From the NCBI GenBank assembly GCA_015066345.1, contig SVOQ01000002.1, forward strand, positions 58,659 to 122,658: a stretch of 64,000 nt of DNA, in the 5' to 3' direction. Positions 1-64,000 of the stretch are shown here, piece after piece (the first letter of the stretch is position 1; the number at the start of each line of letters is the position of its first letter). Source of the DNA: Oscillospiraceae bacterium. Its GTDB lineage: Bacteria; Bacillota; Clostridia; Oscillospirales; Acutalibacteraceae. Position numbers and translations under genes: made by a program. Under the pieces are notes generated by a model. That model was given only the letters and a program-made list of their open reading frames with translations, searched no databases and had not been told where the DNA came from.

Positions 1-499
1 CGGTTACGCTATGATACCCATTATTGAGAAAGAAATCTGCGATAAATACAAATGGCTCAAAGGTGAAGAAATACTTGATATTTTCGCTATTGCGGAAAGC
101 ACCCCCGGTCCCATTGCCATAAATTCCGCAACTTTCGTCGGCTACAAGGTGGCAGGATTTTTTGGTGCATTCTGTGCTACTTTCGGTGTAGTATTGCCCT
201 CTTTCGTTGTTATTTCTCTTATTTCCCTTGTGCTTAAAGAATTCAGCGAATACAGAGCGGTTAAATACGCCTTTATGGGCATTCGTGCAGGTGTACTCGC
301 CCTCGTTATAAAAGCCCTCGTATCAATGTATAAAAAATGCCCCAAGGGTATTTTTGGTTACATTCTTATGGGCGTAGCTTTTGTAGTATCCGCTTTCACC
401 AATGTTAATATTATCTTCGTTATTATCGCTTGTGCATTGGTTGGACTTATTTACTCCGTAATTATGAGAAAGCGAGGTAAAGAAGTATGTCAGAAATAA
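1..499 (+). CDS. chrA: chromate transporter (CHR) family protein, half-size; 5' end runs off the window
   Basis: The frame is open from base 2 (GYAM precedes the listed Met). ESTPGPIAINSATFVGY mirrors ESTPGPFAINISTYVG in the next ORF. Polytopic hydrophobic profile. Overlaps the partner gene by 13 nt. Confidence 0.75.
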   Translation, partial: GYAMIPIIEKEICDKYKWLKGEEILDIFAIAESTPGPIAINSATFVGYKVAGFFGAFCATFGVVLPSFVVISLISLVLKEFSEYRAVKYAFMGIRAGVLALVIKALVSMYKKCPKGIFGYILMGVAFVVSAFTNVNIIFVIIACALVGLIYSVIMRKRGKEVCQK

Positions 500-1101
500 T
501 TCTTGAATTCCTCAAGCTTTTCTTAACATTTTTCAGAATAGGTCTTTTCACATTTGGTGGGGGCTACGCAATGCTCCCCCTTATACAGGATGCGGTTATT
601 AAAAATGAATGGCTTTCAGAAGAAGCAATTGTAAATTTCATAGCCGTAAGCGAAAGCACCCCCGGACCCTTCGCTATAAATATTTCGACATACGTGGGTA
701 TGGAACGAGGCAGGGATTTATTAAATCTTCCCGGTGGTTTCTTAGGTGCGGCAGTTGCTACATTGGGCGTGGTACTCCCCTCGTTTATAGTTATTCTTAT
801 TGTTGCTAAAGTTTATAAAAAGTTTCAGGAAAGCAAAACTGTACAGGGTTGTATGACGGGCTTACGTCCCACAGTTATCGGTCTTATAGCCGCCGCGGTT
901 TTAAATATCGGTTCAACGGTTTTCTTCCCCGACGGTTTCGCTTTGGCAAATATGAATTTCTACAATATGGCGGTTTCATTGGTAATCGCCGTAATAGGAA
1001 TTGTCCTTATATTCAAAAAGAAAGTACATCCCATAATCCTGATAGTTATTTCCGCAGTGCTTGGTATCGGTGCAGGATTCTTAGGTGAATTAATAAAATA
1101 A
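487..1101 (+). CDS. chrA: chromate transporter (CHR) family protein, second half-size paralog
   Basis: FGGGYAMLPL and SESTPGPFAIN motifs typical of the CHR family. Paired with the upstream paralog. Confidence 0.8.
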   Translation: MSEIILEFLKLFLTFFRIGLFTFGGGYAMLPLIQDAVIKNEWLSEEAIVNFIAVSESTPGPFAINISTYVGMERGRDLLNLPGGFLGAAVATLGVVLPSFIVILIVAKVYKKFQESKTVQGCMTGLRPTVIGLIAAAVLNIGSTVFFPDGFALANMNFYNMAVSLVIAVIGIVLIFKKKVHPIILIVISAVLGIGAGFLGELIK

Positions 1102-1115
1102 AGGTTGATTGATTT

Positions 1116-3206
1116 ATGACTATAACAGATTACTTCGGTTGTGACGTTTTCTCTGAAAAAGTAATGAAAAAACGCCTTCCCGAGGAGGCTTTCAAAGAGC
1201 TTGAACGCACCCTCGAAACAGGTCACAGACTTAATATTGACGTTGCTAATATTATAGCTAACGCAATGAAGGACTGGGCTATTGAAAAAGGTGCTACCCA
1301 CTACACACACTGGTTCCAACCCCTTACGGGTATCACCGCCGAAAAACACGATAGTTTTATTACTTCCAAAAAAGACGGCAGAGTTATTATGGAGTTCTCC
1401 GGTAAAGAACTTATTCAGGGCGAACCCGATGCATCTTCTTTCCCATCGGGTGGTCTCAGAGCTACTTTCGAAGCAAGGGGTTATACTGCGTGGGACCCCA
1501 CATCTTTCGCCTTTATCAAAGACGGTGTACTTTGTATTCCTACTGCTTTCTGCTCCTACGGTGGCGAGGCTCTTGATAAAAAGACCCCCCTACTCAGGTC
1601 AATGGAGGCAATTAATAAACAGACATTACGTATACTTAAACTTTTCGGTCACAATGAAGTTGTTTCGGTAAAAACCACCGTTGGTCCCGAGCAGGAATAC
1701 TTCCTTGTTGACAGTGATGTTTTTAATAAAAGAAAAGACCTTGTTTACACAGGCAGAACTCTTTTCGGTGCAATGCCCCCCAAGGGTCAGGAACTTGATG
1801 ACCACTACTTCGGTGCTATAAAACCCCGTGTACAAGCCTTCATGAAGGACCTTGACGAGGAATTGTGGAGATTGGGTGTTCTCGCTAAAACCGAGCATAA
1901 CGAGGCAGCTCCCGCTCAGCACGAATTAGCCCCCATTTTCACTACAACAAACATTGCTACTGACCACAACCAGATAACAATGGAAACTATGCAGAAATGC
2001 GCAAAGAAGCACGGAATGATTTGTCTTCTTCACGAAAAGCCTTTTGCAGGTGTTAACGGTAGCGGTAAGCACAATAACTGGTCCATTTCTACAAACACAA
2101 ACGTAAACCTTCTTGAGCCCGGTGAAACTCCCGCAGAAAATGCTCAGTTCCTTTTATTCCTTTGTGCGGTTATTAAAGCCGTTGACGATTATCAGGATTT
2201 ATTGAGAATTTCTATTGCATCTGCAGGTAATGACCACCGACTCGGTGCTCAGGAAGCTCCCCCTGCAATCGTATCAATGTTCTTAGGGGAGGAACTTACC
2301 GCTATTCTCGAATCTATTGAGAAGGACGAAGATTACGATAATAAAGAGAAAGAAGTTCTTAAGGTCGGTGTTCATGTACTTCCCCGTTTCCCCAAGGACA
2401 CTACCGACAGAAATAGAACATCTCCCTTTGCATTTACAGGTAACAAATTTGAGTTCCGTATGTTAGGCTCATCCGCTTCCGTAGCAGGTCCTAACACCAC
2501 ACTCAACACCGCCGTAGCAGATGTTCTTTCACAGTTTGCAGACGAACTTGAAAATACAACTGATTTCGAAAGTGCCTTACACTCACTTATTAAGAGAGTA
2601 ATCAAAAACCACAAGCGTATAATTTTCAACGGTAACGGTTATGATGATGCGTGGGTTGAAGAAGCAGAAAAAAGAGGTCTTCTTAATCTCCCCTCAACAC
2701 CCGACTGTTTACCCTATATGCTCCACGATAAAAACATCGAATTGTACAAGCGTCACAAGGTTTACAGTGAAGCAGAAATTAAGGCACACTACGAAATTAA
2801 AAATGAAAAATACTGTAAGTATCTCAACATCGAAGTTCTTACAATGATTGAGATGACTAAAAAAGATATTCTTCCCTGTGTAAGCCGTAACATCCACGAA
2901 CTTGCAGATACACTTATTGCAAAGCGTACAATCAGTAATGGTATCGACACTACATACGAAGAAAATCTTGTAAAAACTCTTTCAGAACTCAGTGCAAAAG
3001 CTTTCGATGACGTTACCTCTTTAGGTGAACTATCTAAAGAAGTTAAATCAATAGAAGAAAGTGATGCAGCGGCAATGTTCTACAAAAACCGCATTATTCC
3101 CATTATGAACTCTTTAAGAGAATCCGTTGATACTATGGAAAGCCTTTGCTCCAGTGAGCACTGGTGCTACCCCTCATACGGAGATTTACTTTTCAGCGTA
3201 AGATAA
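1116..3206 (+). CDS. glnA: glutamine synthetase, type III
   Basis: 696 aa, the size of a type [24 protein letters not shown] and [13 protein letters not shown] motifs. Confidence 0.9.
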
Positions 3207-3235
3207 AAAAAGAAGCCTCGCGGCTTCTTTTTTTA
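3207..3235. terminator. bidirectional intrinsic terminator (glnA on +; hflX 3' UTR on -)
   Basis: GAAGCC-TCGC-GGCTTC hairpin flanked by an A-run upstream and a T-run downstream. Confidence 0.8.
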
Positions 3236-3270
3236 ATGCGTAATTCATAATGCGTAATGCGTAATTAGAT

Positions 3271-3337
3271 GGGCAATTTTATAATGCCGACCGCAGGTCC
3301 CGATAATTACGAATTATGCATTAAGCATTTCGAATTA
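3271..3337. repeat. intergenic repeat module, copy 1 (partner at 25284..25346)
   Basis: ATAATGCCGACCGCAGGTCCCGATAATTA ... TGCATTAAGCATT ... CGAATTA. The same ordered blocks occur at 25291-25346. It ends exactly on the hflX stop codon. Confidence 0.8.
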
Positions 3338-4579
3338 AATAATATATTCTTCGTACTTCTCGAGTACAAATATCTCTGCGGTAATATCCAACAACAACCC
3401 ATCTGCAGTATATTCTTCCGAATGCACGACGCCCGTTTTACGAAGTTCTGCACCTGCACCACCCATTGAAAAGGGTAAAAGTATTTTAACTCTTTTCCTT
3501 GTCGGAGGAAGTGCAGTGGCAATTTTTTCAAGAAGCAGAGGAAGTCCCTCCCCTGTTTTTGCTGAAACCCGTACCACATTTCCTACTAAAGGAATTGAAA
3601 TATCATTGGTTAAGTCGCATTTATTGAGGACTGTAATTGTAGGTTTATCACCGCATCCCAATTCCTCAAGAAGTTCATTTGTGACCCTGTAATGCTCGGA
3701 GCATTCATCACTTGATGCGTCGCAGATATTGAGTATTACATTAGCGTCCACGGCTTCGTCAAGGGTTGATTTGAATGCCTCAACCAATTTATGAGGAAGT
3801 CTTCTTATAAACCCAACGGTATCTATTAGAAGAACTGAATTACCATCGGGCAAAGTCAATGCTCTCGCAGTAGGGTCAAGGGTTGCAAAAAGTTTATTTT
3901 CCGCAAGAACTCCTGCATCTGTAAGAGTATTCATTAATGTGGATTTCCCCGCGTTTGTGTATCCCACAAGGGCAACGGTAACTACTCCGTCTTTTTTACG
4001 TCTTTCTCTGTGACGTGTGCGTCTTTCGTCAAGGGCTTTCAAATCCTCGGTCAGTGCCGAAATTCTACGTCTTATATGTCGACGGTCAGTTTCCAACTTA
4101 GTTTCGCCGGGACCCCTTGTACCGATACCACCGCCGAGCCTTGACATCGAAGCACCTTTACCACCAAGACGGGGCAATGCGTACTTTAACTGAGCAAGTT
4201 CAACCTGTAATTTACCCTCACCCGAAAGAGCACGACCTGCAAAAATATCAAGTATAAGTGTTGTACGGTCAATAACTCTTACATCAGTTATAGTTTCAAT
4301 ATTCTTTTGTTGAGCAGGTGACAACTCGCCGTCAACAATAACAAGGTCGGGCTTTTCATTCTCACAAAACTCCGAAAGTTCTTCAAGTTTACCCCTACCG
4401 AGATATGTGCCGGGCTCGGGTGCTTCACGTTTCTGGGTCATTTCACATATAACCTCTGCACCCGCGGTTTTAGCAAGTTCCGTAAGTTCCGCCAAAGATG
4501 AGTCCACATCAAACTCACCCGTATCAACGGAAATTAACACGGCACGTTCCGCCTCAACTTTATTTTCATAAAATTCCAT
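3335..4579 (-). CDS. hflX: GTPase HflX
   Basis: 414 aa. GYTNAGKST P-loop, DTVGF, NKCD, and an N-terminal HflX-type domain. Confidence 0.9.
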   Translation of the reverse strand: MEFYENKVEAERAVLISVDTGEFDVDSSLAELTELAKTAGAEVICEMTQKREAPEPGTYLGRGKLEELSEFCENEKPDLVIVDGELSPAQQKNIETITDVRVIDRTTLILDIFAGRALSGEGKLQVELAQLKYALPRLGGKGASMSRLGGGIGTRGPGETKLETDRRHIRRRISALTEDLKALDERRTRHRERRKKDGVVTVALVGYTNAGKSTLMNTLTDAGVLAENKLFATLDPTARALTLPDGNSVLLIDTVGFIRRLPHKLVEAFKSTLDEAVDANVILNICDASSDECSEHYRVTNELLEELGCGDKPTITVLNKCDLTNDISIPLVGNVVRVSAKTGEGLPLLLEKIATALPPTRKRVKILLPFSMGGAGAELRKTGVVHSEEYTADGLLLDITAEIFVLEKYEEYII

Positions 4580-4604
4580 AAATTCACCAAATTATAAATT
4601 TATT

Positions 4605-4637
4605 AGAACCCTGTTCACCAACGGTAAACAGGGTTCT
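4605..4637. terminator. hairpin downstream of the BY-kinase gene
   Basis: AGAACCCTGTT/AACAGGGTTCT 11-bp stem. The U-tract is poor in the minus orientation. Confidence 0.5.
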
Positions 4638-4645
4638 TGTTTTGT

Positions 4646-6145
4646 TTATCTTTTCTTTTTGTGGTGTCTGCTTCCGTAGTAGTAGGATGAGCCATAGTAT
4701 CCGCCGTAACGGTTTGAGAAATAGCCACCTGCTTTTTCAGTAGCAATCTTAAGAGTACCTGTACCTGCACGGTTGTAGATACAACCCATAATGTCCGCTT
4801 TAGTTGTTAAAATATCACTTAAAGCGTACTCGATCTGAGGAATAGCAACTCTCTCTTCTGCAGCAACGAATACCATTGAATCAACATAGTTTGCAACGAT
4901 AGCCGCGTCAGCAACAACACCTGCAGGAGGACAGTCAACAATAACGTAATCGAAATTCTTTTTAGCCTCTGCAATAACCTGAGCAGTAATATCTGAAGCA
5001 AGTGTTTCAGAGGGGTCTGCAACAGCAGCGGATGAAATAAGAAGATAAAGATTATATTTTTCAATATATTTTACTGAATCTTCAAAAGATTTAACACCGT
5101 TTACGATATCGTAGATACCTTTTTCACCTTCGATATTGATACCCAATGTTTTGCAAACTGCGGGTTTTCTAAGGTCGGCGTCAATAAGGAGAACTGATTT
5201 ACCACTCTTTGCAAGAGAAAGTGCAATATTTGTTGAACAGGTAGTTTTACCTTCACTTTCAGTTGAACTTGTAACCGCGAATACTGAATAACCCTTTTTC
5301 AGTTTTGCGTTTTCAAATTTAGTTCTGATAAGTTTAAATGTTTCAATAAAGGGAAGACCAACGTTTCTGTCAGTAATAAGAAGACGTGCACGGTCACCCT
5401 TTTTCTTGCTTTTGATATTAGAAACCGTAGCAATAATATCAATATTACTGAAGTTATTCTTAATATCCTCAGTTGAGAGCAATTTATTCTGGATTTTTGC
5501 AGTAATAAGGATAATTATTATAGCAAGAGCCGCACCAATAATAAAACCTGCTGCAGTATAAAGCACTGTAGATGAGTCCGCCTCAAGTTTTGCTTTTGTA
5601 GCACTGTCAACAACTGTGATATGTGCTGTGGGGAAGTTTTCGTCGTTAACAATTGTATGGTAAGCACTCTCAATAGCAGTAGCAACGATATAAGCAAGTT
5701 CTTCATCGGTTGAAGTAACCTTAATATTAACAATCAATGAATCTGTAACGTGTTCAACACTCATCATATTACGGAGTTGGCTTTTTTCATATTCCACACC
5801 CGTTTTAGCAGTAACTTCATTCTGCACTGCAGTAATAAATCCGTCACCGTTCTGCATAAGTTGTTTTAAAGTGTTAGCAATTACGGCGGATGCCTGCGCA
5901 TCGCTGGCGCTTGTCTGCCCCGCACTTGTACCTACAATGTTTTTGTCCTTATTGGAAACAGCTAACATAAGTTTTGAAGTATATTGCTCCGTATATGTTA
6001 TTTTTGCAATACTGAAGCCACTGACACAGAATATTACAACAAAAATAACAATAAGCCACCATTTACTGAGAACTTGGCGTAAAATCTTGAGAATGGGAGC
6101 TAAGCCAATATCCTCATCATGGGTTCTTTTTTCTTCGTAAGCCAT
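4646..6145 (-). CDS. polysaccharide biosynthesis tyrosine autokinase (fused Wzz-like transmembrane modulator and BY-kinase)
   Basis: N-terminal TM plus chain-length-determinant-like region. Walker A SSTESEGKTT. C-terminal Tyr cluster YGGYYGSSYYYGS. Confidence 0.8.
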   Translation of the reverse strand: MAYEEKRTHDEDIGLAPILKILRQVLSKWWLIVIFVVIFCVSGFSIAKITYTEQYTSKLMLAVSNKDKNIVGTSAGQTSASDAQASAVIANTLKQLMQNGDGFITAVQNEVTAKTGVEYEKSQLRNMMSVEHVTDSLIVNIKVTSTDEELAYIVATAIESAYHTIVNDENFPTAHITVVDSATKAKLEADSSTVLYTAAGFIIGAALAIIIILITAKIQNKLLSTEDIKNNFSNIDIIATVSNIKSKKKGDRARLLITDRNVGLPFIETFKLIRTKFENAKLKKGYSVFAVTSSTESEGKTTCSTNIALSLAKSGKSVLLIDADLRKPAVCKTLGINIEGEKGIYDIVNGVKSFEDSVKYIEKYNLYLLISSAAVADPSETLASDITAQVIAEAKKNFDYVIVDCPPAGVVADAAIVANYVDSMVFVAAEERVAIPQIEYALSDILTTKADIMGCIYNRAGTGTLKIATEKAGGYFSNRYGGYYGSSYYYGSRHHKKKR

Positions 6146-6223
6146 CTGTATTCTCCTTTTTATTTCATATATATTCTATATTATCATAAATAAACTTTAA
6201 CTACAATAGTTTTTTACAATTTT

Positions 6224-7402
6224 TTATAATCCGTTTCGCTTTAAAAACTCGATCTGTTTATCTTTTGCGTTTTCATCAACTGAGTTTATACTATCCGCTT
6301 CGTCCAAGTATTTTCCACGGTTTTTAAAAGCACTAATCCATCTTACAACCCACATTAACGGAAGTAAAAATGGTAATTTTTTAAGAACGGGGTATCTTTT
6401 CTTCATAAGTTTATAGGGCAAAAACAATCTTGTTAAAAAATAAGATGATTTTTTATCGCTATAATCACCGTTTATAATACCGCTTAAATAATAATTTGTC
6501 TGAGTGCCGAAAACACCGCTTAAAATTATATACTCCGCAGTTTCTTTTATAACCTCGTCACTTTCGCCATTATTAAACCAGTAATCCGAAAGCCTGTCCA
6601 TACTTTTTGCAAATTCCGTAAGTCCTGTTTTTTCAAGGGACTCATTTAAAATATCCGCATCGCACAAGGGCTTTAACTTTTTATTTAAATAATAGTGGTC
6701 AACTATACTCTTAATACCCGTACCCGCCGATTCAAAGTGGTGGGCAGTATGGGAAAGAATGTAAACATAAAAATCCTCACGAGTCATATTCATTGAATAT
6801 CCGTTTTCGCAAATATCCATTCTTTCAAGAGCACCTTTATAATAATCGTAACCCTTATCGTAATCGTATTTTAATTCCTTATGAAGTTCAAGGTTCAAAA
6901 ACGGTTTTTTTACGTAACCCGCATCCTTTTCATCCTCATAATTATCGTAAACATAGCCTCTGTCAACAAGAAGTTGAGCGGCTTCCGGTGATTTTTCCGT
7001 TTCCACAAGCACGTCAATATCCAGCATAAATCGCATATCGGGATTATCATAAAACGCAGAAACCTTAGTTCCCTTAAGGAAGCAGTGTTTTATCTTATTC
7101 TCTGCGAAGATTTCAGATAAATCCTTGATTTCCTGCTCCTGAGCCGTGTGACGTGCCGCACATCTGAACAGTTCTTTTCTGAATATTTTTTTGTATTCAT
7201 CGGGTGCAGTTTCACTATTAATAACCGAGTTAGCAATTAAAGGTTTTACCTTGTGTCTTTCAGCCAATTTGCTGATTTTTTCAAAATCAGTATTTTCGGG
7301 GAAATCATATTTCTCGCCGACAAGTTGACTTTTAATTGCATTTATTATTAATTCACCCGTGTATAGGATATCATTAGTAATCTCTGTCTTTTTATTTTCC
7401 AT
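6224..7402 (-). CDS. uncharacterised nucleotidyltransferase family protein (NTP_transf_5-like)
   Basis: FLKGTKVSAFYDNPDMRFMLDIDVLV motif block. Start overlaps the upstream gene by 11 nt. Confidence 0.6.
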   Translation of the reverse strand: MENKKTEITNDILYTGELIINAIKSQLVGEKYDFPENTDFEKISKLAERHKVKPLIANSVINSETAPDEYKKIFRKELFRCAARHTAQEQEIKDLSEIFAENKIKHCFLKGTKVSAFYDNPDMRFMLDIDVLVETEKSPEAAQLLVDRGYVYDNYEDEKDAGYVKKPFLNLELHKELKYDYDKGYDYYKGALERMDICENGYSMNMTREDFYVYILSHTAHHFESAGTGIKSIVDHYYLNKKLKPLCDADILNESLEKTGLTEFAKSMDRLSDYWFNNGESDEVIKETAEYIILSGVFGTQTNYYLSGIINGDYSDKKSSYFLTRLFLPYKLMKKRYPVLKKLPFLLPLMWVVRWISAFKNRGKYLDEADSINSVDENAKDKQIEFLKRNGL

Positions 7403-7847
7403 TTCTCAACCTGTAAAGTTTATAACGCAACCGCCTTATGGGATAACGTTTTTTTACATTTTTTACGTATTTATTCTTGTATTTTACATATTCGCTATCG
7501 TCAACATCAAATAAATTACCATCGCGACATATACTACTTACAACGCCGATTATGTGTTTATCGGTAATACCCTTTTCTAATATAAATTGGTTATCACCAC
7601 ACATAATATAACCATCTTCAGTTATGTCCACAACTCTATGTAAAACGAAAGCACCCGTATCCCTACGATAAAGAGGAATGTCGCCGATTTCAAGGGGAAA
7701 TTGGGGCTTTCTGATGAGAACATAATCCCTACCCGCTATAAGAAGGGGATTCATACTCGTACCAGTAATAGGTATTTTAAAAGTGGTGTTTTTTTGAAAT
7801 GCATCCTCAATGAAGGGAAGCAACGTCACCATTGACATCTGTTTCAT
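7392..7847 (-). CDS. S26/S24-family peptidase (SipW-like signal peptidase fold)
   Basis: GTSMNP Ser box, LHRVV His box, CGDNQ box. 1-nt gap to the PqqD gene. Confidence 0.6.
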   Translation of the reverse strand: MKQMSMVTLLPFIEDAFQKNTTFKIPITGTSMNPLLIAGRDYVLIRKPQFPLEIGDIPLYRRDTGAFVLHRVVDITEDGYIMCGDNQFILEKGITDKHIIGVVSSICRDGNLFDVDDSEYVKYKNKYVKNVKKRYPIRRLRYKLYRLRNGK

Positions 7848-7848
7848 A

Positions 7849-8127
7849 TTATTTTTCCAATATTTTATAACTTTCTAATTTATCAAGAAAAGCCGTAAGG
7901 TCATTACGAAGTACATCTTCGGGTGCATCATACTCACTTTTTAAACGAGCAACAATTTCTTCGAAATCCTCACCCTGCTCAAGAGCTTTCCAGATAACCT
8001 CCGCAGGACCGTTAAGAGTAATCATACCCTTGATATTTTTTACCGCTTCACCTACGGGTACAACAACGGGTGTACCTGCAACGGTTTTTAAAACATAATT
8101 CTCGTTAAGTTTCATTTTCATCACCAC
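7849..8127 (-). CDS. PqqD-family protein (RiPP recognition element-like)
   Basis: About 90 aa. LNGPAEVIWKALEQGEDFEEIVARLKSEYDAPEDVLRNDLTAFLDKLESYKIL matches the PqqD pattern. Start is ambiguous (GTG 8127, ATG 8124 or ATG 8118). Confidence 0.7.
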   Translation of the reverse strand: MVMKMKLNENYVLKTVAGTPVVVPVGEAVKNIKGMITLNGPAEVIWKALEQGEDFEEIVARLKSEYDAPEDVLRNDLTAFLDKLESYKILEK

Positions 8128-8151
8128 AAAAATTCATATTTTTCTATGTTA

Positions 8152-8180
8152 ATATTACCATACTAACCTGAATAAATCAA
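8152..8180 (-). promoter_or_regulatory. putative sigma-A promoter of the PqqD operon
   Basis: Minus strand reads TTGATT, 17 nt, TAATAT. It lies just downstream of the MATE terminator. Confidence 0.5.
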
Positions 8181-8182
8181 GC

Positions 8183-8216
8183 AAAAAAAGAACAAGCAAA
8201 GATTCGCCTGTTCTTT
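8183..8216 (-). terminator. intrinsic terminator after the MATE gene
   Basis: GAACAGGC/GCTTGTTC stem (1 mismatch) followed by a T-run on the minus strand. Confidence 0.65.
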
Positions 8217-8222
8217 AAAATA

Positions 8223-9566
8223 CTATTCTTTTTTCAGCTTTCTACTCACTTTATGAAGCACTACAAAAAATGCAGGGAATAAGAATATGTCGGCTATTAT
8301 CCATGCTAAGGGGTTTACAAGACAAGCCGCGTCATAACCGAATCTTTCAACAAAAACGAGACCACCGATACCACGTGCAACTAATTCGAAAACGCCCGTC
8401 ATCATAGCCGTTATACTGTAACCAAGACCCTGAATAGCGTTACGCAATAAGAAAAGCACTGATAATATGAGATAGAAATAACTACCCATATCTATATATT
8501 GCTGAGCGAGGGCTATAACCGTGGTTTCACTTGATTCAACAAAAAGCAACGATAAATACGGTCCGAAAAACTTTGCAACAAAAATACCTAAAACAGAATA
8601 TATAGCCGCAAGTACAAAACCGCTGCCTATGCCCTTTTTAATTCTGCCGAGTTTTTTAGCACCTAAATTCTGACCGCAATATGTCGCCATAGTAAGACCG
8701 ATGGTTTCTGCGGGTAAGACTATCATAAGTTGAGTTTTAGCTCCGATAGTAAATGCCGCTATAATATCGGGACCCAAATCGTTAACGCAGGACTGAAGCA
8801 TAACAGAGCCGAGAGCCGTTATGGAAAACTGCAATGCCATAGGAAGTCCGTTTTTAAGAAGGGCAAGAATAAATTTAAAATCAGGCTTCGCCGTTTCTTT
8901 TGTCATATGAAGAATGGGGAAACTGCGTTTAACATAAATAAAGCACAACACACCCGAAACGAACTGGGATATAACCGTAGCAACGGAAGCACCCCTAACC
9001 CCCATATCAAAAACTTCAATAAGAAGAAGGTCAAGACCTACGTTAAGCACCGAAGAAAAGAGCAGGAAATAAAGGGGCGTCTTACTGTCTCCGAGACTTC
9101 TTACAATACTCGCAAGAAGGTTATAAAACATAGTTGCTCCTATACCTGCAAATATTATAACAATATAAGAATAAGCTTCATCATATATCTCGGCAGGTGT
9201 ATTAATTATATTAAGAAGCGGCTTTGTAAAAAGCAACGCCGCAACAGTTATAACAGCCGCCAAAACTATCGAAACATAAATGATATTTGCAACGTATTTT
9301 TTTAAACTTTTTATATCCTGAGCACCGAAACGTTGGGCAATGGGTATGGCAAAACCTGCACAAAGACCGATAACCGAACCGATAATAAGAAAGTTAAGGG
9401 AACTGACTGAGCCTACCGCTGACAAAGCATCTTTACCGACGCATTTACCAACAATAATAGCATCCGCCATATTATAAAGCTGTTGAAACAGGTTACCAAC
9501 CATAAGAGGAAGACAGAACTTTATTATATTTTTCATAGGACTGCCCGTAGTCATATCCTTGGTCAA
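8223..9566 (-). CDS. MATE family efflux transporter
   Basis: 447 aa, 12-TM profile, N-terminal IIKFCLPLMVGNLFQQLYNMADAIIVG typical of MATE. Confidence 0.85.
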   Translation of the reverse strand: MTKDMTTGSPMKNIIKFCLPLMVGNLFQQLYNMADAIIVGKCVGKDALSAVGSVSSLNFLIIGSVIGLCAGFAIPIAQRFGAQDIKSLKKYVANIIYVSIVLAAVITVAALLFTKPLLNIINTPAEIYDEAYSYIVIIFAGIGATMFYNLLASIVRSLGDSKTPLYFLLFSSVLNVGLDLLLIEVFDMGVRGASVATVISQFVSGVLCFIYVKRSFPILHMTKETAKPDFKFILALLKNGLPMALQFSITALGSVMLQSCVNDLGPDIIAAFTIGAKTQLMIVLPAETIGLTMATYCGQNLGAKKLGRIKKGIGSGFVLAAIYSVLGIFVAKFFGPYLSLLFVESSETTVIALAQQYIDMGSYFYLILSVLFLLRNAIQGLGYSITAMMTGVFELVARGIGGLVFVERFGYDAACLVNPLAWIIADIFLFPAFFVVLHKVSRKLKKE

Positions 9567-9583
9567 ACTATCACCTCATTCAC

Positions 9584-10231
9584 TCATTTAGAGTTAAACT
9601 TTGCCTCTACCCTATTAATTGGTACACCCATTGAAGAAAATCTTTTTTCATATTCGGTCATAACATTCCCGTCCATATACTCCGAATTATGAAGGTCAAA
9701 TGTAAGTTTATCAAGGGTCATACCATACTCTTTAAATTCCTCTAAAGAAAAATCGAAAAGTCCTCTGTTATCGGTTTTAAAGAATATTGCACCGTCTTTT
9801 TTTAATATTTTCTCGTAAATTGAAAGAAAACTTCTGTAAGTAAGTCTTCTTTTCTCGTGACGTGCCTTGGGCCACGGGTCGGAGAAATTGAGGTAAATTC
9901 TGTCGATACCGCTTTCGGGGAAAATCTCCGCAAGTTCCTTTGCGTCAACGCAACATACCCTTATGTTTTTAAGTTCGCTCTTTTTAACCTTTTCCGCCGC
10001 AAGCATTAAAACGTCGGACACTTTCTCAATAGCGAGAAAATTTACGTCCGGCTCTTTAGCGGCAGTACCCACTATAAAATCACCTTTACCGCAACCGATT
10101 TCTATACGCAAAGGGTTATCATTTCCGAAAAGTTCACGTGATGTTGAACCCTCTTCTCTTAAATTTTTAATTACGATATCGCCACAAGCCTCAAGTCTTT
10201 CGGCACCGTGTTTTTTCTTTTTAATTCTCAT
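9584..10231 (-). CDS. trmB: tRNA (guanine46-N7)-methyltransferase
   Basis: EIGCGKG SAM motif and NFSDPWPKARHEKRRL. Confidence 0.9.
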   Translation of the reverse strand: MRIKKKKHGAERLEACGDIVIKNLREEGSTSRELFGNDNPLRIEIGCGKGDFIVGTAAKEPDVNFLAIEKVSDVLMLAAEKVKKSELKNIRVCCVDAKELAEIFPESGIDRIYLNFSDPWPKARHEKRRLTYRSFLSIYEKILKKDGAIFFKTDNRGLFDFSLEEFKEYGMTLDKLTFDLHNSEYMDGNVMTEYEKRFSSMGVPINRVEAKFNSK

Positions 10232-10232
10232 A

Positions 10233-11030
10233 TTAATCCACTCTGAACCTTATATATGTTCTGTCGTCAAAAGACGTACAGTTTTTTTGTACTCCCTTGG
10301 TTGAACGGTAATCACCGTCACAAAGGGGATTTGTTGTCAATTCCTGTTTTAATTTTTCTTCGCTTTCTTCTAAAGTCCCGCAAAGTTCGGGATAACCGTC
10401 ACTTGCTAAAACTATTTCGTCACCGGTTTTCACCTTATGTATAACAATGTCTTTTTCGTGTACGAATGCACCGTTTATAACGCCGTAAGCGAATCTTCCC
10501 TCACCATTAGCAAAAATACTTTGCTTTTTAATTACTGGTAAAATAAACTCTCTGCCAAGGTCATTTTCTGAAAGTTCTTCATCAGTAGTACCCTCGAAAC
10601 GTACCATTTCAAGCACAAGGGCTCTCATATCCGAAACTATACGGTCAATTTCCTTACTATGAGTAAACACTTCACCGTTTATAATGCACTGACAGTCGCC
10701 TATACTCCAGATTTCGTGATGATGGTTACTGTATATTATAACACTTGCCGCGGCACTTCCGCCATTATTGTATTCGTCGCAAAGTTGCCTTATCTTTTCG
10801 GTTAAAATTCGTGTGGCTTCAAAAGCGTCAATATCCAAATTAAATTCGGCTACCGCTTCACAAATAAGCCTTGCCGCCACTCTGCCACCTGTTTCACCAC
10901 CAAAAAGAATCGTATCTTTTGCAGTAACTCCATCTGCGACAACTATAAAATTTTCGTTATAAAAAAGGAAATCCTCACAAAGGCTTTCGTCGGGTTTCTT
11001 GCCTTTTATAAACTGTTCCAAAATTCTCAT
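10233..11030 (-). CDS. PP2C-like phosphatase domain protein
   Basis: VVADGVT and LASDGYPE metal-site-like motifs. Start moved to MRILEQ (GGGGGA Shine-Dalgarno 6 nt upstream). Confidence 0.5.
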   Translation of the reverse strand: MRILEQFIKGKKPDESLCEDFLFYNENFIVVADGVTAKDTILFGGETGGRVAARLICEAVAEFNLDIDAFEATRILTEKIRQLCDEYNNGGSAAASVIIYSNHHHEIWSIGDCQCIINGEVFTHSKEIDRIVSDMRALVLEMVRFEGTTDEELSENDLGREFILPVIKKQSIFANGEGRFAYGVINGAFVHEKDIVIHKVKTGDEIVLASDGYPELCGTLEESEEKLKQELTTNPLCDGDYRSTKGVQKNCTSFDDRTYIRFRVD

Positions 11031-11150
11031 AGGTCGTCCCCCAATAGGGAATATTATATTTATAAAAACACCCTTTGTCAATTAAAAATGCTTGTATTTA
11101 TAATAGGTCTTGTGTATAATACTTATACTTATTTTATAAAGAGGTATGTA

Positions 11151-12614
11151 ATGGAAAAGAAACACGAAAACAAGCACATTGATATGGGCTTACAATTAAA
11201 CAAAAAAACTATGATTGCTTTAACCCTTGTGTTAGTCACGGTTTTAGCATTCATTGGTGTTTTAACCCAGACACTCCCCCGCGGAGAATATGAAATTGCC
11301 GAAGTCAACGGACACGACGCAATTGTTGACGGTACTTATACCGAAACTCCCGACTATAAAATGCCTATATGGAAAATTATTTTATCCCCCATTCTGTGTT
11401 TCGGCAGTAGTCAGGCTTTTACGGGCGTAACTATTATCCTGATGATTGTCCTTATCGGCGGTTCGTTTCTGATTTTGGATAAATGCGGTATACTCAAATA
11501 CATAATGGCTACCCTTATTAAAAAATTCAGTCACAAAAAATACAGTCTTATGGCGGTTGTAATATTTGTATGTATGCTTCTGGGCTCTACTGCGGGTATA
11601 CTCGAAGAAAGTATAACTTTAGTACCCATAGCCGTTGCCATTTCCCTGGCTTTAGGTTGGGACTCTCTCGTGGGACTTGGTCTTAGCCTCGTTTCAATTG
11701 CTTGGGGCTTTACCGCCGCTACATTTAACCCCTTTAACGTTGTTACGGTTCAGAAATTAGCGGATTTAGAGGTTTTCTCGGGACTTTGGCTCAGGCTCAT
11801 TGTTTTCGTAGGTGTTTACCTTATCCTTTTCTTATTCCTTTTCATTTACGCTAAAAAAATTGAGAAAAATCCTAAAAAATCCCCTGTTTACGAATCGGAC
11901 AAAGCCTTGCGAGAAAAGTATAATCTTACGGATGCGGACGCTACTCTTTCCGATAAAAACACACGCAAAGGCACACGAGCATTTTTGATTTGTATGCTCA
12001 TTGACGTACTTTTCATAATCCTTGACTTCGTTTTAAGTACGGGCGGTGCTCTTTCCCTTCCCGCTATGGCAATTCTTTTCACCACGGGCGGACTTCTTGC
12101 AGGTCATTTCTCAGGACTTCGCGGTAAAAATTTATTTAAAAGCTTCTTGCAGGGTACAAAAAGTATTGCCCCCGCTATTCCTCTTATAATTTTCGTTGTG
12201 GCTATTTCCTACGTGTTAAACGAAGGCAGAATAATGCACACCATCCTTTTCGAATTAAATGAACTTATGAAGGGTCTTTCACCCTATGTTGCAATCCTGC
12301 TTCTCTTTGCGGTAATTGCACTTTTAGAGTTCTTTATCGGTAGCGGCAGTGCAAAAGCATTTTTAATTATGCCCCTTGTTGCACCCCTTTCCGACCTTGT
12401 GGGTATTACCCGTCAGAGTGTAGTTACTACATTCTGTATGGCGGACGGTTTCACAAATCTCCTTTATCCCACAAGCGGAATTATGATTATCGCTATCGGA
12501 CTTGTGGGTGTTTCCTACGGCAAATGGATTAAATGGTCATGGAAACTCTTTGTAGGTGAGTTTATTTTCTCGGCACTGATTATGCTTCTTATGGTGGCAA
12601 TAAATTATAATTGA
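11151..12614 (+). CDS. YfcC/DcuC-type anaerobic carrier family membrane protein
   Basis: Polytopic. Start moved to MEKKHE (AGAGGT Shine-Dalgarno). Sits in front of uxaB-uxaA. Confidence 0.6.
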   Translation: MEKKHENKHIDMGLQLNKKTMIALTLVLVTVLAFIGVLTQTLPRGEYEIAEVNGHDAIVDGTYTETPDYKMPIWKIILSPILCFGSSQAFTGVTIILMIVLIGGSFLILDKCGILKYIMATLIKKFSHKKYSLMAVVIFVCMLLGSTAGILEESITLVPIAVAISLALGWDSLVGLGLSLVSIAWGFTAATFNPFNVVTVQKLADLEVFSGLWLRLIVFVGVYLILFLFLFIYAKKIEKNPKKSPVYESDKALREKYNLTDADATLSDKNTRKGTRAFLICMLIDVLFIILDFVLSTGGALSLPAMAILFTTGGLLAGHFSGLRGKNLFKSFLQGTKSIAPAIPLIIFVVAISYVLNEGRIMHTILFELNELMKGLSPYVAILLLFAVIALLEFFIGSGSAKAFLIMPLVAPLSDLVGITRQSVVTTFCMADGFTNLLYPTSGIMIIAIGLVGVSYGKWIKWSWKLFVGEFIFSALIMLLMVAINYN

Positions 12615-12624
12615 GGTATTATTT

Positions 12625-14067
12625 ATGAAAAACATAAAGGAACTTCACAATAAAACTCAAAGACCCGAAAAAATTCTCCAATTCGGCGAGGGTAATTTTT
12701 TAAGAGCCTTTGCAGATTATCTTGTGGATGTTATGAACGAGCAAGGTTTATTTGACGGTAGCGTCGTCATTTGCCAACCTATAAAAAACGGTCTTTGCGA
12801 CCTTATAAATGAACAAAACGGTATTTACACCCTCATTCTCAGGGGCAGGGAAAATGGTGAAGCAACTGAAAAAACACGAATCATTAAAAGTATTTCACGT
12901 TGCATTAACCCTTACGAAGACTTTGATGCTCTTTTAGAAATTGCCCGAAATGAAGACTTGAAAATTATTTTATCCAACACCACCGAAGCAGGTATCGCCT
13001 TTTCTGATACAGATAAATTCACTGATACCCCACCCTCGTCATATCCGGGTAAACTTACCCGTTTTCTCTATGAGCGTTACACCCATTTCGACGGAAGTGA
13101 CGAAAGCACCCTTTATCTTTTACCCGTTGAACTTATTGACAATAACGGTACAGAACTTAAAAATTGCGTAAAACAATTTGCAAAACTCTGGAATTTAGAC
13201 GAGGGCTTCTTATTTTGGCTTGATAAATGCAGTTTTTCAAATACCCTTGTTGACAGAATTGTTACGGGTTATCCTAAAAAAGATGTTGATGAATTTTATA
13301 ATAAATTGGGCTATACCGACCCCCTTCTTGATACGGCAGAGCCATTCTTTTTCTGGGCTATTGAGGATAAAGATGGGTTAAAAGAAGTTTTCCCTTCTCA
13401 TAAATCAGGTTTGGGTGCGGTTTTCTGTCCCGATATTTCAGGCTACAAAATGCGTAAAGTACGTATTCTCAACGGTGCTCACACCGTAAGCGTTTTAGGT
13501 GCATATCTTAGCGGTTTTGATATTGTAAGGGATATGATGAATGACAGTATTTTTGAAAACTTCATCATAACAACCCTTAAACAAGAGGTTATCCCCTACA
13601 TTCCCCTTCCCGAAAAGGAAAAAGAGGATTTCGCCCTTTCAGTACTCGAAAGATTCAATAATCCCTTTATAGACCACAGACTTCTTGATATATCCTTAAA
13701 CTCCGTTTCCAAATTCAAAGCAAGGTGTTTACCCTCCTTACTTGATAACGTGAAAAACGGTAATTTCCCCAAAAGGCTTTTCTTTGGTCTTGCCTGTCTT
13801 ATTGAGTTTTATAACGGCAAATTCAACACTGAAGGTGCTTTCATAAACACAAGGAACGGTAGTGAATACGAAATAAAGGACAATATCGAAGTTCTTAGGT
13901 TTTTCAATGATATAAACGACACCCCTGATAAAGTGACGAAAATACTCAAAAACACTGATTTCTGGGGTTGCGACCTTACCGAAATTCCTTATGCAACTGA
14001 TTTTGTCAATAACTGTTGCAAAGAAATAAAAATAAACGGCGTAAAAGCCGCATTGGAGCTTTTATAA
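12625..14067 (+). CDS. uxaB: tagaturonate reductase (altronate oxidoreductase)
   Basis: 480 aa, mannitol dehydrogenase family layout, FGEGNFLRAF N-terminus. Coupled to uxaA by TAATG. Confidence 0.8.
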   Translation: MKNIKELHNKTQRPEKILQFGEGNFLRAFADYLVDVMNEQGLFDGSVVICQPIKNGLCDLINEQNGIYTLILRGRENGEATEKTRIIKSISRCINPYEDFDALLEIARNEDLKIILSNTTEAGIAFSDTDKFTDTPPSSYPGKLTRFLYERYTHFDGSDESTLYLLPVELIDNNGTELKNCVKQFAKLWNLDEGFLFWLDKCSFSNTLVDRIVTGYPKKDVDEFYNKLGYTDPLLDTAEPFFFWAIEDKDGLKEVFPSHKSGLGAVFCPDISGYKMRKVRILNGAHTVSVLGAYLSGFDIVRDMMNDSIFENFIITTLKQEVIPYIPLPEKEKEDFALSVLERFNNPFIDHRLLDISLNSVSKFKARCLPSLLDNVKNGNFPKRLFFGLACLIEFYNGKFNTEGAFINTRNGSEYEIKDNIEVLRFFNDINDTPDKVTKILKNTDFWGCDLTEIPYATDFVNNCCKEIKINGVKAALELL

Positions 14068-15533
14068 TGGATAAGGCTATAATCATTAATCCTCGCGATA
14101 ACGTGGGTGTTGCCCTTTTTGAACTTAATAAAGGTGAAACTTTCGGTAATGTTGAAATACTTAGTAACATTCCCGAAAAGCACAAATTTGCCTTAACCGA
14201 TATTGCCAAAGGTGAAAACGTAATAAAATACGGCTACCCCATAGGCATAGCAACAACCCATATAAAAAAGGGCGACCACATACATACCCATAATTTAAAA
14301 ACTGCTATTACGGCTAGCGAGGAATACCTATTTAAAGGTGAAAAATCTTACTCACCGAAAGGAACTGATATAACCTTTATGGGTTATTTGAGAAAAAACG
14401 GCAAAGTCGGTATACGAAACCGAATTTTTATTATTCCTACGGTTGGTTGTGCAAACAATGCCGCTAAAATCATTGCTGAAAAGGCTAATAAAGAATTAAA
14501 TCTGGGCAGTGATGTTTTAGCCCTTACTCACCCATACGGTTGCTCCCAATTGGGCGATGATGCATCTAACACCGCAAAGTGTATTGCCGCCCTCTGTAAA
14601 CACCCAAATGTAGGCGGTGCTCTTTTACTTTCGTTAGGTTGTGAAAACAACAATCTTCAGGTTATGAAACCTTACCTCGGTGAATACGACACCGACAGAA
14701 TAAAACTCCTTAATATGCAGGAATGTGATGATGAAATCGAAGAAGGTCTTGAAATCATCAAAAGCATTTATAATATTACAAAAGAGGATAAACGCACACC
14801 CCAACCCATAAGTAAACTTACGGTAGGGTTTAAATGTGGTGGGTCTGACGGTTTTTCGGGTATCACGGCAAATCCCCTTTGCGGTAAAATCTGCGACAAA
14901 CTCACGAGTTATGGGGCTACTGCAATTCTAACGGAAGTTCCCGAAATGTTTGGTGCCGAAACCATTTTGATGGACAGAACTGTTAATGAAGATATTTTTA
15001 ACAAAACTGTCCGTATGATAAACGGTTTCAAAAACTACTTTACCGAGCATAATCAGGTAGTTTATGAGAATCCCTCACCCGGTAACAAGGATGGCGGAAT
15101 TACCACCTTGGAGGAAAAATCTCTCGGTTGTATTACCAAGGGCGGTACATCTATTGTAACGGATGTTTTGAATCTTTATGAACCCTGTAAAAAAAGCGGT
15201 GTATCCCTACTTTGGGGACCCGGTAATGATATGGTTTCCACTACAAATCTCGCTTGTGCCGACGCGGTTATAATACTTTTTACAACGGGTAGAGGTAATC
15301 CTTTGGGTGCACCCATACCAACATTAAAAATAAGCACCAATACCGCTCTTTCTCAGAAGAAAAAATCCTGGATTGATTTTGATGCAGGTACTCTTTTAGA
15401 AAACGGCTCATTTGAAGAAACAACCGAAAAGCTTCTTAGTACCATTATTGATATGTCAAACGGCAAAAAGGCACTTAATGAAATTAATAATTACGAAGAA
15501 ATTGCCATTTTCAAAGATGGTGTTACATTATAA
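14067..15533 (+). CDS. uxaA: altronate dehydratase
   Basis: N-terminal SAF-like domain (INPRDNVGVAL) plus the large UxaA/GarD C-terminal domain. The ATG overlaps the uxaB stop. Confidence 0.85.
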   Translation: MDKAIIINPRDNVGVALFELNKGETFGNVEILSNIPEKHKFALTDIAKGENVIKYGYPIGIATTHIKKGDHIHTHNLKTAITASEEYLFKGEKSYSPKGTDITFMGYLRKNGKVGIRNRIFIIPTVGCANNAAKIIAEKANKELNLGSDVLALTHPYGCSQLGDDASNTAKCIAALCKHPNVGGALLLSLGCENNNLQVMKPYLGEYDTDRIKLLNMQECDDEIEEGLEIIKSIYNITKEDKRTPQPISKLTVGFKCGGSDGFSGITANPLCGKICDKLTSYGATAILTEVPEMFGAETILMDRTVNEDIFNKTVRMINGFKNYFTEHNQVVYENPSPGNKDGGITTLEEKSLGCITKGGTSIVTDVLNLYEPCKKSGVSLLWGPGNDMVSTTNLACADAVIILFTTGRGNPLGAPIPTLKISTNTALSQKKKSWIDFDAGTLLENGSFEETTEKLLSTIIDMSNGKKALNEINNYEEIAIFKDGVTL

Positions 15534-15537
15534 CAAC

Positions 15538-15576
15538 AAAAACTCACACTCTTAATAGGGAGTGTGAGTTTTTTTA
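15538..15576. terminator. bidirectional intrinsic terminator
   Basis: ACTCACACTC/GAGTGTGAGT 10-bp stem with flanking A-run and T-run, between convergent genes. Confidence 0.85.
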
Positions 15577-16737
15577 TTAATCATCTAAACGTTCGGTTTC
15601 AAAGGCATCTAAAATTTCTGTTTCATAGTTGTCTTCAAAATCAGTGTTTTCGCGTACAATTTTACCGTTGGCAAAACCGTCCTCGATAACTATGGATTCA
15701 TCTATCCAACCGTCATCATCGTCATCATCAAGGATAATAGCACCATTTTCGTCGTACTCAATAACAGCGGGTCTTGTTTTATATCTGATAATTATAATTA
15801 CTACAATAAGAATTACAACAAACGCCGCTACCGCAATGATAATGGGAATAAGAAAATTTGGCTTTTCCTCAACCTTTTCTTCGGGAATATCCTCAAAACT
15901 TGCACTTACAACGACCGCTTCACGGGGCATTATGAAGCTCAGAACATCACTGGATTTTCCGTTAATTGTAATACTTCCCGCTACAAGACGTTTGCCCTCG
16001 TCGGGCTTAACGGTAATAATAACCGCCTCACCCATACTTGCACTACTTGGGTTCACTTCGATTGTTCCACCGGGAACTTGTTTAACCTTAATACCGAATT
16101 CAACAGTATTGGCATCCGCTTCCCACTTTGCGTATATAACAGTACCTTTTTGAGCAATGGATTTACTGAAATCCCAAGGTTCGGTGCATTCGGGGTTTTT
16201 ATACCAACCCTTGAAAACATAACCAATTCTTACAGGTTCATTGGGTTGATTAACAAGACCCGGCTTATTGAGAACGGTTTTAAGTCTTCGCTCACCGTTA
16301 TTTCTTTCAAGATATACGAAGAACTGACCGTCTTTAAGCAATGCCTCATCCGGATCGGTAGTTTCAGTATGAGTTGTAGAAGTTTCAGTTTCGGCTTTTG
16401 TAGTTTTTTCGGTATTAGCTTTTGTAGTCTTAACCGTTGTTTCCTTAGTTGTTTTTTCGGTAGTTTCTTTTGCTGTTACATTAATCGGAGGAGCAGGTTT
16501 TATCTGACTCTGTGTTGTAGCAGGACGAGTTGTCTTTTGAGTGGTGGGTTCCTTCGTAGGTTCGGTAACCACGTTAGAATTTGTAGTTTCTTCATCCGTA
16601 TCGTCAAATGAATCGGTTTCAATAGGCCCAACATAATCCTCCCATGACGGAGCCGCCATACTCATTGTAAAACTTCCGCACAGAATACACAGAATAATCC
16701 CTAAACTGAGCAGTAATTTAAAATACTTTTTAGTCAT
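15577..16737 (-). CDS. secreted/anchored protein with Thr-rich linker, Listeria-Bacteroides (InlB B-type) repeat and C-terminal TM plus acidic tail
   Basis: Signal peptide. TTKETT repeats. GYVFKGWYKNPECTEPWDF repeat motif. Hydrophobic IIIAVAAFVVILIVVIIII segment. Confidence 0.6.
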   Translation of the reverse strand: MTKKYFKLLLSLGIILCILCGSFTMSMAAPSWEDYVGPIETDSFDDTDEETTNSNVVTEPTKEPTTQKTTRPATTQSQIKPAPPINVTAKETTEKTTKETTVKTTKANTEKTTKAETETSTTHTETTDPDEALLKDGQFFVYLERNNGERRLKTVLNKPGLVNQPNEPVRIGYVFKGWYKNPECTEPWDFSKSIAQKGTVIYAKWEADANTVEFGIKVKQVPGGTIEVNPSSASMGEAVIITVKPDEGKRLVAGSITINGKSSDVLSFIMPREAVVVSASFEDIPEEKVEEKPNFLIPIIIAVAAFVVILIVVIIIIRYKTRPAVIEYDENGAIILDDDDDDGWIDESIVIEDGFANGKIVRENTDFEDNYETEILDAFETERLDD

Positions 16738-16757
16738 AGTTTCACCTTAAAAATTAA

Positions 16758-17915
16758 TCAATAAGTAGAGTCCATATCCTCATTCACTACTTCTTTAACT
16801 TCTTTAACGAAAGAGGAATTTTTGATTTTATCCTGAAGCATATTGTAGAAAAGTTCTTCATCAATGGGTAAAGTAACGGTTTTACCCAACCATGATGAAA
16901 GGAATGCGGCATTGGAAATCATAAGTCCGTTAATGCCCTCCTGACCTGATGCGGTAAGGGGTTCACCACGAAGAATAGCACCTGCAAATTTATTAAGAAC
17001 TTCAGGATGCTGAATATTTCTGCCGTCAAGTTCCGCCTCAAAAATTTCAGTATCAATTCTACCGAATCCCTCTGCGGCATTTTTTGTGAATTCGCTTACG
17101 CTCTCGGCAACTTCGCAAACTGTAAGTTTACCGTCTTCACAAATAAGTTTTGCTCTGTCGAGGGTAATTTCAAGTCTGTTTGTACCGGGGAAATCACCTG
17201 TTGTAGTAATAAATGTACCTGTCGCGCCGTTGGGATATTCCGCATAAATCATAACGTCATCTTCAACCTCGATATTATGCCATTTACCCTCGTGACAAAC
17301 TGCAGTAATCTTTTCGGGCATACCGCAAATCCACTGCCACAAGTCAAGTTGGTGGGGACACTGATTAAGAAGTACGCCGCCGCCTTCACCTGACCAGGTT
17401 GCACGCCATCCGCCGGAATTATAATATGACTGTGTTCTGTACCAATCGGTAATAATCCAGGTTACACGCTGTAATTCACCGTATTTTCCGCTATGAACGA
17501 TTTCGTGAGCCTTTCTGTAAAGGCAGTTTGTACGTTGGTTAAACATAATTGCAAAGATTTTATCGCTTTTATCTGCAACCGCGTTCATTTCACGAACCTG
17601 TTTAGTATAAACACCTGCGGGTTTTTCGCTCATAACGTGAAGACCTTTTTCCAAAGCCTCTATAACAAGGGGCGGATGGTCATAGTGAGGTGTAGCAATA
17701 AGAACTGCATCAACTTCACCTGAATCCATAAGTGCCGAAGCAGTGTCAAAGGTTTTAACCTCGGGAAGTTGTTCTTTTGCCCACTGGAGTCTGTCGGGCT
17801 TAATATCGGCAACTGCCGTAATTTCAATTTCGGGCATTGTGCCTTTAAGTACATTCTTAATATGGCTTGAACCCATATTGCCTACACCAATGATACCTAA
17901 ACGTACTTTTTTCAT
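16758..17915 (-). CDS. Gfo/Idh/MocA family oxidoreductase
   Basis: GIIGVGNMGSSH Rossmann N-terminus and a family-typical C-terminal domain. Confidence 0.85.
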   Translation of the reverse strand: MKKVRLGIIGVGNMGSSHIKNVLKGTMPEIEITAVADIKPDRLQWAKEQLPEVKTFDTASALMDSGEVDAVLIATPHYDHPPLVIEALEKGLHVMSEKPAGVYTKQVREMNAVADKSDKIFAIMFNQRTNCLYRKAHEIVHSGKYGELQRVTWIITDWYRTQSYYNSGGWRATWSGEGGGVLLNQCPHQLDLWQWICGMPEKITAVCHEGKWHNIEVEDDVMIYAEYPNGATGTFITTTGDFPGTNRLEITLDRAKLICEDGKLTVCEVAESVSEFTKNAAEGFGRIDTEIFEAELDGRNIQHPEVLNKFAGAILRGEPLTASGQEGINGLMISNAAFLSSWLGKTVTLPIDEELFYNMLQDKIKNSSFVKEVKEVVNEDMDSTY

Positions 17916-17978
17916 TTTAACGTATCCTCTCTAAATAATTTCTGTAATTTGTGAAATAATATTCACGAGGTGAATATT

Positions 17979-18125
17979 ATGAAAAAACATAAAAAGAGCA
18001 AAGTCCAGGAAGTAATCGACGCCGACAACAACATTGATAAAAATATTTTAAGTGATGTAAACGGCTCTTACACGGGGAAACCCCTTAACGGCGACGAGCC
18101 TTTGCAGGACGCTGACGATTTGTAA
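17979..18125 (+). CDS. small hypothetical protein (48 aa), below the ORF-track cutoff
   Basis: GAGGTG Shine-Dalgarno 7 nt upstream of the ATG. Translates to MKKHKKSKVQEVIDADNNIDKNILSDVNGSYTGKPLNGDEPLQDADDL. Its 3' end overlaps the convergent gene by 41 nt. Confidence 0.45.
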   Translation: MKKHKKSKVQEVIDADNNIDKNILSDVNGSYTGKPLNGDEPLQDADDL

Positions 18126-20601
18126 TTTTTACTTTACCGACTCTTTTTTTACGTTCAAAGTTATGAACAATGTGAGTACCCGTAAGGGCAAAGAGTGATA
18201 TTGCCGTAAAGAACAACTGCATAAACGCCATTTGCAAACAGTTAAGATTCGAAAGCCCTGAAACAAGGGCAAGTACCGCAACAACTGCAATCCCAATACC
18301 CATAGCACAAAGTTGGAAAATATGAATTACCTGCTTTATGGCGTTGAGTGATAAAGCGCTTTTTATACAGTGTAAAAAGCTTGTGGTCTTGCCGTCGTGC
18401 AAAAGAAGTGCATCGGCGGCAGATGTGGTACAGGATTCATAAGATTTATACAAATCCCCCGAAACTGCAGATAAAATCTTAACTCCGCTTAAGGGTAAAT
18501 TAAGTTTATTTGCTACCATAGTATCGGTTATATTAGCATCATCCGAACGCACAAGCAATGAAATACTGTTACTTTCAATATTTTTAAGAAGTCGTGCGTT
18601 TGCGGTGTTAATATCATAAGATATTATAAACACTGCCGCGGCTTTACCGTCCAAAGCGAGATACAGCGGATATCTGCCCTCACAAAGATGCTTTTCAATA
18701 AGAGCCTTGTCGGGAATTTCCACATTGTGGTTTTTAAGTAAATCTGCGTTACCTACAAGCACACGTCTGTTGAAAATCCAGGCAGAAAGCCCTAATTTTT
18801 CTTCATAAGCGAGAGTATCAACAGGGGGAAGAAGAGAAACCTCACCCACAATAACTCTTTTAAATAAATTACCTAAAGGTCCGCCCGAAGCGATGACCAA
18901 TGCGGCGGTGTTTATAATGGCTTCATCAATTTCCATATCATAGAAAAGATGTATGCCGTATACATTTCCGCCCTCTTCATCAAAAATATCCGCCGAGTCA
19001 ACCGTAATAGCGTTTGCATTTTCGCAAGTTCTCAGTGCATCCCAACCTGCAATCATACCGCCTTTATTCCGTGTTTTTTTAGAGACTTTTTTAATAGCAA
19101 TAGCGTCCGCTATAAATGAAAAATAAGGTAAACTTATACATAAAGCGGCGGTAAAAGCGGAAATACCGCTCACAAGATGCTTCGTAACTATCAATGAAAT
19201 CAGACCGATTAAAACTGATACACCCAAACTTATGGGAATAAGTTTTCTGGCTATATCGTCCGAGGGGTAAAATTTACTTGAAAGCTCCACAAAACGCCTT
19301 GGGAATAATGTTTTCTGTGAAGAGATAATTACAGGTTCTTCAAGAAGTAAACCTCTGCCGATTTCAAAAGCGGTCTCCCCTTGTTCAATGGGTCCTACTG
19401 CGTAAATTTCCTCTTTTTCAGTCATATAACTGAAGTTTTCACTTATTCTCTGAGTTTCAATTGCACGTGCAACAAGGTTAAGTCCCATACTCAATACCGC
19501 AACCGAACCGAATAAGCTAATATCCTTTTCAAAGGGGTCGGCTGTAAACAAGAATGCGAATTCCTGCACAAGGGCGGCTACAATACCAAGAAACACACCC
19601 GTGTCACGGTTAAGTTTAAAGTCCTTAAAACCTTTGACACCATCAATAATACAGTTAAAATTAACCACACATGGAGCAATAGTAAGTAGAATTGAGGCTA
19701 TAACAAAAACCGTTCCGCCTGTATCAAAATTTTTAGCAATAAGTGAAATTACTAAAAGTAATAAAAATGATATAAATGACACTACCGCACCCATTACGGC
19801 GGTATTTTTTTGTTTTCTTAAAAAATACGAAACCTTAAATTTATCGTCGGGCATACGGTATTCATCCGTGCCGTATTTTTTTACGGGTTCGTTATTTTCG
19901 GGTTCATCGGGTTCGCTGGTAACTGTAAACTTACTTGCCTTTTCCTTGCGTTTTTTAATAAGTTGTTCTTCAACTTCTCTTTCGTCGACGATTTCAACAT
20001 CAGTATCGTGAAAACCCTCAAAGGTAAGCTGAGCACCGTCATCTTCCTCGGGAAGTTCAATATCGTGAGCATCTCCGTCAGTAACCGCAAGGGAACGAAG
20101 CCCAATGGTTTTAGTGTGTTGCATATCATCAAATACAACGGTTTTTTCAGTTGCTTCCATATCCCCTGCCTTGTGGTCAGGAACGAGATTGGGGACGGGT
20201 GAAAAATCCGAAGTATGAGTGAAATTACTTTGTTTTTTCACGAAACCGCCACGCTCGTATTTTTGCTCCTCAGGGGGCACAATACGGTGTTCTGCGGTTT
20301 TTTCAAGATTCTGAATAGGTTTATTAAAAAAGCGGTTACGGTACTTTTCACTGACAAAGGTTCCGTAAACCTGAGGCTCTGCCACACTGTCAGAACGCTC
20401 AACCGTATCGGTTATAATACGGTGCTCTATATTTTCATTATGGCTCGGTCTCGGATTAAATGAAACTGCTTTTGGCGTATGCTCAATTTCCTCAACAAAT
20501 TCAAGGGCATCACTACCGTCTTGAAGCATACCGCTATCTTGCAGTAATTCATCAATTTCTTCCAAAGACCATTTTCTTGTCTTTTTTCTTTCGTCAGCCA
20601 T
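18085..20601 (-). CDS. membrane protein with a degenerate P-type (heavy-metal type) ATPase-like core and a long acidic N-terminal extension
   Basis: 838 aa. TM bundle followed by ...NANAITVDSADIFDEEG, LLVRSDDAN and SAADALLLHDG, which resemble the DKTGT, TGDN and hinge blocks. Confidence 0.5.
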   Translation of the reverse strand: MADERKKTRKWSLEEIDELLQDSGMLQDGSDALEFVEEIEHTPKAVSFNPRPSHNENIEHRIITDTVERSDSVAEPQVYGTFVSEKYRNRFFNKPIQNLEKTAEHRIVPPEEQKYERGGFVKKQSNFTHTSDFSPVPNLVPDHKAGDMEATEKTVVFDDMQHTKTIGLRSLAVTDGDAHDIELPEEDDGAQLTFEGFHDTDVEIVDEREVEEQLIKKRKEKASKFTVTSEPDEPENNEPVKKYGTDEYRMPDDKFKVSYFLRKQKNTAVMGAVVSFISFLLLLVISLIAKNFDTGGTVFVIASILLTIAPCVVNFNCIIDGVKGFKDFKLNRDTGVFLGIVAALVQEFAFLFTADPFEKDISLFGSVAVLSMGLNLVARAIETQRISENFSYMTEKEEIYAVGPIEQGETAFEIGRGLLLEEPVIISSQKTLFPRRFVELSSKFYPSDDIARKLIPISLGVSVLIGLISLIVTKHLVSGISAFTAALCISLPYFSFIADAIAIKKVSKKTRNKGGMIAGWDALRTCENANAITVDSADIFDEEGGNVYGIHLFYDMEIDEAIINTAALVIASGGPLGNLFKRVIVGEVSLLPPVDTLAYEEKLGLSAWIFNRRVLVGNADLLKNHNVEIPDKALIEKHLCEGRYPLYLALDGKAAAVFIISYDINTANARLLKNIESNSISLLVRSDDANITDTMVANKLNLPLSGVKILSAVSGDLYKSYESCTTSAADALLLHDGKTTSFLHCIKSALSLNAIKQVIHIFQLCAMGIGIAVVAVLALVSGLSNLNCLQMAFMQLFFTAISLFALTGTHIVHNFERKKRVGKVKITNRQRPAKARRR

Positions 20602-20616
20602 TATTATTCCTCACAA

Positions 20617-21444
20617 TTAGTTTTGAATATCACGCTGTTTAGATATCTCGTACATCAATATACCTGCGGCAACTGATGCATTAAGAGAGTTAATCTGCCC
20701 TTTCATAGGCATTGAAAGAATAACGTCGCATTTTTCTTTTACGAGCCTTCCCACACCTTTACCTTCGGAACCGATAACAAGTGCCACCGCACCTTTAAGG
20801 TCTGCGTTGTAGAAGGTTTCGCCATCCATATCCGCACAGTAAATCCAGACACCGCGTTCTTTAAGTTCATCAAGTGTCTGAGGGATATTAGTAACCCTTG
20901 CTACGTGCATAAATTCAACTGCACCTGCGGATGTTTTAGCAACGGCAAAGCTCAGGGGTGCACTACGTCTTTTGGGAACAATAACACCGTGAGCCCCTGC
21001 CGCCTCGGCAGTTCTTATTATAGCGCCCAGATTATGAGGGTCCTCAATCTCGTCGCAGACTATAATGAAGGGTGGCTCTCCTTTTTCCTCTGCCTTAGCA
21101 AAGATATCATCAACTGTTGAATATGCTTTAACCGCGCCCATTGCTATAACGCCCTGATGATTTGCGTGACCGCAAAGGAAGTCGAGTTTTTTACGGTCAA
21201 CCTCTTTTATTGGAATACCCGCATTTTTTGCATCCGCAAGAATCTTAGGCACTGAGCCTGAGCGTTCACCCCTTGCAACCATAACACTATCAAGGGGTCG
21301 CCCTGCTTTTATAGCCTCCTGAACGGAGTTTCTGCCGAAAATTATATCTTTTTCGTTTTGATTTTCTCTTTCAGAAAAATCATCTTTGTAACCGTCAAAC
21401 TTTTTCTTGCGGTCATTAAAATTATCGTTTTTATTTTTATACAT
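20617..21444 (-). CDS. rlmB: 23S rRNA (guanosine-2'-O)-methyltransferase, TrmH/SpoU family
   Basis: SpoU substrate-binding and methylase domains (DPHNLGAIIRTA, IGSEGKG). Start moved to MYKNKN because the listed N-terminal extension is translated repeat DNA. Confidence 0.85.
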   Translation of the reverse strand: MYKNKNDNFNDRKKKFDGYKDDFSERENQNEKDIIFGRNSVQEAIKAGRPLDSVMVARGERSGSVPKILADAKNAGIPIKEVDRKKLDFLCGHANHQGVIAMGAVKAYSTVDDIFAKAEEKGEPPFIIVCDEIEDPHNLGAIIRTAEAAGAHGVIVPKRRSAPLSFAVAKTSAGAVEFMHVARVTNIPQTLDELKERGVWIYCADMDGETFYNADLKGAVALVIGSEGKGVGRLVKEKCDVILSMPMKGQINSLNASVAAGILMYEISKQRDIQN

Positions 21445-21448
21445 AAAT

Positions 21449-21549
21449 AATTCCTTTTCTCGTCCCGAAGGGACATATCGTGCTAAAAGCATATCGCGTG
21501 CTTTAGCACATATCGCAAATTCCGTCAAGAATTTATATCGCTGTGGCTT
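21449..21549. repeat. 101-bp direct repeat, copy 1, flanking the four-helix-bundle gene
   Basis: 98/101 identical by eye to 21983..22083. Supplies the last 5 codons and stop of the four-helix-bundle gene and the Shine-Dalgarno region of rlmB. Confidence 0.9.
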
Positions 21550-21883
21550 TTTTCACTGTTGTTATGGAAGCAATGAGTTTCCTTCTAATTTTCCCGCATT
21601 TGTTATTAATATCAACAAACGTTTTTTCATTAATAGCGTTTACACCAAACAAAATTTCAAGCCAATATTCAGTTTCATAACATTCCTTCAGAGCAATTTC
21701 CATTTTGTGAATAAAATCTGCACGACTTTGAGCATATTTAGCTTCATGGACATTCGCTCCTATTGAAGAACAAGAACGCATAATCTGATTGGTGTATACT
21801 TTTCTGTTGTTTATAATATCGCAAATATTTGTAATTTCAATTGTTAATTCAACAGCCAATTCTTTTATTGTTTTTTCACTCAT
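21533..21883 (-). CDS. four-helix-bundle protein (23S rRNA IVS / Avd family)
   Basis: About 116 aa. SCSSIGANVHEAKYAQSRADFIHKMEIALKECYETEYWLEIL is the hallmark of this family. Start at MSEKT with an AGAGGT Shine-Dalgarno. Confidence 0.85.
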   Translation of the reverse strand: MSEKTIKELAVELTIEITNICDIINNRKVYTNQIMRSCSSIGANVHEAKYAQSRADFIHKMEIALKECYETEYWLEILFGVNAINEKTFVDINNKCGKIRRKLIASITTVKKATAI

Positions 21884-21982
21884 CCTACTACCTCTTTTGG
21901 CGATATACACACTTCGTGTGCACGATATATTTGCAACACAAATGCGATATAACCTCGCCTTGCTCGGTCGCGATATGATATA

Positions 21983-22083
21983 AATTCCTTTTCTCGTCCC
22001 GAAGGGACATATCGTGCTGAAAGCATATAGCGTGCTTTAGCACATATCGCAAATTCCGTCAGGAATTTATATCGCTGTGGCTT
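21983..22083. repeat. 101-bp direct repeat, copy 2
   Basis: See copy 1. Three substitutions. Lies 6 nt from the serS stop codon. Confidence 0.9.
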
Positions 22084-22089
22084 CGCCAC

Positions 22090-23376
22090 TTATGCCTTCG
22101 GCACAAGTTTTTCCTTACCGCCCATATAGGGTCTTAAGGCTACGGGAATGTTTACGCTACCGTCCTCGTTAAGGTTGTTTTCAAGGAATGCAATAAGCAT
22201 TCTGGGAGGAGCAACAACGGTGTTGTTAAGGGTATGGGGGAAGTACTTTTTATCCTTACCACCCGCACGGATTTTAAGGCGTCTTGCCTGAGCATCGGAA
22301 AGGTTTGAGCAAGAACCGACTTCAAAATACTTCTGCTGTCTGGGACTCCATGCCTCAACGTCAACAGATTTAACCTTAAGGTCTGCAAGGTCACCTGAGC
22401 AACACTCGAGAGTTCTTACGGGGATATCAAGTGAACGGAATAAATCAACTGTGTTTTTCCAGAGTTGGTCAAACCAATAGGGGCTTTCCTCGGGCTTACA
22501 AACAACAATCATTTCCTGCTTTTCAAACTGATGAATACGGTAAACACCGCGTTCCTCAATACCGTGAGCACCCTTTTCTTTACGGAAACAGGGAGAATAA
22601 CTTGTAAGTGTCTGGGGAAGTTTTTCCTCGGGAACAATTGTATCAATGAATTTACCAATCATTGAGTGTTCGCTTGTACCGATAAGGTAAAGGTCCTCAC
22701 CCTCGATTTTGTACATCATAGCGTCCATTTCCGCAAAACTCATAACGCCTGTAACAACGTTTGAACGAATCATAAAGGGAGGAATATAATATGTGAAACC
22801 ACGGTCAATCATAAAATCCCTTGCATAGGAAATAACCGCAGAATGAAGTCTTGCAATATCACCGCAAAGGTAGTAGAAACCGTTACCCGCTACTCTACCC
22901 GCACTGTCGAGATCGATACCGTCGAAACTTTCCATAATCTCACGGTGATAAGGAATTTCAAACTCGGGAACAACGGGGTCACCGAAACGCTCGATTTCAA
23001 CGTTTTCGGAGTCATCCTTACCAATAGGAACACTGGGGTCGATGATATTGGGAATAACCATCATAATATCGTTAACTTTCTTAGAAAGTTCAACCTCAAG
23101 ACCCTCAAGCTCTGCAAGACGTTTAGCATCTTCAGCAACCTGTTTTTTCATTGCCTCGGCTTCGTCTCTTTTGCCCTGAGCCATAAGAGCACCAATCATC
23201 TTACTGTTTTTATTTCTTGAAGCACGAAGGTTATCTGCTTCACCCTTAACCTTACGGCTTTCGGCATCAAGTTCAATTACCTCATCCACAAGGGCAAGTT
23301 TCTTATCCTGAAATTTATTTTTAATATTCTGTTTTACTATTTCGGGGTTCTCTCTTAAAAATTTAATATCTATCAT
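22090..23376 (-). CDS. serS: serine--tRNA ligase
   Basis: 428 aa. N-terminal coiled-coil arm and class II motifs (FRKEKGAHG, GSCSNLSDAQARR). Confidence 0.95.
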   Translation of the reverse strand: MIDIKFLRENPEIVKQNIKNKFQDKKLALVDEVIELDAESRKVKGEADNLRASRNKNSKMIGALMAQGKRDEAEAMKKQVAEDAKRLAELEGLEVELSKKVNDIMMVIPNIIDPSVPIGKDDSENVEIERFGDPVVPEFEIPYHREIMESFDGIDLDSAGRVAGNGFYYLCGDIARLHSAVISYARDFMIDRGFTYYIPPFMIRSNVVTGVMSFAEMDAMMYKIEGEDLYLIGTSEHSMIGKFIDTIVPEEKLPQTLTSYSPCFRKEKGAHGIEERGVYRIHQFEKQEMIVVCKPEESPYWFDQLWKNTVDLFRSLDIPVRTLECCSGDLADLKVKSVDVEAWSPRQQKYFEVGSCSNLSDAQARRLKIRAGGKDKKYFPHTLNNTVVAPPRMLIAFLENNLNEDGSVNIPVALRPYMGGKEKLVPKA

Positions 23377-23391
23377 TTTTCCTACTCCTTT

Positions 23392-24252
23392 TTACTCGTT
23401 ATCAAATATCTTCAAAAGTTTTTTAAGGTCGTCATCATCAAAAAACTCGATTTCCAATGAACCTTTTTTACTTGATTTTGTAACCTTTACCTGCCGTCCC
23501 AATACATCGGAAAGAGCAAGTTCAACTTCATCATAATAGGGGTTGCGTTTTTTTCCTTTCTTACCCGATTTAACATCGCTTATGGATTTTCTTGCAAGTC
23601 TTTCGGTAGTTCTTACGGATAAGTCCTCTTTAACAACCAACTTTGCAAGTTCTATTCTGTAATCTTCATCGGAAGCAGTGAGAATAGCTTTAGCATGTCC
23701 TGCGGAAAGTTCGCCTTTCATAACCATTTCCTGTACTTCCTCGGGAAGTGCAAGAAGTCTTAAGGCGTTAGCCACCGCCGAACGGGAACGACCGACGATT
23801 TCGGAAATTTCCTCCTGAGTGTATCCGTATTTTTCGGAAAGTTCTTTGTAACCGTTTGCTTCTTCAAGGGGATTCAAGTCCTCACGTTGAACATTTTCAA
23901 CGAGAGCAAGTTCCGCAACCTGAGCATCGGTTAATTCTTTTATTACTACGGGAACTTCCGTAAGACCCGCCATTCTTGAAGCACGCCAACGACGTTCACC
24001 CGCTACGAGCTGATAACTGCCGTCAAGCATCGGTCTTACAAGAAGCGGTTGTAAAACACCGTGTTTTAATATGCTTTCGGAAAGTTCACGGAGTGCATCT
24101 TCGTCAAAGTGCTTTCGGGGTTGGTCGCGGTTGGGTTCAATATCCGTTAATTTAACCTTTACGGCACCGGCACTGGATGATAACTCTTCAACAGAATTAT
24201 CTAACATAATTGCATCAAAACCTCTGCCGAGACCTGATTTTTTAACTGCCAT
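23392..24252 (-). CDS. parB: ParB/Spo0J chromosome partitioning protein
   Basis: GLGRGFDA, the LLVRP...Y.LVAGERRWRA box and an HTH region. Confidence 0.9.
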   Translation of the reverse strand: MAVKKSGLGRGFDAIMLDNSVEELSSSAGAVKVKLTDIEPNRDQPRKHFDEDALRELSESILKHGVLQPLLVRPMLDGSYQLVAGERRWRASRMAGLTEVPVVIKELTDAQVAELALVENVQREDLNPLEEANGYKELSEKYGYTQEEISEIVGRSRSAVANALRLLALPEEVQEMVMKGELSAGHAKAILTASDEDYRIELAKLVVKEDLSVRTTERLARKSISDVKSGKKGKKRNPYYDEVELALSDVLGRQVKVTKSSKKGSLEIEFFDDDDLKKLLKIFDNE

Positions 24253-24262
24253 TTATCTCACC

Positions 24263-25024
24263 TTAATTCATTTTCAAAAATTCTTCCGCCAAAGCGGTGT
24301 AGCTTTCGCTACCTCTCGAAGCACGGTCATAATAAATAACCGGTTCGCCGAATGAGGGAGCCTCAGAAAGTCTTACGTTACGGGGAATAACCGTTGCATA
24401 AACTTTTTTCGGAAAAAAGTTTTTAACCTCCGCAACCACCTGTTGAGTAAGATTAAGTCTTCCGTCGTACATAGTAAGAAGAACACCCTCAAGCTCTATG
24501 TAAGGATTATAAAGTCTTTTTATGGTACGCACCGTAGCCATAAGCTGTGAGAGACCCTCAAGTGCGTAGTATTCGCATTGAATGGGAACTATGAAACTAT
24601 CCGACGCAGTAAGTGCGTTGAGAGTTATAAGTCCCAATGAAGGGGGACAATCGAAGAAAATAAAATCATAATTTTCCTGAATTGTAGCGAGGGCATTTTT
24701 TAAAAGTGCCTCACGCTTGTCCATTACCGCAAGTTCTAATTCCGCACCTGCCAGGTTAATATTTGAGGGTATAATATCAACGCCCTGAAATTTTGTTTTT
24801 ATAATTGCCTGAGCGGCACTGCAGGAGCCTATAAGCAATTCGTAGGAAGTGGCGGTAAGATTTTTACGTGAAATACCGTAACCGCTGGTGGTGTTACCCT
24901 GGGGATCAATATCAACAAGAAGTATTCTTTTTCCCAAGGCACCTAAAGCGGCGGCAAGATTCACGGCACTTGTGGTTTTACCCACGCCACCCTTCTGATT
25001 AACAATCGAAATAATTTTAGCCAT
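24263..25024 (-). CDS. parA: ParA/Soj ATPase
   Basis: Deviant Walker A NQKGGVGKTT. 253 aa. Immediately upstream of parB. Confidence 0.9.
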   Translation of the reverse strand: MAKIISIVNQKGGVGKTTSAVNLAAALGALGKRILLVDIDPQGNTTSGYGISRKNLTATSYELLIGSCSAAQAIIKTKFQGVDIIPSNINLAGAELELAVMDKREALLKNALATIQENYDFIFFDCPPSLGLITLNALTASDSFIVPIQCEYYALEGLSQLMATVRTIKRLYNPYIELEGVLLTMYDGRLNLTQQVVAEVKNFFPKKVYATVIPRNVRLSEAPSFGEPVIYYDRASRGSESYTALAEEFLKMN

Positions 25025-25126
25025 TAATATATCCTTCCGTGCTTCAATACATAAGCACCCAATTTTCCTATTATATATACATAACTTAGTATATCATATA
25101 TATAATAAAAAGGGAATAGATAAACA

Positions 25127-25161
25127 CAAAAAAATCCCGTCAAAAATGACAGGATTTTTTT
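25127..25161. terminator. bidirectional hairpin terminator downstream of the rsmF-like gene and its repeat-containing 3' UTR
   Basis: ATCCCGTCA-AAAA-TGACAGGAT stem (1 mismatch) with flanking A-run and T-run. Confidence 0.6.
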
Positions 25162-25283
25162 AGTTAAGAGATAAGAGAGAACAGATAAAAGAATCGGGGC
25201 TAACGCCGATTGTATTCACGTTTTGCGTAAGCAAAATATATCGCATCCAACGGATATATCGCGCGTTAGCATATCGCACCGAA

Positions 25284-25346
25284 GGGCATATAATGCCGAC
25301 CACAGGTCCCGACAATTATGCATTAAGCATTACGAATTCCGAATTA
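25284..25346. repeat. intergenic repeat module, copy 2 (partner at 3271..3337)
   Basis: ATAATGCCGACCACAGGTCCCGACAATTA-TGCATTAAGCATT-ACGAATTCCGAATTA. It ends exactly on the stop codon of the rsmF-like gene. Confidence 0.8.
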
Positions 25347-26705
25347 TTTTATTCTCAACCCTTTGGGATAATGATTCTTTGCTCTGCCGTTTACGACTTT
25401 TGCACCGCCTGAAGCACAACCATTGACCATTACTACCGCCCAACCATTGGGGAAATCGGTGTCAAATTCTTCACCGTGAAGATACTTTTTAAGATCTTCA
25501 CTATCGGGTGAAAGCTCGATTTTTCTTTTGAAGTTTTCACCCATTCCCATAAAGAATTGATGATGGGGTTGAATGTAGTTTTTACGCACCTCACCGATAG
25601 TAATACCCATTGAAAAAACCGTTGCTTTTTCAACCTTAAAATCGGGGTCAAAATATACGGGTGTACCCTTATGTAAAAGCACATTTTCTCTATCATAATA
25701 CACAAGTGTATCATCGAGGAAATCGTAAATAACCTTGTCAATTTTATCGTTCTTTTTACCTTTTACGGGGGCATAATTATTAGCGGAATTTGTATTATGA
25801 AGCACCGCCGCAAACTGACCTTCACCCTTGTTTTTATGGGGATAAAATCGTCTTGCAAAATGTATATTTTCACACTGGCAACCGTCAAATTTAATACCGT
25901 CACAGGTGTTTTCTTCTACTATTTCCGGCACTTTTACAATCTCGAAATCAGGATGATTTTTCAGAAAATCATCAATAATTTTCTCGTTTTCATCCAATGA
26001 AAAAGTACAGGTTGCGTACACAATATAACCGCCGTTTTTAAGGCATTTCGTGGCATTTTCGAGGATTTCCTTTTGCCTTAAAGCACAGTTTTTTACATTT
26101 TCCTCGCTCCATTCGTCAATGGCAATTTCCTCTTTTCTGAACATTCCCTCACCCGAGCAGGGTGCGTCAACCATAATTAAATCAAAGGTTTCAGGGAAAA
26201 CCGAGGCGAGTTTTTTAGTATCCATACAGGTGGTTACAACGTTTTTAAGACCGAGTCTTTCAACGTTACCCGTAAGAATTTTACACCTTGACGGAACAAT
26301 CTCGTTAGAAACAAGAACACCATTTTCGCCCAACGTATTCTTAAGTTGAGTGCTTTTACCACCGGGTGCGGCACACATATCTAAAACGCACCAATCAGGG
26401 TCAATTTCAACGCATTCCGCAGGCATCATAGCCCCCGGCTCCTGAACATAAATCATACCCGCGTGGTGGTAGGGATGATTACCGATTTTTTCATCCTCAA
26501 AGTAAAAACCGTTTTCAACATAGGGGATTTTTTCGGTAACAAATGGGTTGATTTTAAGGAAATCTTGCACCGAGATTTTATCAGTATTGACCCTGAATGC
26601 CCTTACGGGATTATCTTCCAAAGACTTTATATAATTATCAAAATCATCACCTAAAAGAAATTTCATTCTTTCGGCGAATTTTTCGGGTAATGCTTTCATT
26701 TTCAT
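25344..26705 (-). CDS. RsmB/RsmF (NOL1/NOP2/Sun) family RNA m5C methyltransferase
   Basis: DMCAAPGGKST and DAPCSGEGMFRK motifs, with a C-terminal PUA-like extension. Confidence 0.85.
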   Translation of the reverse strand: MKMKALPEKFAERMKFLLGDDFDNYIKSLEDNPVRAFRVNTDKISVQDFLKINPFVTEKIPYVENGFYFEDEKIGNHPYHHAGMIYVQEPGAMMPAECVEIDPDWCVLDMCAAPGGKSTQLKNTLGENGVLVSNEIVPSRCKILTGNVERLGLKNVVTTCMDTKKLASVFPETFDLIMVDAPCSGEGMFRKEEIAIDEWSEENVKNCALRQKEILENATKCLKNGGYIVYATCTFSLDENEKIIDDFLKNHPDFEIVKVPEIVEENTCDGIKFDGCQCENIHFARRFYPHKNKGEGQFAAVLHNTNSANNYAPVKGKKNDKIDKVIYDFLDDTLVYYDRENVLLHKGTPVYFDPDFKVEKATVFSMGITIGEVRKNYIQPHHQFFMGMGENFKRKIELSPDSEDLKKYLHGEEFDTDFPNGWAVVMVNGCASGGAKVVNGRAKNHYPKGLRIK

Positions 26706-27451
26706 TCGACCTCAATATTCATTTCCGCGTAAAGCATACACATACTAAGTGCAGTAATAGCCGCCGTCTCGGTACGTAAAATTCTTTTACCCAAGGACAC
26801 AATAAGACCACCCGAATTTTCGGCAAGTTCAATTTCCTTTTCGTCAAAACCGCCCTCGGGACCAATAAGAATACCGACTTTCATACCCTTTTGCATTTTT
26901 GAAAGTGCATTTTTAGTTGACTTCATACCCTCTTTTGACTCGTAGGGAACAATAAAAAGGTCCATTTCCTCAGCCATTTTCAAGGCATTTTTAAAGGACA
27001 TAATCTCAAAAACTTCGGGAATCACCGTTCTTTTACTCTGCTTTGCGGCACTTTCGGAAATCGCCTGCCAACGGCTCTGTTTACTTTTCTTTTTCTTTTC
27101 CTCAACCTTTACAACGCATCGGCTCATTTCAACGGGAATTACGCCCTCAGCACCAAGCTCAACCGCTTTTTGAATAACAAGTTCCATTTTATCGCTCTTG
27201 GGAAGCCCCTGAAAAAGATAGAGTTTAACGGGCAAACTTGTATCCTGATAGTTTTCTTGTGTTATTTTAGCAATGGCGGTATCCCCCGTAATTTCCTCGA
27301 GAACGCACAAATCACTTTTACCGTTCAGGCTGACTAAAAATTCGTCCCCCACCTTCATACGAAGAACATTTTTAATATGATTATAGTCCCCGTCGGTGAT
27401 ATAATAAAAATCCCCGTTGCGGTTACTGTCATTTACAAAAAAATTATGCAT
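26702..27451 (-). CDS. rsmE: 16S rRNA (uracil1498-N3)-methyltransferase
   Basis: 249 aa. SPOUT C-terminus with IGPEGGF. 4-nt overlap with the downstream gene. Confidence 0.85.
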   Translation of the reverse strand: MHNFFVNDSNRNGDFYYITDGDYNHIKNVLRMKVGDEFLVSLNGKSDLCVLEEITGDTAIAKITQENYQDTSLPVKLYLFQGLPKSDKMELVIQKAVELGAEGVIPVEMSRCVVKVEEKKKKSKQSRWQAISESAAKQSKRTVIPEVFEIMSFKNALKMAEEMDLFIVPYESKEGMKSTKNALSKMQKGMKVGILIGPEGGFDEKEIELAENSGGLIVSLGKRILRTETAAITALSMCMLYAEMNIEVE

Positions 27452-27488
27452 TGTAACACATCCTTTTGGATTTCAAAAAACAATTTAA

Positions 27489-28427
27489 TTATTTAAAATA
27501 TTTGTGACAATTAGCTTTTAAAAACTCTTTAATTTCGCCTGTATCTTTATCTTCGTAATATCTTACAAGAAGTTTTTTAAACTGCGGAACATTGGATTCC
27601 GGTATTACGAGAAGCCCCCCTGCATTTGCAATAAGATAATGATTTGCGAAGATAACAGCTGTCCGTTTGTTACCGTCATTGAAAATCTGGGTTTTCATAC
27701 AATAGAGGCATAATTCAATTGCAATATCAAGTGTGTCAGCTTGGCTGTCTGTTATAGCTTTAATATTTTCCATAACAACAGTTTCAATAGGCATTGGAGG
27801 TTTGTATGTTGTTCCCCCAATGGTTACAGGGACACCTCTTATCCTGCCACCATTTGTGAAAAAACCTTCATTAACAAGTCTTGCGATATGGCAAAGCACA
27901 GAATAATCACTCTTAACCTGAAGCACATCTTTATCAAGAATAAATTCCCAGGCGTGTTTAAGGTTAAGAATTTTTTGTACGTCGGTTGCAGTTACACCAT
28001 TAACAGTTCCATTCTCAATAATGTCCTCAGTTTGCGGGAATGATGTTGCAACACCCTCGAGAACCGCCTGTTCATATATGGAAAGTTTCATATTAGTTCT
28101 TGCAAAATCGAGATTAAGAATAACATCAGCAGAGAGTTCATTTTCAATAAAGCCCACCTCTGCAAGTTGTTTCTCAATCTTACGAATTTGCTTTTTCAGT
28201 TCTCTGCCTTCCTTGTTATTACGAAGCAAAAGCTGATAAAGGTCATCTGAATATACGTCCACGTAAGTTGATGTCACACGACTACCCACCCGTTTACGGA
28301 CATACAAATATTTTCCGCTCTGATTTTCTTTGATTTCGGGAGTCCCGTCATAAGGCAACAAATGTAAACGTGCAAACAAATCCGCACGTTGTTGCAATAA
28401 CTCCTGAATTTCAGGTAAATTGTTCAT
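27489..28427 (-). CDS. Fido-domain protein with a Doc-type motif variant (QIFNDGNKRTAV)
   Basis: The C-terminal block TQIFNDGNKRTAVIFANHYL resembles the P1 Doc HIFNDANKRTAL. Start moved to MNNLPE (AAGGTG Shine-Dalgarno 8 nt upstream). Confidence 0.65.
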   Translation of the reverse strand: MNNLPEIQELLQQRADLFARLHLLPYDGTPEIKENQSGKYLYVRKRVGSRVTSTYVDVYSDDLYQLLLRNNKEGRELKKQIRKIEKQLAEVGFIENELSADVILNLDFARTNMKLSIYEQAVLEGVATSFPQTEDIIENGTVNGVTATDVQKILNLKHAWEFILDKDVLQVKSDYSVLCHIARLVNEGFFTNGGRIRGVPVTIGGTTYKPPMPIETVVMENIKAITDSQADTLDIAIELCLYCMKTQIFNDGNKRTAVIFANHYLIANAGGLLVIPESNVPQFKKLLVRYYEDKDTGEIKEFLKANCHKYFK

Positions 28428-28439
28428 AATATCAACACC

Positions 28440-28542
28440 TTTAGGGAACATTTCTCTTAAAATTATAGTTATTCGTTCCCTAAAAGTCAATATATTTTAG
28501 GGAACATTTTGCGTTTTTACAACACTATTTGTTCCCTAAAAG
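28440..28542 (-). promoter_or_regulatory. consensus sigma-A promoter of the Fido gene embedded in two copies of an 11-bp inverted repeat (candidate operators)
   Basis: Minus strand reads TTGACT (28485-28490), 17 nt, TATAAT (28462-28467). TTTAGGGAAC..N..GTTCCCTAAAAG occurs at 28440-28486 (spans the -10 box and the Shine-Dalgarno) and at 28495-28542 (upstream of the -35 box). Confidence 0.7.
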
Positions 28543-28622
28543 ATTATGATTATGAATATTAATATATAATTAAAGAAAATTACCAAAACTATTATTCAAA
28601 AATTATTTTTACACTAAAAACC

Positions 28623-28651
28623 TTGACAATGGCTTAAACAATATGTATAAT
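28623..28651 (+). promoter_or_regulatory. consensus sigma-A promoter for tRNA-Thr
   Basis: TTGACA, 17 nt, TATAAT, with an AT-rich upstream region. Lies about 27 nt before the tRNA 5' end. Confidence 0.75.
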
Positions 28652-28677
28652 ATCATTTGCTTGACGAGTAAGCATCT

Positions 28678-28753
28678 GCTGATATAGCTCAGGTGGTAGA
28701 GTGCATCCTTGGTAAGGATGAGGTCACCGGTTCGAATCCGGTTATCAGCTCCA
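28678..28753 (+). tRNA. tRNA-Thr (anticodon GGT), CCA encoded
   Basis: Manual cloverleaf: acceptor GCTGATA/TATCAGC, D arm GCTC..GAG, anticodon stem CATCC/GGATG with loop TTGGTAA, T arm ACCGG-TTCGAAT-CCGGT, discriminator T, CCA. Confidence 0.9.
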
Positions 28754-28757
28754 AAAT

Positions 28758-28790
28758 AAAGGACTTCTTCGGAAGTCCTTTATTTTTTTG
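28758..28790 (+). terminator. intrinsic terminator after tRNA-Thr
   Basis: AAAGGACTTC-TTCG-GAAGTCCTTT followed by a T7 run. Confidence 0.85.
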
Positions 28791-28796
28791 TTTTTA

Positions 28797-28825
28797 TTGA
28801 TATTTCCATAATTTTGTGATATCCT
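28797..28825 (+). promoter_or_regulatory. candidate extended -10 promoter for the structured leader/sRNA
   Basis: TTGATA, 17 nt, TGaTATCCT. The predicted start falls at the base of the 116-nt hairpin. Confidence 0.4.
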
Positions 28826-28830
28826 AAAGT

Positions 28831-28946
28831 TACCACACAAAATTCAATATAGTTATTTACATAGAAGTGGCATTTTTGTCTTATGGCAAAAGTGCGGACT
28901 TCTCTATTCGCATTTCTGTGTAAATAGCGATGAATTTTGTGTGGTA
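28831..28946 (+). ncRNA. 116-nt nested inverted repeat (candidate sRNA or 5' leader; alternatively a MITE-like DNA palindrome)
   Basis: Outer 15-bp perfect arms TACCACACAAAATTC/GAATTTTGTGTGGTA. Inner arms TATTTACA/TGTAAATA and GAAGT/ACTTC. Confidence 0.4.
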
Positions 28947-28970
28947 GCAAATCGAAGTTCCGCATTTTTC

Positions 28971-29010
28971 GGTGTGTGTAACTTTGGTTGCACACACTTT
29001 TTTATTTTTC
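28971..29010 (+). terminator. terminator/attenuator hairpin directly upstream of the lipoprotein Shine-Dalgarno
   Basis: GTGTGTG...CACACAC stem followed by TTTTTTATTTTT. The AAGGAGG Shine-Dalgarno starts at 29011. Confidence 0.6.
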
Positions 29011-29024
29011 AAGGAGGTAACTAT

Positions 29025-29807
29025 ATGAAAAAAACGATTTCTGTAATCTTAGCATTAATAATGTTTTTAATGCTTACAGCTTGTGGTAATAACAATAAAC
29101 ATATCGGGCAAGCCAAGACACCTTCCGGTTCAGCCGTTATGCAAGGACAAGATTATAAAGATGTTATTGAACGATTTAAAGAAAAAGGATTCGTAAATAT
29201 AAAAACAGAAAAAATAGAAGATTTGATAACAGGTTGGCTAACGTCTGACGGTGAAGTTGAAGAAGTATTAGTTGGAGGCGATGTAAACTATTCGCCCGAC
29301 CAATGGGTCGATGCTAACACAGAGGTCATCATCAGGTACCATACATTCCCCGAAGAAACAACCGAAAATACCGAAACAGAAATCACCGAAAACACTGAAA
29401 CCGCCGAGGAAGAAATATTAGAAAATCTAACAATTGAAAACTGTCCGGAACTTGCATACATACTTGATACCAAAAATGAATTTGACCCTCAAATCAAAAA
29501 TTTCGCAACAAAATACAAAGGCAGAAACATTGAATTTGATGGATATACTGCGTCTGTTTTACCACACGAAAATTACACAACACGTTTCGATTACTTAATC
29601 TGTTACGGTGATTACGAGGGACCAATAAGTGGACCTAATTTTCAAATAAACAACGTGAATTATACTGATTTACATTTAGTTGGTAGCAATGTTCCTGACA
29701 CTTTCGGAACAGGAATAAATATTCATATTATTGCCGAAGTTGTTGGTTACAACTCTGGTTCCGGAATATTTGAAATTAAGCCTATAAAAATTACTATTCG
29801 CTCATAA
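29025..29807 (+). CDS. putative lipoprotein, function unknown
   Basis: AAGGAGG Shine-Dalgarno. MKKTISVILALIMFLMLTAC lipobox. Acidic ETTENTETE linker. Confidence 0.65.
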   Translation: MKKTISVILALIMFLMLTACGNNNKHIGQAKTPSGSAVMQGQDYKDVIERFKEKGFVNIKTEKIEDLITGWLTSDGEVEEVLVGGDVNYSPDQWVDANTEVIIRYHTFPEETTENTETEITENTETAEEEILENLTIENCPELAYILDTKNEFDPQIKNFATKYKGRNIEFDGYTASVLPHENYTTRFDYLICYGDYEGPISGPNFQINNVNYTDLHLVGSNVPDTFGTGINIHIIAEVVGYNSGSGIFEIKPIKITIRS

Positions 29808-29850
29808 TAACAAAAACATCGTGCAAAGTAGTTAACTATCTTTTAATTAT

Positions 29851-30145
29851 GTAGGACATACGCACTACCGCTACGGGTCAGGTAAGCCTGACCCGTTTAG
29901 TTTGTTGTAAATTTTGTTTTTCGGGCCGGGCAAGCCACAGACCCTACGGTGGGTGGTTATTCTATCCGACTTCACCGTAAGGTACGCATATATGCGTACC
30001 GCTGAGATAACGTACACCCCTTTGGCTTGTTGGTTAGGATAGTTTGTTTTCTTTACTTGCGGGACGGATATATCCGTCCCTTACGGGGGGTGTTGTTCTC
30101 TGTAACAGGAGACTAACCGCAAGAGAACTACCCACCACCGCTCCG
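29851..30145. repeat. degenerate tandem units of about 131-139 bp carrying GC-rich hairpins and 20-nt perfect palindromes
   Basis: ACCGCT anchors at 29867, 29998 and 30137. Palindromes GGTACGCATATATGCGTACC (29981-30000) and GGGACGGATATATCCGTCCC (30061-30080). CGGGCCGGG...CCCTACGGTGGGTGG aligns with CGGGACGG...CCCTTACGGGGGGTG 138 bp later. Confidence 0.6.
29873..29896 (+). terminator. hairpin plus T-rich tract after the lipoprotein gene
   Basis: ACGGGTCAGG-TAAG-CCTGACCCGT followed by TTTAGTTTGTTG...TTTTGTTTTT. Confidence 0.55.
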
Positions 30146-30372
30146 ATTAAATATATTAATAACAAAAGCAATTCACACGCTTCAAACTGAATTTTGCAAT
30201 AAAGCTATTTCAAGGCGGTCCCCCTCCCTATGCTTACGCACAGGGATGATAGGCTGTCGCTTTACATCTGCTTAATCTATAATCGGTTTGCCCTTCAATT
30301 CCTAATTCCTCATTCCTAATTATAATCGTGTGCCCCTTTAATTTTGCATTTTGCATTTTTAATGCCGTAAGG

Positions 30373-30411
30373 CAATTCATGATGTATCAATTCATGATGT
30401 ATCAATTCACG
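30373..30411. repeat. 15-bp tandem repeat CAATTCATGATGTAT x2 plus a partial third copy
   Basis: Read directly. Related CAATTCA words recur at 30169 and 30419. Confidence 0.8.
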
Positions 30412-30537
30412 CTATAAGCAATTCATGTGAAGCTAATAATGATTTTGCAAATGCCATAAATTGACCTGACGTCCATGATTTCTCGCTTTGCTCCATAATT
30501 TGATTTGCTTCACAAATCATTTTATTATTTATCCCTG

Positions 30538-30566
30538 TTGACCTCAACCCCTTAAAACTGTATAAT
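30538..30566 (+). promoter_or_regulatory. putative sigma-A promoter of the GH3 gene
   Basis: TTGACC, 17 nt, TATAAT, about 24 nt before the start codon. Confidence 0.6.
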
Positions 30567-30589
30567 TCATTTATACGGAGGTGTTGGTA

Positions 30590-33013
30590 ATGAATGGTAC
30601 TGAAAAAGCCAAACGAAAACTTTTTAACGTAATAGGCAAGGTTGTTAACAAGCTTGGTCAGAATGAGGCTATGGCTAATGACGATATGTCAAAAGATGTT
30701 ACCGAGGGTATGCCCGAACTTTTAAGGGAGGCTGCTGCTGAGGGTACTGTACTTTTAAGGAACGACGGAATTCTTCCCTTAAAGGATACCGATGTTATAT
30801 CGGTTTTCGGCAGGGTGCAGAATGACTATATTTACGTGGGCTATGGCTCGGGCGGTGACGTTATTAAGCCATACACCGTGAATCTTATGGAGGGTCTTCG
30901 TAATAACGGTGTGAAAGTCAATGAAGAATTGGCGACTATTTACCGTAAATGGTGTAGCGAAAACGCTCCCGACCACGGTTTTTGGGGTCATTGGCCACAC
31001 TATTATGAAGAAATGCCCATTGATACTAAGACCATAAAAACTGCTTCACAAAAAACTGGAATTGCCGTTGTAGTTATTGGCAGAGCCGCAGGTGAAGACC
31101 GTGAAAACACCCTTACAAAGGGAAGTTACTATTTAACCGATGATGAAAAATCTTTGATTTCAAGAGTTTCTGAGAATTTCAATAAAACCGTCATTATTCT
31201 CGACATCGGCGGTATTATTGATATGAGTTGGGAAAAAGAAATTCTCAAAGGTGACAGTGCTATCCTCATTCCTTGGCAGGGCGGTATGGAAAGCGGTAAT
31301 GCGGTTGCAGAAGTGCTTTCGGGTAAACGTGAGCCATCGGGCAGATTAACCGACACCATCGCGAAATCTTACGAGGATTACCCCTCCGCCGAAAATTTCG
31401 GCAACAGAGAATACAACAATTACACCGAGGATGTTTACGTTGGCTACCGTTATTTTGAAACATTCAATAAGGATGCGGTTCTTTATCCTTTCGGTTTTGG
31501 TCTTGGATATGCAAATTTCGAACGCAATTTAATCTCTGTTCAAATCAAAAACGATATTATCGCTCTTAAAATATCCACTAAAAACACAAGCGACTACTCG
31601 GGCAAGGATGTTTTACAAATATATATCGAGGCTCCTCAGGGCAAGCTGGGTAAACCCTCCCGTGTTTTATGTGCGTATGAAAAAACACGCATATTAAATT
31701 GCAGTGAAGAACAGGAATTTGAAATAAATATTCCTTTCTATACTTTTGCATCATACGATGACAGCGGCAAAACGCCCTATAAATCATCATATATAATTGA
31801 AAAAGGCATTTATAACGTATACCTTGGCGGTGACGTCAGACGTGCAAAAAAAGTATATTCTTTTGAAATCAATGAAAACATTGTACTTGAAACTTTAAAA
31901 GAGGTTGCCGCACCAAAAGAAAGTTTTGATCGTCTTATACCGAAAGAAAACATTGGCAATTTTGAAAAATCCTATGAAAAAGTGCCCACTTCAACAGATA
32001 ATTTAAAAGAAATCATTTTATCCGAACTTCCTGAAAATTTTGGCACTTCAAAAAAACGTAACATCAAATTATCCGATGTTAAAAACGGCAATGAAACCCT
32101 CAATAATTTCATCGCTCAGTTAACTCCCGACGAGCTTGAAGCCATAAGTCGCGGTGCATATATTATGAATAGTCCCCTTGGTGCTAAGGGTAACGCCGGT
32201 GTAATGGGAGGGGTACTTCCCTCTTTACGTGAGCTTGGTATTGACCCTGTCACTACCACCGACGGGCCCTCAGGCATAAGACTTCTTGCCTGTTGCTCTT
32301 TGCTTCCCTCCGGTACGTCTATCGCATCTATGTGGAACAAAAACTTAGCATACCGCCTTTACCAAAAAGTGGGCGGTGAAATGAAAGCCAAAGGCTCTGA
32401 CATTTTACTCGCTCCGGGTATGAATATTCACCGTAGTCCCCTTTGTGGCAGAAACTTTGAGTATTACTCCGAAGACCCCTTATTAACGGGCAAGACCGCC
32501 GCCGCGGTTGTTTCGGGATTACAAAGTGAGGGTGTTGCCGCTTGTCCCAAGCACTTTGCTTGTAACAACCAGGAAACCAATCGTAATAAAAACGATTCAC
32601 GTCTTTCCGAAAGAGCATTACGCGAGATTTATCTTAAAGGCTTCGAAATTTGTGTCAAAGATGCCAAGCCCCTGACCATTATGACCTCGTACAATAAAAT
32701 CAACGGTGTATGGGCTCATTATCACTATGACCTTTGCACAAGAATACTTCGTCAGGAATGGAAATACGACGGTCTTGTTATGACGGATTGGTGGATGCAA
32801 TACACTACAAGTCCCGAATTCCCTGCATTAAAAGACAACGCCTACCGTGTAAGGGCAGGTGTTGATGTATTAATGCCCGGTGGTAAACGCACAGGAAAGA
32901 AAAAGCCCGACGGCACATTACTTAAGACCTACAAAAAGGAAAACGGCATCACCCTCGGCGAAATGCAACGCACCGCTAAAAATGTGTTAAATCTTGTAAT
33001 GAAAGTAAAATAA
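30590..33013 (+). CDS. glycoside hydrolase family 3 beta-glucosidase with permuted domain order
   Basis: GGAGGTG Shine-Dalgarno. The GH3 C-domain-like region (VLLRNDGILPL...GMESGNAVAEVLSGKREPSGRL) comes first, then FGFGLGY and an Fn3-like region, then the GH3 N-domain (KHFACNNQE...GLVMTDW) at the C-terminus. Confidence 0.85.
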   Translation: MNGTEKAKRKLFNVIGKVVNKLGQNEAMANDDMSKDVTEGMPELLREAAAEGTVLLRNDGILPLKDTDVISVFGRVQNDYIYVGYGSGGDVIKPYTVNLMEGLRNNGVKVNEELATIYRKWCSENAPDHGFWGHWPHYYEEMPIDTKTIKTASQKTGIAVVVIGRAAGEDRENTLTKGSYYLTDDEKSLISRVSENFNKTVIILDIGGIIDMSWEKEILKGDSAILIPWQGGMESGNAVAEVLSGKREPSGRLTDTIAKSYEDYPSAENFGNREYNNYTEDVYVGYRYFETFNKDAVLYPFGFGLGYANFERNLISVQIKNDIIALKISTKNTSDYSGKDVLQIYIEAPQGKLGKPSRVLCAYEKTRILNCSEEQEFEINIPFYTFASYDDSGKTPYKSSYIIEKGIYNVYLGGDVRRAKKVYSFEINENIVLETLKEVAAPKESFDRLIPKENIGNFEKSYEKVPTSTDNLKEIILSELPENFGTSKKRNIKLSDVKNGNETLNNFIAQLTPDELEAISRGAYIMNSPLGAKGNAGVMGGVLPSLRELGIDPVTTTDGPSGIRLLACCSLLPSGTSIASMWNKNLAYRLYQKVGGEMKAKGSDILLAPGMNIHRSPLCGRNFEYYSEDPLLTGKTAAAVVSGLQSEGVAACPKHFACNNQETNRNKNDSRLSERALREIYLKGFEICVKDAKPLTIMTSYNKINGVWAHYHYDLCTRILRQEWKYDGLVMTDWWMQYTTSPEFPALKDNAYRVRAGVDVLMPGGKRTGKKKPDGTLLKTYKKENGITLGEMQRTAKNVLNLVMKVK

Positions 33014-33015
33014 AA

Positions 33016-33049
33016 AAATCAACCCCGATTCTTTCGAATCGGGGTTTTA
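33016..33049. terminator. bidirectional intrinsic terminator
   Basis: CCCCGATTC-TTTC-GAATCGGGG with flanking A-run and T-run, between convergent genes. Confidence 0.85.
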
Positions 33050-33063
33050 CTTTAACTATTCAC

Positions 33064-34779
33064 TTAAGCGATTACGTAAGGAATTTCACCGGCAATGTGG
33101 AGAATATATCTTACGTCAACAGTTGTGATTTCGCCGTCTTCGTCGATATCACCAACTTCAAGCTGGTAATCGGTAGCTTTAAGCTGACCTGCGGCAATCT
33201 TAAGTGCGAGTTTAGCATCCAATGTGTTAACTGCACCACTGTTGTCAACGTCACCAAGAAGACCGTCCAATGTGATGGGAGTTACGTGTCTCTTATATGT
33301 GTTGTAAAGAGAGAACTGAGGGTGATTTTCTTTATCGGTGTGTACTGTGTACTGTTCGTCTGCAGTAAGGAGCCAGATTACAGTATCCAATGTACCGTTA
33401 TCAGCGTTATAGTCGCTGTGGCTCATATTCTTGATAAGCCATGTCTGTTCGGGGAACATAGCGGTTGACATATCAATCTTATAGTCCCAAGAAACGTGGT
33501 TGTGACCGTCTTTGATTTTCTGAGTGTAAATCTGAGCCCAGTCATCGTGTGCCTGAAGGTAAAGTGCACAGTTAGCGCCACCTGTCATATACTTAACGTC
33601 GATAACTTCGTCGCTCTGTTCGTAGTCTGAACTGATGGGAATCATCTGACGATTGTAACCGCAAACGATTGAGAATCTCATACCGTCGTCTTCGGCAGCC
33701 TCGATAATTTCCTTAGCTCTTGCCTGAACACCAAGATTATTTTCATCAACACTGTTGTAAGGTGCGATAATTGCTTCAAGGTTGGGGTCAATTCCTTCGG
33801 GGAAGAGGAAGTCTTTAGCATCCTCATAATAATCACCGGGAACGAGAGCCCACATACCGGGCATACCGCTCATAAGAGGAATAATGCTATCTCTGTAAAT
33901 ATAAGGGTTAACACCCTGAATTGCTGCGTTAATATCACCGAAGTATTCGTGGGAAAGACCCTCGTAACTTGCAATGTATGAAATGATATAAGCTGCTATA
34001 TGAGTAGTTGCACTAACGTCGGCAGATTTAACAAGGTAGTTTTCAACTGCGAAAATATCAATTTCGATATTACCGCTGAAAAGGTTACCTACAAGGCTTG
34101 TGCCCTGCCATGCGGGAGAAGCAAATACACAGTTGTTAATACGTCTTCCGCCAAATTCATCCAAGTATGAAAGCATAATTGTTGAACCCATACTCATTGC
34201 GGCTACATTAACTTTTTTGCAACCTTCCTGAGTTCTTACGTAGTTGATGAAAGCATTAAGCTCCGCAGCAACTTCGATGGGACTCTTACGCCAGTCATAG
34301 CTGAAGCTGTAAGTATTATCTTCGCCGTATTTCTTAGCAGTCTCAAGAACGAATGATGTGAAAAGGTTAGCCTTTTCTTCTTCGGTGTACTCGGAGATAG
34401 TTTTATCTGTTACGTAGTAACCTAATTCATTCTTGGGAGTGCCATCGGTATTATAAGCGATGGGCTCGAAATATTTATTGAGTGCGGGAATGAAGCGGTT
34501 TCCGAATGCCTCAAAGTCTTTGTGGTTCATACCATACTGGATGAGACCACTTACAAAGGCTCCGCCTACATCTGTAATCATTGCTTCGATATCGGTATCA
34601 CTGCCGAAGAATGCCTCCTTCTGATTTTCAGTACCGAAATCTGTGTAAAGCTTTGTTGAATTGAAGCCGTCAACTATTACGAGGGGCAATTCGTCAGCCG
34701 CAACAACGGGCATAACGAAAGCAAGAACTGACATAACAATCGCAAGAGCGAGGCAAACAATTTTCTTGGTTGCTTTCAT
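33064..34779 (-). CDS. secreted alpha/beta-hydrolase (LCAT/PGAP1-like lipase/esterase) with a C-terminal type I dockerin
   Basis: AGGAGG Shine-Dalgarno. Signal peptide. AMSMGS nucleophile elbow. Dockerin duplicate GDVDNSGAVNTLD ... GDIDEDGEITTVD. Confidence 0.7.
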   Translation of the reverse strand: MKATKKIVCLALAIVMSVLAFVMPVVAADELPLVIVDGFNSTKLYTDFGTENQKEAFFGSDTDIEAMITDVGGAFVSGLIQYGMNHKDFEAFGNRFIPALNKYFEPIAYNTDGTPKNELGYYVTDKTISEYTEEEKANLFTSFVLETAKKYGEDNTYSFSYDWRKSPIEVAAELNAFINYVRTQEGCKKVNVAAMSMGSTIMLSYLDEFGGRRINNCVFASPAWQGTSLVGNLFSGNIEIDIFAVENYLVKSADVSATTHIAAYIISYIASYEGLSHEYFGDINAAIQGVNPYIYRDSIIPLMSGMPGMWALVPGDYYEDAKDFLFPEGIDPNLEAIIAPYNSVDENNLGVQARAKEIIEAAEDDGMRFSIVCGYNRQMIPISSDYEQSDEVIDVKYMTGGANCALYLQAHDDWAQIYTQKIKDGHNHVSWDYKIDMSTAMFPEQTWLIKNMSHSDYNADNGTLDTVIWLLTADEQYTVHTDKENHPQFSLYNTYKRHVTPITLDGLLGDVDNSGAVNTLDAKLALKIAAGQLKATDYQLEVGDIDEDGEITTVDVRYILHIAGEIPYVIA

Positions 34780-34937
34780 AATAATCCTCCTATTAGATAC
34801 TAATAGCATTATACTACCATATATACAAACTGATTTTAACACATAAATCCGTTAATTGCAATAGCAATATTAAATTTTTACCCATTGAGTTTGACGATTT
34901 TAGGGGGTAGTTTATTGTTGAAAATGAATAATTTTTA

Positions 34938-35732
34938 TTATTCTAACCTGATTGATATCTCGCCCGAGTTCAAAACCGTTTTTTCCCCGTTTTCGAACGC
35001 CACTAAAAGACCGCATTTATCGTCTATTTCCAGTGCCCTCGCAGATGTCTTTTCGCCGTTTTTTATTACATATATATCTTTACCGATAACGAAACACCTT
35101 CGGGAATATTGGGGACAATGAAGTTTTTTATTGATGTTTTTATAATAGTTCATAAAGGAAGAAAGGAACTCCGCAACAAGTCTGTTTCTTAAGTTTTCTT
35201 TTTCCTCACTAAACACCGCTCCGGCTATATCTTTTATATCCTCGGGGAAACCGCACTCAGGCTCATATACATTAATTCCCACACCGAGAACTGCGTAATC
35301 AAAACAGCCTTTTTGCGCATTAAAACAACCCTCGGTAAGTATTCCGCAAACCTTCTTTTTATTGACAAAAATATCGTTCACCCATTTAATCCGAGCGTCC
35401 GAAACCCCAAGTTTTTCCAATGCTTCGCAGACGCTTACCGCCGCAGCAGTGGTAATGAGCACCGCATCCTCGGGGGCTATGGACGGTTTAAGAAGTAAAC
35501 TCATATAAATCCCCGTATCACCGGGTGAAAAAAAGCTTCGTCCGAGCCTTCCCCTACCCCGGGTCTGCTCACCTGCAACGACTAAAAGCCCCTCATTTTC
35601 ACCCTGAGAGGCACGTTCTTTGATTATTGAGTTGGTTGATTCAGTTTTAGGATAAAACTCAAGTTTAATCCCGTCCTTTAAAGATTCGGGAACAAAACCA
35701 TATATCCCCTCACAAGATAAAATATCCTTCAT
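34938..35732 (-). CDS. birA: biotin--[acetyl-CoA-carboxylase] ligase (no N-terminal HTH)
   Basis: GRGRLGRSFFSP motif. Start at MKDIL with an AGGAG Shine-Dalgarno. Confidence 0.85.
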   Translation of the reverse strand: MKDILSCEGIYGFVPESLKDGIKLEFYPKTESTNSIIKERASQGENEGLLVVAGEQTRGRGRLGRSFFSPGDTGIYMSLLLKPSIAPEDAVLITTAAAVSVCEALEKLGVSDARIKWVNDIFVNKKKVCGILTEGCFNAQKGCFDYAVLGVGINVYEPECGFPEDIKDIAGAVFSEEKENLRNRLVAEFLSSFMNYYKNINKKLHCPQYSRRCFVIGKDIYVIKNGEKTSARALEIDDKCGLLVAFENGEKTVLNSGEISIRLE

Positions 35733-35791
35733 AAAAACTCCTGAGAAAACAAAACACCGTCCGAAGACGGTGTTTATATTATACACGAAAA

Positions 35792-36751
35792 TTAATATGC
35801 AATAACAAATTCGTCTTCGCAGTCGATACCAACTTCGGCATCAATACCCATAGCTGAAAGACTGAGAATACAGGGAGCCTGAACATAAAGAGCTACAAGG
35901 TTACCTGAAGCATCGATTGTTGCTTTGAGTGTACAGGGGTCGTAGTCAAGTTTGATGTTTGAAATCTCGATAACGCCTGCAACCGCATCAGTAATTGTCT
36001 TTTCTTCGATAATAGAAACTGCTGAACCGATACCGCTACCTGCCTTGGGGTTGGACTCGGCTTTTGTAACGATGGTAACAATAGTATTGTCGCCGTCTTT
36101 CTGAACATCTACCTTATCAACAGCACTTGCATCAAGAGTACAGTTAATACCCTTGGGAGGAAGGTCGTTTTTATCCATATCAACGGGAGTTGTATCTTCT
36201 TTCATGAAAGTACCCATAAGGCTCTTAGCAATACTTGAAAGCATACCCGCTTTAACGTGACCCTTATAGTTGGAAGCGTTAGTTCTTACACGTGTAACTT
36301 TAGCTGCAGATGACTTTGCTTTATTAAGAGCGTCAACATACATTTTAAGTCCATCCTGCTGTGAAGCACCTGCGTCCTGAGAGCCGGCGTTATTATTACC
36401 TGCGGGTGTGTTACTATCCGCAGAGGAACCACCGTTTGAGCCACCGTTTGAGCCACCATTTGAGCCACTATTGGAAGAACCTCCGTTTGAACTGCTACTT
36501 GAACCGCCGGGTGTTGTTGAAACGTAACCACCGTTGGAAGAACCGCTATTAACATAACCGCCGTTATTTGAGTTATTATTATGCTCTTCAATCTGCTGCA
36601 TCAATGCCTTTTCTCTGGCCATATTATTCTGAGCTGCTTTGAGCGTAAATACAGAAGAAAGAATATTTGTAGTAATAACTGTCATAGCAACACTCACTGC
36701 CGCAATACAAATAACTAACTTCTTGATAGGTGTCATCTTCATTACATGCAC
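35792..36751 (-). CDS. membrane-anchored/secreted protein with a Gly/Ser/Asn low-complexity linker, function unknown
   Basis: N-terminal TM. The (SNGG)n tract is encoded by 12-nt tandem repeats. Start is ambiguous among three Met codons. Confidence 0.55.
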   Translation of the reverse strand: MHVMKMTPIKKLVICIAAVSVAMTVITTNILSSVFTLKAAQNNMAREKALMQQIEEHNNNSNNGGYVNSGSSNGGYVSTTPGGSSSSSNGGSSNSGSNGGSNGGSNGGSSADSNTPAGNNNAGSQDAGASQQDGLKMYVDALNKAKSSAAKVTRVRTNASNYKGHVKAGMLSSIAKSLMGTFMKEDTTPVDMDKNDLPPKGINCTLDASAVDKVDVQKDGDNTIVTIVTKAESNPKAGSGIGSAVSIIEEKTITDAVAGVIEISNIKLDYDPCTLKATIDASGNLVALYVQAPCILSLSAMGIDAEVGIDCEDEFVIAY

Positions 36752-36920
36752 ACTCCATTTCGCATTTAATCTACATTATTATAAAATATGTTTTCGTAAA
36801 TGTCAACAACTTTAATCAAATGTAAAATTTTATATATATAAAAATTTTTGTTCTGCTATTGTTTATTTTGATACAATAATGTAAAATATCTAAGGTAAGA
36901 TTTGAAAGCGGAGCAAAAAT

Positions 36921-38069
36921 ATGAAAAAAGCATTATGTTCCAACAGAATATTGTCTCAGACGGGCTTCGGCATTACAGGTGCAATGCTTACGGGTTCTTT
37001 TACCCTTTGCGTTTGTGCCGTAACGGGTCGTGGTCTTTTTACATTTTTGATTTGTTGCTTTGCGTGTTTTGCTTTTTCCGCTAAGAACAAAGACAGTATT
37101 TTTGCCCCACACTCATTTTTATTATTACCTTTATTTTACAGTTTTTCGGGTGGGTCTGAACTTGCCGGCGGTTTAGCCGTAGCGGGTGGCGCTCTTTTTT
37201 ACCTTTGCCTAAAAAAACTCACTAAAAGTTCCCCTGTTCCCGATTTCGTTATTTCCGGTATGGGGCTCGGCATAGCTGTTGGTGTTACGGCACTTCTTAC
37301 AAACGCCTACTTCGGTATCGGTGCAAACTCTTTTACACCTTTTGATATGTTAAAAGAATTCCGTTCATTGGGCTTTCATCCTAATTTCCGCGGACTTTTC
37401 TACGGTACTATAACTCTTTTTGCCATGATTACGTACCCTTTCAAATTCAAAAAACTCAACCGATATCTTCCCGCAGCTTTTGTTACCTTACTTATTCCCT
37501 ATATTTTCAATTTATTCCTTAATCCCCAAAGGGATTTAACCACAATCAACGAATCTCTTTCTTTGGTTTTCGCTTCTGATTTTAAAAATGAATTTTCATA
37601 TTTCACCGAAATATCCGTTAAAGATATACCTTATGTATTAAAAGGCTCGGTAGGTTTCGGTGCAATTCTTTATGTTTTCGGAAACAGTGATACTGGCATT
37701 TGCCCCGCTAACTGCGTAAGCGGTGTTTTGTCGGGACTTCCCGTGAAAAAACACCCCATAAAAAATTACGGCGTTATTTCGGCAATTGTTTCAATTGTTA
37801 TCATAACTGTTCCGGTTTTACTTTGCCCGTCAATTTTCTCAAGACTCCCATTGCACTGTGCCGGTTCAATGCTCATAGTTTCCGCTTGGCAGAGCCTTCC
37901 TGCCACATCAATAAAATCAGTATTCAAAGAACGCAATATTATTAAAGTTTTACTTATGGTTCTTTGTGCCGTGCCCTTTGTGATAACCGATGTTTTCACA
38001 AGCTCCCTCGTTTGTTTCGGTCTTTGGGCAATATTCGGTAAACTCCAAGGAAAGGAGTTGTCGAAATGA
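36921..38069 (+). CDS. polytopic membrane protein (weak SulP-like features), function unknown
   Basis: More than 10 hydrophobic segments. PDFVISGMGLGIAVGVTALL resembles a SulP core motif. 4-nt overlap with the next gene. Confidence 0.45.
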   Translation: MKKALCSNRILSQTGFGITGAMLTGSFTLCVCAVTGRGLFTFLICCFACFAFSAKNKDSIFAPHSFLLLPLFYSFSGGSELAGGLAVAGGALFYLCLKKLTKSSPVPDFVISGMGLGIAVGVTALLTNAYFGIGANSFTPFDMLKEFRSLGFHPNFRGLFYGTITLFAMITYPFKFKKLNRYLPAAFVTLLIPYIFNLFLNPQRDLTTINESLSLVFASDFKNEFSYFTEISVKDIPYVLKGSVGFGAILYVFGNSDTGICPANCVSGVLSGLPVKKHPIKNYGVISAIVSIVIITVPVLLCPSIFSRLPLHCAGSMLIVSAWQSLPATSIKSVFKERNIIKVLLMVLCAVPFVITDVFTSSLVCFGLWAIFGKLQGKELSK

Positions 38070-39076
38070 AAAAAGATAAAAAGAAAATAGCGAGAATTAT
38101 AGCAACCTGGTTAGTTACTACCGTAATGCTAAGTGTGTTTATCCTTGATACGGTTGTTCTCGTTCTTGATAACAGATACGTTTCGCAAGTAACCATAACT
38201 GACGAGGATTTTTCAGGAAAATACGGTGACGATAAAATTCATTTTCTCAACACCGCAAACTCCGACTGTATGTTAATCGAAAGCAACGGTCACTTTGCCC
38301 TTGTGGACTCGGGCGAAGGTAATGAAAACCCCCGAAAAGACCCGGGATACAAAGGTTATCGGGACGAGGTTATCAACTATATAAGAAAAGTTGCCGCCAA
38401 CGAAGACGGAAATGTACATCTTGATTTCACCCTCGCCACCCATATGCACTATGACCACGCGGGTAATTTTACCGAAATCATAAAGTGCGATGACTTTTTT
38501 ATAGACACGGCGTATATTAAGCAGTACGATTCCTCCTCAACTCTTAAGTTAGACCAGAAGAATTGGGGAAATGGCGAAATGTATAAGAACATTATTGCCG
38601 AACTTAACAAAAAACATATACCCATAAACCAAAATCTACCCGACGAGCCATTCACTTTCGGTGATTTTAAAATCCAATTCATTAACACCGTGACTCCCAC
38701 GGAAATTGACGAAGACGACGAAAATGCAAACAGTGTGGGCGTAAAAATCACAAAGGGTAATAAAACCGCTTTCCTTGCAGCGGATTTTACTTCGGGAACG
38801 GGCTTGGAGGATTATTATGCCGACAGCATCGGTGATGTTGATTTACTGAAAATCGGTCACCACGGTTATTTCGGCTCATCCTCAAAGGATTTTCTTAAAG
38901 TATTAAAACCCGAAATTGCCGTATGCACAAATCAAATCGGTAAGGTTTACCCCAATGTTAAATGGAATATTACAATGGTTGCCAAAGCACCGCTTTTCTC
39001 GACGGCACACCGAAACGGAATTGTCGCAACATTTAACGACAAAAATGAGATTATATTAACACAGAATATAATGTAA
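38066..39076 (+). CDS. MBL-fold metallo-hydrolase (ComEC-C-terminal-like)
   Basis: N-terminal TM. THMHYDHAGN and IGHHGY metal-binding motifs. Confidence 0.75.
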   Translation: MKKDKKKIARIIATWLVTTVMLSVFILDTVVLVLDNRYVSQVTITDEDFSGKYGDDKIHFLNTANSDCMLIESNGHFALVDSGEGNENPRKDPGYKGYRDEVINYIRKVAANEDGNVHLDFTLATHMHYDHAGNFTEIIKCDDFFIDTAYIKQYDSSSTLKLDQKNWGNGEMYKNIIAELNKKHIPINQNLPDEPFTFGDFKIQFINTVTPTEIDEDDENANSVGVKITKGNKTAFLAADFTSGTGLEDYYADSIGDVDLLKIGHHGYFGSSSKDFLKVLKPEIAVCTNQIGKVYPNVKWNITMVAKAPLFSTAHRNGIVATFNDKNEIILTQNIM

Positions 39077-39118
39077 AAACTTCGCGTATCAGATTTGGTA
39101 CGCGAAGTTTTATTTTAT
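39077..39118. terminator. bidirectional intrinsic terminator
   Basis: AACTTCGCGTA/TACGCGAAGTT 11-bp stem followed by TTTTATTTT. Confidence 0.85.
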
Positions 39119-39124
39119 ACTATA

Positions 39125-39685
39125 TTAAAATATACTTTGGAAAACTGAAAGCACGGGAAGAACCCAACCAAAAACATAGGGAAAACAAACGCCGTAAGCC
39201 ACCGCAAGTAAGAAAGTAAGCGAATACTTTTCGAGGCAGGACATTACACAGAAAAGTGCGAAAAACGGTGCGAAAATTATTTTCAAAAACACATTTTTTC
39301 TACCGTAAACGCTATCTTTGAAAGCCAACATATCCTCGAATGACGGTGCACAGTTTGCGGCAAAGGAAATACCCAACCATAAAAAGAGATATGAGAGTAC
39401 GTTACCCGTGTCACCGATATAAACAAGTTGGTATGCAGAACCCGAAAGGAAGTAGGTACTAAGAATAAGGTTCATCGTAAAGGGAAACCAACACATAAAA
39501 AATGATTTCCAAGGGTTTTCGGCAAGAAGTTCGTGCTCAGTATGACCGCAGAACTCAGAGTATTTAAACGCTCTTTCGTCGTAGACGGCGATTTTACAAA
39601 CACGGCACACCAACAATTCCCATAATTTTCTGAAAAATGCACCGGGGAATGTAATAATACGGGTAATTACATAGATTAAAGTCAT
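39125..39685 (-). CDS. membrane protein, function unknown
   Basis: 4-5 TM segments. ATGA overlap with the upstream TPR gene. Confidence 0.5.
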   Translation of the reverse strand: MTLIYVITRIITFPGAFFRKLWELLVCRVCKIAVYDERAFKYSEFCGHTEHELLAENPWKSFFMCWFPFTMNLILSTYFLSGSAYQLVYIGDTGNVLSYLFLWLGISFAANCAPSFEDMLAFKDSVYGRKNVFLKIIFAPFFALFCVMSCLEKYSLTFLLAVAYGVCFPYVFGWVLPVLSVFQSIF

Positions 39686-41133
39686 TCTACATCACCTGAC
39701 CCTTCCGTAAACAATTGCTCTGCGGTAATTTCGCCGAGAAGGTAATCATTTACTCTACCCGAAACGGAAAGACCGTACATTTCGAGAAGTGATATTGTTT
39801 CGTCAACAGTTTCCGTGTTACCCAGCTCATTTTCAATAACAATTGATGTATAGTAAAGTATACCGTAGCTTTCGTAAGTCAAGGCTTCATCAATTACGGT
39901 TTTAGCCTGTTCCACGTCACCTTTAACCACAAGTGCCATTGCCTTAAGTCTTAAAACTTCCGCATTCTGGGGGTCGGACTCAAGGGCTTTATCCGCCCAT
40001 TCAATTGCCTTATCTGCATCCCCCGAAAGTCTTGCAATAGTCGAGTGAAGACTATATCCGTCAGGGTCCTGTCGGTCAGCTTCAATAAGTTCTTGCGCAA
40101 GTTTTTCGGCAGTTTCAATATCCCCCGAATTTATTGATACAAGAGCATATTCATAAGCGTAAAGCCACAGATAATCGGGGTTAGCTTCATACACCTTTTT
40201 CAGGTATTCCTGAGCCTCATAGGTTTTACCCGAAGAATAAGCAAACATATACTGACAAAATCTTATCATAGCTTGGTTATAAACTACTTCTTTCACTTTG
40301 CCGTCAACTGTTTTAATCTCTACGGTAGCACCCGAAAGAGCCTCAATTTCTTTCATAATACTGTTGTACATTGTGGTATTATCGGCACTGTACTGTTGAT
40401 ATTCTTCCTTATTGACAATATCATAAAAACCTTGCATTGTAGCGTAAAGTACAAGACTTTCGTTACCGATATTTTTATATTTAGTATATTGGGGCATAGG
40501 AAGAATACTGTCATCAAAGCCCTTTGAAATGCGGTCTGCAACCTCTGTCATAGATGTGGAGCCATCGGACATCTGTATAAATATGGCTTCGGCACTTTCG
40601 AAATATAATTTACGGGCATTTACCTCTTTATTTTCGAAATAATCTATCGCTTCGTCATAAGCGGTTTTAGCAGAGGTAATATTCCCCTTTGATAAATGGT
40701 ATTTTGCCTCATAAGCCTTAGCGTAGCCATCTACATTCTGCCAGAAGCCACGCATAGCAATAATACCGAGAACACCGATAGCGAATATCAAAAGAATATT
40801 AGTAAATTTAAAAGGACGATTACGTAATTCATTGAGACACTCTTCGCATATACCATCTTTACCGTTTTCATAAGCTTCACCGCAAAGTTCACATATAAGT
40901 TCCGGTGTGTCCTCTTCATCGGTAGTGCCGTCCTCAGCTATATCGCCATCTTCAGTTTCAGTAATTTCCGATTCGTCAGTACTACCACTTTCAAACTCCT
41001 CGGTGGTTTTAGCCAATTCTTTTCTGAAAAGCTCCGCGAGAGCCTCTAATTCTGCATTAAGCTCCTCGGCATTTTCAGTTTTTTCCATATTTTCATTGTT
41101 TTCGGGATTTTCTAAAATCTTGTTGTCTTCCAA
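39682..41133 (-). CDS. TPR-repeat protein with an acidic N-terminus, Cys4 zinc-ribbon and one TM
   Basis: TTG start 7 nt after an AAGGAGG Shine-Dalgarno. CELCGEAYENGKDGICEEC. TPR-like helices in the C-terminal half. Confidence 0.65.
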   Translation of the reverse strand: MEDNKILENPENNENMEKTENAEELNAELEALAELFRKELAKTTEEFESGSTDESEITETEDGDIAEDGTTDEEDTPELICELCGEAYENGKDGICEECLNELRNRPFKFTNILLIFAIGVLGIIAMRGFWQNVDGYAKAYEAKYHLSKGNITSAKTAYDEAIDYFENKEVNARKLYFESAEAIFIQMSDGSTSMTEVADRISKGFDDSILPMPQYTKYKNIGNESLVLYATMQGFYDIVNKEEYQQYSADNTTMYNSIMKEIEALSGATVEIKTVDGKVKEVVYNQAMIRFCQYMFAYSSGKTYEAQEYLKKVYEANPDYLWLYAYEYALVSINSGDIETAEKLAQELIEADRQDPDGYSLHSTIARLSGDADKAIEWADKALESDPQNAEVLRLKAMALVVKGDVEQAKTVIDEALTYESYGILYYTSIVIENELGNTETVDETISLLEMYGLSVSGRVNDYLLGEITAEQLFTEGSGDVE

Positions 41134-41240
41134 GGAAAAACCTCCTTTGAAAAATATGTTTTTATTCTATCACCATTACGATGAAATTTCAAATAAAATC
41201 ATACATTTCTCAGGAGGTTTACAAAATATTTACTTTTTAG
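41078..41240. repeat. 163-bp perfect direct repeat, copy A (native 5' end and promoter of the TPR gene)
   Basis: Base-for-base identical by eye to 43273..43435. Confidence 0.9.
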
Positions 41241-41306
41241 TTTTTTATCGATGGATTTTTAGATCATAAAATGTTGAAAAGAGTGAAAATTCAAAGGATT
41301 ACGATT

Positions 41307-41390
41307 CAATCACAGAACCGTCCCCTGATTGGTCCCAGAACCGTCCCCTGATTGGTCGGTCCCCTGATTGGTCCTCCCCTGATTGGTCCC
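41307..41390 (+). repeat. REP-like array: CAATCACAGAACCGTCCCCTGATTG followed by three progressively truncated ..CCCCTGATTGGTC units
   Basis: Read directly. Confidence 0.85.
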
Positions 41391-41400
41391 TGTCTTAATT

Positions 41401-42282
41401 TTATTTGAATTCTCTGTCTATGTAGATTTCAACATTCGCACTTTCGGCACCTATCACCACAGAGAATTCTTTGTCTTTGGCATTTTCGATTTCAATTGTT
41501 TGTTGAGTGTTAACATCAACTCGTTGATATATTTTTGAATCGAGTAGTATAACAATTTCACAATTGCCGCTATGAACCTTGGTATCAAAGTTTAGAATCA
41601 GTGTATCTGTTTTTCCGTATGATGTCTGTATTACTTTAGTACCTGTCATACATTCCATTGTAAACTTTATATTATCATAATCATGCATAGACGCTTTAGC
41701 TCCTGATTTTTCACCAGAAGTTGCATACACAGGTCTACGACCAAAACTCGAAGTGTTTTTATACAAAAGTGTTGAATCATCAATTGTTTGTAAGTCGTAA
41801 TTATCGGGACCGTTTGTATCTTCAATATGGCGTTTATCGTTTATGCTAACCCAAACCAAAACCACCGCAAGTATAAAAATCACAAAGGATATCAAAACAC
41901 TCCAAAAAGCTATCAAAAATTTCTTTTTGTGTGCTATTTTTTCAGGAGCATTGATATCGATTGGTGCTGATTCAAATAACCTTTTCTGTATGATGATTAA
42001 AACCGTATTACACAAAGCAGATGCAATATACATTGAAACAATAAAGAATATCTTGCCACCCTCGGGGTAAATTATATAAATCAAGCCCGTAAGAAACACA
42101 TCAATAACGCCTATATACTTAATAAAAGATGAAAGCTTTGTTCTGCCTTTTTCTTTTGCATATTTTGATGTAAGATAGCTTAAAATATACGTTGACAAAA
42201 ACCCAAAAACTGAACTAATTGCCTCAATTATAAAAAGTTGCTTTTTTCCGAGTTTCTCCAATAATTTATTTAAAATCGACAT
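41401..42282 (-). CDS. cassette cargo: membrane protein (about 4 TM) with a C-terminal beta-rich domain, function unknown
   Basis: Start moved to MSILNK (AGGAGG Shine-Dalgarno). No motif I recognise. Confidence 0.5.
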   Translation of the reverse strand: MSILNKLLEKLGKKQLFIIEAISSVFGFLSTYILSYLTSKYAKEKGRTKLSSFIKYIGVIDVFLTGLIYIIYPEGGKIFFIVSMYIASALCNTVLIIIQKRLFESAPIDINAPEKIAHKKKFLIAFWSVLISFVIFILAVVLVWVSINDKRHIEDTNGPDNYDLQTIDDSTLLYKNTSSFGRRPVYATSGEKSGAKASMHDYDNIKFTMECMTGTKVIQTSYGKTDTLILNFDTKVHSGNCEIVILLDSKIYQRVDVNTQQTIEIENAKDKEFSVVIGAESANVEIYIDREFK

Positions 42283-42393
42283 CGAATCCAAATCCTCCTG
42301 TATATGGTCCTGCCGCCGGGGCAGTTGTTTTAAACTTACCTTCCTCAACATCCCAACTAATACTACCGCCGATTGTTCCTACGTAACCACAAA

Positions 42394-42418
42394 CAATCAG
42401 GGGACGGTTCTATGATTG
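42394..42418 (-). repeat. REP-like 25-mer in inverted orientation (CAATCAGGGGACGGTTCTATGATTG)
   Basis: Reverse complement of the unit at 41307 and 43210, with one substitution. Directly after the transposase stop codon. Confidence 0.85.
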
Positions 42419-42419
42419 G

Positions 42420-43166
42420 TCAGATTTTCTGAACAATATAATAACTTACCCCTGTCAATCTGCTGATTTGTCGAATAGAAATTCCCTTTTCTTTAAAAAG
42501 TTTTAAAAACTTATTTCTTTTAGCAATCGGCAAGGCTTGAAATTCTGAAACACTTTCGCATTTCGAATATTTTTTAATAATCTTGTGAGCCTCTTCGTCC
42601 GTAACTCGCTTTATATTTGATTCTTCCACATCAATACACATATCAGAACTTGGTTCGTTGTTGTATTCAATAAACGATTCCTTTTTCATCAAAGAAAAAG
42701 CTTGTTCTACATCAACAATTTGTGGCTCTTCCAAATATTCGTTATAACTACTATATCTGTAATCCTCTAACTTTTTACACAAACCGGCTTTCACCGGATT
42801 CTGATGAATATACCTGATTACTGTTAAAAAATACGAATCATCTTCAACCGGCTCACTTTTAAATCTATCTTGGAACAGATGACCTTTTCTTTGATATTTA
42901 ATGTTATACCAATAAACGTATTTGCTGCCAATTCGTTTAAAAACCTGACCTATTGTTTCATTATTAAATCTCATTAACAAATGAATATGATTACCCATCA
43001 GGCAATACGCATATATTGTATATCCGCATATTGCCTGATAGTTTTTTAATACTTCGACGAATTTTTGATAATCTTCTTCGTCTTCAAATATTTGTTGTTG
43101 GTTTATACCCCTCAACATAATGTGATATGTTTCACTTTGGCTTGTTTTTCGTGCTTCTCTTGGCAT
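42420..43166 (-). CDS. REP-associated tyrosine transposase-like (Y1 HUH, IS200/IS605 superfamily) with a C-terminal HTH
   Basis: MPREARKTSQSETYHIMLRGINQQ, LMGNHIHLL (HUH) and RYIHQNPVKAGL (catalytic Tyr region). Confidence 0.8.
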   Translation of the reverse strand: MPREARKTSQSETYHIMLRGINQQQIFEDEEDYQKFVEVLKNYQAICGYTIYAYCLMGNHIHLLMRFNNETIGQVFKRIGSKYVYWYNIKYQRKGHLFQDRFKSEPVEDDSYFLTVIRYIHQNPVKAGLCKKLEDYRYSSYNEYLEEPQIVDVEQAFSLMKKESFIEYNNEPSSDMCIDVEESNIKRVTDEEAHKIIKKYSKCESVSEFQALPIAKRNKFLKLFKEKGISIRQISRLTGVSYYIVQKI

Positions 43167-43209
43167 TTTCATCACCCAAAACAACTATATCACTTTGCTC
43201 ATCAATTGT

Positions 43210-43269
43210 CAATCACAGAACCGTCCCCTGATTGATTTGATTGTCAATCACAGAACCGTCCCCTGATTG
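43210..43269 (+). repeat. two tandem REP-like 25-mers (35-bp period)
   Basis: CAATCACAGAACCGTCCCCTGATTG at 43210-43234 and 43245-43269. Confidence 0.9.
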
Positions 43270-43272
43270 ATT

Positions 43273-43328
43273 GTTTTTTCCATATTTTCATTGTTTTCGG
43301 GATTTTCTAAAATCTTGTTGTCTTCCAA
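43273..43328 (-). pseudogene. truncated duplicate of the TPR-gene 5' end
   Basis: Same Shine-Dalgarno, TTG start and MEDNKILENPENNENMEK. The frame then reads into REP DNA and stops after about 8 more codons. Confidence 0.7.
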
Positions 43329-43435
43329 GGAAAAACCTCCTTTGAAAAATATGTTTTTATTCTATCACCATTACGATGAAATTTCAAATAAAATCATACA
43401 TTTCTCAGGAGGTTTACAAAATATTTACTTTTTAG
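43273..43435. repeat. 163-bp perfect direct repeat, copy B (contains the thiT stop codon and a duplicated TPR-gene promoter, Shine-Dalgarno and first 18 codons)
   Basis: Identical to 41078..41240. Confidence 0.9.
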
Positions 43436-44018
43436 ATTTCAAAATTTTCAGATCAGGTGATTTCAAGTCAAATACTGCACCTAAAACTGCACAACCTATC
43501 ACGGTAATAATAAGCTCGGGCAACATATATCCGCCGTTATATTCCAACGAATATAACCATACACCCTTTGCACCGTTGGTGTAGTCACCCCATATTGTAA
43601 CACCGCTTATGAAGTGGCACAAAAATCTTATAACGGACACCACTGCACCGCCCAAAGCAATGGAAACGGGTTGGTTTTTTATAACATTTCTGAACATACC
43701 GCCAAGTCCTAATGAACCGAAAGCGATAATGTAGTCCGCTAAAAGCAAGATCAAGTAAGCCACTATACCGCTTACGTATGCGAAGTTTCCGAGACCGAAA
43801 AGGGTCTGTATCACGCCCATTGCAAGGCCCGAAAAGATACCCCACTTAACACCGTAACGGTAGGAGATAACTACCATCGGCACCTGACTGAAAATGGTTA
43901 CACTGCCCCCAAAGGGGAATTTAACCACCGCAAGTTCTGAGAGAATTGTTGAAAGAGCCAACATCAACGCGGTTTCAACAATTCGTCTTATTTTTTGTTT
44001 TTTTGTTAAATTACTCAT
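43425..44018 (-). CDS. thiT: energy-coupling-factor S component for thiamine
   Basis: 197 aa, 6-TM profile. Preceded by a TPP riboswitch. Confidence 0.8.
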   Translation of the reverse strand: MSNLTKKQKIRRIVETALMLALSTILSELAVVKFPFGGSVTIFSQVPMVVISYRYGVKWGIFSGLAMGVIQTLFGLGNFAYVSGIVAYLILLLADYIIAFGSLGLGGMFRNVIKNQPVSIALGGAVVSVIRFLCHFISGVTIWGDYTNGAKGVWLYSLEYNGGYMLPELIITVIGCAVLGAVFDLKSPDLKILKSKK

Positions 44019-44035
44019 AAAAATTCCTCCGAATT

Positions 44036-44176
44036 AAAATCTCCCTACGGCGGTAACACTGCCATAGGGAGATACTTCCAGAGTTATTTTTCCTACGGCG
44101 GCATTATCCGCATCAGGTTATTAGGGTCAGAAAAGGAATGTTTTCTATCTCAGCCGACGTCCGTCAGCTCCCCTGT
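44036..44176 (-). promoter_or_regulatory. TPP (THI-box) riboswitch with a terminator expression platform
   Basis: Minus strand reads GGGGAGC...GGCTGAGA...GACCCTAATAACCTGATGCGGATAATGCCGCCGTAGGAA. It is followed by the TCTCCCTA...TAGGGAGA-TTTT hairpin just before the GGAGG Shine-Dalgarno. Confidence 0.9.
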
Positions 44177-44221
44177 TTTATTTTCGGCACGAAGCGTAGC
44201 TACTTTTCTTCGAGCAAGTTT

Positions 44222-44249
44222 ATTATAGTACTATTTTGTCTTTTGTCAA
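44222..44249 (-). promoter_or_regulatory. consensus sigma-A promoter for the riboswitch-thiT unit
   Basis: Minus strand reads TTGACA, 16 nt, TATAAT. Confidence 0.7.
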
Positions 44250-44255
44250 GAAAAA

Positions 44256-44978
44256 TTATAAATTCTTCGCCCTGAAAGGTACATTTTCTCCCGTAATTCT
44301 TCTTGAAATTCTTAAAAGAGCCTGATTTCCTTTGCTCTCATAAGGAATTTTTCGACCCTCAACGGAGTTGTAAATCCCCTGTGATTCGGGTATAACTCCC
44401 AAAAATCTTGCACCCACCGTATCAATAATTTCATCCACATTTATTGCTTTGTGAATTTTCTTATTGAATTTATTTACTACAAGACGCACATTGGAAATCC
44501 CCGCTTTGCGGACATTTCTTGCGGCATAAGATGCTGCCCTTATACTGATAGCATCGGGGGTTGAAATTATAATGCAACTGTCGGCAGTTTTTGAGGCAAG
44601 ATTAAATCCGCTTTCAAGTCCCGCCGGTGCATCAAGGAATATATAATCAAAATCCTTTGCAAAAGCTTTAAGCATATTCTCAAAACTTTCGGGAGTATAT
44701 TTATCATCAAAATCAAAGGGAGCGGGTAACAAATATAAGCCCCTGTCACCCTGTATAACTGCTTTTCTGTAATCGCAGTTACCATTTATAACGTCTCCCC
44801 AGTTATAAACGGTTTTTTCGGATACACCCAGAAGTATATCAAGACTTCTTACGCCAATATCCATATCCACGAGCAGAATATTTTTACCCTTTGACGCAAG
44901 AAGTTTACCCACACCGTAACAGAATGTGGATTTTCCTACACCGCCTTTAGCGGAAGCAACAGTAATAATTTTCATCAT
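44256..44978 (-). CDS. MinD/ParA-family P-loop ATPase
   Basis: Deviant Walker A SAKGGVGKST. 240 aa. Last gene of the mre-mrdA operon. Confidence 0.7.
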   Translation of the reverse strand: MMKIITVASAKGGVGKSTFCYGVGKLLASKGKNILLVDMDIGVRSLDILLGVSEKTVYNWGDVINGNCDYRKAVIQGDRGLYLLPAPFDFDDKYTPESFENMLKAFAKDFDYIFLDAPAGLESGFNLASKTADSCIIISTPDAISIRAASYAARNVRKAGISNVRLVVNKFNKKIHKAINVDEIIDTVGARFLGVIPESQGIYNSVEGRKIPYESKGNQALLRISRRITGENVPFRAKNL

Positions 44979-44984
44979 ATCACC

Positions 44985-47093
44985 TTAAGGTATAAGTGTA
45001 TTGGGTGTTTCCTGAACATCAAATTGAGTTTTCTGACTGAAGTAATAATTGTATATAGGTACTGCCGCCTGGCTTGTTTTACTACCTGTAAGGGCATTTT
45101 CCGCCACTATTGCTATTGCAATTTCGGGGTCATCATACGGTGCGAAAGAAATGAAGAAACCGTTGTTACAGTCCATAGTAACGCCCGACTCCGTAGTTCT
45201 TTTAAGCTGTGATGTACCCGTTTTACCCGCCGCATCAACTATACATTTACTGAAGTAGGTATTGCAAGAACTGTTTACAACAACATCTCTCATACCCTGT
45301 TTTACAATATTTATATTTTTCTCGGAAGCGTTAAGGGTATTTAACACTACCGGCTCAGTTTCGTATATAACCTCACTCATATCCGCAGAAAGGACGGACT
45401 TTATAATGTATGGTTTATAACGTGTACCGCCGTTGGCAATGGTTGCGCAGTAGTTCGCCAACTGCAAGGGAGTGAAAAGGTTATCCGACTGACCGATAGC
45501 CGCCTGAACCGTATCACCGGGGAGCCATACCTGACCCGCCGCCTCTTTGTTAGCGACACTTGCCAGCATACCCTCCGCCTCAGGAAGTTCAAGCCCTGTG
45601 TCCTGACCGAGACCGAGAAGGTTACAGTATTTATTCATTTTATCAATGCCCAGTTCCTTACCCATTTCAAAGAAGAAAATATTACAGGATTTTTCGAGAG
45701 CAGTTGTTACGTTAAGATAGCCGTGATGACCAAGGCATTTAAATGTCTGGTCTTCAAGCACGTAGGTTGCACCGCAATAACAAGCACTGTCGATAGTTAT
45801 TGCTCCCTCCTCCAATGCCGCAAGGGCGATGGCGGGTTTCATTGTCGAACCGGGAGCATATGCACTCTGAATACCTCGGTTCCACAAGGGGCTTTCCGTA
45901 TCCGCCGCAAGTTTATCATAATCTTCAAAGTATTTTGTAATATCGTAAGTGGGGAGTGACACACAAGCGAGAACCGCACCCGTATTACAATCCAGAACAA
46001 CTATGGCTCCGGCACTACCGAAATAGGAGGAATTTTTATTATCCTTAAGCATATCTTTAAGAGCCTGAGTTGCAACCTTTTGCATTCCCGAGTCAATAGT
46101 GGTTACTACCGTATTACCCTGCTCGGGTTTAGTAAGGTAATCTTCAATAACCGTGCCGTCCGAGGCTATGGTAGTAGTTTTAATACCGTTAGTACCTCTG
46201 AGGTAGCCTTCCATTGCCGCTTCAATACCGCTTTTACCGTATTTATCGTCAAGGGAATACGCGTTATTTTTAAGGGTGAGAATATCCGTTGCCGTAAGGG
46301 ATTCATCGCTTAATTTTTCATTAAGCAAGGTTTCCTCTTTAGCGTATTCATCCGCATTTATAGAGCCTACAACACCAAGAATATGTGAATATGAAATTGT
46401 ATCACTATACTCGCGGTAACTTACACTTTCGCTCTCAACACCCGGGTATGTTTCGCTCATTTCCATAATAATTGAAACGATCTCCGTAGGTACATCTTCG
46501 GCGAATGTATATGGGGATGTTACGGAGAATGAAAGATATTTCATACCGAAACATACTGAGGCAATTTTTCTTGCATCATTTCTCGAATACTCCTGAAGAC
46601 CGTATCTTTCAATAAGAGCATCAAGACATTCATCAGCGGTTGAGTCAGTCCCTTTTTCGAGTTCAAGCATATTCTCGGAAACCATATACTCGAATTCCTG
46701 AGTCTTGTCCTCATCGACTATAAGTTTACCGCCTTGATATTTCAACGGAAGTCGATCCGTCCATTCAATATCATTTTTCTCAAACAACTGAATCAATGAA
46801 TAAATAAGTTTATTTCTGTCCTCCTGATTCTTCGCCTCAGGGAAATCAGCATATTTAAACACAACGGAGTTACCCTGCCTGTTTGTAACAAGAGGGTTGC
46901 CGTTACGGTCAAGAATTTCGCCACGGGAAGCCTTCACTTTACTTGTGGACACGGCAAGACTTTTTGCAGCCGCCTTGTACTTGTCACCATTTACAATCTG
47001 AGTAACTGACAAAGCAATAATCAGAGCCACAAAAGCCACAGCGATAATTATTGTACCTGTTATTCTTCTTCTTTTTCGTAATTCAATAGACAT
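44985..47093 (-). CDS. mrdA: penicillin-binding protein 2 (elongasome transpeptidase)
   Basis: N-terminal TM, PBP dimerisation domain, STMKP, SCN and KTGT motifs. Confidence 0.9.
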   Translation of the reverse strand: MSIELRKRRRITGTIIIAVAFVALIIALSVTQIVNGDKYKAAAKSLAVSTSKVKASRGEILDRNGNPLVTNRQGNSVVFKYADFPEAKNQEDRNKLIYSLIQLFEKNDIEWTDRLPLKYQGGKLIVDEDKTQEFEYMVSENMLELEKGTDSTADECLDALIERYGLQEYSRNDARKIASVCFGMKYLSFSVTSPYTFAEDVPTEIVSIIMEMSETYPGVESESVSYREYSDTISYSHILGVVGSINADEYAKEETLLNEKLSDESLTATDILTLKNNAYSLDDKYGKSGIEAAMEGYLRGTNGIKTTTIASDGTVIEDYLTKPEQGNTVVTTIDSGMQKVATQALKDMLKDNKNSSYFGSAGAIVVLDCNTGAVLACVSLPTYDITKYFEDYDKLAADTESPLWNRGIQSAYAPGSTMKPAIALAALEEGAITIDSACYCGATYVLEDQTFKCLGHHGYLNVTTALEKSCNIFFFEMGKELGIDKMNKYCNLLGLGQDTGLELPEAEGMLASVANKEAAGQVWLPGDTVQAAIGQSDNLFTPLQLANYCATIANGGTRYKPYIIKSVLSADMSEVIYETEPVVLNTLNASEKNINIVKQGMRDVVVNSSCNTYFSKCIVDAAGKTGTSQLKRTTESGVTMDCNNGFFISFAPYDDPEIAIAIVAENALTGSKTSQAAVPIYNYYFSQKTQFDVQETPNTLIP

Positions 47094-47104
47094 ACAAAAA
47101 ACCT

Positions 47105-47635
47105 TTATTCATCTGCAGTTTTATGTGAATTATAAATCCACGATATGGGAAAATAGAAAACGGGGATAAATGCCAATGTGTAAATGCACGAAGGCAGATA
47201 AAAAGTAAATATCTGTCTTACTGATGCACCCGCACCATCGAAAAACAAATTTACAATTACGTAAATTACACAGTAACTTACAACCGAACCTGCACCGAGA
47301 ACAAGTGCCGTAAGAATATTGTTACGCATAAGTCGGATAATAAGCAAACTGCACACAACACATATCAGTAATAAAACAATGGAATTAAATCCGTCTTTAA
47401 CGGAACATATATCCCATAATATGCCCGAAACCGCACCGAAAATTGCCGCGGCAATTTCCCTTTCGAACATAGCAATACTTACGCAAAGAGGTAATAATAT
47501 AAATGCCCTTGAACCAAAAATATCGGGAAGTATGTACGGGGAATTCTGCACAAGTGCCACAAGTCCGATTATCAGAGCATACAAACCAAAACGAATGTAT
47601 TTTTGTTTACTGTTTCCGTAATGCAAGGGTATCAC
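47105..47635 (-). CDS. mreD: rod shape-determining protein MreD
   Basis: 176 aa polytopic protein between mreC and mrdA. Confidence 0.8.
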   Translation of the reverse strand: MIPLHYGNSKQKYIRFGLYALIIGLVALVQNSPYILPDIFGSRAFILLPLCVSIAMFEREIAAAIFGAVSGILWDICSVKDGFNSIVLLLICVVCSLLIIRLMRNNILTALVLGAGSVVSYCVIYVIVNLFFDGAGASVRQIFTFYLPSCIYTLAFIPVFYFPISWIYNSHKTADE

Positions 47636-47660
47636 CTCTCTTTATTTTTAATTTAATCTT

Positions 47661-48518
47661 TTAGTCCTTAATCTCGCCTTCGCCCTGACCGTCAAATGAA
47701 GTAATAACAAAAACTTCGCTTATACGGTCCAAATCCGCAAAGGGCTTAACCAACGCATAACAAGCGGATGAAACATCGTCAGTTTTAACCGCCGTAACCT
47801 CGCCGACAATAAGTCCGTCGGGGAATACTCCACCTGCACCCGAGGTACACACCACGCCACCTTTTACGATGGATGTAGATGAGTCGAGCCCGTAAAGTTT
47901 ACAAAGTCCCTGAGAATATAATTTATCCTCACCGCTTACGTAACCGTATTCACGTGTACCCGATTCAAAAACACCTATATTAACCCTTGGGTCAAGTACC
48001 GAATAAACCACGCAGGTTGAGAAATTGACCTTTTTTACAATACCCACAACATACTCACCGTATATTACAGGGTCACCAACCTGAACGCCGTCACTTGAAC
48101 CTGTATTAAGCACAAACGAGCCGTAAACATCCGCCGCATCCCTTGATATAACGGAGCCGTAACTGATTTCAAAATCGGTGTTTTTTTGTTTTATTCCGTA
48201 AAACTCCTCGTAAGCGTCAACCTTTTTCTTAAGGTCGTCGTAATCCGCAAGTTGTTTACGGTAGCCCTCTATTTCTTTCTTCAGGGCTTCGTTTTCCTCA
48301 ATATAAACCGAGGAAGACTTAAAAGCGGCGGAAACATCATTCAGATTATCCGATATTGCTACGGACAGTTTCTGAAGTGGTGAAAAAATCGTACCGATTA
48401 CTGATGTAAAGGGTGACGAGGCGTTGTGGCTTACTGCCGCACACAACACACCCACAAGAACTACCGCGGCTACTATCACAAGATTTTTGAATGTACCGCT
48501 CTGTAAAAACCTTTTCAT
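47661..48518 (-). CDS. mreC: rod shape-determining protein MreC
   Basis: N-terminal TM, coiled coil and beta-rich C-terminal domain. Position after mreB. Confidence 0.85.
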   Translation of the reverse strand: MKRFLQSGTFKNLVIVAAVVLVGVLCAAVSHNASSPFTSVIGTIFSPLQKLSVAISDNLNDVSAAFKSSSVYIEENEALKKEIEGYRKQLADYDDLKKKVDAYEEFYGIKQKNTDFEISYGSVISRDAADVYGSFVLNTGSSDGVQVGDPVIYGEYVVGIVKKVNFSTCVVYSVLDPRVNIGVFESGTREYGYVSGEDKLYSQGLCKLYGLDSSTSIVKGGVVCTSGAGGVFPDGLIVGEVTAVKTDDVSSACYALVKPFADLDRISEVFVITSFDGQGEGEIKD

Positions 48519-48530
48519 TTTCTCAGTCCT

Positions 48531-49535
48531 TTATTTTCTGTTGAATCCCAATAAATCTTTTTCAAGACAGATACCCGTACCTCTAACAACACAGTCGAGG
48601 GGATTTTCAGCAACATTAACGGGCATACCTGTTTCCGTTGAAATAAGTTTGTCAAGACCACGGAGTAAAGCACCGCCGCCTGTAAGAGTTATACCTCTTT
48701 CAATAATATCCGCAGAAAGTTCGGGGGGAGTTCTATCGAGAGTATAACGGATAGCATCGAGAATTTCATCAACAGGGTCTGCAAGTGCCTGACGCACCTG
48801 TTCACTGGTAATTTCAACTGATTTGGGAAGACCGTCAATAAGGTTTCTTCCCTTTATTTCCATAGCGGCTTCGCCCTCATAGGGGTAAGCAGAACCAAGT
48901 TTAAGTTTTATATCTTCTGCGGAACGTTCGCCTATAAGAAGGTTGAATGTTCTTTTTACATAAGAGATTATTGCTTCGTCGAAATTGTCACCTGCAACTC
49001 TTACGGATTTTGAAGTAACAATATCACCTAAGGATATAACCGCAACTTCGGATGTACCGCCACCGATATCAACAATCATACTACCCGTTGCCTCAAGTAC
49101 GGGAAGACCCGCACCGATAGCCGCCGCCATAGGTTCTTCAATAAGGCTTACGTATCTTGCACCCGCACTCTTAGCCGCGTCATGCACCGCACGTCTTTCA
49201 ACCTCGGTAACGCCCGAGGGTATACAAATCATAACTCTTGCTCTATTGAAGGGTGAACCGCTTATTGCTCTTTTCACAAAAGCCTTAAGCATATCTGCGG
49301 TCATATCAAAGTCCGCAATAACACCGTCTTTAAGAGGACGTACCGCAGTAATTGAACCGGGTGTTCTGCCTATCATTTTTTTAGCATCCGCACCAACGGC
49401 TACAACTGTTTTAGGGTTTGTTCTTTCATCCACCGCAACAACCGATGGCTCTCTGATAACTATACCTTTACCTTTAACAAATACCAGTGTGTTGGCTGTA
49501 CCGAGGTCAACACCAATATCCTGTGAAAACAACAT
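48531..49535 (-). CDS. mreB: rod shape-determining protein MreB
   Basis: Actin-fold motifs DLGTANT, DIGGGT and LTGGGALL. Confidence 0.95.
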
Positions 49536-49556
49536 ATATATACATTCCTTTCGGGA

Positions 49557-50390
49557 TTATTTTTTTCTTAATAGATATGTAACGAAGAAGATTATTGCCG
49601 AAACGGTAACAATCGTAGCACCCGCCGATGTGTCTGCGTAGAACGAAATCAAAAGTCCCGATACTGCAGAAACTAACGAAATTGCCACCGAAAAACCCAT
49701 ATACTGCCTTGAATTCTTAGCAATATTTCTTGCGGCTGCGGCGGGTAAAATGAGAAGTGAGTTTATAAGAAGGATTCCTACCCACTTAATTGAAATCATA
49801 ACAACAACCGCAACCATTATTACGAAGATATTTTCGTAAAGAGCTGTTTTTATACCGCGACTTGCGGCTAATTCACGGTTTACGGTTATAACAAGTAATT
49901 TATTGTAAATTAAAGACCATACAACAATTACCACTACAAAAGTTATAAGAAGATAAAGAAGTTCTTTTTTTGAAATACTTAAAATATCACCCACAAGGTA
50001 TGTACTGTATTTCGAGAAACTTCCTCCGTATGAAAGTACAAGCAAACCGATGGCTATACTCGTTGATGAAAATACACTTATAACCGTGTCCGATGAAGAA
50101 TTACCCCGATTTTTAACACGGGTTATTATAAGAGCCACCAACACGCCAAAGGCTACCAGGGAAATAATTTCATTTCTGATTCCTAAAAGTACACCTAGAG
50201 CGATACCCGTAAAAGCACTATGACCTAAGGCATCTGAGAAAAACGCCATTTTGTTATTAACTGCCATTGTGCCGAGAACACCCATAAGCGGAGCAATTAA
50301 AAGTACCGCCAAAAGGGCATTTATCATAAATTTGTAATCCGCCCAATGAAAGGGAATCACATTACCTAAAACGCTATATATTACGCTCAC
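49557..50390 (-). CDS. znuB: metal (zinc/manganese) ABC transporter permease
   Basis: ABC-3 family profile, 277 aa. Abuts the ATPase gene. Confidence 0.8.
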   Translation of the reverse strand: MSVIYSVLGNVIPFHWADYKFMINALLAVLLIAPLMGVLGTMAVNNKMAFFSDALGHSAFTGIALGVLLGIRNEIISLVAFGVLVALIITRVKNRGNSSSDTVISVFSSTSIAIGLLVLSYGGSFSKYSTYLVGDILSISKKELLYLLITFVVVIVVWSLIYNKLLVITVNRELAASRGIKTALYENIFVIMVAVVVMISIKWVGILLINSLLILPAAAARNIAKNSRQYMGFSVAISLVSAVSGLLISFYADTSAGATIVTVSAIIFFVTYLLRKK

Positions 50391-51142
50391 TAAAACGCCC
50401 CCTTTTCGGGCACGGTAAAGAATACTTTTTTGAATTCTTCTGATTCAAAAACTTCTTTTGCAGGACCGCTTTTAAGCACTGTTTTATTTATAAGGATTAC
50501 ATTGTCCGCATATTCCCGAACAATTTCCAAATCGTGAGAAACCATGGCAATTGCCATATGATAATTATGCTTGAGGTTTAAAATAGCCTCGTAGAATTTC
50601 TCGCTACCCTGAGCGTCAACACCCGACACCGGCTCGTCGAGAATAAGCAATTCGGGAAGTGGGTAAAGTGCATTTACCAACATAACCCTCTGAAGTTCAC
50701 CGCCCGAAAGTTCACCTAATTTGCGGTTTTTAAGTTCTAAACAACCTACCGCCTCAAGGGCTTCATCCAACTGAGCGGATATTTTTTTGTTACGTAAAAA
50801 ACAAACGGGGTTTGATGTTCTGCCCAACAGTAGAAAATCCTCTACACTAACGGGAGCCGAACGGTCAAAGTCAAGACGTTGGGGTACATAACCAATGGTT
50901 ATTTTATTAAGTTTTTCACCGTTGTGGGATTCAAAACCAACGCTACCCTCGTGTTGAATTTCACCTAAAACTGATTTTACCAAGGTAGTTTTACCCGCAC
51001 CGTTTACGCCTATAACCGCCGTAAGTTCACCGCAATGCAGATGAAACGAAACATCGGAAAGGATAACATCCGAACCCTTTTTAACTCCGATATTATCTAC
51101 CGATATTTTGCAAAGACCGCAACCGTTTTCGGATGCCATCAA
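50390..51142 (-). CDS. znuC: metal ABC transporter ATP-binding protein
   Basis: GVNGAGKTT Walker A, LSGGELQR signature and LILDEP Walker B. Confidence 0.85.
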   Translation of the reverse strand: MMASENGCGLCKISVDNIGVKKGSDVILSDVSFHLHCGELTAVIGVNGAGKTTLVKSVLGEIQHEGSVGFESHNGEKLNKITIGYVPQRLDFDRSAPVSVEDFLLLGRTSNPVCFLRNKKISAQLDEALEAVGCLELKNRKLGELSGGELQRVMLVNALYPLPELLILDEPVSGVDAQGSEKFYEAILNLKHNYHMAIAMVSHDLEIVREYADNVILINKTVLKSGPAKEVFESEEFKKVFFTVPEKGAF

Positions 51143-52047
51143 CTCACCGCCTTTAAGATGGTTTGTATATTTTCTTTCATTATATCCTCGTACGCACTAA
51201 GGGTAACTTCCCCTTTGATTACGGGATTAAGCACGTAAATTTCCACGCCCGCTTCCGCACTGATAATCTCTGCGGAACTTCCGTTGTAATCAGGTTCAAC
51301 AAAAAGGGCTTTTACGTCATTCTCGGGTACTGTGTCACAAAGATGTGCAATTTCCTTTGCGGAGGGTTCACCGCCCTCGTCACTTTCAATGCACTCCACT
51401 ATTTCAAGACCCGATTCTTTTGCCATATATTCGTAGGCACTGTGGAATGTGATTATTTTTTCACCCTGTGCCTTTTTATACGTGTTTTCTAATTCAAGGG
51501 ATAATTCATTTAATCTCTCAATGTAGTTTTCGTAATTCTCATTAATCTGCTTTTCGTAAGACGGATATTCCGAAACAAGTCCGTTTTTAATATTGAGAAC
51601 CTGTTTCTTTGCATTTTCAACCGAAAGCCAGATGTGAGAATTGTTCTCGTGATTGTGAGAGTGATGTTCTTCACTTTCCTCGTGATGATGTGAGCAGATA
51701 AGTTCAATACCCGCTGAAGAATCAATTATATCCAAATCCTCCACCGTTTCGGTAATATCGGGAAGAAAACTTTCTAACCCTGCACCGTTTATAATGAAAA
51801 CATCCGCATCACTGAGAAGTTTTGCATCACGGGCGGTAAGGGTGTAATCGTGAAGGCAACCCGAACTTTGCTCCGCCATACAAGTAACCGTAAGACCGTC
51901 AATACCGTCAACGAGATTCAACGTGAAAATATATATGGGATAAAAGGATACGGCAATAACCGAATCCTCAGTATCCGTTAAAGTTGTACCGCAACCTGCG
52001 GTAAAAAGCAATGAAAGTACAAGTATCATTGCAAGAACTTTTTTCAC
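51139..52047 (-). CDS. znuA: zinc ABC transporter substrate-binding lipoprotein with a His-rich loop
   Basis: Lipobox LFTAGC. HHHEESEEHHSHNHENNSH loop typical of ZnuA/AdcA. Confidence 0.8.
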   Translation of the reverse strand: MKKVLAMILVLSLLFTAGCGTTLTDTEDSVIAVSFYPIYIFTLNLVDGIDGLTVTCMAEQSSGCLHDYTLTARDAKLLSDADVFIINGAGLESFLPDITETVEDLDIIDSSAGIELICSHHHEESEEHHSHNHENNSHIWLSVENAKKQVLNIKNGLVSEYPSYEKQINENYENYIERLNELSLELENTYKKAQGEKIITFHSAYEYMAKESGLEIVECIESDEGGEPSAKEIAHLCDTVPENDVKALFVEPDYNGSSAEIISAEAGVEIYVLNPVIKGEVTLSAYEDIMKENIQTILKAVS

Positions 52048-52054
52048 GTTTTTC

Positions 52055-53653
52055 TCACCTTACCAGTCTGAAGTAATAGGGAATTTCCGAACCGTAAAGA
52101 CCCGTTTCAACTTTTACGTAATATGTACCCGCAGGTACTAATACAACGCCCGTTGTAACAAGGTGTTCGTTAAGATATGAGTCCACCGTACAGATTTCTT
52201 TACCGCTTTCGTCAACCACACTTGCAGTCCAACAATGTTCATTCTCATTACCTGCTTCGTGGTAGAACTCAAGACACATTCTTGTATCTTTATCAAGTTC
52301 GAATTTATAGTAATCCTCATCATAAAGAGAGTCTGTCGAAATAATCGCACCGTAGTAATACTTACTGAACTGTGCCGAATCGCAGGTTTCCATAGTATTA
52401 TTAGGCTCGTGCTCGTAATTCGAGGCTTCCGTAAAGCTCCACTTACAAGTGTAGTATGAGGAGTTATATGAAACAGAGTCACCGTCTATACAGATGTAGT
52501 AATCACCCGGTGCAAGACCCATATCCTCAATTACAAGGCTTTCGCTATTCCACATAGCAATTTTACGGACTATTTCGTAATATGAACCATCCTCAAGTGG
52601 CTTGATAAGGCGGATATTCCAACCGCGTTTGTCACCCTCAAGAATCTCGTGTTCAAATTCGAAATCAATGTAACCGTTAGCAGGAACGGTAAATTTGTAG
52701 TAGTCTTTATCAAGTCCGAGAAGTCTGTCCGCAAGGCTACCGCCAATAATTACGTCCGCAGGAAGATTGGTTGCAGTTTCGGGGGTATCGTTAAGTTCAA
52801 ACTCGTTGTTTGTGGCTTTGTCTGCACCAACGAGAATAGTGTATGTGTCGGAGACTTCCGTCTGAGCCTCAACCTTGATATAGTATGTACCCGTCTGTAA
52901 ACCTATAACACCGGTCTTAACGAGAGTTTCGTTTAACCTTGATGTGAATTGGGTAATAAGTTTATCCGCGTCATTGTAAAGGGAAACATTCCAACCTACC
53001 GTGGGGAGCGTATTATCGTTATGAGTAAATGTTAAACTTACAACGCTATCCTCAAAAAGTTCAAGGATGTACCAGTCAGTATCCGTACCGTTTTCACGTC
53101 TTGACGATGAGCCGTATTTACCGTACTTAACCGCAATGGGTGTTGCTTCGTCAATAGTATCGTTAGGCTCTTTTTCGTAAGTTTCGGTGGCGGTAAACAT
53201 AGTAGAAATGGTGTAATCCGTTTCAATAAAGTACATACCCGCTTTTACTACAATGCAGTATGTACCGGGAGTAACGCCTGTTTCACCCCATGTTGATGTA
53301 ACATCGCTCCAGAAAGATTCAAAGAAACTTAATTCCTTGTAAACCTTTTCTTCGCCATCAATTATTTTATAAAGGGTTATCTGCCATGCAGTTTTTGCAG
53401 TGTCCTGATAATCCTCGTGATCGAGTCTTACAACCAATGCACCGTTGGAAGGCACTTCAAATATATACGCATCATAGTCATCGGAACTTCTGAGAACACC
53501 CGTAGCCTCCGAATTAAGAGCCATATAGGTAGGTGTATTAGTTTTAAACAAACCGTCCTGCACAATAACCGAAGCGGCACCTGCACAAAGGGAAACTGCT
53601 AAAATAACAATAGCCGTAATAAGGGCGGTAAATTTTATTTTACGCTTATTCAT
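52055..53653 (-). CDS. secreted protein with four pre-peptidase C-terminal (PPC)-like repeats
   Basis: Signal peptide. Repeated E(P/L)N(D/N)T..(E/T)A ... D.D(W/Y)Y.(F/L) blocks about every 125 aa. Confidence 0.6.
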   Translation of the reverse strand: MNKRKIKFTALITAIVILAVSLCAGAASVIVQDGLFKTNTPTYMALNSEATGVLRSSDDYDAYIFEVPSNGALVVRLDHEDYQDTAKTAWQITLYKIIDGEEKVYKELSFFESFWSDVTSTWGETGVTPGTYCIVVKAGMYFIETDYTISTMFTATETYEKEPNDTIDEATPIAVKYGKYGSSSRRENGTDTDWYILELFEDSVVSLTFTHNDNTLPTVGWNVSLYNDADKLITQFTSRLNETLVKTGVIGLQTGTYYIKVEAQTEVSDTYTILVGADKATNNEFELNDTPETATNLPADVIIGGSLADRLLGLDKDYYKFTVPANGYIDFEFEHEILEGDKRGWNIRLIKPLEDGSYYEIVRKIAMWNSESLVIEDMGLAPGDYYICIDGDSVSYNSSYYTCKWSFTEASNYEHEPNNTMETCDSAQFSKYYYGAIISTDSLYDEDYYKFELDKDTRMCLEFYHEAGNENEHCWTASVVDESGKEICTVDSYLNEHLVTTGVVLVPAGTYYVKVETGLYGSEIPYYFRLVR

Positions 53654-54197
53654 AAGCCAGACTCCTTTTTAATTCTTCCAGTGCTTCGTCATATTGTGGC
53701 ACCGTATCCGTATATGAACAAAGTACGGTTTTAATAAATTCAATATTAAGAATTGAAAACGCACATTTTAATTGCCAATTCATAAACTCAACACTTTTTT
53801 TACCGTCGCGACCCGCTGCTGCAATGAGAATTGCTTTTCTGCGTTTTTTAATAGGTTGAACCTTACCGTTAGCATAAAAGGCAGTGTAATAACGCTGAAA
53901 CCTGTCAACAAGAGCCTTAAGTGGTGCGGGGAAAGTGCCGTTATAAACGGGACTTGAAAAAATAATCAAATCCGCATTTTCGAACTTTTCAAAAAAATCA
54001 TCTAAATCCCCATGAACACATTTACCGTTAGTTTCACAGTAATTACAACCGTTACAGGGTGCGAAATCTTCTTTAAAAGTATCAAAAATATCAATATGAC
54101 AACCGACAAGTGATTTCTCCGCTTCCGCTGAAAGACGGTTTGTAAAACTGTCTTTTCTCTCAGAGCCTTTTATAATTAAAACACGTTTGTTTTCCAT
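53646..54197 (-). CDS. flavodoxin-like fold NAD(P)H-dependent FMN reductase / iron-sulfur flavoprotein-like
   Basis: VLIIKGSERK, a Cys cluster CNGCNYCETNGKC and IIFSSPVYNGTFPAPLK. Confidence 0.7.
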   Translation of the reverse strand: MENKRVLIIKGSERKDSFTNRLSAEAEKSLVGCHIDIFDTFKEDFAPCNGCNYCETNGKCVHGDLDDFFEKFENADLIIFSSPVYNGTFPAPLKALVDRFQRYYTAFYANGKVQPIKKRRKAILIAAAGRDGKKSVEFMNWQLKCAFSILNIEFIKTVLCSYTDTVPQYDEALEELKRSLAYE

Positions 54198-54330
54198 AAA
54201 TCACTCATCCGTTTTTGAAAATCATAATTCTGACCTGAATTTTAATGGCAAAAATCCATTATCGGCTAATTATAACATATATCATATATAAAATAAATAC
54301 CTTAAAATAATAAATTAACGATTTTTTTAC

Positions 54331-54372
54331 AAAAAATAAAACAGCCCTTACCATATAACAGGAAAGGACTGT
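54331..54372 (-). terminator. intrinsic terminator after the ferredoxin gene
   Basis: ACAGTCCTT...AAGGGCTGT stem (1 mismatch) followed by TTTTATTTTTT on the minus strand. Confidence 0.65.
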
Positions 54373-54412
54373 CGAGTTCTTTTAAATCTGCGCCAAAAGC
54401 GCCGTTTTAAAA

Positions 54413-54583
54413 TTATTCAGCAACAGGAGCGCCAACAGGACAACTACCTTCACATGCACCACAATCAATGCACTTATCAGCATCGATAACATAGATGCCG
54501 TCGCCTTCTGAGATTGCTTCTACGGGGCAATCTGCAGCACAAGCGCCACAAGAAATGCAAGCGTCTGTAATTTTGTATGCCAT
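54413..54583 (-). CDS. fdx: clostridial-type 2[4Fe-4S] ferredoxin (56 aa; missed by the ORF track)
   Basis: Translates to [56 protein letters not shown], with two CxxCxxCxxxCP motifs. AAGGAGG Shine-Dalgarno. Confidence 0.9.
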
Positions 54584-54616
54584 TTGTCTTACCTCCTTGT
54601 ATAATTATGTGCCTTC

Positions 54617-54644
54617 ATTGTAGCACATTTTTTGCAGAAATCAA
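54617..54644 (-). promoter_or_regulatory. extended -10 promoter for the ferredoxin gene
   Basis: Minus strand reads TTGATT, 16 nt, TGcTACAAT. Confidence 0.55.
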
Positions 54645-54696
54645 TAGAAAATTATAATTTTTAAGGGATATTTTAGGATATTATGACTTCGGTTTA

Positions 54697-55551
54697 TTAT
54701 TCCTCGGCGGTATCCTCTGCATTTTCGTCATTAAACTTCTGTCGTTTTACCAATTTTACTTCCTTGCGGAAAAACTCTGTGGGAATTGCCTCGGGGCGTC
54801 TTTCAAGGGAAACTTTAATCATACCCGTAAGCAAATTGCTTTCAGTTACGGTACCCCTACCCTCTCTTGTATCAACTATTGAGCCAACGCGAGGGGTTAT
54901 TTTAGCAAGGTACTCGTAAGAATCCTGCTCATATTTAAGGCAACAAAGGAGTCTGCCACAAGTACCGCTTATTTTACTCGGGTTAAGGGAAAGCCCCTGT
55001 TCTTTTGCCATTTTTATTGATACGGGGTGGAAATCGTCAAGGAATTGTGAGCAACAGAAGGGTCTGCCACAAATACCGAGACCGCCTATCATTTTAGATA
55101 CGTCGCGTACACCAATCTGACGCATTTCAATTCGTGTTCTGTACTGTGATGCAAGGATTTTAACAAGTTCTCTGAAATCTACACGGTCATCGGATGTGAA
55201 ATAAAACAACATCTTACTACCGTCAAAGGTGCACTCCACCTCAACAAGTTTCATATCAAGACCAAGTTGCTGAACCTTTTTCTCACAAAAAGCAAAAGCT
55301 TCTGCCTCTTTTTTGCGATTTGTTTCAACAATTTTTGTATCCTCCGCATTAGCACCTCTGATAATCTTTTTAAGGGGGTGGCGGATTTCTTCTTCCGCAA
55401 CAGTATGATTTGCCGATGCAATTTCACCGCATTCAATACCGCGAACCGTTTCAACGATTACCTTTTCGCCTTTTGAAAAGGTCTTTGAATCCGGATCAAA
55501 ATAATAAATTTTCCCGTTTTCCTTAAAACGGATACCTACAACTTCTGCCAT
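54697..55551 (-). CDS. ricT: PSP1-domain protein YaaT/RicT
   Basis: VVGIRFKENGKIYYFDP start and a Cys-rich CGRLLCCLKYE block. Position after holB. Confidence 0.85.
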   Translation of the reverse strand: MAEVVGIRFKENGKIYYFDPDSKTFSKGEKVIVETVRGIECGEIASANHTVAEEEIRHPLKKIIRGANAEDTKIVETNRKKEAEAFAFCEKKVQQLGLDMKLVEVECTFDGSKMLFYFTSDDRVDFRELVKILASQYRTRIEMRQIGVRDVSKMIGGLGICGRPFCCSQFLDDFHPVSIKMAKEQGLSLNPSKISGTCGRLLCCLKYEQDSYEYLAKITPRVGSIVDTREGRGTVTESNLLTGMIKVSLERRPEAIPTEFFRKEVKLVKRQKFNDENAEDTAEE

Positions 55552-55571
55552 AATATATCTATGTCTCCTAA

Positions 55572-56426
55572 TTAAAGTCTTGCACAAAGAATTGCCGAAA
55601 GCAATGTATAATTGGGGTTATTTTCTAAAGAACGATGTACTGCACATACCGTATCGTACATCTCAATTAATTTCACCAATGAAAGTTTTTCCGAAACCTC
55701 GGTGCTTTGTTTGCTGAAATCCTCAAGTAATACTTTACCGCCGGACTTCAACGCAATAGCATCACGCAAAAATGATATAAAAAGCCCGAGCACCTCGCCC
55801 GTAAGTTTTTTGTTACCGTCAAGGGGTGCGGTGGCTTTTATTTTATCATATTCGTAGGGTGATAAAATCGCCGTTGCCAACTCGCTTACTATATCCAATG
55901 CCTTTTGAGAATAGTCCACACTTAATGTGTTTCCCAGACTAAGACGCACAACACGTGATAAAACCGTACCGATAACCGCATTGGCATTTTGTGAGGTAAG
56001 AATAAACGCAGTATATGACGGGGGTTCTTCAAGAATTTTCAACAATAAATTCTGGCTTTCCTCGTTCATATGGTGAACTTCCGAAAGAACATAAACCTTT
56101 TTAAGTGAATCGTTAGGTGTAAGGTGGGCTTCACCAACAACCTTTTTAACATCCGCTTTTACAAAATTCTTTTTATCATCGGGTTTTGTAAGCGTAATAA
56201 TATCGGGGTGAATGTTCTCGTCCGCTTTGCGACAGTTTTCACACATACCGCAGGGTGTCATACTCTGTTGACTGCAAACAATCATTTTAGCCGTAAGCCT
56301 TGCGAGAGAATACCTTTCTTCCTCACTTCCGCCGTCAATAAGCACCGCGTGAGGACTTCTGCCGTCGGCAAAGAAACTATTAAGTTTATTTGTAATTTCT
56401 TTTGAAAAATTATTTTCACTTATCAT
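55572..56426 (-). CDS. holB: DNA polymerase III subunit delta'
   Basis: SPHAVLIDG, a CxxCxxC zinc module and LLKILEEPP. Confidence 0.8.
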   Translation of the reverse strand: MISENNFSKEITNKLNSFFADGRSPHAVLIDGGSEEERYSLARLTAKMIVCSQQSMTPCGMCENCRKADENIHPDIITLTKPDDKKNFVKADVKKVVGEAHLTPNDSLKKVYVLSEVHHMNEESQNLLLKILEEPPSYTAFILTSQNANAVIGTVLSRVVRLSLGNTLSVDYSQKALDIVSELATAILSPYEYDKIKATAPLDGNKKLTGEVLGLFISFLRDAIALKSGGKVLLEDFSKQSTEVSEKLSLVKLIEMYDTVCAVHRSLENNPNYTLLSAILCARL

Positions 56427-56749
56427 ATTTTCATAAATTGTTCAACATCCACAACAAATATTGTTGCGCCGCCAATGGTAATTTCTACGGGTACAGCGTT
56501 TATAAAGCCCTCGCCTAAAAACGGTGGAGTTGTTGATATTAACTGACTTCTTCTTGAACAGCAATTTTTGAAAATCTCTATAACTTCATCGGTTTTTTCA
56601 TCCTCAACACCCACAAGCACCGTTACGTTACCTGTTTTAAGGAATCCACCGGATGTAGAAAGCTTCGTTGCCTGAAAAGATGCTTTTGTTATTTCGTTGA
56701 GTAAATCAGTTGCATCATCATTATTGACAATTCCTATTACAAGTTTCAT
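56423..56749 (-). CDS. darA: cyclic-di-AMP receptor, PII-like (YaaQ/DarA)
   Basis: MKLVIGIVNNDDATDLLNEITKASFQATKLSTSGGFLKTGN closely resembles B. subtilis YaaQ. The longer listed ORF overlaps the upstream gene. Confidence 0.8.
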   Translation of the reverse strand: MKLVIGIVNNDDATDLLNEITKASFQATKLSTSGGFLKTGNVTVLVGVEDEKTDEVIEIFKNCCSRRSQLISTTPPFLGEGFINAVPVEITIGGATIFVVDVEQFMKI

Positions 56750-56753
56750 AAAA

Positions 56754-57542
56754 TCACTCCTCAGAATAACCGTAATTTCTTTCAATAACCTTTTTACCAC
56801 GCCACCCATAGGCACGGTTTTCGATACTGTCGCCCCTACGGAAAACACTTCTTGCAGTTTCGTAAAACTCCTTGATGGGTGTGGGGGCAATATTCTTATT
56901 CATAGGGCAAACATCCTGACAGATGTCACAACCCCATATACAACCGCTTTTCTTTATTTTCTCAATGTTTTCGAGGGTTAATTCCCCTTTACGTTGAGTA
57001 ATATCCGATAAGCAAATTTGTGTATTTACCCCGCGGGAAGTAATTGCACCCGACGGGCATTTTTTGATGCATATACCACAATTAAGGCACTCGCCACTAT
57101 TTGCGGATGAGTAATCAAAAACTTTATCAGTAACAATTTCACCTATAAAACAGAAACTACCGTAACGGGGGTTTATTAAAAGGGAATTTTTACCCTTAAC
57201 ACCAAGACCGCACAAAACTGCCGCTTTCACTTCATTTATAGGTGAATTGTCGCAAAAATACTCGAATTCATTTTCGGGATATTCCTCTTTAAGAATATCC
57301 TTGATTCTGCCGAGATATTCCCTGACTATATTGTGATAATCATCGGGCACGGCGTATTTTGAAATGTTTGAATTTATATAGTACTCCTCGCCCAACCAAT
57401 ATGGGAAAAGATACACAATAACACTTTTTGCCCCTTGTGGAATACGCTCTTTTGCTCTACACGAAAACAATTTGCCTACCTTGTCAAACTCGCATACACC
57501 ACAGGGTAAAATATCATAAAAAGGTAATTTCTTATTCATCAC
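56754..57542 (-). CDS. QueG-like epoxyqueuosine reductase family 4Fe-4S protein
   Basis: CLNCGICIKKCP and CDICQDVCP cluster motifs. Shorter than canonical QueG. Confidence 0.5.
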   Translation of the reverse strand: MMNKKLPFYDILPCGVCEFDKVGKLFSCRAKERIPQGAKSVIVYLFPYWLGEEYYINSNISKYAVPDDYHNIVREYLGRIKDILKEEYPENEFEYFCDNSPINEVKAAVLCGLGVKGKNSLLINPRYGSFCFIGEIVTDKVFDYSSANSGECLNCGICIKKCPSGAITSRGVNTQICLSDITQRKGELTLENIEKIKKSGCIWGCDICQDVCPMNKNIAPTPIKEFYETARSVFRRGDSIENRAYGWRGKKVIERNYGYSEE

Positions 57543-58480
57543 AATTTATCTAAAAAACCGCTCAACGCTACCATAAGGGGTATTGTTAATACAGAAAGAC
57601 CGGAGTTAAAAGCAACCACCTGTGAGGCTACACCCGTATCCTTACCATATTTAGCGGAAAACATTACGGTGTTATTGGCACTTGGAACGGATGCGGAAAT
57701 CATACACGCCGAAAGCAATGTACCCGATACACCCACAAGTTTATATATGCCGAGCATTATAGCGGGTAAAGCCAATAATTTTAAAAGTGCCACAAGGTAA
57801 TTTTCTTTGAGTTTAAACATATTTTTCAAATCCGTATTTGCTATATACGTGCCGAAAAAAAGCATTGCCAAAGGGGTATTAAGATTTGACACGTGACCAA
57901 TCGCAGTGTCGAAAACCTGGGGCAGATTAATATCAAAAATAAAAAACGGCATACCTATAAGCACCGATATAACACCGGGATTAAAAAGCAATTTTTTAAA
58001 ATCAAATGACGAGTTGCCCTTGCTTTTTGTCATTACCCATATACCGTGGGTAAAAGAGAAAATATTAAATGCAACCACACCTGCAGAACAATAAAAAACG
58101 CCTTCATTCCCTAACATTGCCTGACACAGGGGCAACGCCATATATCCCATATTACCGTAGTTTACGGCATATTTGAAAATGGCTTTATTATCACCTGATT
58201 TATTGAAAAAAGGTATGGAAATGAGCATACCCATAGTGAGAGTACCCGCCATACACAAAAAGGCAATTCCGAGAGATTTCACCGTTTTTACGTCAAAAGT
58301 CATATTCATAAATGACTGAATTATAACGCAGGGGGTGATTATATAAAACAACAAATCATTTGAAAGTTTCGCGGTGGTCTGTTTAAATACTTTCAACTTA
58401 TCCGCCGCAAAACCCACCGCTACAATCAGGTACAAAATAAGCACCTGTTGGGCGGTATTCGTCATACTTTCAAAAAACAT
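57539..58480 (-). CDS. AEC (auxin efflux carrier) family transporter
   Basis: 313 aa, 10-TM profile, family-typical N-terminus. Confidence 0.75.
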   Translation of the reverse strand: MFFESMTNTAQQVLILYLIVAVGFAADKLKVFKQTTAKLSNDLLFYIITPCVIIQSFMNMTFDVKTVKSLGIAFLCMAGTLTMGMLISIPFFNKSGDNKAIFKYAVNYGNMGYMALPLCQAMLGNEGVFYCSAGVVAFNIFSFTHGIWVMTKSKGNSSFDFKKLLFNPGVISVLIGMPFFIFDINLPQVFDTAIGHVSNLNTPLAMLFFGTYIANTDLKNMFKLKENYLVALLKLLALPAIMLGIYKLVGVSGTLLSACMISASVPSANNTVMFSAKYGKDTGVASQVVAFNSGLSVLTIPLMVALSGFLDKL

Positions 58481-58492
58481 TTTTACCTACTC

Positions 58493-60610
58493 TTAATCTG
58501 AATCTTTTTTGTTTCTTAAATCTGCAAGAGAAACAATCTTCAAAGGTTCGTCGTCCTCGATTTTTTTCTTTTTCTTGCCAAAGGTCTTGGGAGCCTTCTG
58601 AGGTTTTTCCTTTCTGACCTTTTCTTTTTTTATTTTTTCTTTTTGGGGCTTTTCTTTCTTAGGTTTTTCCTCTTTTTCAGGCTCTTGAAATTCAACTGCT
58701 TTTTCAACTGTTTTTTCAGATTCTTTAGTATCATCAACTAAATCTTCTTCATCCAAATCATCAATGAGCATCTGTGAAAACTCTAAAAAGCCACCTCTTG
58801 ATTCAACCGAAGACTCAATATTCTCAGTAATTACCGTCTCTGTTTCTTCGGAATTTTCAACATCTTCAATTATTTCTTCGGCTTCGACTACATCCTTAAA
58901 GATTTCAGTTTCTTCGACTACCTCGGATTCGGAAACTTCATCAATCGTTTCTTCTGAAATGATTTCTTCAATTATTTCTTCCGGTTTCTCGTAAACATCT
59001 TCGACTACGGTGCTTTTGACGAAAATATCCGCAAGGTCAAAGTCAAGTCCGTCTTCTTCAGTTTCTATTATTTCTTCGTCGCTTTCTTCGGAGATTTCTT
59101 CTGCACTTTCTTCGACAGTGTTTTCTCCGTCTGTTTCAAAAGAAATTTCTTGGATTTCTTCAAGGGAGTCTCCGTCAATTTCCTGCGGATTCTCTTGAGC
59201 AATGAGAGTATCATCAACCTGCGAATCAACCTCATCGCAATTTTCGATAATTTCTTCATCAACTTTTTCTTCATAATCTTCAACTGCCTCTGCAACAGTA
59301 TTTTCGTCATCCTTACCGGTTATAAGGTCCTCAATCTGATAAAAGGAAATATCCTCCACAGGAAGTTTAATATCAAAAGAACTTGATTTTTCAATTTCCT
59401 TTATATCTTCTGTTTTTTCTACTTCCTCTATAACCTGAATTTCTTCAACATTTTCGGAAATTAATTCGTCCTGTATTTCTTCACTATCGTTGTCGGGTTC
59501 TTTATCTTCTGTAACCTCTTCCGGCTCATCATCAAAGAAATTTCCCATATCGCCGATATTTTTAAATTCGTCCGCTATACTAAATCTCTTTTTTTTTTCG
59601 ATTTTTTCTGTTTCTTCTGTTTCCTGAACTTCAAGAACGGGTGTTACGGTTTCACTGCTTTTAACCACAACTTCATCGTCATCGGGAAGTACAATATTGG
59701 AAACGGACTGCATTTTTTTGAGTGAATTTTTGAAACCCACACCAAGTGTTGAAATGATGTAAACGGTAATAAAAACAAAGAGGAAAAGATGTGTAAAACT
59801 AAAGTCATTACCCTCTACCGTTTCTCTGCCCACTGCTAAAATTATACCTCTGGGAACTGAAATTAACCCTGCAAAAATTGCTGCGGGAAAACCGCAACCG
59901 TAAGTACACCACATACTGTTTACGGTAAAGACTCCCGATACTATTCTTGCGAATGTAAGGAAGAAAAGCATTGTGAATACAAGCATTCCTATTTCAAATA
60001 AAAGTTCCGAAACAGTAATGAAACTAACGGCTTTCATCAATTTTGAAACAAGCACAAACATCGCCCAACAACCGGGAGCAATGGAGAGTAAGCTTATTTT
60101 TTTATAAGTTGCCTTACCCTCAAAATGACTCATACCAAAAACGATAAAATAGAAAACGGATAACACGGCAAAAACAAATTGAAGTACAACGAATACTCCG
60201 CCATTTGCTTTGACGTAGTTACTCAATAATCCGTCATAAACTGCCGAGTTCATACCGATACCCATATCGGGAAGAACATCTCTGGCAACAACAATAATAT
60301 CCCATACAAAACCGATTGCCGCTAAAAAGGAAGCAAGGCCCAAGGGAATATTTCTGCCTTCAATTAATTTGGGTGCGGGTACATTTTTACTTAAGAAACT
60401 TAAGGCTAAAAATAAAACGCAACCAACTGCAAGAATACCGTAAAGTACGGGTACGGTAAAATTGGCATTTTCAAAAAAACCGTTTGTGGGATTCACCATA
60501 ACCAACAACTGATAAGTTCTTATGGCTAATCCGCTAACTGCCATAACTGCAAAAAGCACAACTAAATGTGACATTCTTATTGCACTTAAAGACCCTTTGA
60601 TTTTTTTCAT
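58493..60610 (-). CDS. polytopic membrane protein with a ~400-aa highly acidic tail ending in a Lys-rich segment
   Basis: About 8 TM in the first 300 aa, then E/D/I-rich low complexity, then KEKPQKEKIKKEKVRKEKPQK. Confidence 0.55.
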   Translation of the reverse strand: MKKIKGSLSAIRMSHLVVLFAVMAVSGLAIRTYQLLVMVNPTNGFFENANFTVPVLYGILAVGCVLFLALSFLSKNVPAPKLIEGRNIPLGLASFLAAIGFVWDIIVVARDVLPDMGIGMNSAVYDGLLSNYVKANGGVFVVLQFVFAVLSVFYFIVFGMSHFEGKATYKKISLLSIAPGCWAMFVLVSKLMKAVSFITVSELLFEIGMLVFTMLFFLTFARIVSGVFTVNSMWCTYGCGFPAAIFAGLISVPRGIILAVGRETVEGNDFSFTHLFLFVFITVYIISTLGVGFKNSLKKMQSVSNIVLPDDDEVVVKSSETVTPVLEVQETEETEKIEKKKRFSIADEFKNIGDMGNFFDDEPEEVTEDKEPDNDSEEIQDELISENVEEIQVIEEVEKTEDIKEIEKSSSFDIKLPVEDISFYQIEDLITGKDDENTVAEAVEDYEEKVDEEIIENCDEVDSQVDDTLIAQENPQEIDGDSLEEIQEISFETDGENTVEESAEEISEESDEEIIETEEDGLDFDLADIFVKSTVVEDVYEKPEEIIEEIISEETIDEVSESEVVEETEIFKDVVEAEEIIEDVENSEETETVITENIESSVESRGGFLEFSQMLIDDLDEEDLVDDTKESEKTVEKAVEFQEPEKEEKPKKEKPQKEKIKKEKVRKEKPQKAPKTFGKKKKKIEDDEPLKIVSLADLRNKKDSD

Positions 60611-60638
60611 TTATTACAATCCTTTCGAATGTGAAAAA

Positions 60639-62051
60639 TTATCTTTCATCAATAGGCACATACTCTGATGATTTTTTGAAATCGGAAATTCTCTCATCAA
60701 TGGGAGCATACTCCTTGGGTACTGCCATATTCTTATATGCAGGACGGATAACTCTGTTACCCGAAATAAGTTCTTCTATACGGTGAGCCGACCAACCTGC
60801 CACACGGGCAATTGCAAAAAGAGGTGTGTACAAATCCTCAGGAATACCGAGCATCTGATATATAAGACCCGAGTAAAGGTCAACGTTGGCACAAATCTTT
60901 TTGTTATTGTGCTTTTCGCTTGCGAATATTTCGGGGGTAAGTTTTTCAATAAGGTCAAGAGCCTTGAATTCATCACCGAAGCCTTTTTCTTCTGCGAGTT
61001 TGAGTGCCTCTCTCTTTAAGATAACCTGACGGGGGTCGCTAAGGGTATAAACTGCGTGACCCATACCGTAAACGAGACCGCTCTTATCCCCTGCTTCACG
61101 GTTAATAATCTTTTTAAGGAAGTCCGCAACCTGTCCCTCGTCGGTAATATCCGTAACATCCGCTTTAAGAAAATTCATCATCTCTGCAACCTTAAGGTTT
61201 GCACCACCGTGACGGGGTCCCTTAAGTGAGCCGATACCTGCAGAAATAGCCGCATAGGTATCCGTACCGCTTGATGTAAGAACTCTCGTAGCAAAAGCCG
61301 AGTTGTTACCGCCACCGTGCTCCGCGTGAATCATAAGGCAAAGGTCAAGAAGTTTTGCCTCTTCATCGGTAAACTGACGGTTTGAGCGAGTGTTGTAAAG
61401 AATTGTTTCTGCGGTGGAAAGTCCCGGTTTAATAGGGTGAAGATACATACTCTTTTTGAGATAATATCTTCTCTTAACCTGATAAGCATAGGTCATAATT
61501 GTAGGAAGTTGAGCAACAAGCTGAACACTCTGACGCAAAACATTCTCAATTGAAATATCATCGGGATTACTGTCGTAAGAATAAAGTGAAAGAACCGAAC
61601 GCTCAAGTTTATTCATAATATTGGGCGAGGGGGCTTTCATTATCATATCCTCAATGAAATCCTCGGGAAGTTCCCTTGAATCCGAGAGCAATTTATTGAA
61701 ATCCTCAAGCTGTGACCTTGTGGGAAGGTGACCGAATAAAAGTAACCACACCACTTCTTCGTAACCAAAGCGGTTTTCTTTAATGCAACCGTCAACCAAA
61801 TCATTGATGTCAATTCCTCTGTAAGTAAGGTGACCCTCAACAGGTTTACGCTCACCGTCATCAATATAGTAACCCTCAACGGCACAAACTTTTGTAAGAC
61901 CCGCCATAACACCGCTACCGTCGCGGTTTCTTAATCCTCTTTTAACTTCAAATCTGTCAAAATATTCGGGGGCAACAGAACTGTAAATTTTAAGTTCGTC
62001 GCAAAGTTTCTTAAATTTATCGGCGGAAACATTCTCGATATATGTATGCAT
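60639..62051 (-). CDS. gltA: citrate synthase
   Basis: HAEHGGGNNS, GHAVY and DPR-type motifs. 470 aa. Confidence 0.85.
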   Translation of the reverse strand: MHTYIENVSADKFKKLCDELKIYSSVAPEYFDRFEVKRGLRNRDGSGVMAGLTKVCAVEGYYIDDGERKPVEGHLTYRGIDINDLVDGCIKENRFGYEEVVWLLLFGHLPTRSQLEDFNKLLSDSRELPEDFIEDMIMKAPSPNIMNKLERSVLSLYSYDSNPDDISIENVLRQSVQLVAQLPTIMTYAYQVKRRYYLKKSMYLHPIKPGLSTAETILYNTRSNRQFTDEEAKLLDLCLMIHAEHGGGNNSAFATRVLTSSGTDTYAAISAGIGSLKGPRHGGANLKVAEMMNFLKADVTDITDEGQVADFLKKIINREAGDKSGLVYGMGHAVYTLSDPRQVILKREALKLAEEKGFGDEFKALDLIEKLTPEIFASEKHNNKKICANVDLYSGLIYQMLGIPEDLYTPLFAIARVAGWSAHRIEELISGNRVIRPAYKNMAVPKEYAPIDERISDFKKSSEYVPIDER

Positions 62052-62177
62052 AAATTCATCTCCTTGTTATACTCATTAACTAAAATCATATTTTTAAACA
62101 ATAATTCATATTATTTTATACCATATTAGTGCTCTTGTCAATAAACCCACAACAAAAATAACGGATAGGTGAAAACA

Positions 62178-63161
62178 ATGAAGAAATTTTCGATTATTGT
62201 AATTCTTGCGGTGCTTTCTATGACCATAGTGCCTTTTTTAGCCATAAAAGACAATTTGAAAAGTAACGATACCAAAAAGGAAACCTCAATTCAGACCACA
62301 CAACCTCCAACCGAAAATCAACAGACCATTTCCGTTTTCAGAAGTATTACAAACACCGCTGAAGAAATAGATATGTTCGAATATGTGTGCGGTAGTGTTG
62401 CGGCAGAAATGCCCCTCGCCTACCACGAGGAAGCCTTAAAAGCACAGGCAGTTGCCTGTTACACCAATGCTATGCGTATGAAAGAAGAAAGCAATAAATC
62501 CAATGGTCATATAACGGATGACAGTACTGTTGACCAAGGATATATTGATGAAAATCAGCGAAGAGAGAAATGGGGCTCCGACTTTGAAAAATACGAGAAA
62601 AAACTTCAAGATGTAGTAAAATCCGTAGAAAACGAAGCCCTTTTTTATAACGATGAATTATGCATTGCCGCCTTTTTTGCCATATCCTGTGGCAAAACTG
62701 AAGATGCAAAAAATATATGGGGTAATGACGTGCCGTATCTGAAATCCGTCCCGAGTCCCGGGGATAAATTATCACCCCAATACGCTTCATCCGTAGCCTT
62801 TGACAAAAAGGATTTCACCGATATTCTGAAAGCCGAAAAACTTTTAAAAAATGAACCCAAAACCCTTGAAAATATTATGAAAATAAAGGAAACATCATCC
62901 GGCGGAACCGTATTAAAAGTCGTCTTAAACAGCAAAGAATATACGGGTGAAGAAATACGAAAACTTTTCTCACTGAGAAGTCCTGTATTTACCATAAAAA
63001 CATCCGCAGACACCATAACTTTCAGTGTCTGCGGATATGGTCACGGAGTCGGTATGAGTCAGTACGGTGCCGATTATCTTGCAAAGCAAGGAAATTCCTA
63101 CAAAGAGATTCTGACCCACTATTACACCAGAGTTGAAATCAAATCATACAATGTTTTTTAA
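62178..63161 (+). CDS. spoIID: stage II sporulation protein D (SpoIID/LytB domain)
   Basis: AGGTGA Shine-Dalgarno, signal anchor, and the GHGVGMSQYGA motif. Confidence 0.85.
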   Translation: MKKFSIIVILAVLSMTIVPFLAIKDNLKSNDTKKETSIQTTQPPTENQQTISVFRSITNTAEEIDMFEYVCGSVAAEMPLAYHEEALKAQAVACYTNAMRMKEESNKSNGHITDDSTVDQGYIDENQRREKWGSDFEKYEKKLQDVVKSVENEALFYNDELCIAAFFAISCGKTEDAKNIWGNDVPYLKSVPSPGDKLSPQYASSVAFDKKDFTDILKAEKLLKNEPKTLENIMKIKETSSGGTVLKVVLNSKEYTGEEIRKLFSLRSPVFTIKTSADTITFSVCGYGHGVGMSQYGADYLAKQGNSYKEILTHYYTRVEIKSYNVF

Positions 63162-63929
63162 AAGATATCTCACAACGCACAATATGGCTATGTGAACGGG
63201 ATAAAAACCATAGGTGCCATACTGTAAAAACTTCCCGCCCCCACCCTTTTTGCCGTTATAAAGCCAAATGGGAATAAAAGAAAAAAGAGCAAAACTCTGA
63301 ACAGGAATACAGAAAATCAAATCCTGAATTTTAAAGAAAACCGGACGCCCCGGATAGAATAATATGAACACTACGAAAACAGTAATAAACTGAGCCAAAA
63401 ACGCAAAGGGGAATTTTCTGAACAGATAGAAAGCGATTACAATCACTACACCGGCTCCACCATAGTCCACCTTAAGAACCTCAGCAAGAAATACAATAAT
63501 CACAGTACCCAAACCCGCTCCTGCAACTTTTGGAAGAGTGGGTTCTTTTTTTGCAAAATCAATTAATACTAATGCCAAAACACTGAGAAAAAAAGTAAAA
63601 AGAACATTCTGATACTGAGGAAAAAATGTTTTTGAAGAACAAAATACATTGAACGGGATCTCAGAAATTACGGCAAAAGCAGTAAGCCTCAGCAAATACT
63701 TTTTGAAATTCGATGTATGTATAAAGCCCTCGGATATCAAAAAAGCAAAAATGGGAAACGACAGTCGCCCGATGTAATTCATCCACATATTGCCATCCAC
63801 AACCGCTACTCTTGTGTGGTCGAGAGTCATAAATACTACCGCCAGAATTTTTAGTACATTACCGTTAAGTCCACCAAACGGCTTTTTAACAAAAGGACTG
63901 TTTCTGAATTTACAGAGCATATCTTTCAC
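63144..63929 (-). CDS. TraX family membrane protein
   Basis: LKILAVVFMTLDH N-terminal motif. Polytopic. GTG start 7 nt after GGAGG is preferred, so the start is uncertain. Confidence 0.7.
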   Translation of the reverse strand: MKDMLCKFRNSPFVKKPFGGLNGNVLKILAVVFMTLDHTRVAVVDGNMWMNYIGRLSFPIFAFLISEGFIHTSNFKKYLLRLTAFAVISEIPFNVFCSSKTFFPQYQNVLFTFFLSVLALVLIDFAKKEPTLPKVAGAGLGTVIIVFLAEVLKVDYGGAGVVIVIAFYLFRKFPFAFLAQFITVFVVFILFYPGRPVFFKIQDLIFCIPVQSFALFSFIPIWLYNGKKGGGGKFLQYGTYGFYPVHIAILCVVRYLLKNIV

Positions 63930-64000
63930 CGTAACCACCTCCCCATTTATCCATCGCAGAAATTATATCACACAACACTCTCGCAGACAACCAAAAATTT

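Follow-up and report, generated by a model that had tools for sequence, protein, structure and literature searches.

The stretch of DNA analysed here, a window of 64 kb, carries between serS and rlmB a small gene flanked by two copies of a hairpin-rich sequence, X, in the order serS-X2-RightArm-ORF-X1-rlmB, all read on the minus strand. The upstream, co-directional gene is serS (seryl-tRNA synthetase; 22090-23376, minus strand), with Pfam Seryl_tRNA_N and tRNA-synt_2b domains; its TAA stop codon (22092-22090, minus) is followed immediately on the 3' side by a hairpin, h0 (GTGGC-GAA-GCCAC; 22077-22089, minus), recognized from the sequence, from alignment A2 and from the homology breakpoints, and the direct repeat begins within its loop, as the sequence and these breakpoints indicate. 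The downstream gene, rlmB (23S rRNA Gm2251 2'-O-methyltransferase; 20617-21444, minus), encodes 275 aa with SpoU_methylase/SpoU domains and a 253-bit match to TIGR00186, and has its true start at 21444 (ATG), a start conserved in L008 and L009. A preliminary description of this DNA had recognized an X-Y-X structure with repeats identical at 98/101 positions and a period of 534 bp; the repeat search bears this out, with one 101-nt direct repeat (97% identity, spacing 534 nt) formed by the upstream copy, X2 (21983-22083, minus), and the downstream copy, X1 (21449-21549, minus), which is the intercistronic leader of rlmB. X is the only long repeat that this search found, a 28-mer taken from it occurs twice against a chance expectation of 0, and the sequence between the two copies, Y, is 433 nt long. 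An assembly artefact is ruled out by the presence of the identical four-helix-bundle protein on 22 contigs from independent samples.

X2 opens with GCGAUAU, a hairpin (AAAUUCC.UGAC.GGAAUUU) and a second GCGAUAU, followed by a hairpin, GCUAUAU and another hairpin, the second of these later hairpins leading into ACGAUAU, GUCCCUUCGGGAC and GAGAAAAGGAAUU. The RightArm (21900-21982, minus), marked by opposite-strand GCGATAT at 21900, 21944 and 21970 and conserved in 50 loci (alignment A2), consists of UAUAUC and then four AUAUCG(C/U) heptamers alternating with three hairpins, one with a tandem G.A motif and another reading CACAC-GAA-GUGUG; its heptamers are the reverse complement of those of X. Directly 3' of the last AUAUCGC lies the Shine-Dalgarno region of the four-helix-bundle gene (CAAAAGAGGUAGUAGG; 21884-21899, minus), and AGAAAGG-N7-ATG is conserved ahead of such genes (A2). 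The gene itself (116 aa; 21533-21883, minus) runs into X1, the putative 3' complementary partner of the RightArm on the other side of the ORF. Five codons and the stop had been attributed to X1; the stop and four full codons stand, and of the fifth only two bases come from the repeat (AA GCC ACA GCG ATA TAA). X1 also provides the Shine-Dalgarno sequence of rlmB, as had been proposed, since it ends in GAGAAAAGGAATT, 4 nt ahead of the ATG. Two overlapping reading frames, a 303-aa extended rlmB ORF reaching 21528 and the ORF at 21880-22089, are indeed spurious: both read through X and have EFAICAKAR..ARYVPSGREKE in common, and the same read-through gave a 312-aa RlmB gene call in alleles without Y. 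In keeping with the earlier account of the neighbourhood, no rRNA was found in the window; reverse transcriptases were looked for in the genes up to 6 kb on either side and in 20 other long ORFs, with none found, and no template/variable repeat pair lies close by. A promoter and terminator scan of the region gave no sigma-70-like promoter ahead of the leader in the window, and the four-helix-bundle gene is therefore probably read through from serS.

Y encodes a single, non-enzymatic ORF. Its product matches PF05635 (E 7e-23, 81.3 bits, cut-off 33.8) and TIGR02436 (90.7 bits, cut-off 24), both above the cut-offs, which agrees with its first assignment to the 23S-IVS/four-helix-bundle family, and it aligns over its full length to the solved structure PDB 2RLD (E 6e-24); as judged from these alignments, the 116-aa protein is a four-helix bundle. 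The PDB 2RLD entry has five chains, consistent with an Avd-like pentamer, and Avd structures gave no sequence-level match to the protein at E <= 0.01. Beyond ..TTVKK, where the conserved domain stops, X1 contributes the tail ATAI and the stop codon, and C-termini vary among homologues (alignment A1).

When homologous loci are compared, X is best read as the LeftArm, that is, the 5' half of the conserved leader of the cassette itself, and not as a target-site duplication. This leader, of about 200 nt, is conserved ahead of about 75 homologous genes. The LeftArm has four hairpins with GCGAUAU after each, and the RightArm of the family has four hairpins with the complement, AUAUCGC, before each; in about 75 of 80 homologous loci the L heptamers lie near -192, -167, -148 and -132 relative to the ATG, and in these same loci the R heptamers lie near -98, -93, -67, -45 and -22, the position of the array relative to the ATG being fixed to within a few nucleotides. 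All LeftArm matches are on the gene strand, and the arrays are strictly oriented. Alignment A2 shows invariant heptamers and covarying hairpin stems, and nearly every cassette copy has a hairpin at the h0 position, its sequence being variable; in three subfamilies h0 is preceded, at a distance of 2 nt, by a -10 box that often reads TGnTATAAT. Our own covariance model, R1, scores X2 at 116 bits (21977-22078) and X1 at 92.9 bits. The downstream X/LeftArm is absent from about three quarters of the cassette copies, and its presence in only about 20% of Clostridial loci indicates that bracketing of the ORF is not required there.

Two folds of the leader may be envisaged. The four heptamer pairs may zip into a ladder of 7-bp helices with hairpin junctions between them, and the ladder L1:R4, L2:R3, L3:R2, L4:R1 was predicted independently by RNAalifold; alternatively, the start of the LeftArm (GAUAUAAAUUCC) may pair with the Shine-Dalgarno-like centre (GGAAUUUAUAUC), in a long helix with 99% pairing across 595 cells, 21 of them with double changes, a level attained by 0/500 shuffles. 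Every one-sided change in this LeftArm-to-centre helix (9/9) is G.U and none is A.C, a bias indicative of the sense strand. In the local hairpin stems nearly all pairs are Watson-Crick (1170, with 10 G.T and 5 A.C), an uncommon state for a structured RNA and one that palindromic DNA would also show; non-Watson-Crick pairs are too few in these stems (10 against 5) for a strand test by G.T versus A.C, and the long helix and the ladder helices are more informative in this respect. Within a subfamily, the 7-bp helices of the heptamers show no covariation at all; heptamer pairing is inseparable from protein recognition of inverted double-stranded sites. In the window, the long-range fold of the RightArm with X1 is not better than that of shuffled sequence (z = -1.8). 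Helices of 7 bp, being short, are poor RNase III substrates.

The cassette is common in Oscillospirales gut bacteria. The upstream genes fall into 41 distinct groups, the cassette being located behind co-directional genes in over 40 genomic contexts, with a co-directional gene upstream in 68 of 76 loci and downstream in 69 of 75. Between copies in different contexts, the left boundary of homology is the -10 box/h0, and the right boundary lies just past the stop codon. Long flanking repeats are present at about 11 independent loci, and the same kind of repeat also accompanies other four-helix-bundle genes, a point that had been put forward for checking; the repeat edges coincide with those of the LeftArm, from L1/h0 to the centre GGAATT, and in L012 and L025 the flanking repeat is the 19-27-nt h0 hairpin only. 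The cassette contains no recombinase, and the description of it as an autonomous unit does not hold. Carriage of the cassette by phages was rejected, as a set of 2.9 million viral contigs gave a single distant match. Many homologues lie on contigs of about 550 bp, and these contigs were likewise rejected as circles or repeat-collapsed copies, L088 being a mere fragment, and the 14 contigs of P0152 are not separate copies but one locus sampled many times. In one genome group, GGCATCTAAATYGTWCAC is repeated around cassettes and may be a promoter/operator or a recombination site.

The cassette layout recurs in other subfamilies, whose complementary heptamers differ: while the window type has GCGATAT/ATATCGC, L169 has TCGATAT/ATATCGA, L021 and L170 have GCTAAAT/ATTTAGC, L048 has the repeats TGAATT/AATTCA, and the Bacteroides relatives of PDB 2RLD have AATTGAC/GTCAATT. 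In the latter, (AATTGAC)x4 and (GTCAATT)x4 enclose the ORF as a 31-nt inverted repeat or stem, and the copies sit inside ara and aromatic amino-acid operons, between mRNA cistrons.

Uniqueness of X to this locus, a possibility that the preliminary description had raised, is not found, and X-like arrays are widespread. Alignment to the full-length model shows X to be weakly related to Rfam Gut-1 (RF01706), with 27.1 bits for X1 and 26.1 bits for X2, below the gathering threshold of 50, and it has the Gut-1 trait of tandem hairpins with a constant purine-rich heptamer between them (A2, A3 and the consensus alignment). Bona fide Gut-1 matches (60 and 50.3 bits) occur in L039, where the 60-bit match is the LeftArm of an ORF-less GUGAUAU/AUAUCAC element, and the Gut-1 alignment of Weinberg shows inverse arrays downstream (PMC2864571). 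A third, degenerate and solo LeftArm-like array of three GCGAUAU units lies in the window after rsmF and before parA (25209-25299, minus; R1 23.5 bits, E 0.011); it varies among strains, with 4 units in L004 and L005 and none in L006. Solo arrays are also present ahead of unrelated genes, and solo LeftArms and ORF-less Gut-1 elements would be derivatives or scars of such cassettes. Gut-1, an orphan Rfam motif since 2010, here gains a context, as half of a bipartite element tied to the four-helix-bundle genes.

The serS-X-Y-X-rlmB arrangement is orthologous in two other, sister species, with between-species identities of 85-86% for serS, 81% for rlmB, 82% for the ORF and 94-97% for X, and species-specific substitutions are common to X1 and X2. 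These comparisons show the arrangement to be older than the split of the three species and vertically inherited, with purifying selection and gene conversion maintaining the similarity of the X copies. Relatives have the gene at a conserved position, with two copies of X rather than the single one that had also been considered. Empty serS-rlmB junctions, which it had been suggested to look for, exist in the same species (L004, L005 and L007) with exactly one X each; the SerS protein is identical on filled and empty alleles, and the sister species and the empty alleles have the same X-rlmB junction. The strain tree, (L003,(L006,(L004,(L005,L007)))), places the empty alleles within a group of filled strains, and they are therefore deletions; recombination between X1 and X2 deletes Y and one X, leaving serS-X-rlmB alleles. 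A pre-cassette serS-rlmB junction was not found, the metagenome SerS scan giving only relatives of 81-86% in which rlmB does not follow serS. Judged by these comparisons, the arrangement is old and conserved, and the recent insertion with a 101-bp target duplication implied by the preliminary description does not stand, X being the cassette leader, X-Y-X common to three species and the empty alleles deletions.

The explanation preferred here, and considered rather probable, is that the interval is a resident copy of a recombinase-less cassette of about 0.55-0.6 kb, made up of a TIGR02436/PF05635 gene and a bipartite, structured, sense-transcribed leader. X2 would partner the RightArm from upstream, and the RightArm and X1 would bracket the ORF with complementary arrays, a bracketing that may be likened to the tandem heptamers of the Bacteroides relatives and to the inverted repeats of 23S rRNA intervening sequences. 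The element would act as RNA rather than as single-stranded DNA, as an intercistronic, IVS-like module by which a selfish or accessory gene could reside in an operon without breaking it. The heptamers would be recognition sites for the protein of the cassette itself, because they are identical within each array and their sequence changes with the protein subfamily. The duplication of X may stem from a local duplication or from an excised circle integrating into a resident LeftArm. A wider generalization can be offered more tentatively: PF05635/TIGR02436 proteins may be sequence-specific partners of their own arrays, forming an RNA-level intercistronic intervening sequence that colonises operons in at least Bacillota and Bacteroidota, with rRNA genes as a special case and Gut-1 and solo arrays as ORF-less derivatives. 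If this were true, the protein-array pair would be the missing machinery behind the maintenance, processing or spread of IVSs.

A DNA-level recombination module, in which the LeftArm would be a portable stretch of homology or a folded site resembling attC, is rather unlikely as the main explanation, and it is compatible with a role as RNA. Recombination between the X copies would excise a 534-bp circle (X + Y); one crossover, within either the nearly invariant 32-nt L1-h1-L2 segment or the h4-centre segment, could then return this circle to any resident LeftArm and regenerate X-Y-X; the repeats would be integration products and the solo arrays landing pads or scars. The coincidence of repeat and LeftArm edges, the pop-out alleles, the gene conversion between X copies and the spread over more than 40 contexts without a recombinase accord with this, as do arrays whose number of units, and whose very presence, changes from strain to strain, and solo arrays ahead of unrelated genes; the hairpins, moreover, are almost perfectly Watson-Crick, and GCGAAGC-type motifs are very stable as DNA. 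Nevertheless, no circle or junction sequence was seen, the short contig examined being a fragment, the downstream repeat is missing from most cassette copies, and the homology available is short, as LeftArm hairpins differ between loci; one-sided helix changes are skewed to sense-strand G.U, and the promoter exactly at h0 and the Shine-Dalgarno at the array 3' end both point to RNA.

Recent insertion of Y as an autonomous mobile unit, duplicating 101 bp of target as a very long target-site duplication, is very improbable and already largely refuted. In its favour are the 97% identical repeats in X-Y-X order, same-species alleles with a single X and without Y, and long flanking repeats at about 11 independent loci, and the h0-only repeat of L012 and L025 resembles a target duplication. 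However, the leader found ahead of the gene at every locus, even where a downstream copy is missing, is homologous to X, so that target-site duplication by staggered cuts was rejected, the duplicated sequence being the element's own conserved module; the arrangement is common to three species with an ORF as diverged as the host genes, concerted evolution accounts for the high X1/X2 identity, the empty alleles are nested within filled ones, and Y has no transposase, terminal inverted repeats or short flanking duplication. An ordinary operon feature, with X a generic REP-like terminator or stabiliser cluster duplicated locally and the gene an unrelated passenger, would explain arrays directly after the stop codons of co-directional genes, as with REP/BIME, and solo arrays without a gene, but it is scarcely credible given the near-obligate array-gene link (about 75 of 80 loci), the fixed position relative to the ATG, the strict orientation with all LeftArm matches on the gene strand, and a heptamer sequence that follows the protein subfamily across two phyla.

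In the preferred reading of a cassette with its own leader, a gene of the four-helix-bundle/23S-IVS family travels with a cognate nucleic-acid module, and the change of heptamer with protein subfamily predicts a testable binding specificity. To our knowledge, this family, with thousands of members and a solved structure, has no known function, and the spread of IVSs has been an open question since the 1990s. For gene calling, the arrays have a practical consequence, giving rise to spurious ORFs and to wrongly extended N-termini, as in the RlmB calls of 303 aa and 312 aa, and the repeats cause presence/absence polymorphism and concerted evolution in housekeeping operons of gut commensals.

Among known systems, classical transposable elements differ in that the repeat is here element sequence and not target sequence. 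Integron cassettes are likewise promoter-poor, single-gene units whose ORF enters an adjacent structured site supplying the stop codon, although no integrase was found in the loci examined and RYYYAAC/GTTRRRY boxes were absent by eye from the arrays. As in the formation of solo LTRs, recombination between flanking direct repeats leaves one repeat, but the cassette has no reverse transcription or LTR structure. With REP/BIME sequences and REPtrons it shares hairpin repeats right after stop codons, many solo copies and, as for a RAYT gene with inverted REPs, a gene flanked by inversely oriented arrays; in contrast, REP stems are conserved in sequence whereas the cassette stems vary and the linkers alone are conserved, the protein is TIGR02436 and not an HUH transposase, and the array orientation is strict. 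Avd, of diversity-generating retroelements, acts in complex with structured RNA in the Bordetella phage system. It is a remote homologue of PF05635 proteins (PMC10053308), although the cassette has no nearby reverse transcriptase or template/variable repeat pair. Gut-1 (RF01706), from gut Firmicutes, shows several hairpins with an unvarying heptamer between them, either GUGAAAU or GUGAUAU (Weinberg et al. 2010, PMC2864571), and was described as a stand-alone sRNA from human gut sequences only, with no RightArm or protein-gene link (PMC2864571); X aligns to its full model, and the 60-bit match in L039 is the LeftArm of the same bipartite layout, whereas X has four hairpins (three in Gut-1), the heptamer GCGAUAU and 26-27 bits against a threshold of 50. 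The 23S rRNA IVSs with an S23p/PF05635 ORF (Leptospira, Coxiella) sit in helix 25 or 45 of the 23S rRNA gene, with complementary flanks that form a stem cut by RNase III. The cassette lies between protein-coding cistrons, here serS and rlmB; each of its flanks repeats a single heptamer, with hairpins in between in the present case, and in most Clostridial copies both arms are upstream of the ORF. IVSs are regarded as selfish and as tolerated since the cut host RNA still functions (PMC4990558). The cassette gene belongs to the same protein family, the unit sizes are similar (428 nt for the Coxiella IVS, Warrier et al. 2016, PMC4990558; 433 nt for Y), and, as in IVSs, complementary sequences enclose the ORF, explicitly so in the Bacteroides relatives with their 31-nt stem and putatively in the window, where the RightArm and X1 carry complementary heptamers.

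On the minus strand of the window, serS (22090-23376) is followed by X2, the segment Y, X1 and rlmB (20617-21444), and a repeat search of the window confirms that the two copies of the 101-nt direct repeat X (X1, 21449-21549; X2, 21983-22083) are identical at 98 of 101 positions and spaced 534 nt apart, as the preliminary description had claimed; a 28-mer taken from X would be expected to occur by chance 0 times. The Y gene, a 116-aa ORF on the same strand (21533-21883), belongs to the 23S-IVS/four-helix-bundle family, as also claimed there, with matches to PF05635 (E 7e-23), TIGR02436 (90.7 bits) and, over the entire length, the PDB structure 2RLD (E 6e-24). The conserved portion of the protein stops at ..TTVKK, and its tail ATAI and the stop codon are supplied within X1, whose 3′ end, GAGAAAAGGAATT, lies 4 nt ahead of the rlmB ATG. 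The spurious nature of two ORFs reading through X, and the absence of rRNA from the 64-kb window and of reverse transcriptase from the neighbour genes and 20 further long ORFs, agree with the preliminary description. A predicted membrane protein of 838 aa without a Pfam match (18085-20601, minus strand) is found directly 3′ of rlmB in this species and in two sister species, and the window also holds a TPP riboswitch (44072-44184, minus strand; 62.7 bits, exceeding the Rfam threshold).

The heptamer GCGATAT is seen 16 times in the window versus 6.3 expected, nearly all of them in X1, in X2, in a third cluster at 25238-25277 and, in opposite orientation, in the stretch from X2 to the ORF. Past the serS stop codon, the coding strand opens with hairpin h0 (GTGGC-GAA-GCCAC), then alternates GCGAUAU heptamers and hairpins four times up to the centre GAGAAAAGGAAUUUAUAUC; a fourfold array of AUAUCGC, again with one hairpin per heptamer, leads on to the Shine-Dalgarno and ATG of the four-helix-bundle gene. 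This distribution and layout make X the LeftArm of a two-armed element that has the first 83 nt of Y as its RightArm. The window cassette has no -10 box, and promoter prediction there gives none, so that transcription of its gene probably continues from serS.

Homologues of the protein form >6600 clusters in Clostridia gut metagenomes, and among 80 loci fetched, one genome per species, about 75 have the same leader, with heptamer distances to the ATG almost constant. In an alignment of 50 loci, there is no or almost no variation in the heptamers, the first hairpin and the centre, while the other hairpin stems vary freely yet remain paired (one pair is CG in 23, GC in 11, AU in 10 and UA in 3). 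Unguided RNAalifold returns a nested ladder of left and right heptamers (L1:R4, L2:R3, L3:R2, L4:R1) with a local hairpin at every step, and the consensus fold of the LeftArm alone contains a 12-bp helix of GAUAUAAAUUCC with centre GGAAUUUAUAUC, 99% paired over 595 cells and with 21 compensatory cells, a result matched by 0 of 500 shuffles; its one-sided changes are G.U in 9 of 9 cases and A.C in 0. By our own reading of the sequences, hairpin 1 has a 5′ half that covaries with its local partner and also with the centre, which suggests two alternative folds. The centre resembles a Shine-Dalgarno, and in X1 and in solo arrays, those LeftArms that occur without the gene, it serves as the actual Shine-Dalgarno of the gene that follows. 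The local stems have hardly any wobble pairs, which counts against a purely RNA reading and keeps a DNA-level role of the arrays, in excision and re-integration, a serious alternative, compatible with a role in RNA. On the most likely reading, the arrays would work within the sense transcript as an IVS-like structure between cistrons, which would let the gene live in an operon where the downstream gene retains its Shine-Dalgarno.

The arrangement at serS-rlmB is old, since serS-X-Y-X-rlmB also occurs in the two sister species, L008 and L009 (SerS about 94-95% identical as protein), and the between-species nucleotide identity of the four-helix-bundle ORF (82%) is comparable to that of serS (85-86%) and rlmB (81%), the gene having come down vertically together with its neighbours. 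Identities of 94-97% for X and about 90% for the RightArm show stronger constraint on the arrays than on coding sequence. X1 and X2 share species-specific substitutions (loop UGGU in L009, UGC in L008, and CAGCGC versus CAGCAC), indicating that they evolve in concert. In L009, an additional 81-aa ORF without a family match (4342-4587) follows the four-helix-bundle gene ahead of X1; start and upstream stop codons overlap as ATGA, and the repeat period grows to 781 nt. Empty junctions were also sought, and same-species contigs with an identical SerS protein carry either X-Y-X (L001-L003, L006) or a single X (L004, L005, L007). As the empty alleles nest among filled ones in the strain tree built from flank differences, (L003,(L006,(L004,(L005,L007)))), they are deletions, and the simplest history is a single loss of Y and one X via recombination between the repeats. 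A second strain-variable spot, beside the tRNA at 28678-28750, holds a Fic/DUF6788 gene (27489-28490; 333 aa, Fic domain) in the window and L003, and a different 178-aa ORF in L004-L006.

Across loci there is an orientation bias, with a co-directional upstream gene at 68 of 76 and a co-directional downstream gene at 69 of 75, and the leader starts at most about 30 nt from the upstream stop codon. Sorting of the upstream genes gives 41 groups, including SerS, CysS, ValS, MnmA and a DEAD-box helicase as well as transporters and metabolic enzymes; one group, RumA/RlmD-type 23S rRNA methyltransferase, makes up 30 of 76 loci. Cassettes or solo arrays often adjoin genes of the translation apparatus (this methyltransferase, SerS, RlmB, RsmF, CysS, ValS, MnmA, EF-G, DEAD-box helicase), which may reflect functional linkage or shared ancestry of one old locus. 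Between cassette copies found in unrelated contexts (88-94% nucleotide identity), homology starts 2 nt 5′ of h0 with a -10 box, in many cases TGnTATAAT, and stops just past the stop codon; these limits define a unit of promoter, h0, LeftArm, RightArm and ORF, about 600 bp, without a recombinase. The earlier proposal of an autonomous insertion with a 101-bp duplication is wrong, X being an arm of the leader of a recombinase-free cassette at an old, vertically inherited locus. In one genome group, the cassette and neighbouring small genes are bounded by (T/G)GGCATCTAAATYGTWCACYRATT, a conserved motif about 25 nt long that lies on the gene strand in every case (L016: 1486, 3097, 3278, 3760, 4854; L017: 104; L019: 3754, 4353; L020: 4752; L021: 1332; L024: 4714; L031: 1391; L032: 4858; L170: about 2650); several unrelated ORFs terminate within it as ..GGC ATC TAA, and its role may be that of a promoter/operator or of a recombination site.

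The search for similar repeats at other four-helix-bundle genes found a downstream LeftArm copy at about 11 independent loci (length 42-101 nt; identity to the upstream copy 86-100%), and four further loci have a repeat of just 19-27 nt (h0 alone in two, parts of h1, L2 and h2 in two); their left boundary falls at or within h0, and their right boundary at variable points up to the centre. The long flanking repeat is a recurrent, minority state. Other orders are RightArm-LeftArm-gene-LeftArm (L059) and LeftArm-RightArm-LeftArm-gene (L085), and L013 has a complete MFS transporter gene between LeftArm and RightArm (2291-4462), so the arms can be split by other genes, and a second LeftArm, about 86% identical, after the four-helix-bundle gene. 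Solo LeftArms precede unrelated genes in L010, L022 and L017, and two internally deleted genes (L079:6004-6300, L017:1-110) retain the full leader and only the last few codons. The third array of the window, a degenerate solo one, lies on the minus strand at 25209-25299, with rsmF (25344-26705) and parA (24263-25024) on either side. It has 3 units here and 4 in L004 and L005, the two forms being set apart by an 18-nt unit flanked by two CCTTCGG repeats; in L006 it is wholly absent, with another terminator in its place. Judged from these variants, the arrays behave as recombinationally active modules.

Heptamer sequence follows protein subfamily: in a paralogue from L021 and L170 (52% identical), after EF-G, the plan is kept with GCUAAAU/AUUUAGC, four each side, a paralogue in L048 (37% identical) has UGAAUU/AAUUCA, and a relative on a viral contig (56% identical) has UCGAUAU/AUAUCGA, the LeftArm start being complementary to the centre in all of these. 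Because the heptamer switches in this way and its copies are identical within an array, it may be what the protein of the cassette recognises. The finding is more than one odd insertion and offers a concrete hypothesis, open to testing, of what this protein family does.

The heptamer-array rule holds outside this subfamily and phylum too. Close relatives of 2RLD in Bacteroides sit within operons (araD-gene-araA; aminotransferase-gene-DAHP synthase), the ORF bracketed by tandem (AATTGAC)x4 upstream and (GTCAATT)x4 downstream without hairpin spacers, a 31-nt inverted repeat that folds as a stem enclosing the ORF; by analogy, RightArm (5′) and X1 (3′) would be the bracketing pair in the window, with X2 as a second RightArm partner. 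This enclosing-stem architecture is that of 23S rRNA IVS, such as the 428-nt Coxiella element with an S23p ORF that is excised by RNase III (PMC4990558), although the Bacteroides elements lie between cistrons. The other known relative is Gut-1, a hairpin-array sRNA candidate described in 2010 from human gut sequences only (PMC2864571), to which the X copies give full-model matches of 27 and 26 bits at a relaxed threshold, short of the threshold of 50. Inverse AUAUCAC arrays are visible downstream of some members in the published Gut-1 alignment, and of two bona fide matches at locus L039 (60 and 50.3 bits), the 60-bit one is the LeftArm in an ORF-less bipartite element of GUGAUAU/AUAUCAC type. 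Taken together, these similarities make X a sister of Gut-1 and make Gut-1, as defined, half of a larger element; Gut-1 and solo arrays would then be ORF-less derivatives of the cassette, with the deleted forms in L079 and L017 as possible intermediates. The serS-rlmB locus is a variant of two known kinds, IVS elements and Gut-1.

Follow-up and report, generated by a model that had tools for sequence, protein, structure and literature searches.

How did 163 bp of host DNA come to bracket, as a perfect direct repeat, a 2,032-bp insert between thiT and the adjoining gene for a TPR-repeat protein? In the window (the whole 64-kb stretch of DNA analyzed), positions 41078–41240 and 43273–43435 are the same at 163 of 163 bp, as the first-pass annotation had read them, and the identity stops at both ends without extending by one further base. 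That annotation also described the duplicated segment (hereafter D) as host DNA, and the content is as described: on the minus strand, D comprises the last 11 nt of thiT, 96 bp of intergenic DNA that include a promoter-like site and a Shine–Dalgarno sequence, and the beginning of the TPR gene (the TTG start and 18 2/3 codons). From the thiT stop D continues for 152 bp, reaching into the adjacent gene and ending at a REP. The GC content of the insert is 34.4% (vs. 39.5% for the window). The features of the locus are as follows.

39682–41133, minus strand: TPR-repeat gene, 483 aa, intact; promoter-like site, Shine–Dalgarno sequence, start, and first 18 codons within D
41078–41240: D copy 1, adjoining the intact TPR gene; thiT-proximal end fused to the 66-bp spacer
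41241–41306: 66-bp spacer from REP cluster to D copy 1; resembles a decayed thiT 3′ end
41307–41390: REP cluster, comprising a complete REP, an almost complete one, and a stutter of truncated 5′ halves
41401–42282, minus strand: orphan immunity-type gene, 293 aa (longest ORF 316 aa, from 42351)
42266–42391, minus strand: Rhs C-terminal toxin 3′ stub, ~36 codons and stop, interrupted by the inverted REP
42394–42418: inverted REP on the 3′ side of the RAYT gene; with 43205–43272 it encloses the 881-bp RAYT module (42392–43272)
42420–43184, minus strand: RAYT/TIRYT-type HUH-Y1 protein, 254 aa (Pfam Y1_Tnp, 4.8e-15, 56.2 bits vs. a cut-off of 23)
43205–43272: left insert boundary, two tandem 35-bp units with one 25-nt REP/TIR each (cores 43245–43269 and 43210–43234)
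43273–43435: D copy 2, adjoining thiT; TPR-proximal end (D163) fused directly to REP
43273–43328, minus strand: truncated TPR 5′ duplicate, 18 codons, reading into the REP (predicted on translation to give a 26-aa fusion peptide)
43425–44018, minus strand: thiT, thiamine ECF transporter S component, intact (Pfam Thia_YuaJ, E = 1.9e-34)
44072–44184: TPP riboswitch upstream of thiT (Rfam RF00059, 62.7 bits)

A 25-nt palindrome (REP/TIR) delimits the insert, a mosaic in which an 881-bp RAYT module is joined to an orphan Rhs immunity gene and the 3′ stub of its toxin gene. The whole is what remains of the Rhs toxin island found at the thiT 3′ end in related strains, and not the unitary “Y1-transposase cassette” of the first-pass annotation. 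The limits of the RAYT module were set by homology to contigs L093/L131 (98.5%), L092 (88.6%), and L103 (75%). The RAYT gene lies between inverted repeats (43210–43234 and 43245–43269 vs. 42394–42418; 93–96% complementary), an arrangement also present in L131, L092, L103, L116, and others, and its TTGACA −35 box comes from the tail of the 43205–43272 repeat. Inverted REP doublets (~133 nt) form strong folds (−31.8 kcal/mol, z = −7.2). In the 64-kb window, only this insert carries the repeat; in public genomes it occurs in at least 120 stretches, several per MAG. The 66-bp spacer, which is conserved yet fast-evolving in L003, L134, and L154, aligns locally with the thiT 3′ end at a score of 14, reached by 1.5% of 2,000 shuffles, and may be the fossil of an earlier captured flank.

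The toxin stub and the gene after it overlap, at the stop codon of the one and the start of the other (ATGTCGATTTTAAATAA). In L154 and L157, full-length toxins have C-termini that match the stub translation, which ends in GGSISWDVEEGKFKTTAPAAGPYTGGFGFDVDFK. The overlapping gene encodes an immunity-type protein with four predicted membrane helices and a soluble C-terminal domain, for which no family was found in Pfam or NCBIfam; homologues (68 and 72% identity) directly follow and overlap Rhs toxin genes, full-length or orphan, in L154 and L157. Judged by this overlap of an immunity gene with a toxin 3′ end, the two features appear to form a Rhs/YD toxin–immunity module, and they resemble known orphan modules in pairing an immunity-type gene with the stub of its toxin. 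Unlike usual Rhs/YD modules, the borders are REPs and REP doublets, not only Rhs core homology, and in the window allele all toxin genes have been lost and the remainder is set between housekeeping genes.

The RAYT protein (250 aa if begun at the ATG at 43172, as in gene callers) has the HUH motif His66-Ile-His68 and the catalytic Tyr125, within YIHQNPVKAG. It scores just above the cut-off of the curated RAYT model NCBIfam NF047646 (81.5 vs. 80 bits), and a putative C-terminal helix-turn-helix tail gives a weak match to HTH_23 (E = 0.003; 17.8 bits, gathering score 24.6). It is the sole recombinase-like gene inside, as the first-pass annotation held: neither an integrase nor another recombinase gene was found in 41241–43272 among ORFs and Pfam matches, and an integrase-mediated genomic island was rejected for want of any tyrosine or serine integrase. 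Identity as an IS200/IS605 element, which is characterized by a small TnpA, direct subterminal hairpins but no terminal inverted repeats, and insertion on the 3′ side of a fixed four- or five-nucleotide sequence, was also rejected: the repeats here are inverted about the gene, the protein is ~100 aa longer, and the joints have no common motif.

The closest described elements are the TIRtron/TIRYT elements (Di Nocera et al., 2013; PMC3733652), equivalent to Group 1 RAYTs (Bertels et al., 2017; PMC5581495) and to subclass 2.1 of TnpA_REP (Quentin et al., 2018; PMC6006769). They have been reported in Clostridia as the most IS-like RAYT group, with subclass 2.1 described as being without REP-like neighbors, and these papers present no evidence of mobility, cargo, or function (PMC3733652, PMC5581495, PMC6006769). 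The window protein resembles those of TIRYTs in being a long RAYT-like HUH-Y1 protein, and it may share their helix-turn-helix tail at the C-terminus (Bac_DnaA_C, HTH_23, or HTH_28 in subclass 2.1; a weak HTH_23 match in the window). In both, the gene lies between inverted repeats, which carry a GGGG-rich motif in TIRYTs and a near match to it in the window (GGGGACGG, 7/8 to the GGGGWSAS consensus; PMC3733652, PMC6006769), and the repeats also occur elsewhere as singles, dimers, and clusters. In contrast to TIRYTs, the repeats in the window delimit toxin/immunity cargo modules, and the identical 2-kb cassette resides at different loci in near-clonal backgrounds, with host flank co-carried. The proteobacterial REPtrons (REPIN–RAYT systems) likewise place a RAYT gene between inverted cognate palindromes, with doublets that form long hairpins; however, classical REPINs number tens to hundreds per genome, are intergenic, and bear a GTAG tag, whereas the window repeat occurs in a single island of the 64-kb stretch, has no GTAG, and is tied to variable islands.

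Removal of 41241–43435 in silico gives a sequence that matches a natural empty-site contig (L002/L147; ENA ERZ27248314) at 10,806 of 10,806 positions, bearing out the claim that deletion restores a clean thiT–TPR junction. The empty adjacency occurs also in L004 and in the distant L106 (a species in which the junction is ~77% identical), and this empty synteny is the ancestral state. The window structure is a real insertion allele, for which the population is polymorphic. Among contigs that encode exactly this thiT protein, the window-type allele is the commonest (at least 15 of 23), and L133 carries a variant joint, with one repeat unit only at the left boundary and a different linker (GAC at D163 vs. 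AAT in the window). In strains that have almost the same flanks (98% identity, both in L003 and around thiT in L131), a Rhs polymorphic-toxin island directly follows the thiT stop codon; it is full in L131 and reduced in L003 and L134. The right end of the L003 and L134 islands (REP, 66-bp spacer, D, TPR gene) is the same as in the window. The L003 and L131 islands are without a duplication of the 163-bp type, and a 12-nt thiT 3′ repeat (CTAAAAAGTAAA) stands on both sides of the L003 island. Arrays of displaced Rhs C-terminal fragments occur in the allelic loci L003, L131, and L157. The zero divergence between the D copies had been taken as a sign of a very recent event; this is weak, given that the 163 bp are also identical in strains that differ by ~2% elsewhere (L003, L154), that the allele is the commonest, and that L133 has a variant joint.

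The novel joints recur in independent assemblies, from three JGI samples (L001, L006, L132) and another study (L133). The D163–REP joint of copy 2 is present in L001, L006, and L133, and the spacer–D joint of copy 1 is shared with the L003, L134, L129, and L154 alleles. Because D is longer than the assembler k-mers (maximum k = 141 for MEGAHIT, a short-read metagenome assembler), the integrated state as assembled from short reads is not fully separable from a free circle plus an empty site. It is quite unlikely that the real molecules are an empty site and a free 2,195-bp circle (insert plus D), or a strain mixture, through which the assemblers threaded a loop; the de Bruijn graph of circle plus empty site equals that of the integrated form, and MEGAHIT contigs break exactly at D23/D141 inside D (L007, L142, L144, L149–151), but paired-end-resolved assemblies from at least four samples pick thiT–D–REP (L001, L006, L133) and spacer–D–TPR (L001, L132) rather than thiT–D–TPR, and the sample with an unbroken empty-site contig has the cassette elsewhere, on only 35 bp of D. 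Whichever state holds, both novel joints must physically exist in the reads, so the biology is little changed.

Elsewhere, the cassette and its host flank are found together. In L129, a 2,026-bp cassette that is 100% identical to window positions 43231–41206 lies between two Rhs genes, and its end, D1..35, is fused to a REP doublet; this presence at two loci argues against an immobile RAYT gene. The same sample gave the unbroken empty-site contig L002, with flanks 100% identical to the window, and we assume that L129 and L002 belong to one genome. L154, from a MAG in which the thiT–TPR site is empty, has the order Rhs toxin, immunity homologue, REP, spacer, and D1..251, the last joined to a REP doublet. 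Since 35, 163, and 251 bp of D all meet a REP at their joints, the cassette travels with host flank that varies in length, an observation that fits a Campbell-type model and counts against target-site duplication. A classical target-site duplication, already discounted in the first-pass annotation, was rejected on the length of 163 bp and on the 35- and 251-bp pieces that ride the right end of the cassette at other Rhs loci. The Campbell-type integration of DNA carrying 163 bp of homology that it favored is the model best supported by the comparative data (the L129 and L154 pieces). The L129 and window alleles are not interconvertible by one recombination step, and therefore at least two events are required in any scenario.

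We give about an even chance to the following account, drawn from sequence comparison: that D is present twice because a fragment took host DNA with it and came back in through homologous recombination, and not through target duplication by a transposase. Upstream of the RAYT gene, the DNA would have been broken at the REP 5′ boundary and joined to D163, in the TPR 5′ coding region, to give a circular or equivalent intermediate with the order REP, RAYT gene, REP, toxin stub, immunity gene, REP cluster, spacer, D1..163. Homologous recombination within the 163 bp would then have placed this intermediate in an empty thiT–TPR site, leaving two perfect copies of D and both host genes intact. Similar intermediates with other end points may have entered other Rhs loci at REPs, which would explain the L129 cassette with D1..35 and the homologous L154 module with D1..251; the direct repeats would also permit clean excision, regenerating the empty site. 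The intermediate was presumably circular and the events probably ran in this order, and the joint may have been made either by the RAYT protein or by host replication or repair at the REP hairpin. No circle, tandem intermediate, or “spacer–D163–REP” precursor was observed. As in the integration of episomes and suicide plasmids, a circle with chromosomal homology would yield an insert between two direct copies, reversibly; unlike episomes, the proposed circle would be an excised toxin-island fragment, not a replicon or phage, with homology picked up from neighboring host DNA.

All four novel joints (x31 to REP in L003, and D35, D163, and D251) lie 0–4 nt from the REP 5′ boundary. In eight of 120 other repeat-containing 8-kb chunks, one copy of a non-REP direct repeat ends beside a REP; when REP positions were randomized in 500 trials, the count averaged 1.1 and reached 5 at most. 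Five of these are clean cases (L051, L111, L116, L122, L124), with host repeats of 66–239 bp at 93–98.5% identity; four are truncated exactly at the REP boundary and one at 22 nt away. The duplications measure 163 bp in the window, 163 bp in L116, 187 bp in L111, 237 bp in L122, and 239 bp in L124, and that in L051 involves a tRNA 3′ end. In L073 and L102, duplicated host DNA meets the REP at the repeat’s other side, and hence the orientation of REP adjacency is not strict. The host sides of the joints (AAAC, GAAA, GTAG, ATAA, ATAA, CAAG, GATA, TTCG) have no shared target motif. Possible microhomology is present at D160–163 (AAAC) and D29–35 (TGAGAAA), both of which match the L131 REP flank (CTTGAGAAACAATCAGG), and the tRNA joint in L051 has a short shared GAACC/GACC. 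The AAAC and TGAGAAA strings suit transposase-independent template switching equally well.

A route without a transposase is possible, if on the unlikely side: the D163–REP joint would have been made at a REP hairpin, by illegitimate recombination or by template switching at microhomologies, for example through homology-facilitated illegitimate recombination between island and empty alleles during DNA uptake, and the duplication would be a by-product of host recombination and repair. Strong hairpin structures stall replication, REP doublets fold strongly, the joints share short strings, and one event would turn an L003/L134-type and an L002-type allele into the window allele. However, four independent joints all sit 0–4 nt from the REP boundary, a tighter placement than is usual for hairpin-stimulated slippage, the microhomologies are short and A-rich and may be due to chance, and the D163 linker triplets of the window and L133 are unlike. 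The similar sizes of the host duplications beside REPs (163–239 bp in the window, L116, L111, L122, and L124) could also suggest a true, very long target-site duplication, in which a RAYT–REP complex cuts strands ~160–240 nt apart and gap filling duplicates the interval. We consider this very unlikely: it does not predict pieces of D on the cassette right end away from thiT–TPR (L129, L154), the L003 and L131 islands occupy the same site without such a duplication, and we know of no HUH-Y1 chemistry that makes staggered double-strand cuts. Scarcely credible is that D represents an attachment-site repeat left by a site-specific integrase acting in trans; islands at the site do start right at the thiT stop codon, a 12-nt repeat surrounds the L003 island, and there is one comparable case at a tRNA 3′ end (L051), but the insert has no integrase, D passes well beyond the thiT stop to end at a REP, and one segment is joined to REPs at three lengths.

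Within the preferred account of flank capture and re-entry by homologous recombination, the RAYT protein may have taken part in the rearrangement. We advance tentatively, as a rather improbable extension, that the TIRYT-type RAYT is an active one-ended, copy-out (rolling-circle-like) transposase that would nick the repeat 5′ boundary, terminate variably in downstream host DNA, and release circles of cargo and captured flank, which would re-enter at other repeats or via flank homology. If so, Rhs toxin/immunity cassettes would be shuffled with a footprint of 60–250-bp pseudo-target duplications, and Group 1 RAYTs would thereby be assigned an activity for the first time, and polymorphic-toxin loci a new way of exchanging cassettes. 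Flank capture is a property of rolling-circle HUH transposons (IS91, ISCR, Helitrons), and it is the anatomy of the window locus that suggests a comparable mechanism: one end is fixed at an element terminus, the other is variable in adjoining host DNA, and captured flank builds up at one end and reaches new loci. The IS91, ISCR, and Helitron enzymes are Y2 or helicase-fused, with defined ori and ter ends, and to our knowledge RAYT-type Y1 proteins have not been credited with any such activity. REPs were reportedly also found by Shyamala, Schneider, and Ames in 1990 at the join-points of tandem chromosomal duplications in Salmonella. Those duplications, like that in the window, have a REP at the novel joint, but they arise by REP-by-REP recombination and span large regions, whereas in the window the REP is joined to host DNA that is not a REP, and the copies are separated by foreign DNA.

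A 163-bp segment of host DNA (D, numbered from its thiT end) occurs in two identical copies, at 41078-41240 and 43273-43435, with the match ending at both sides; the perfect duplication reported in the first-pass annotation is thus borne out, with no extension. D comprises the last 11 nt of thiT, a 96-bp intergenic region containing a promoter-like site and a Shine-Dalgarno (SD) sequence, and the first 56 nt of a TPR gene, in agreement with the composition originally proposed. The 2,032 bp between the copies had been described as a single Y1-transposase cassette, but this insert consists of several modules cut by a 25-nt imperfect palindrome (CAATCAGGGGACGGTTCTGTGATTG). We call this repeat REP, for which terminal inverted repeat (TIR) is an equally valid name; five full and several truncated copies lie in the insert, and none elsewhere in the 64-kb window. 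All genes at the thiT-TPR locus are on the minus strand:

44072-44184, minus: TPP riboswitch (RF00059, 62.7 bits), upstream of thiT
43425-44018, minus: thiT (Pfam Thia_YuaJ)
42392-43272: RAYT module, 881 bp (two tandem REPs, a 254-aa HUH-Y1 gene, an inverted REP)
42266-42391, minus: toxin stub, comprising the 36 final codons of a toxin gene; the stop overlaps the ATG of the next gene
41401-42282, minus: 293-aa membrane protein gene, immunity-type
41307-41390: REP cluster, right end of the insert
41241-41306: 66-bp spacer adjoining the REP cluster
39682-41133, minus: TPR gene, 483 aa

A consensus promoter lies at 44222-44249, near the riboswitch upstream of thiT. Within D, an inverted repeat with 29-nt arms (41138-41220, 43333-43415) lets AAACCTCC pair with the SD sequence of the TPR gene (GGAGGTTT); the anti-SD/SD pair and the promoter are also kept in a species ~77% identical in this region (L106, 1950-2060), and the repeat probably forms a regulatory hairpin in the TPR 5'-UTR. 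In the thiT-side copy of D, the TPR promoter and ribosome-binding site are now directed into REP and the RAYT gene.

The RAYT module (named for its REP-associated HUH-Y1 tyrosine transposase-type protein) is a homology block common to other genomes (98.5% in L131, 88.6% in L092, 75% in L103). The protein just passes the cut-off of the curated RAYT model NF047646 (81.5 vs. 80), carries His66-Ile-His68 (HUH) and Tyr125, and gives a weak C-terminal match to HTH_23; no sequence match was found in the PDB. Just upstream of the RAYT gene, a near-consensus promoter (TTGACA-17-TATAGT, with TG; 43184-43212, minus) takes its TTGACA -35 box from the REP 3' tail, and REP may double as the promoter of this gene. 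The coding region includes a palindrome with 20-nt arms (42997-43039), and a misplaced copy of this stretch directly follows the inverted REP at one contig end (L133, 8784-8838), which could reflect either misassembly or rearrangement.

In L154 and L157, homologues of the 293-aa protein (68-72% identity) come directly after Rhs toxin genes and overlap them, and the C-termini of those toxins align with the toxin stub; from these alignments, the 293-aa gene is identified as an orphan Rhs immunity-type gene, with a putative immunity function. In L155 and L156, further homologues (62-85% identity) are stable genes of the chromosome, flanked by a 180-aa gene and RNase H, and neither a REP nor an Rhs gene is close by. 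The spacer is weakly similar to the 3' end of thiT, with a score that 1.5% of shuffles reach. REP 5' halves (GACCAATCAGGGGA...), each truncated at its own position, form a stutter array at 41330-41390, and L134 and L131 contain comparable ones; such arrays could result from repeated abortive events at REP. BLASTN of the insert against plasmid and phage collections gave no match. The longest ORF for the 293-aa cargo gene is 316 aa; a second ORF of exactly this length (35792-36742, minus), whose N-terminus resembles a signal peptide and which matches no family, was rejected as a paralogue of the cargo ORF (best BLASTP E=0.12).

In-silico removal of 41241-43435 gives a sequence identical to a natural contig (L002/L147) at 10,806 of 10,806 compared positions, confirming the earlier proposal that deletion restores a clean thiT-TPR junction. 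Because the same adjacency is present in L004 and in the distant L106 (junction region only ~77% identical), the empty arrangement is taken as ancestral. Exact-protein look-ups identify the thiT-TPR site as a polymorphic hotspot: among 23 contigs read with the exact thiT protein, at least 15 have the window arrangement, two are empty, two contain other islands, and four are broken inside D. At this site, L131 has a full Rhs island directly 3' of the thiT stop codon (2,256-aa toxin, immunity gene, RAYT module, and orphan toxin); L003 has a reduced island, with REP joined straight to sequence 31 nt past thiT; and L134 differs in the cargo 3' of the RAYT module. All three share the right end REP-spacer-D-TPR. 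Compared with window 43400-50018, L005/L131 show mosaic identity, ~98% around thiT and for more than 3.6 kb upstream, and 82-90% across the PBP2 and ParA-like genes; the latter stretch looks like a recombination patch beside the island hotspot. Since the lower identity is confined to this 3-kb patch, we withdrew the reading of L131 as another species with a 98.5%-identical RAYT module, which would have implied horizontal transfer.

The cassette is also found away from thiT. Sample ERZ27248314 has an empty thiT-TPR site whose flanks match the window at 100% identity, and on a second contig of this sample (L129) the cassette is flanked by two Rhs genes. Over 43231-41206 (2,026 bp), L129 and the window are identical, with the differences all in the leftmost REP spacer, and the L129 cassette ends with the spacer followed by D1..35, joined straight to a REP doublet. 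Similarly, the metagenome-assembled genome (MAG) with the empty site L004 has another contig (L154) in which an Rhs toxin, an immunity homologue, REP, spacer, and D1..251 are joined to a REP doublet. Together with the window, these joints show a host flank of 35, 163, or 251 bp attached to the cassette right end and closed by REP. When a 226-aa neighbour in the L129 Rhs locus was used to look for that locus without the cassette, only the locus of a different species was returned. In L003 (7005-7030) and L157 (2185-2215), the REP 5' half (ACCAATCAGGGGACG) resembles a conserved Rhs core coding stretch (e.g., ACCAATTTACAGGGCGACG, TNLQGD), and some orphan Rhs fragments start at a degenerate REP half; the likeness may be chance, or homology steering REPs to Rhs genes.

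Target-site duplication does not predict a REP-closed host flank of variable length, as in L129 and L154; D pieces travel with the cassette, and the initial exclusion of classical target duplication is upheld. In the thiT family, 4/4 novel joints lie 0-4 nt from the REP 5' boundary, and the REP doublet is predicted to fold at -31.8 kcal/mol (z=-7.2). This points to either cleavage and joining by RAYT or replication/repair at the REP hairpin, the latter being retained because of short A-rich microhomologies at the joints (AAAC, TGAGAAA). What would predict flanks of this kind is a mobilised piece running from a REP boundary to a variable point in adjacent host DNA. A piece carrying D1..163 would enter the empty site by homologous recombination, giving the window structure exactly, and a piece with any flank length could enter another locus at REP. 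The Campbell-type integration suggested in the first-pass annotation therefore gains support from the relatives L129 and L154, although neither a circle nor a precursor was observed. The window allele and L129 are more than one step apart. In the simplest chain, the window allele would arise, a D35 piece would be copied out into the Rhs locus, and recombination between the D copies would remove the thiT-site copy; we infer this chain on the assumption that a single genome is the source of both L129 and L002.

The length of D exceeds the assemblers' k-mers, breaks in MEGAHIT contigs fall at D23/D141, and a circle plus an empty site has the same assembly graph as the integrated form. An integrated state is favoured on the basis of short-read assemblies, because paired-end-resolved contigs of four samples (L001, L006, L132, L133) choose thiT-D-REP and spacer-D-TPR; in either state, the reads must contain both novel joints. 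As a practical warning, repeats of 160-240 bp, just above short-read k-mers, fragment or mis-thread metagenome assemblies at these loci.

The feature is genuine and tells more than its first description did, but its parts are of known kinds. The closest described entity is the TIRtron with its TIRYT protein, equivalent to Group 1 RAYTs and subclass 2.1: a long RAYT-like protein with a helix-turn-helix tail and flanking inverted repeats containing GGGGWSAS, for which no mobility or function is reported (PMC3733652, PMC5581495, PMC6006769). The corresponding motif in REP is GGGGACGG. Cassette behaviour resembles Campbell integration and the flank capture of rolling-circle HUH transposons; tests for membership of IS200/IS605 and for an integrase island were negative. 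RAYT/TIRYT proteins are widespread, and here one sits in Rhs toxin islands of ruminant-gut Clostridia, with REP marking each module border and each novel joint; a text search of the literature for RAYT combined with Rhs gave no paper that connects the two. Whether RAYT moves DNA and drives toxin-immunity cassette turnover is testable on this material: near-clonal genomes carry an identical 2-kb cassette, along with host flank, at different loci; its joints are defined; a circle of 2,195 bp is predicted; and empty as well as occupied sites exist in nature.

The 18-nt repeat core occurs in at least 120 stretches in public ruminant-gut Clostridia MAGs. In eight of 120 REP-containing 8-kb chunks, a non-REP direct repeat (50 bp or longer) has one copy that stops beside a REP, vs. 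a mean of 1.1 and a maximum of 5 in 500 trials with randomised REP positions. Five of the eight are clean host duplications:

Host duplications at other REP loci (repeat length, identity between copies; duplicated segment)
L116: 163 bp, 93%; region upstream of rimP, with a RAYT gene in the insert
L111: 187 bp, 97%; intergenic region upstream of a 307-aa gene
L122: 237 bp, 94%; 3' end of a 481-aa gene and its terminator
L124: 239 bp, 94%; 3' end of a 241-aa gene
L051: 66 bp, 98.5%; terminator and 22 nt of a tRNA 3' end

Two candidates were dropped, L030 (paralogous C-termini) and L036 (REP-spacer repeat). The joints compared have no common target motif, and strict orientation specificity of REP joints is rejected by L073 and L102. 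Nor is REP always tied to Rhs genes, with only 16/120 repeat loci giving an Rhs core-end hit (one query); the REP-Rhs association is real, not universal. L116, upstream of rimP-nusA, seems to show the phenomenon in a more complex form: at 1900-5710 it has nested REP-adjacent duplications of 121 bp (100%), 105 bp (99%), and 163 bp (93%), as well as a 441-bp tandem duplication of REP and the 5' part of RAYT.
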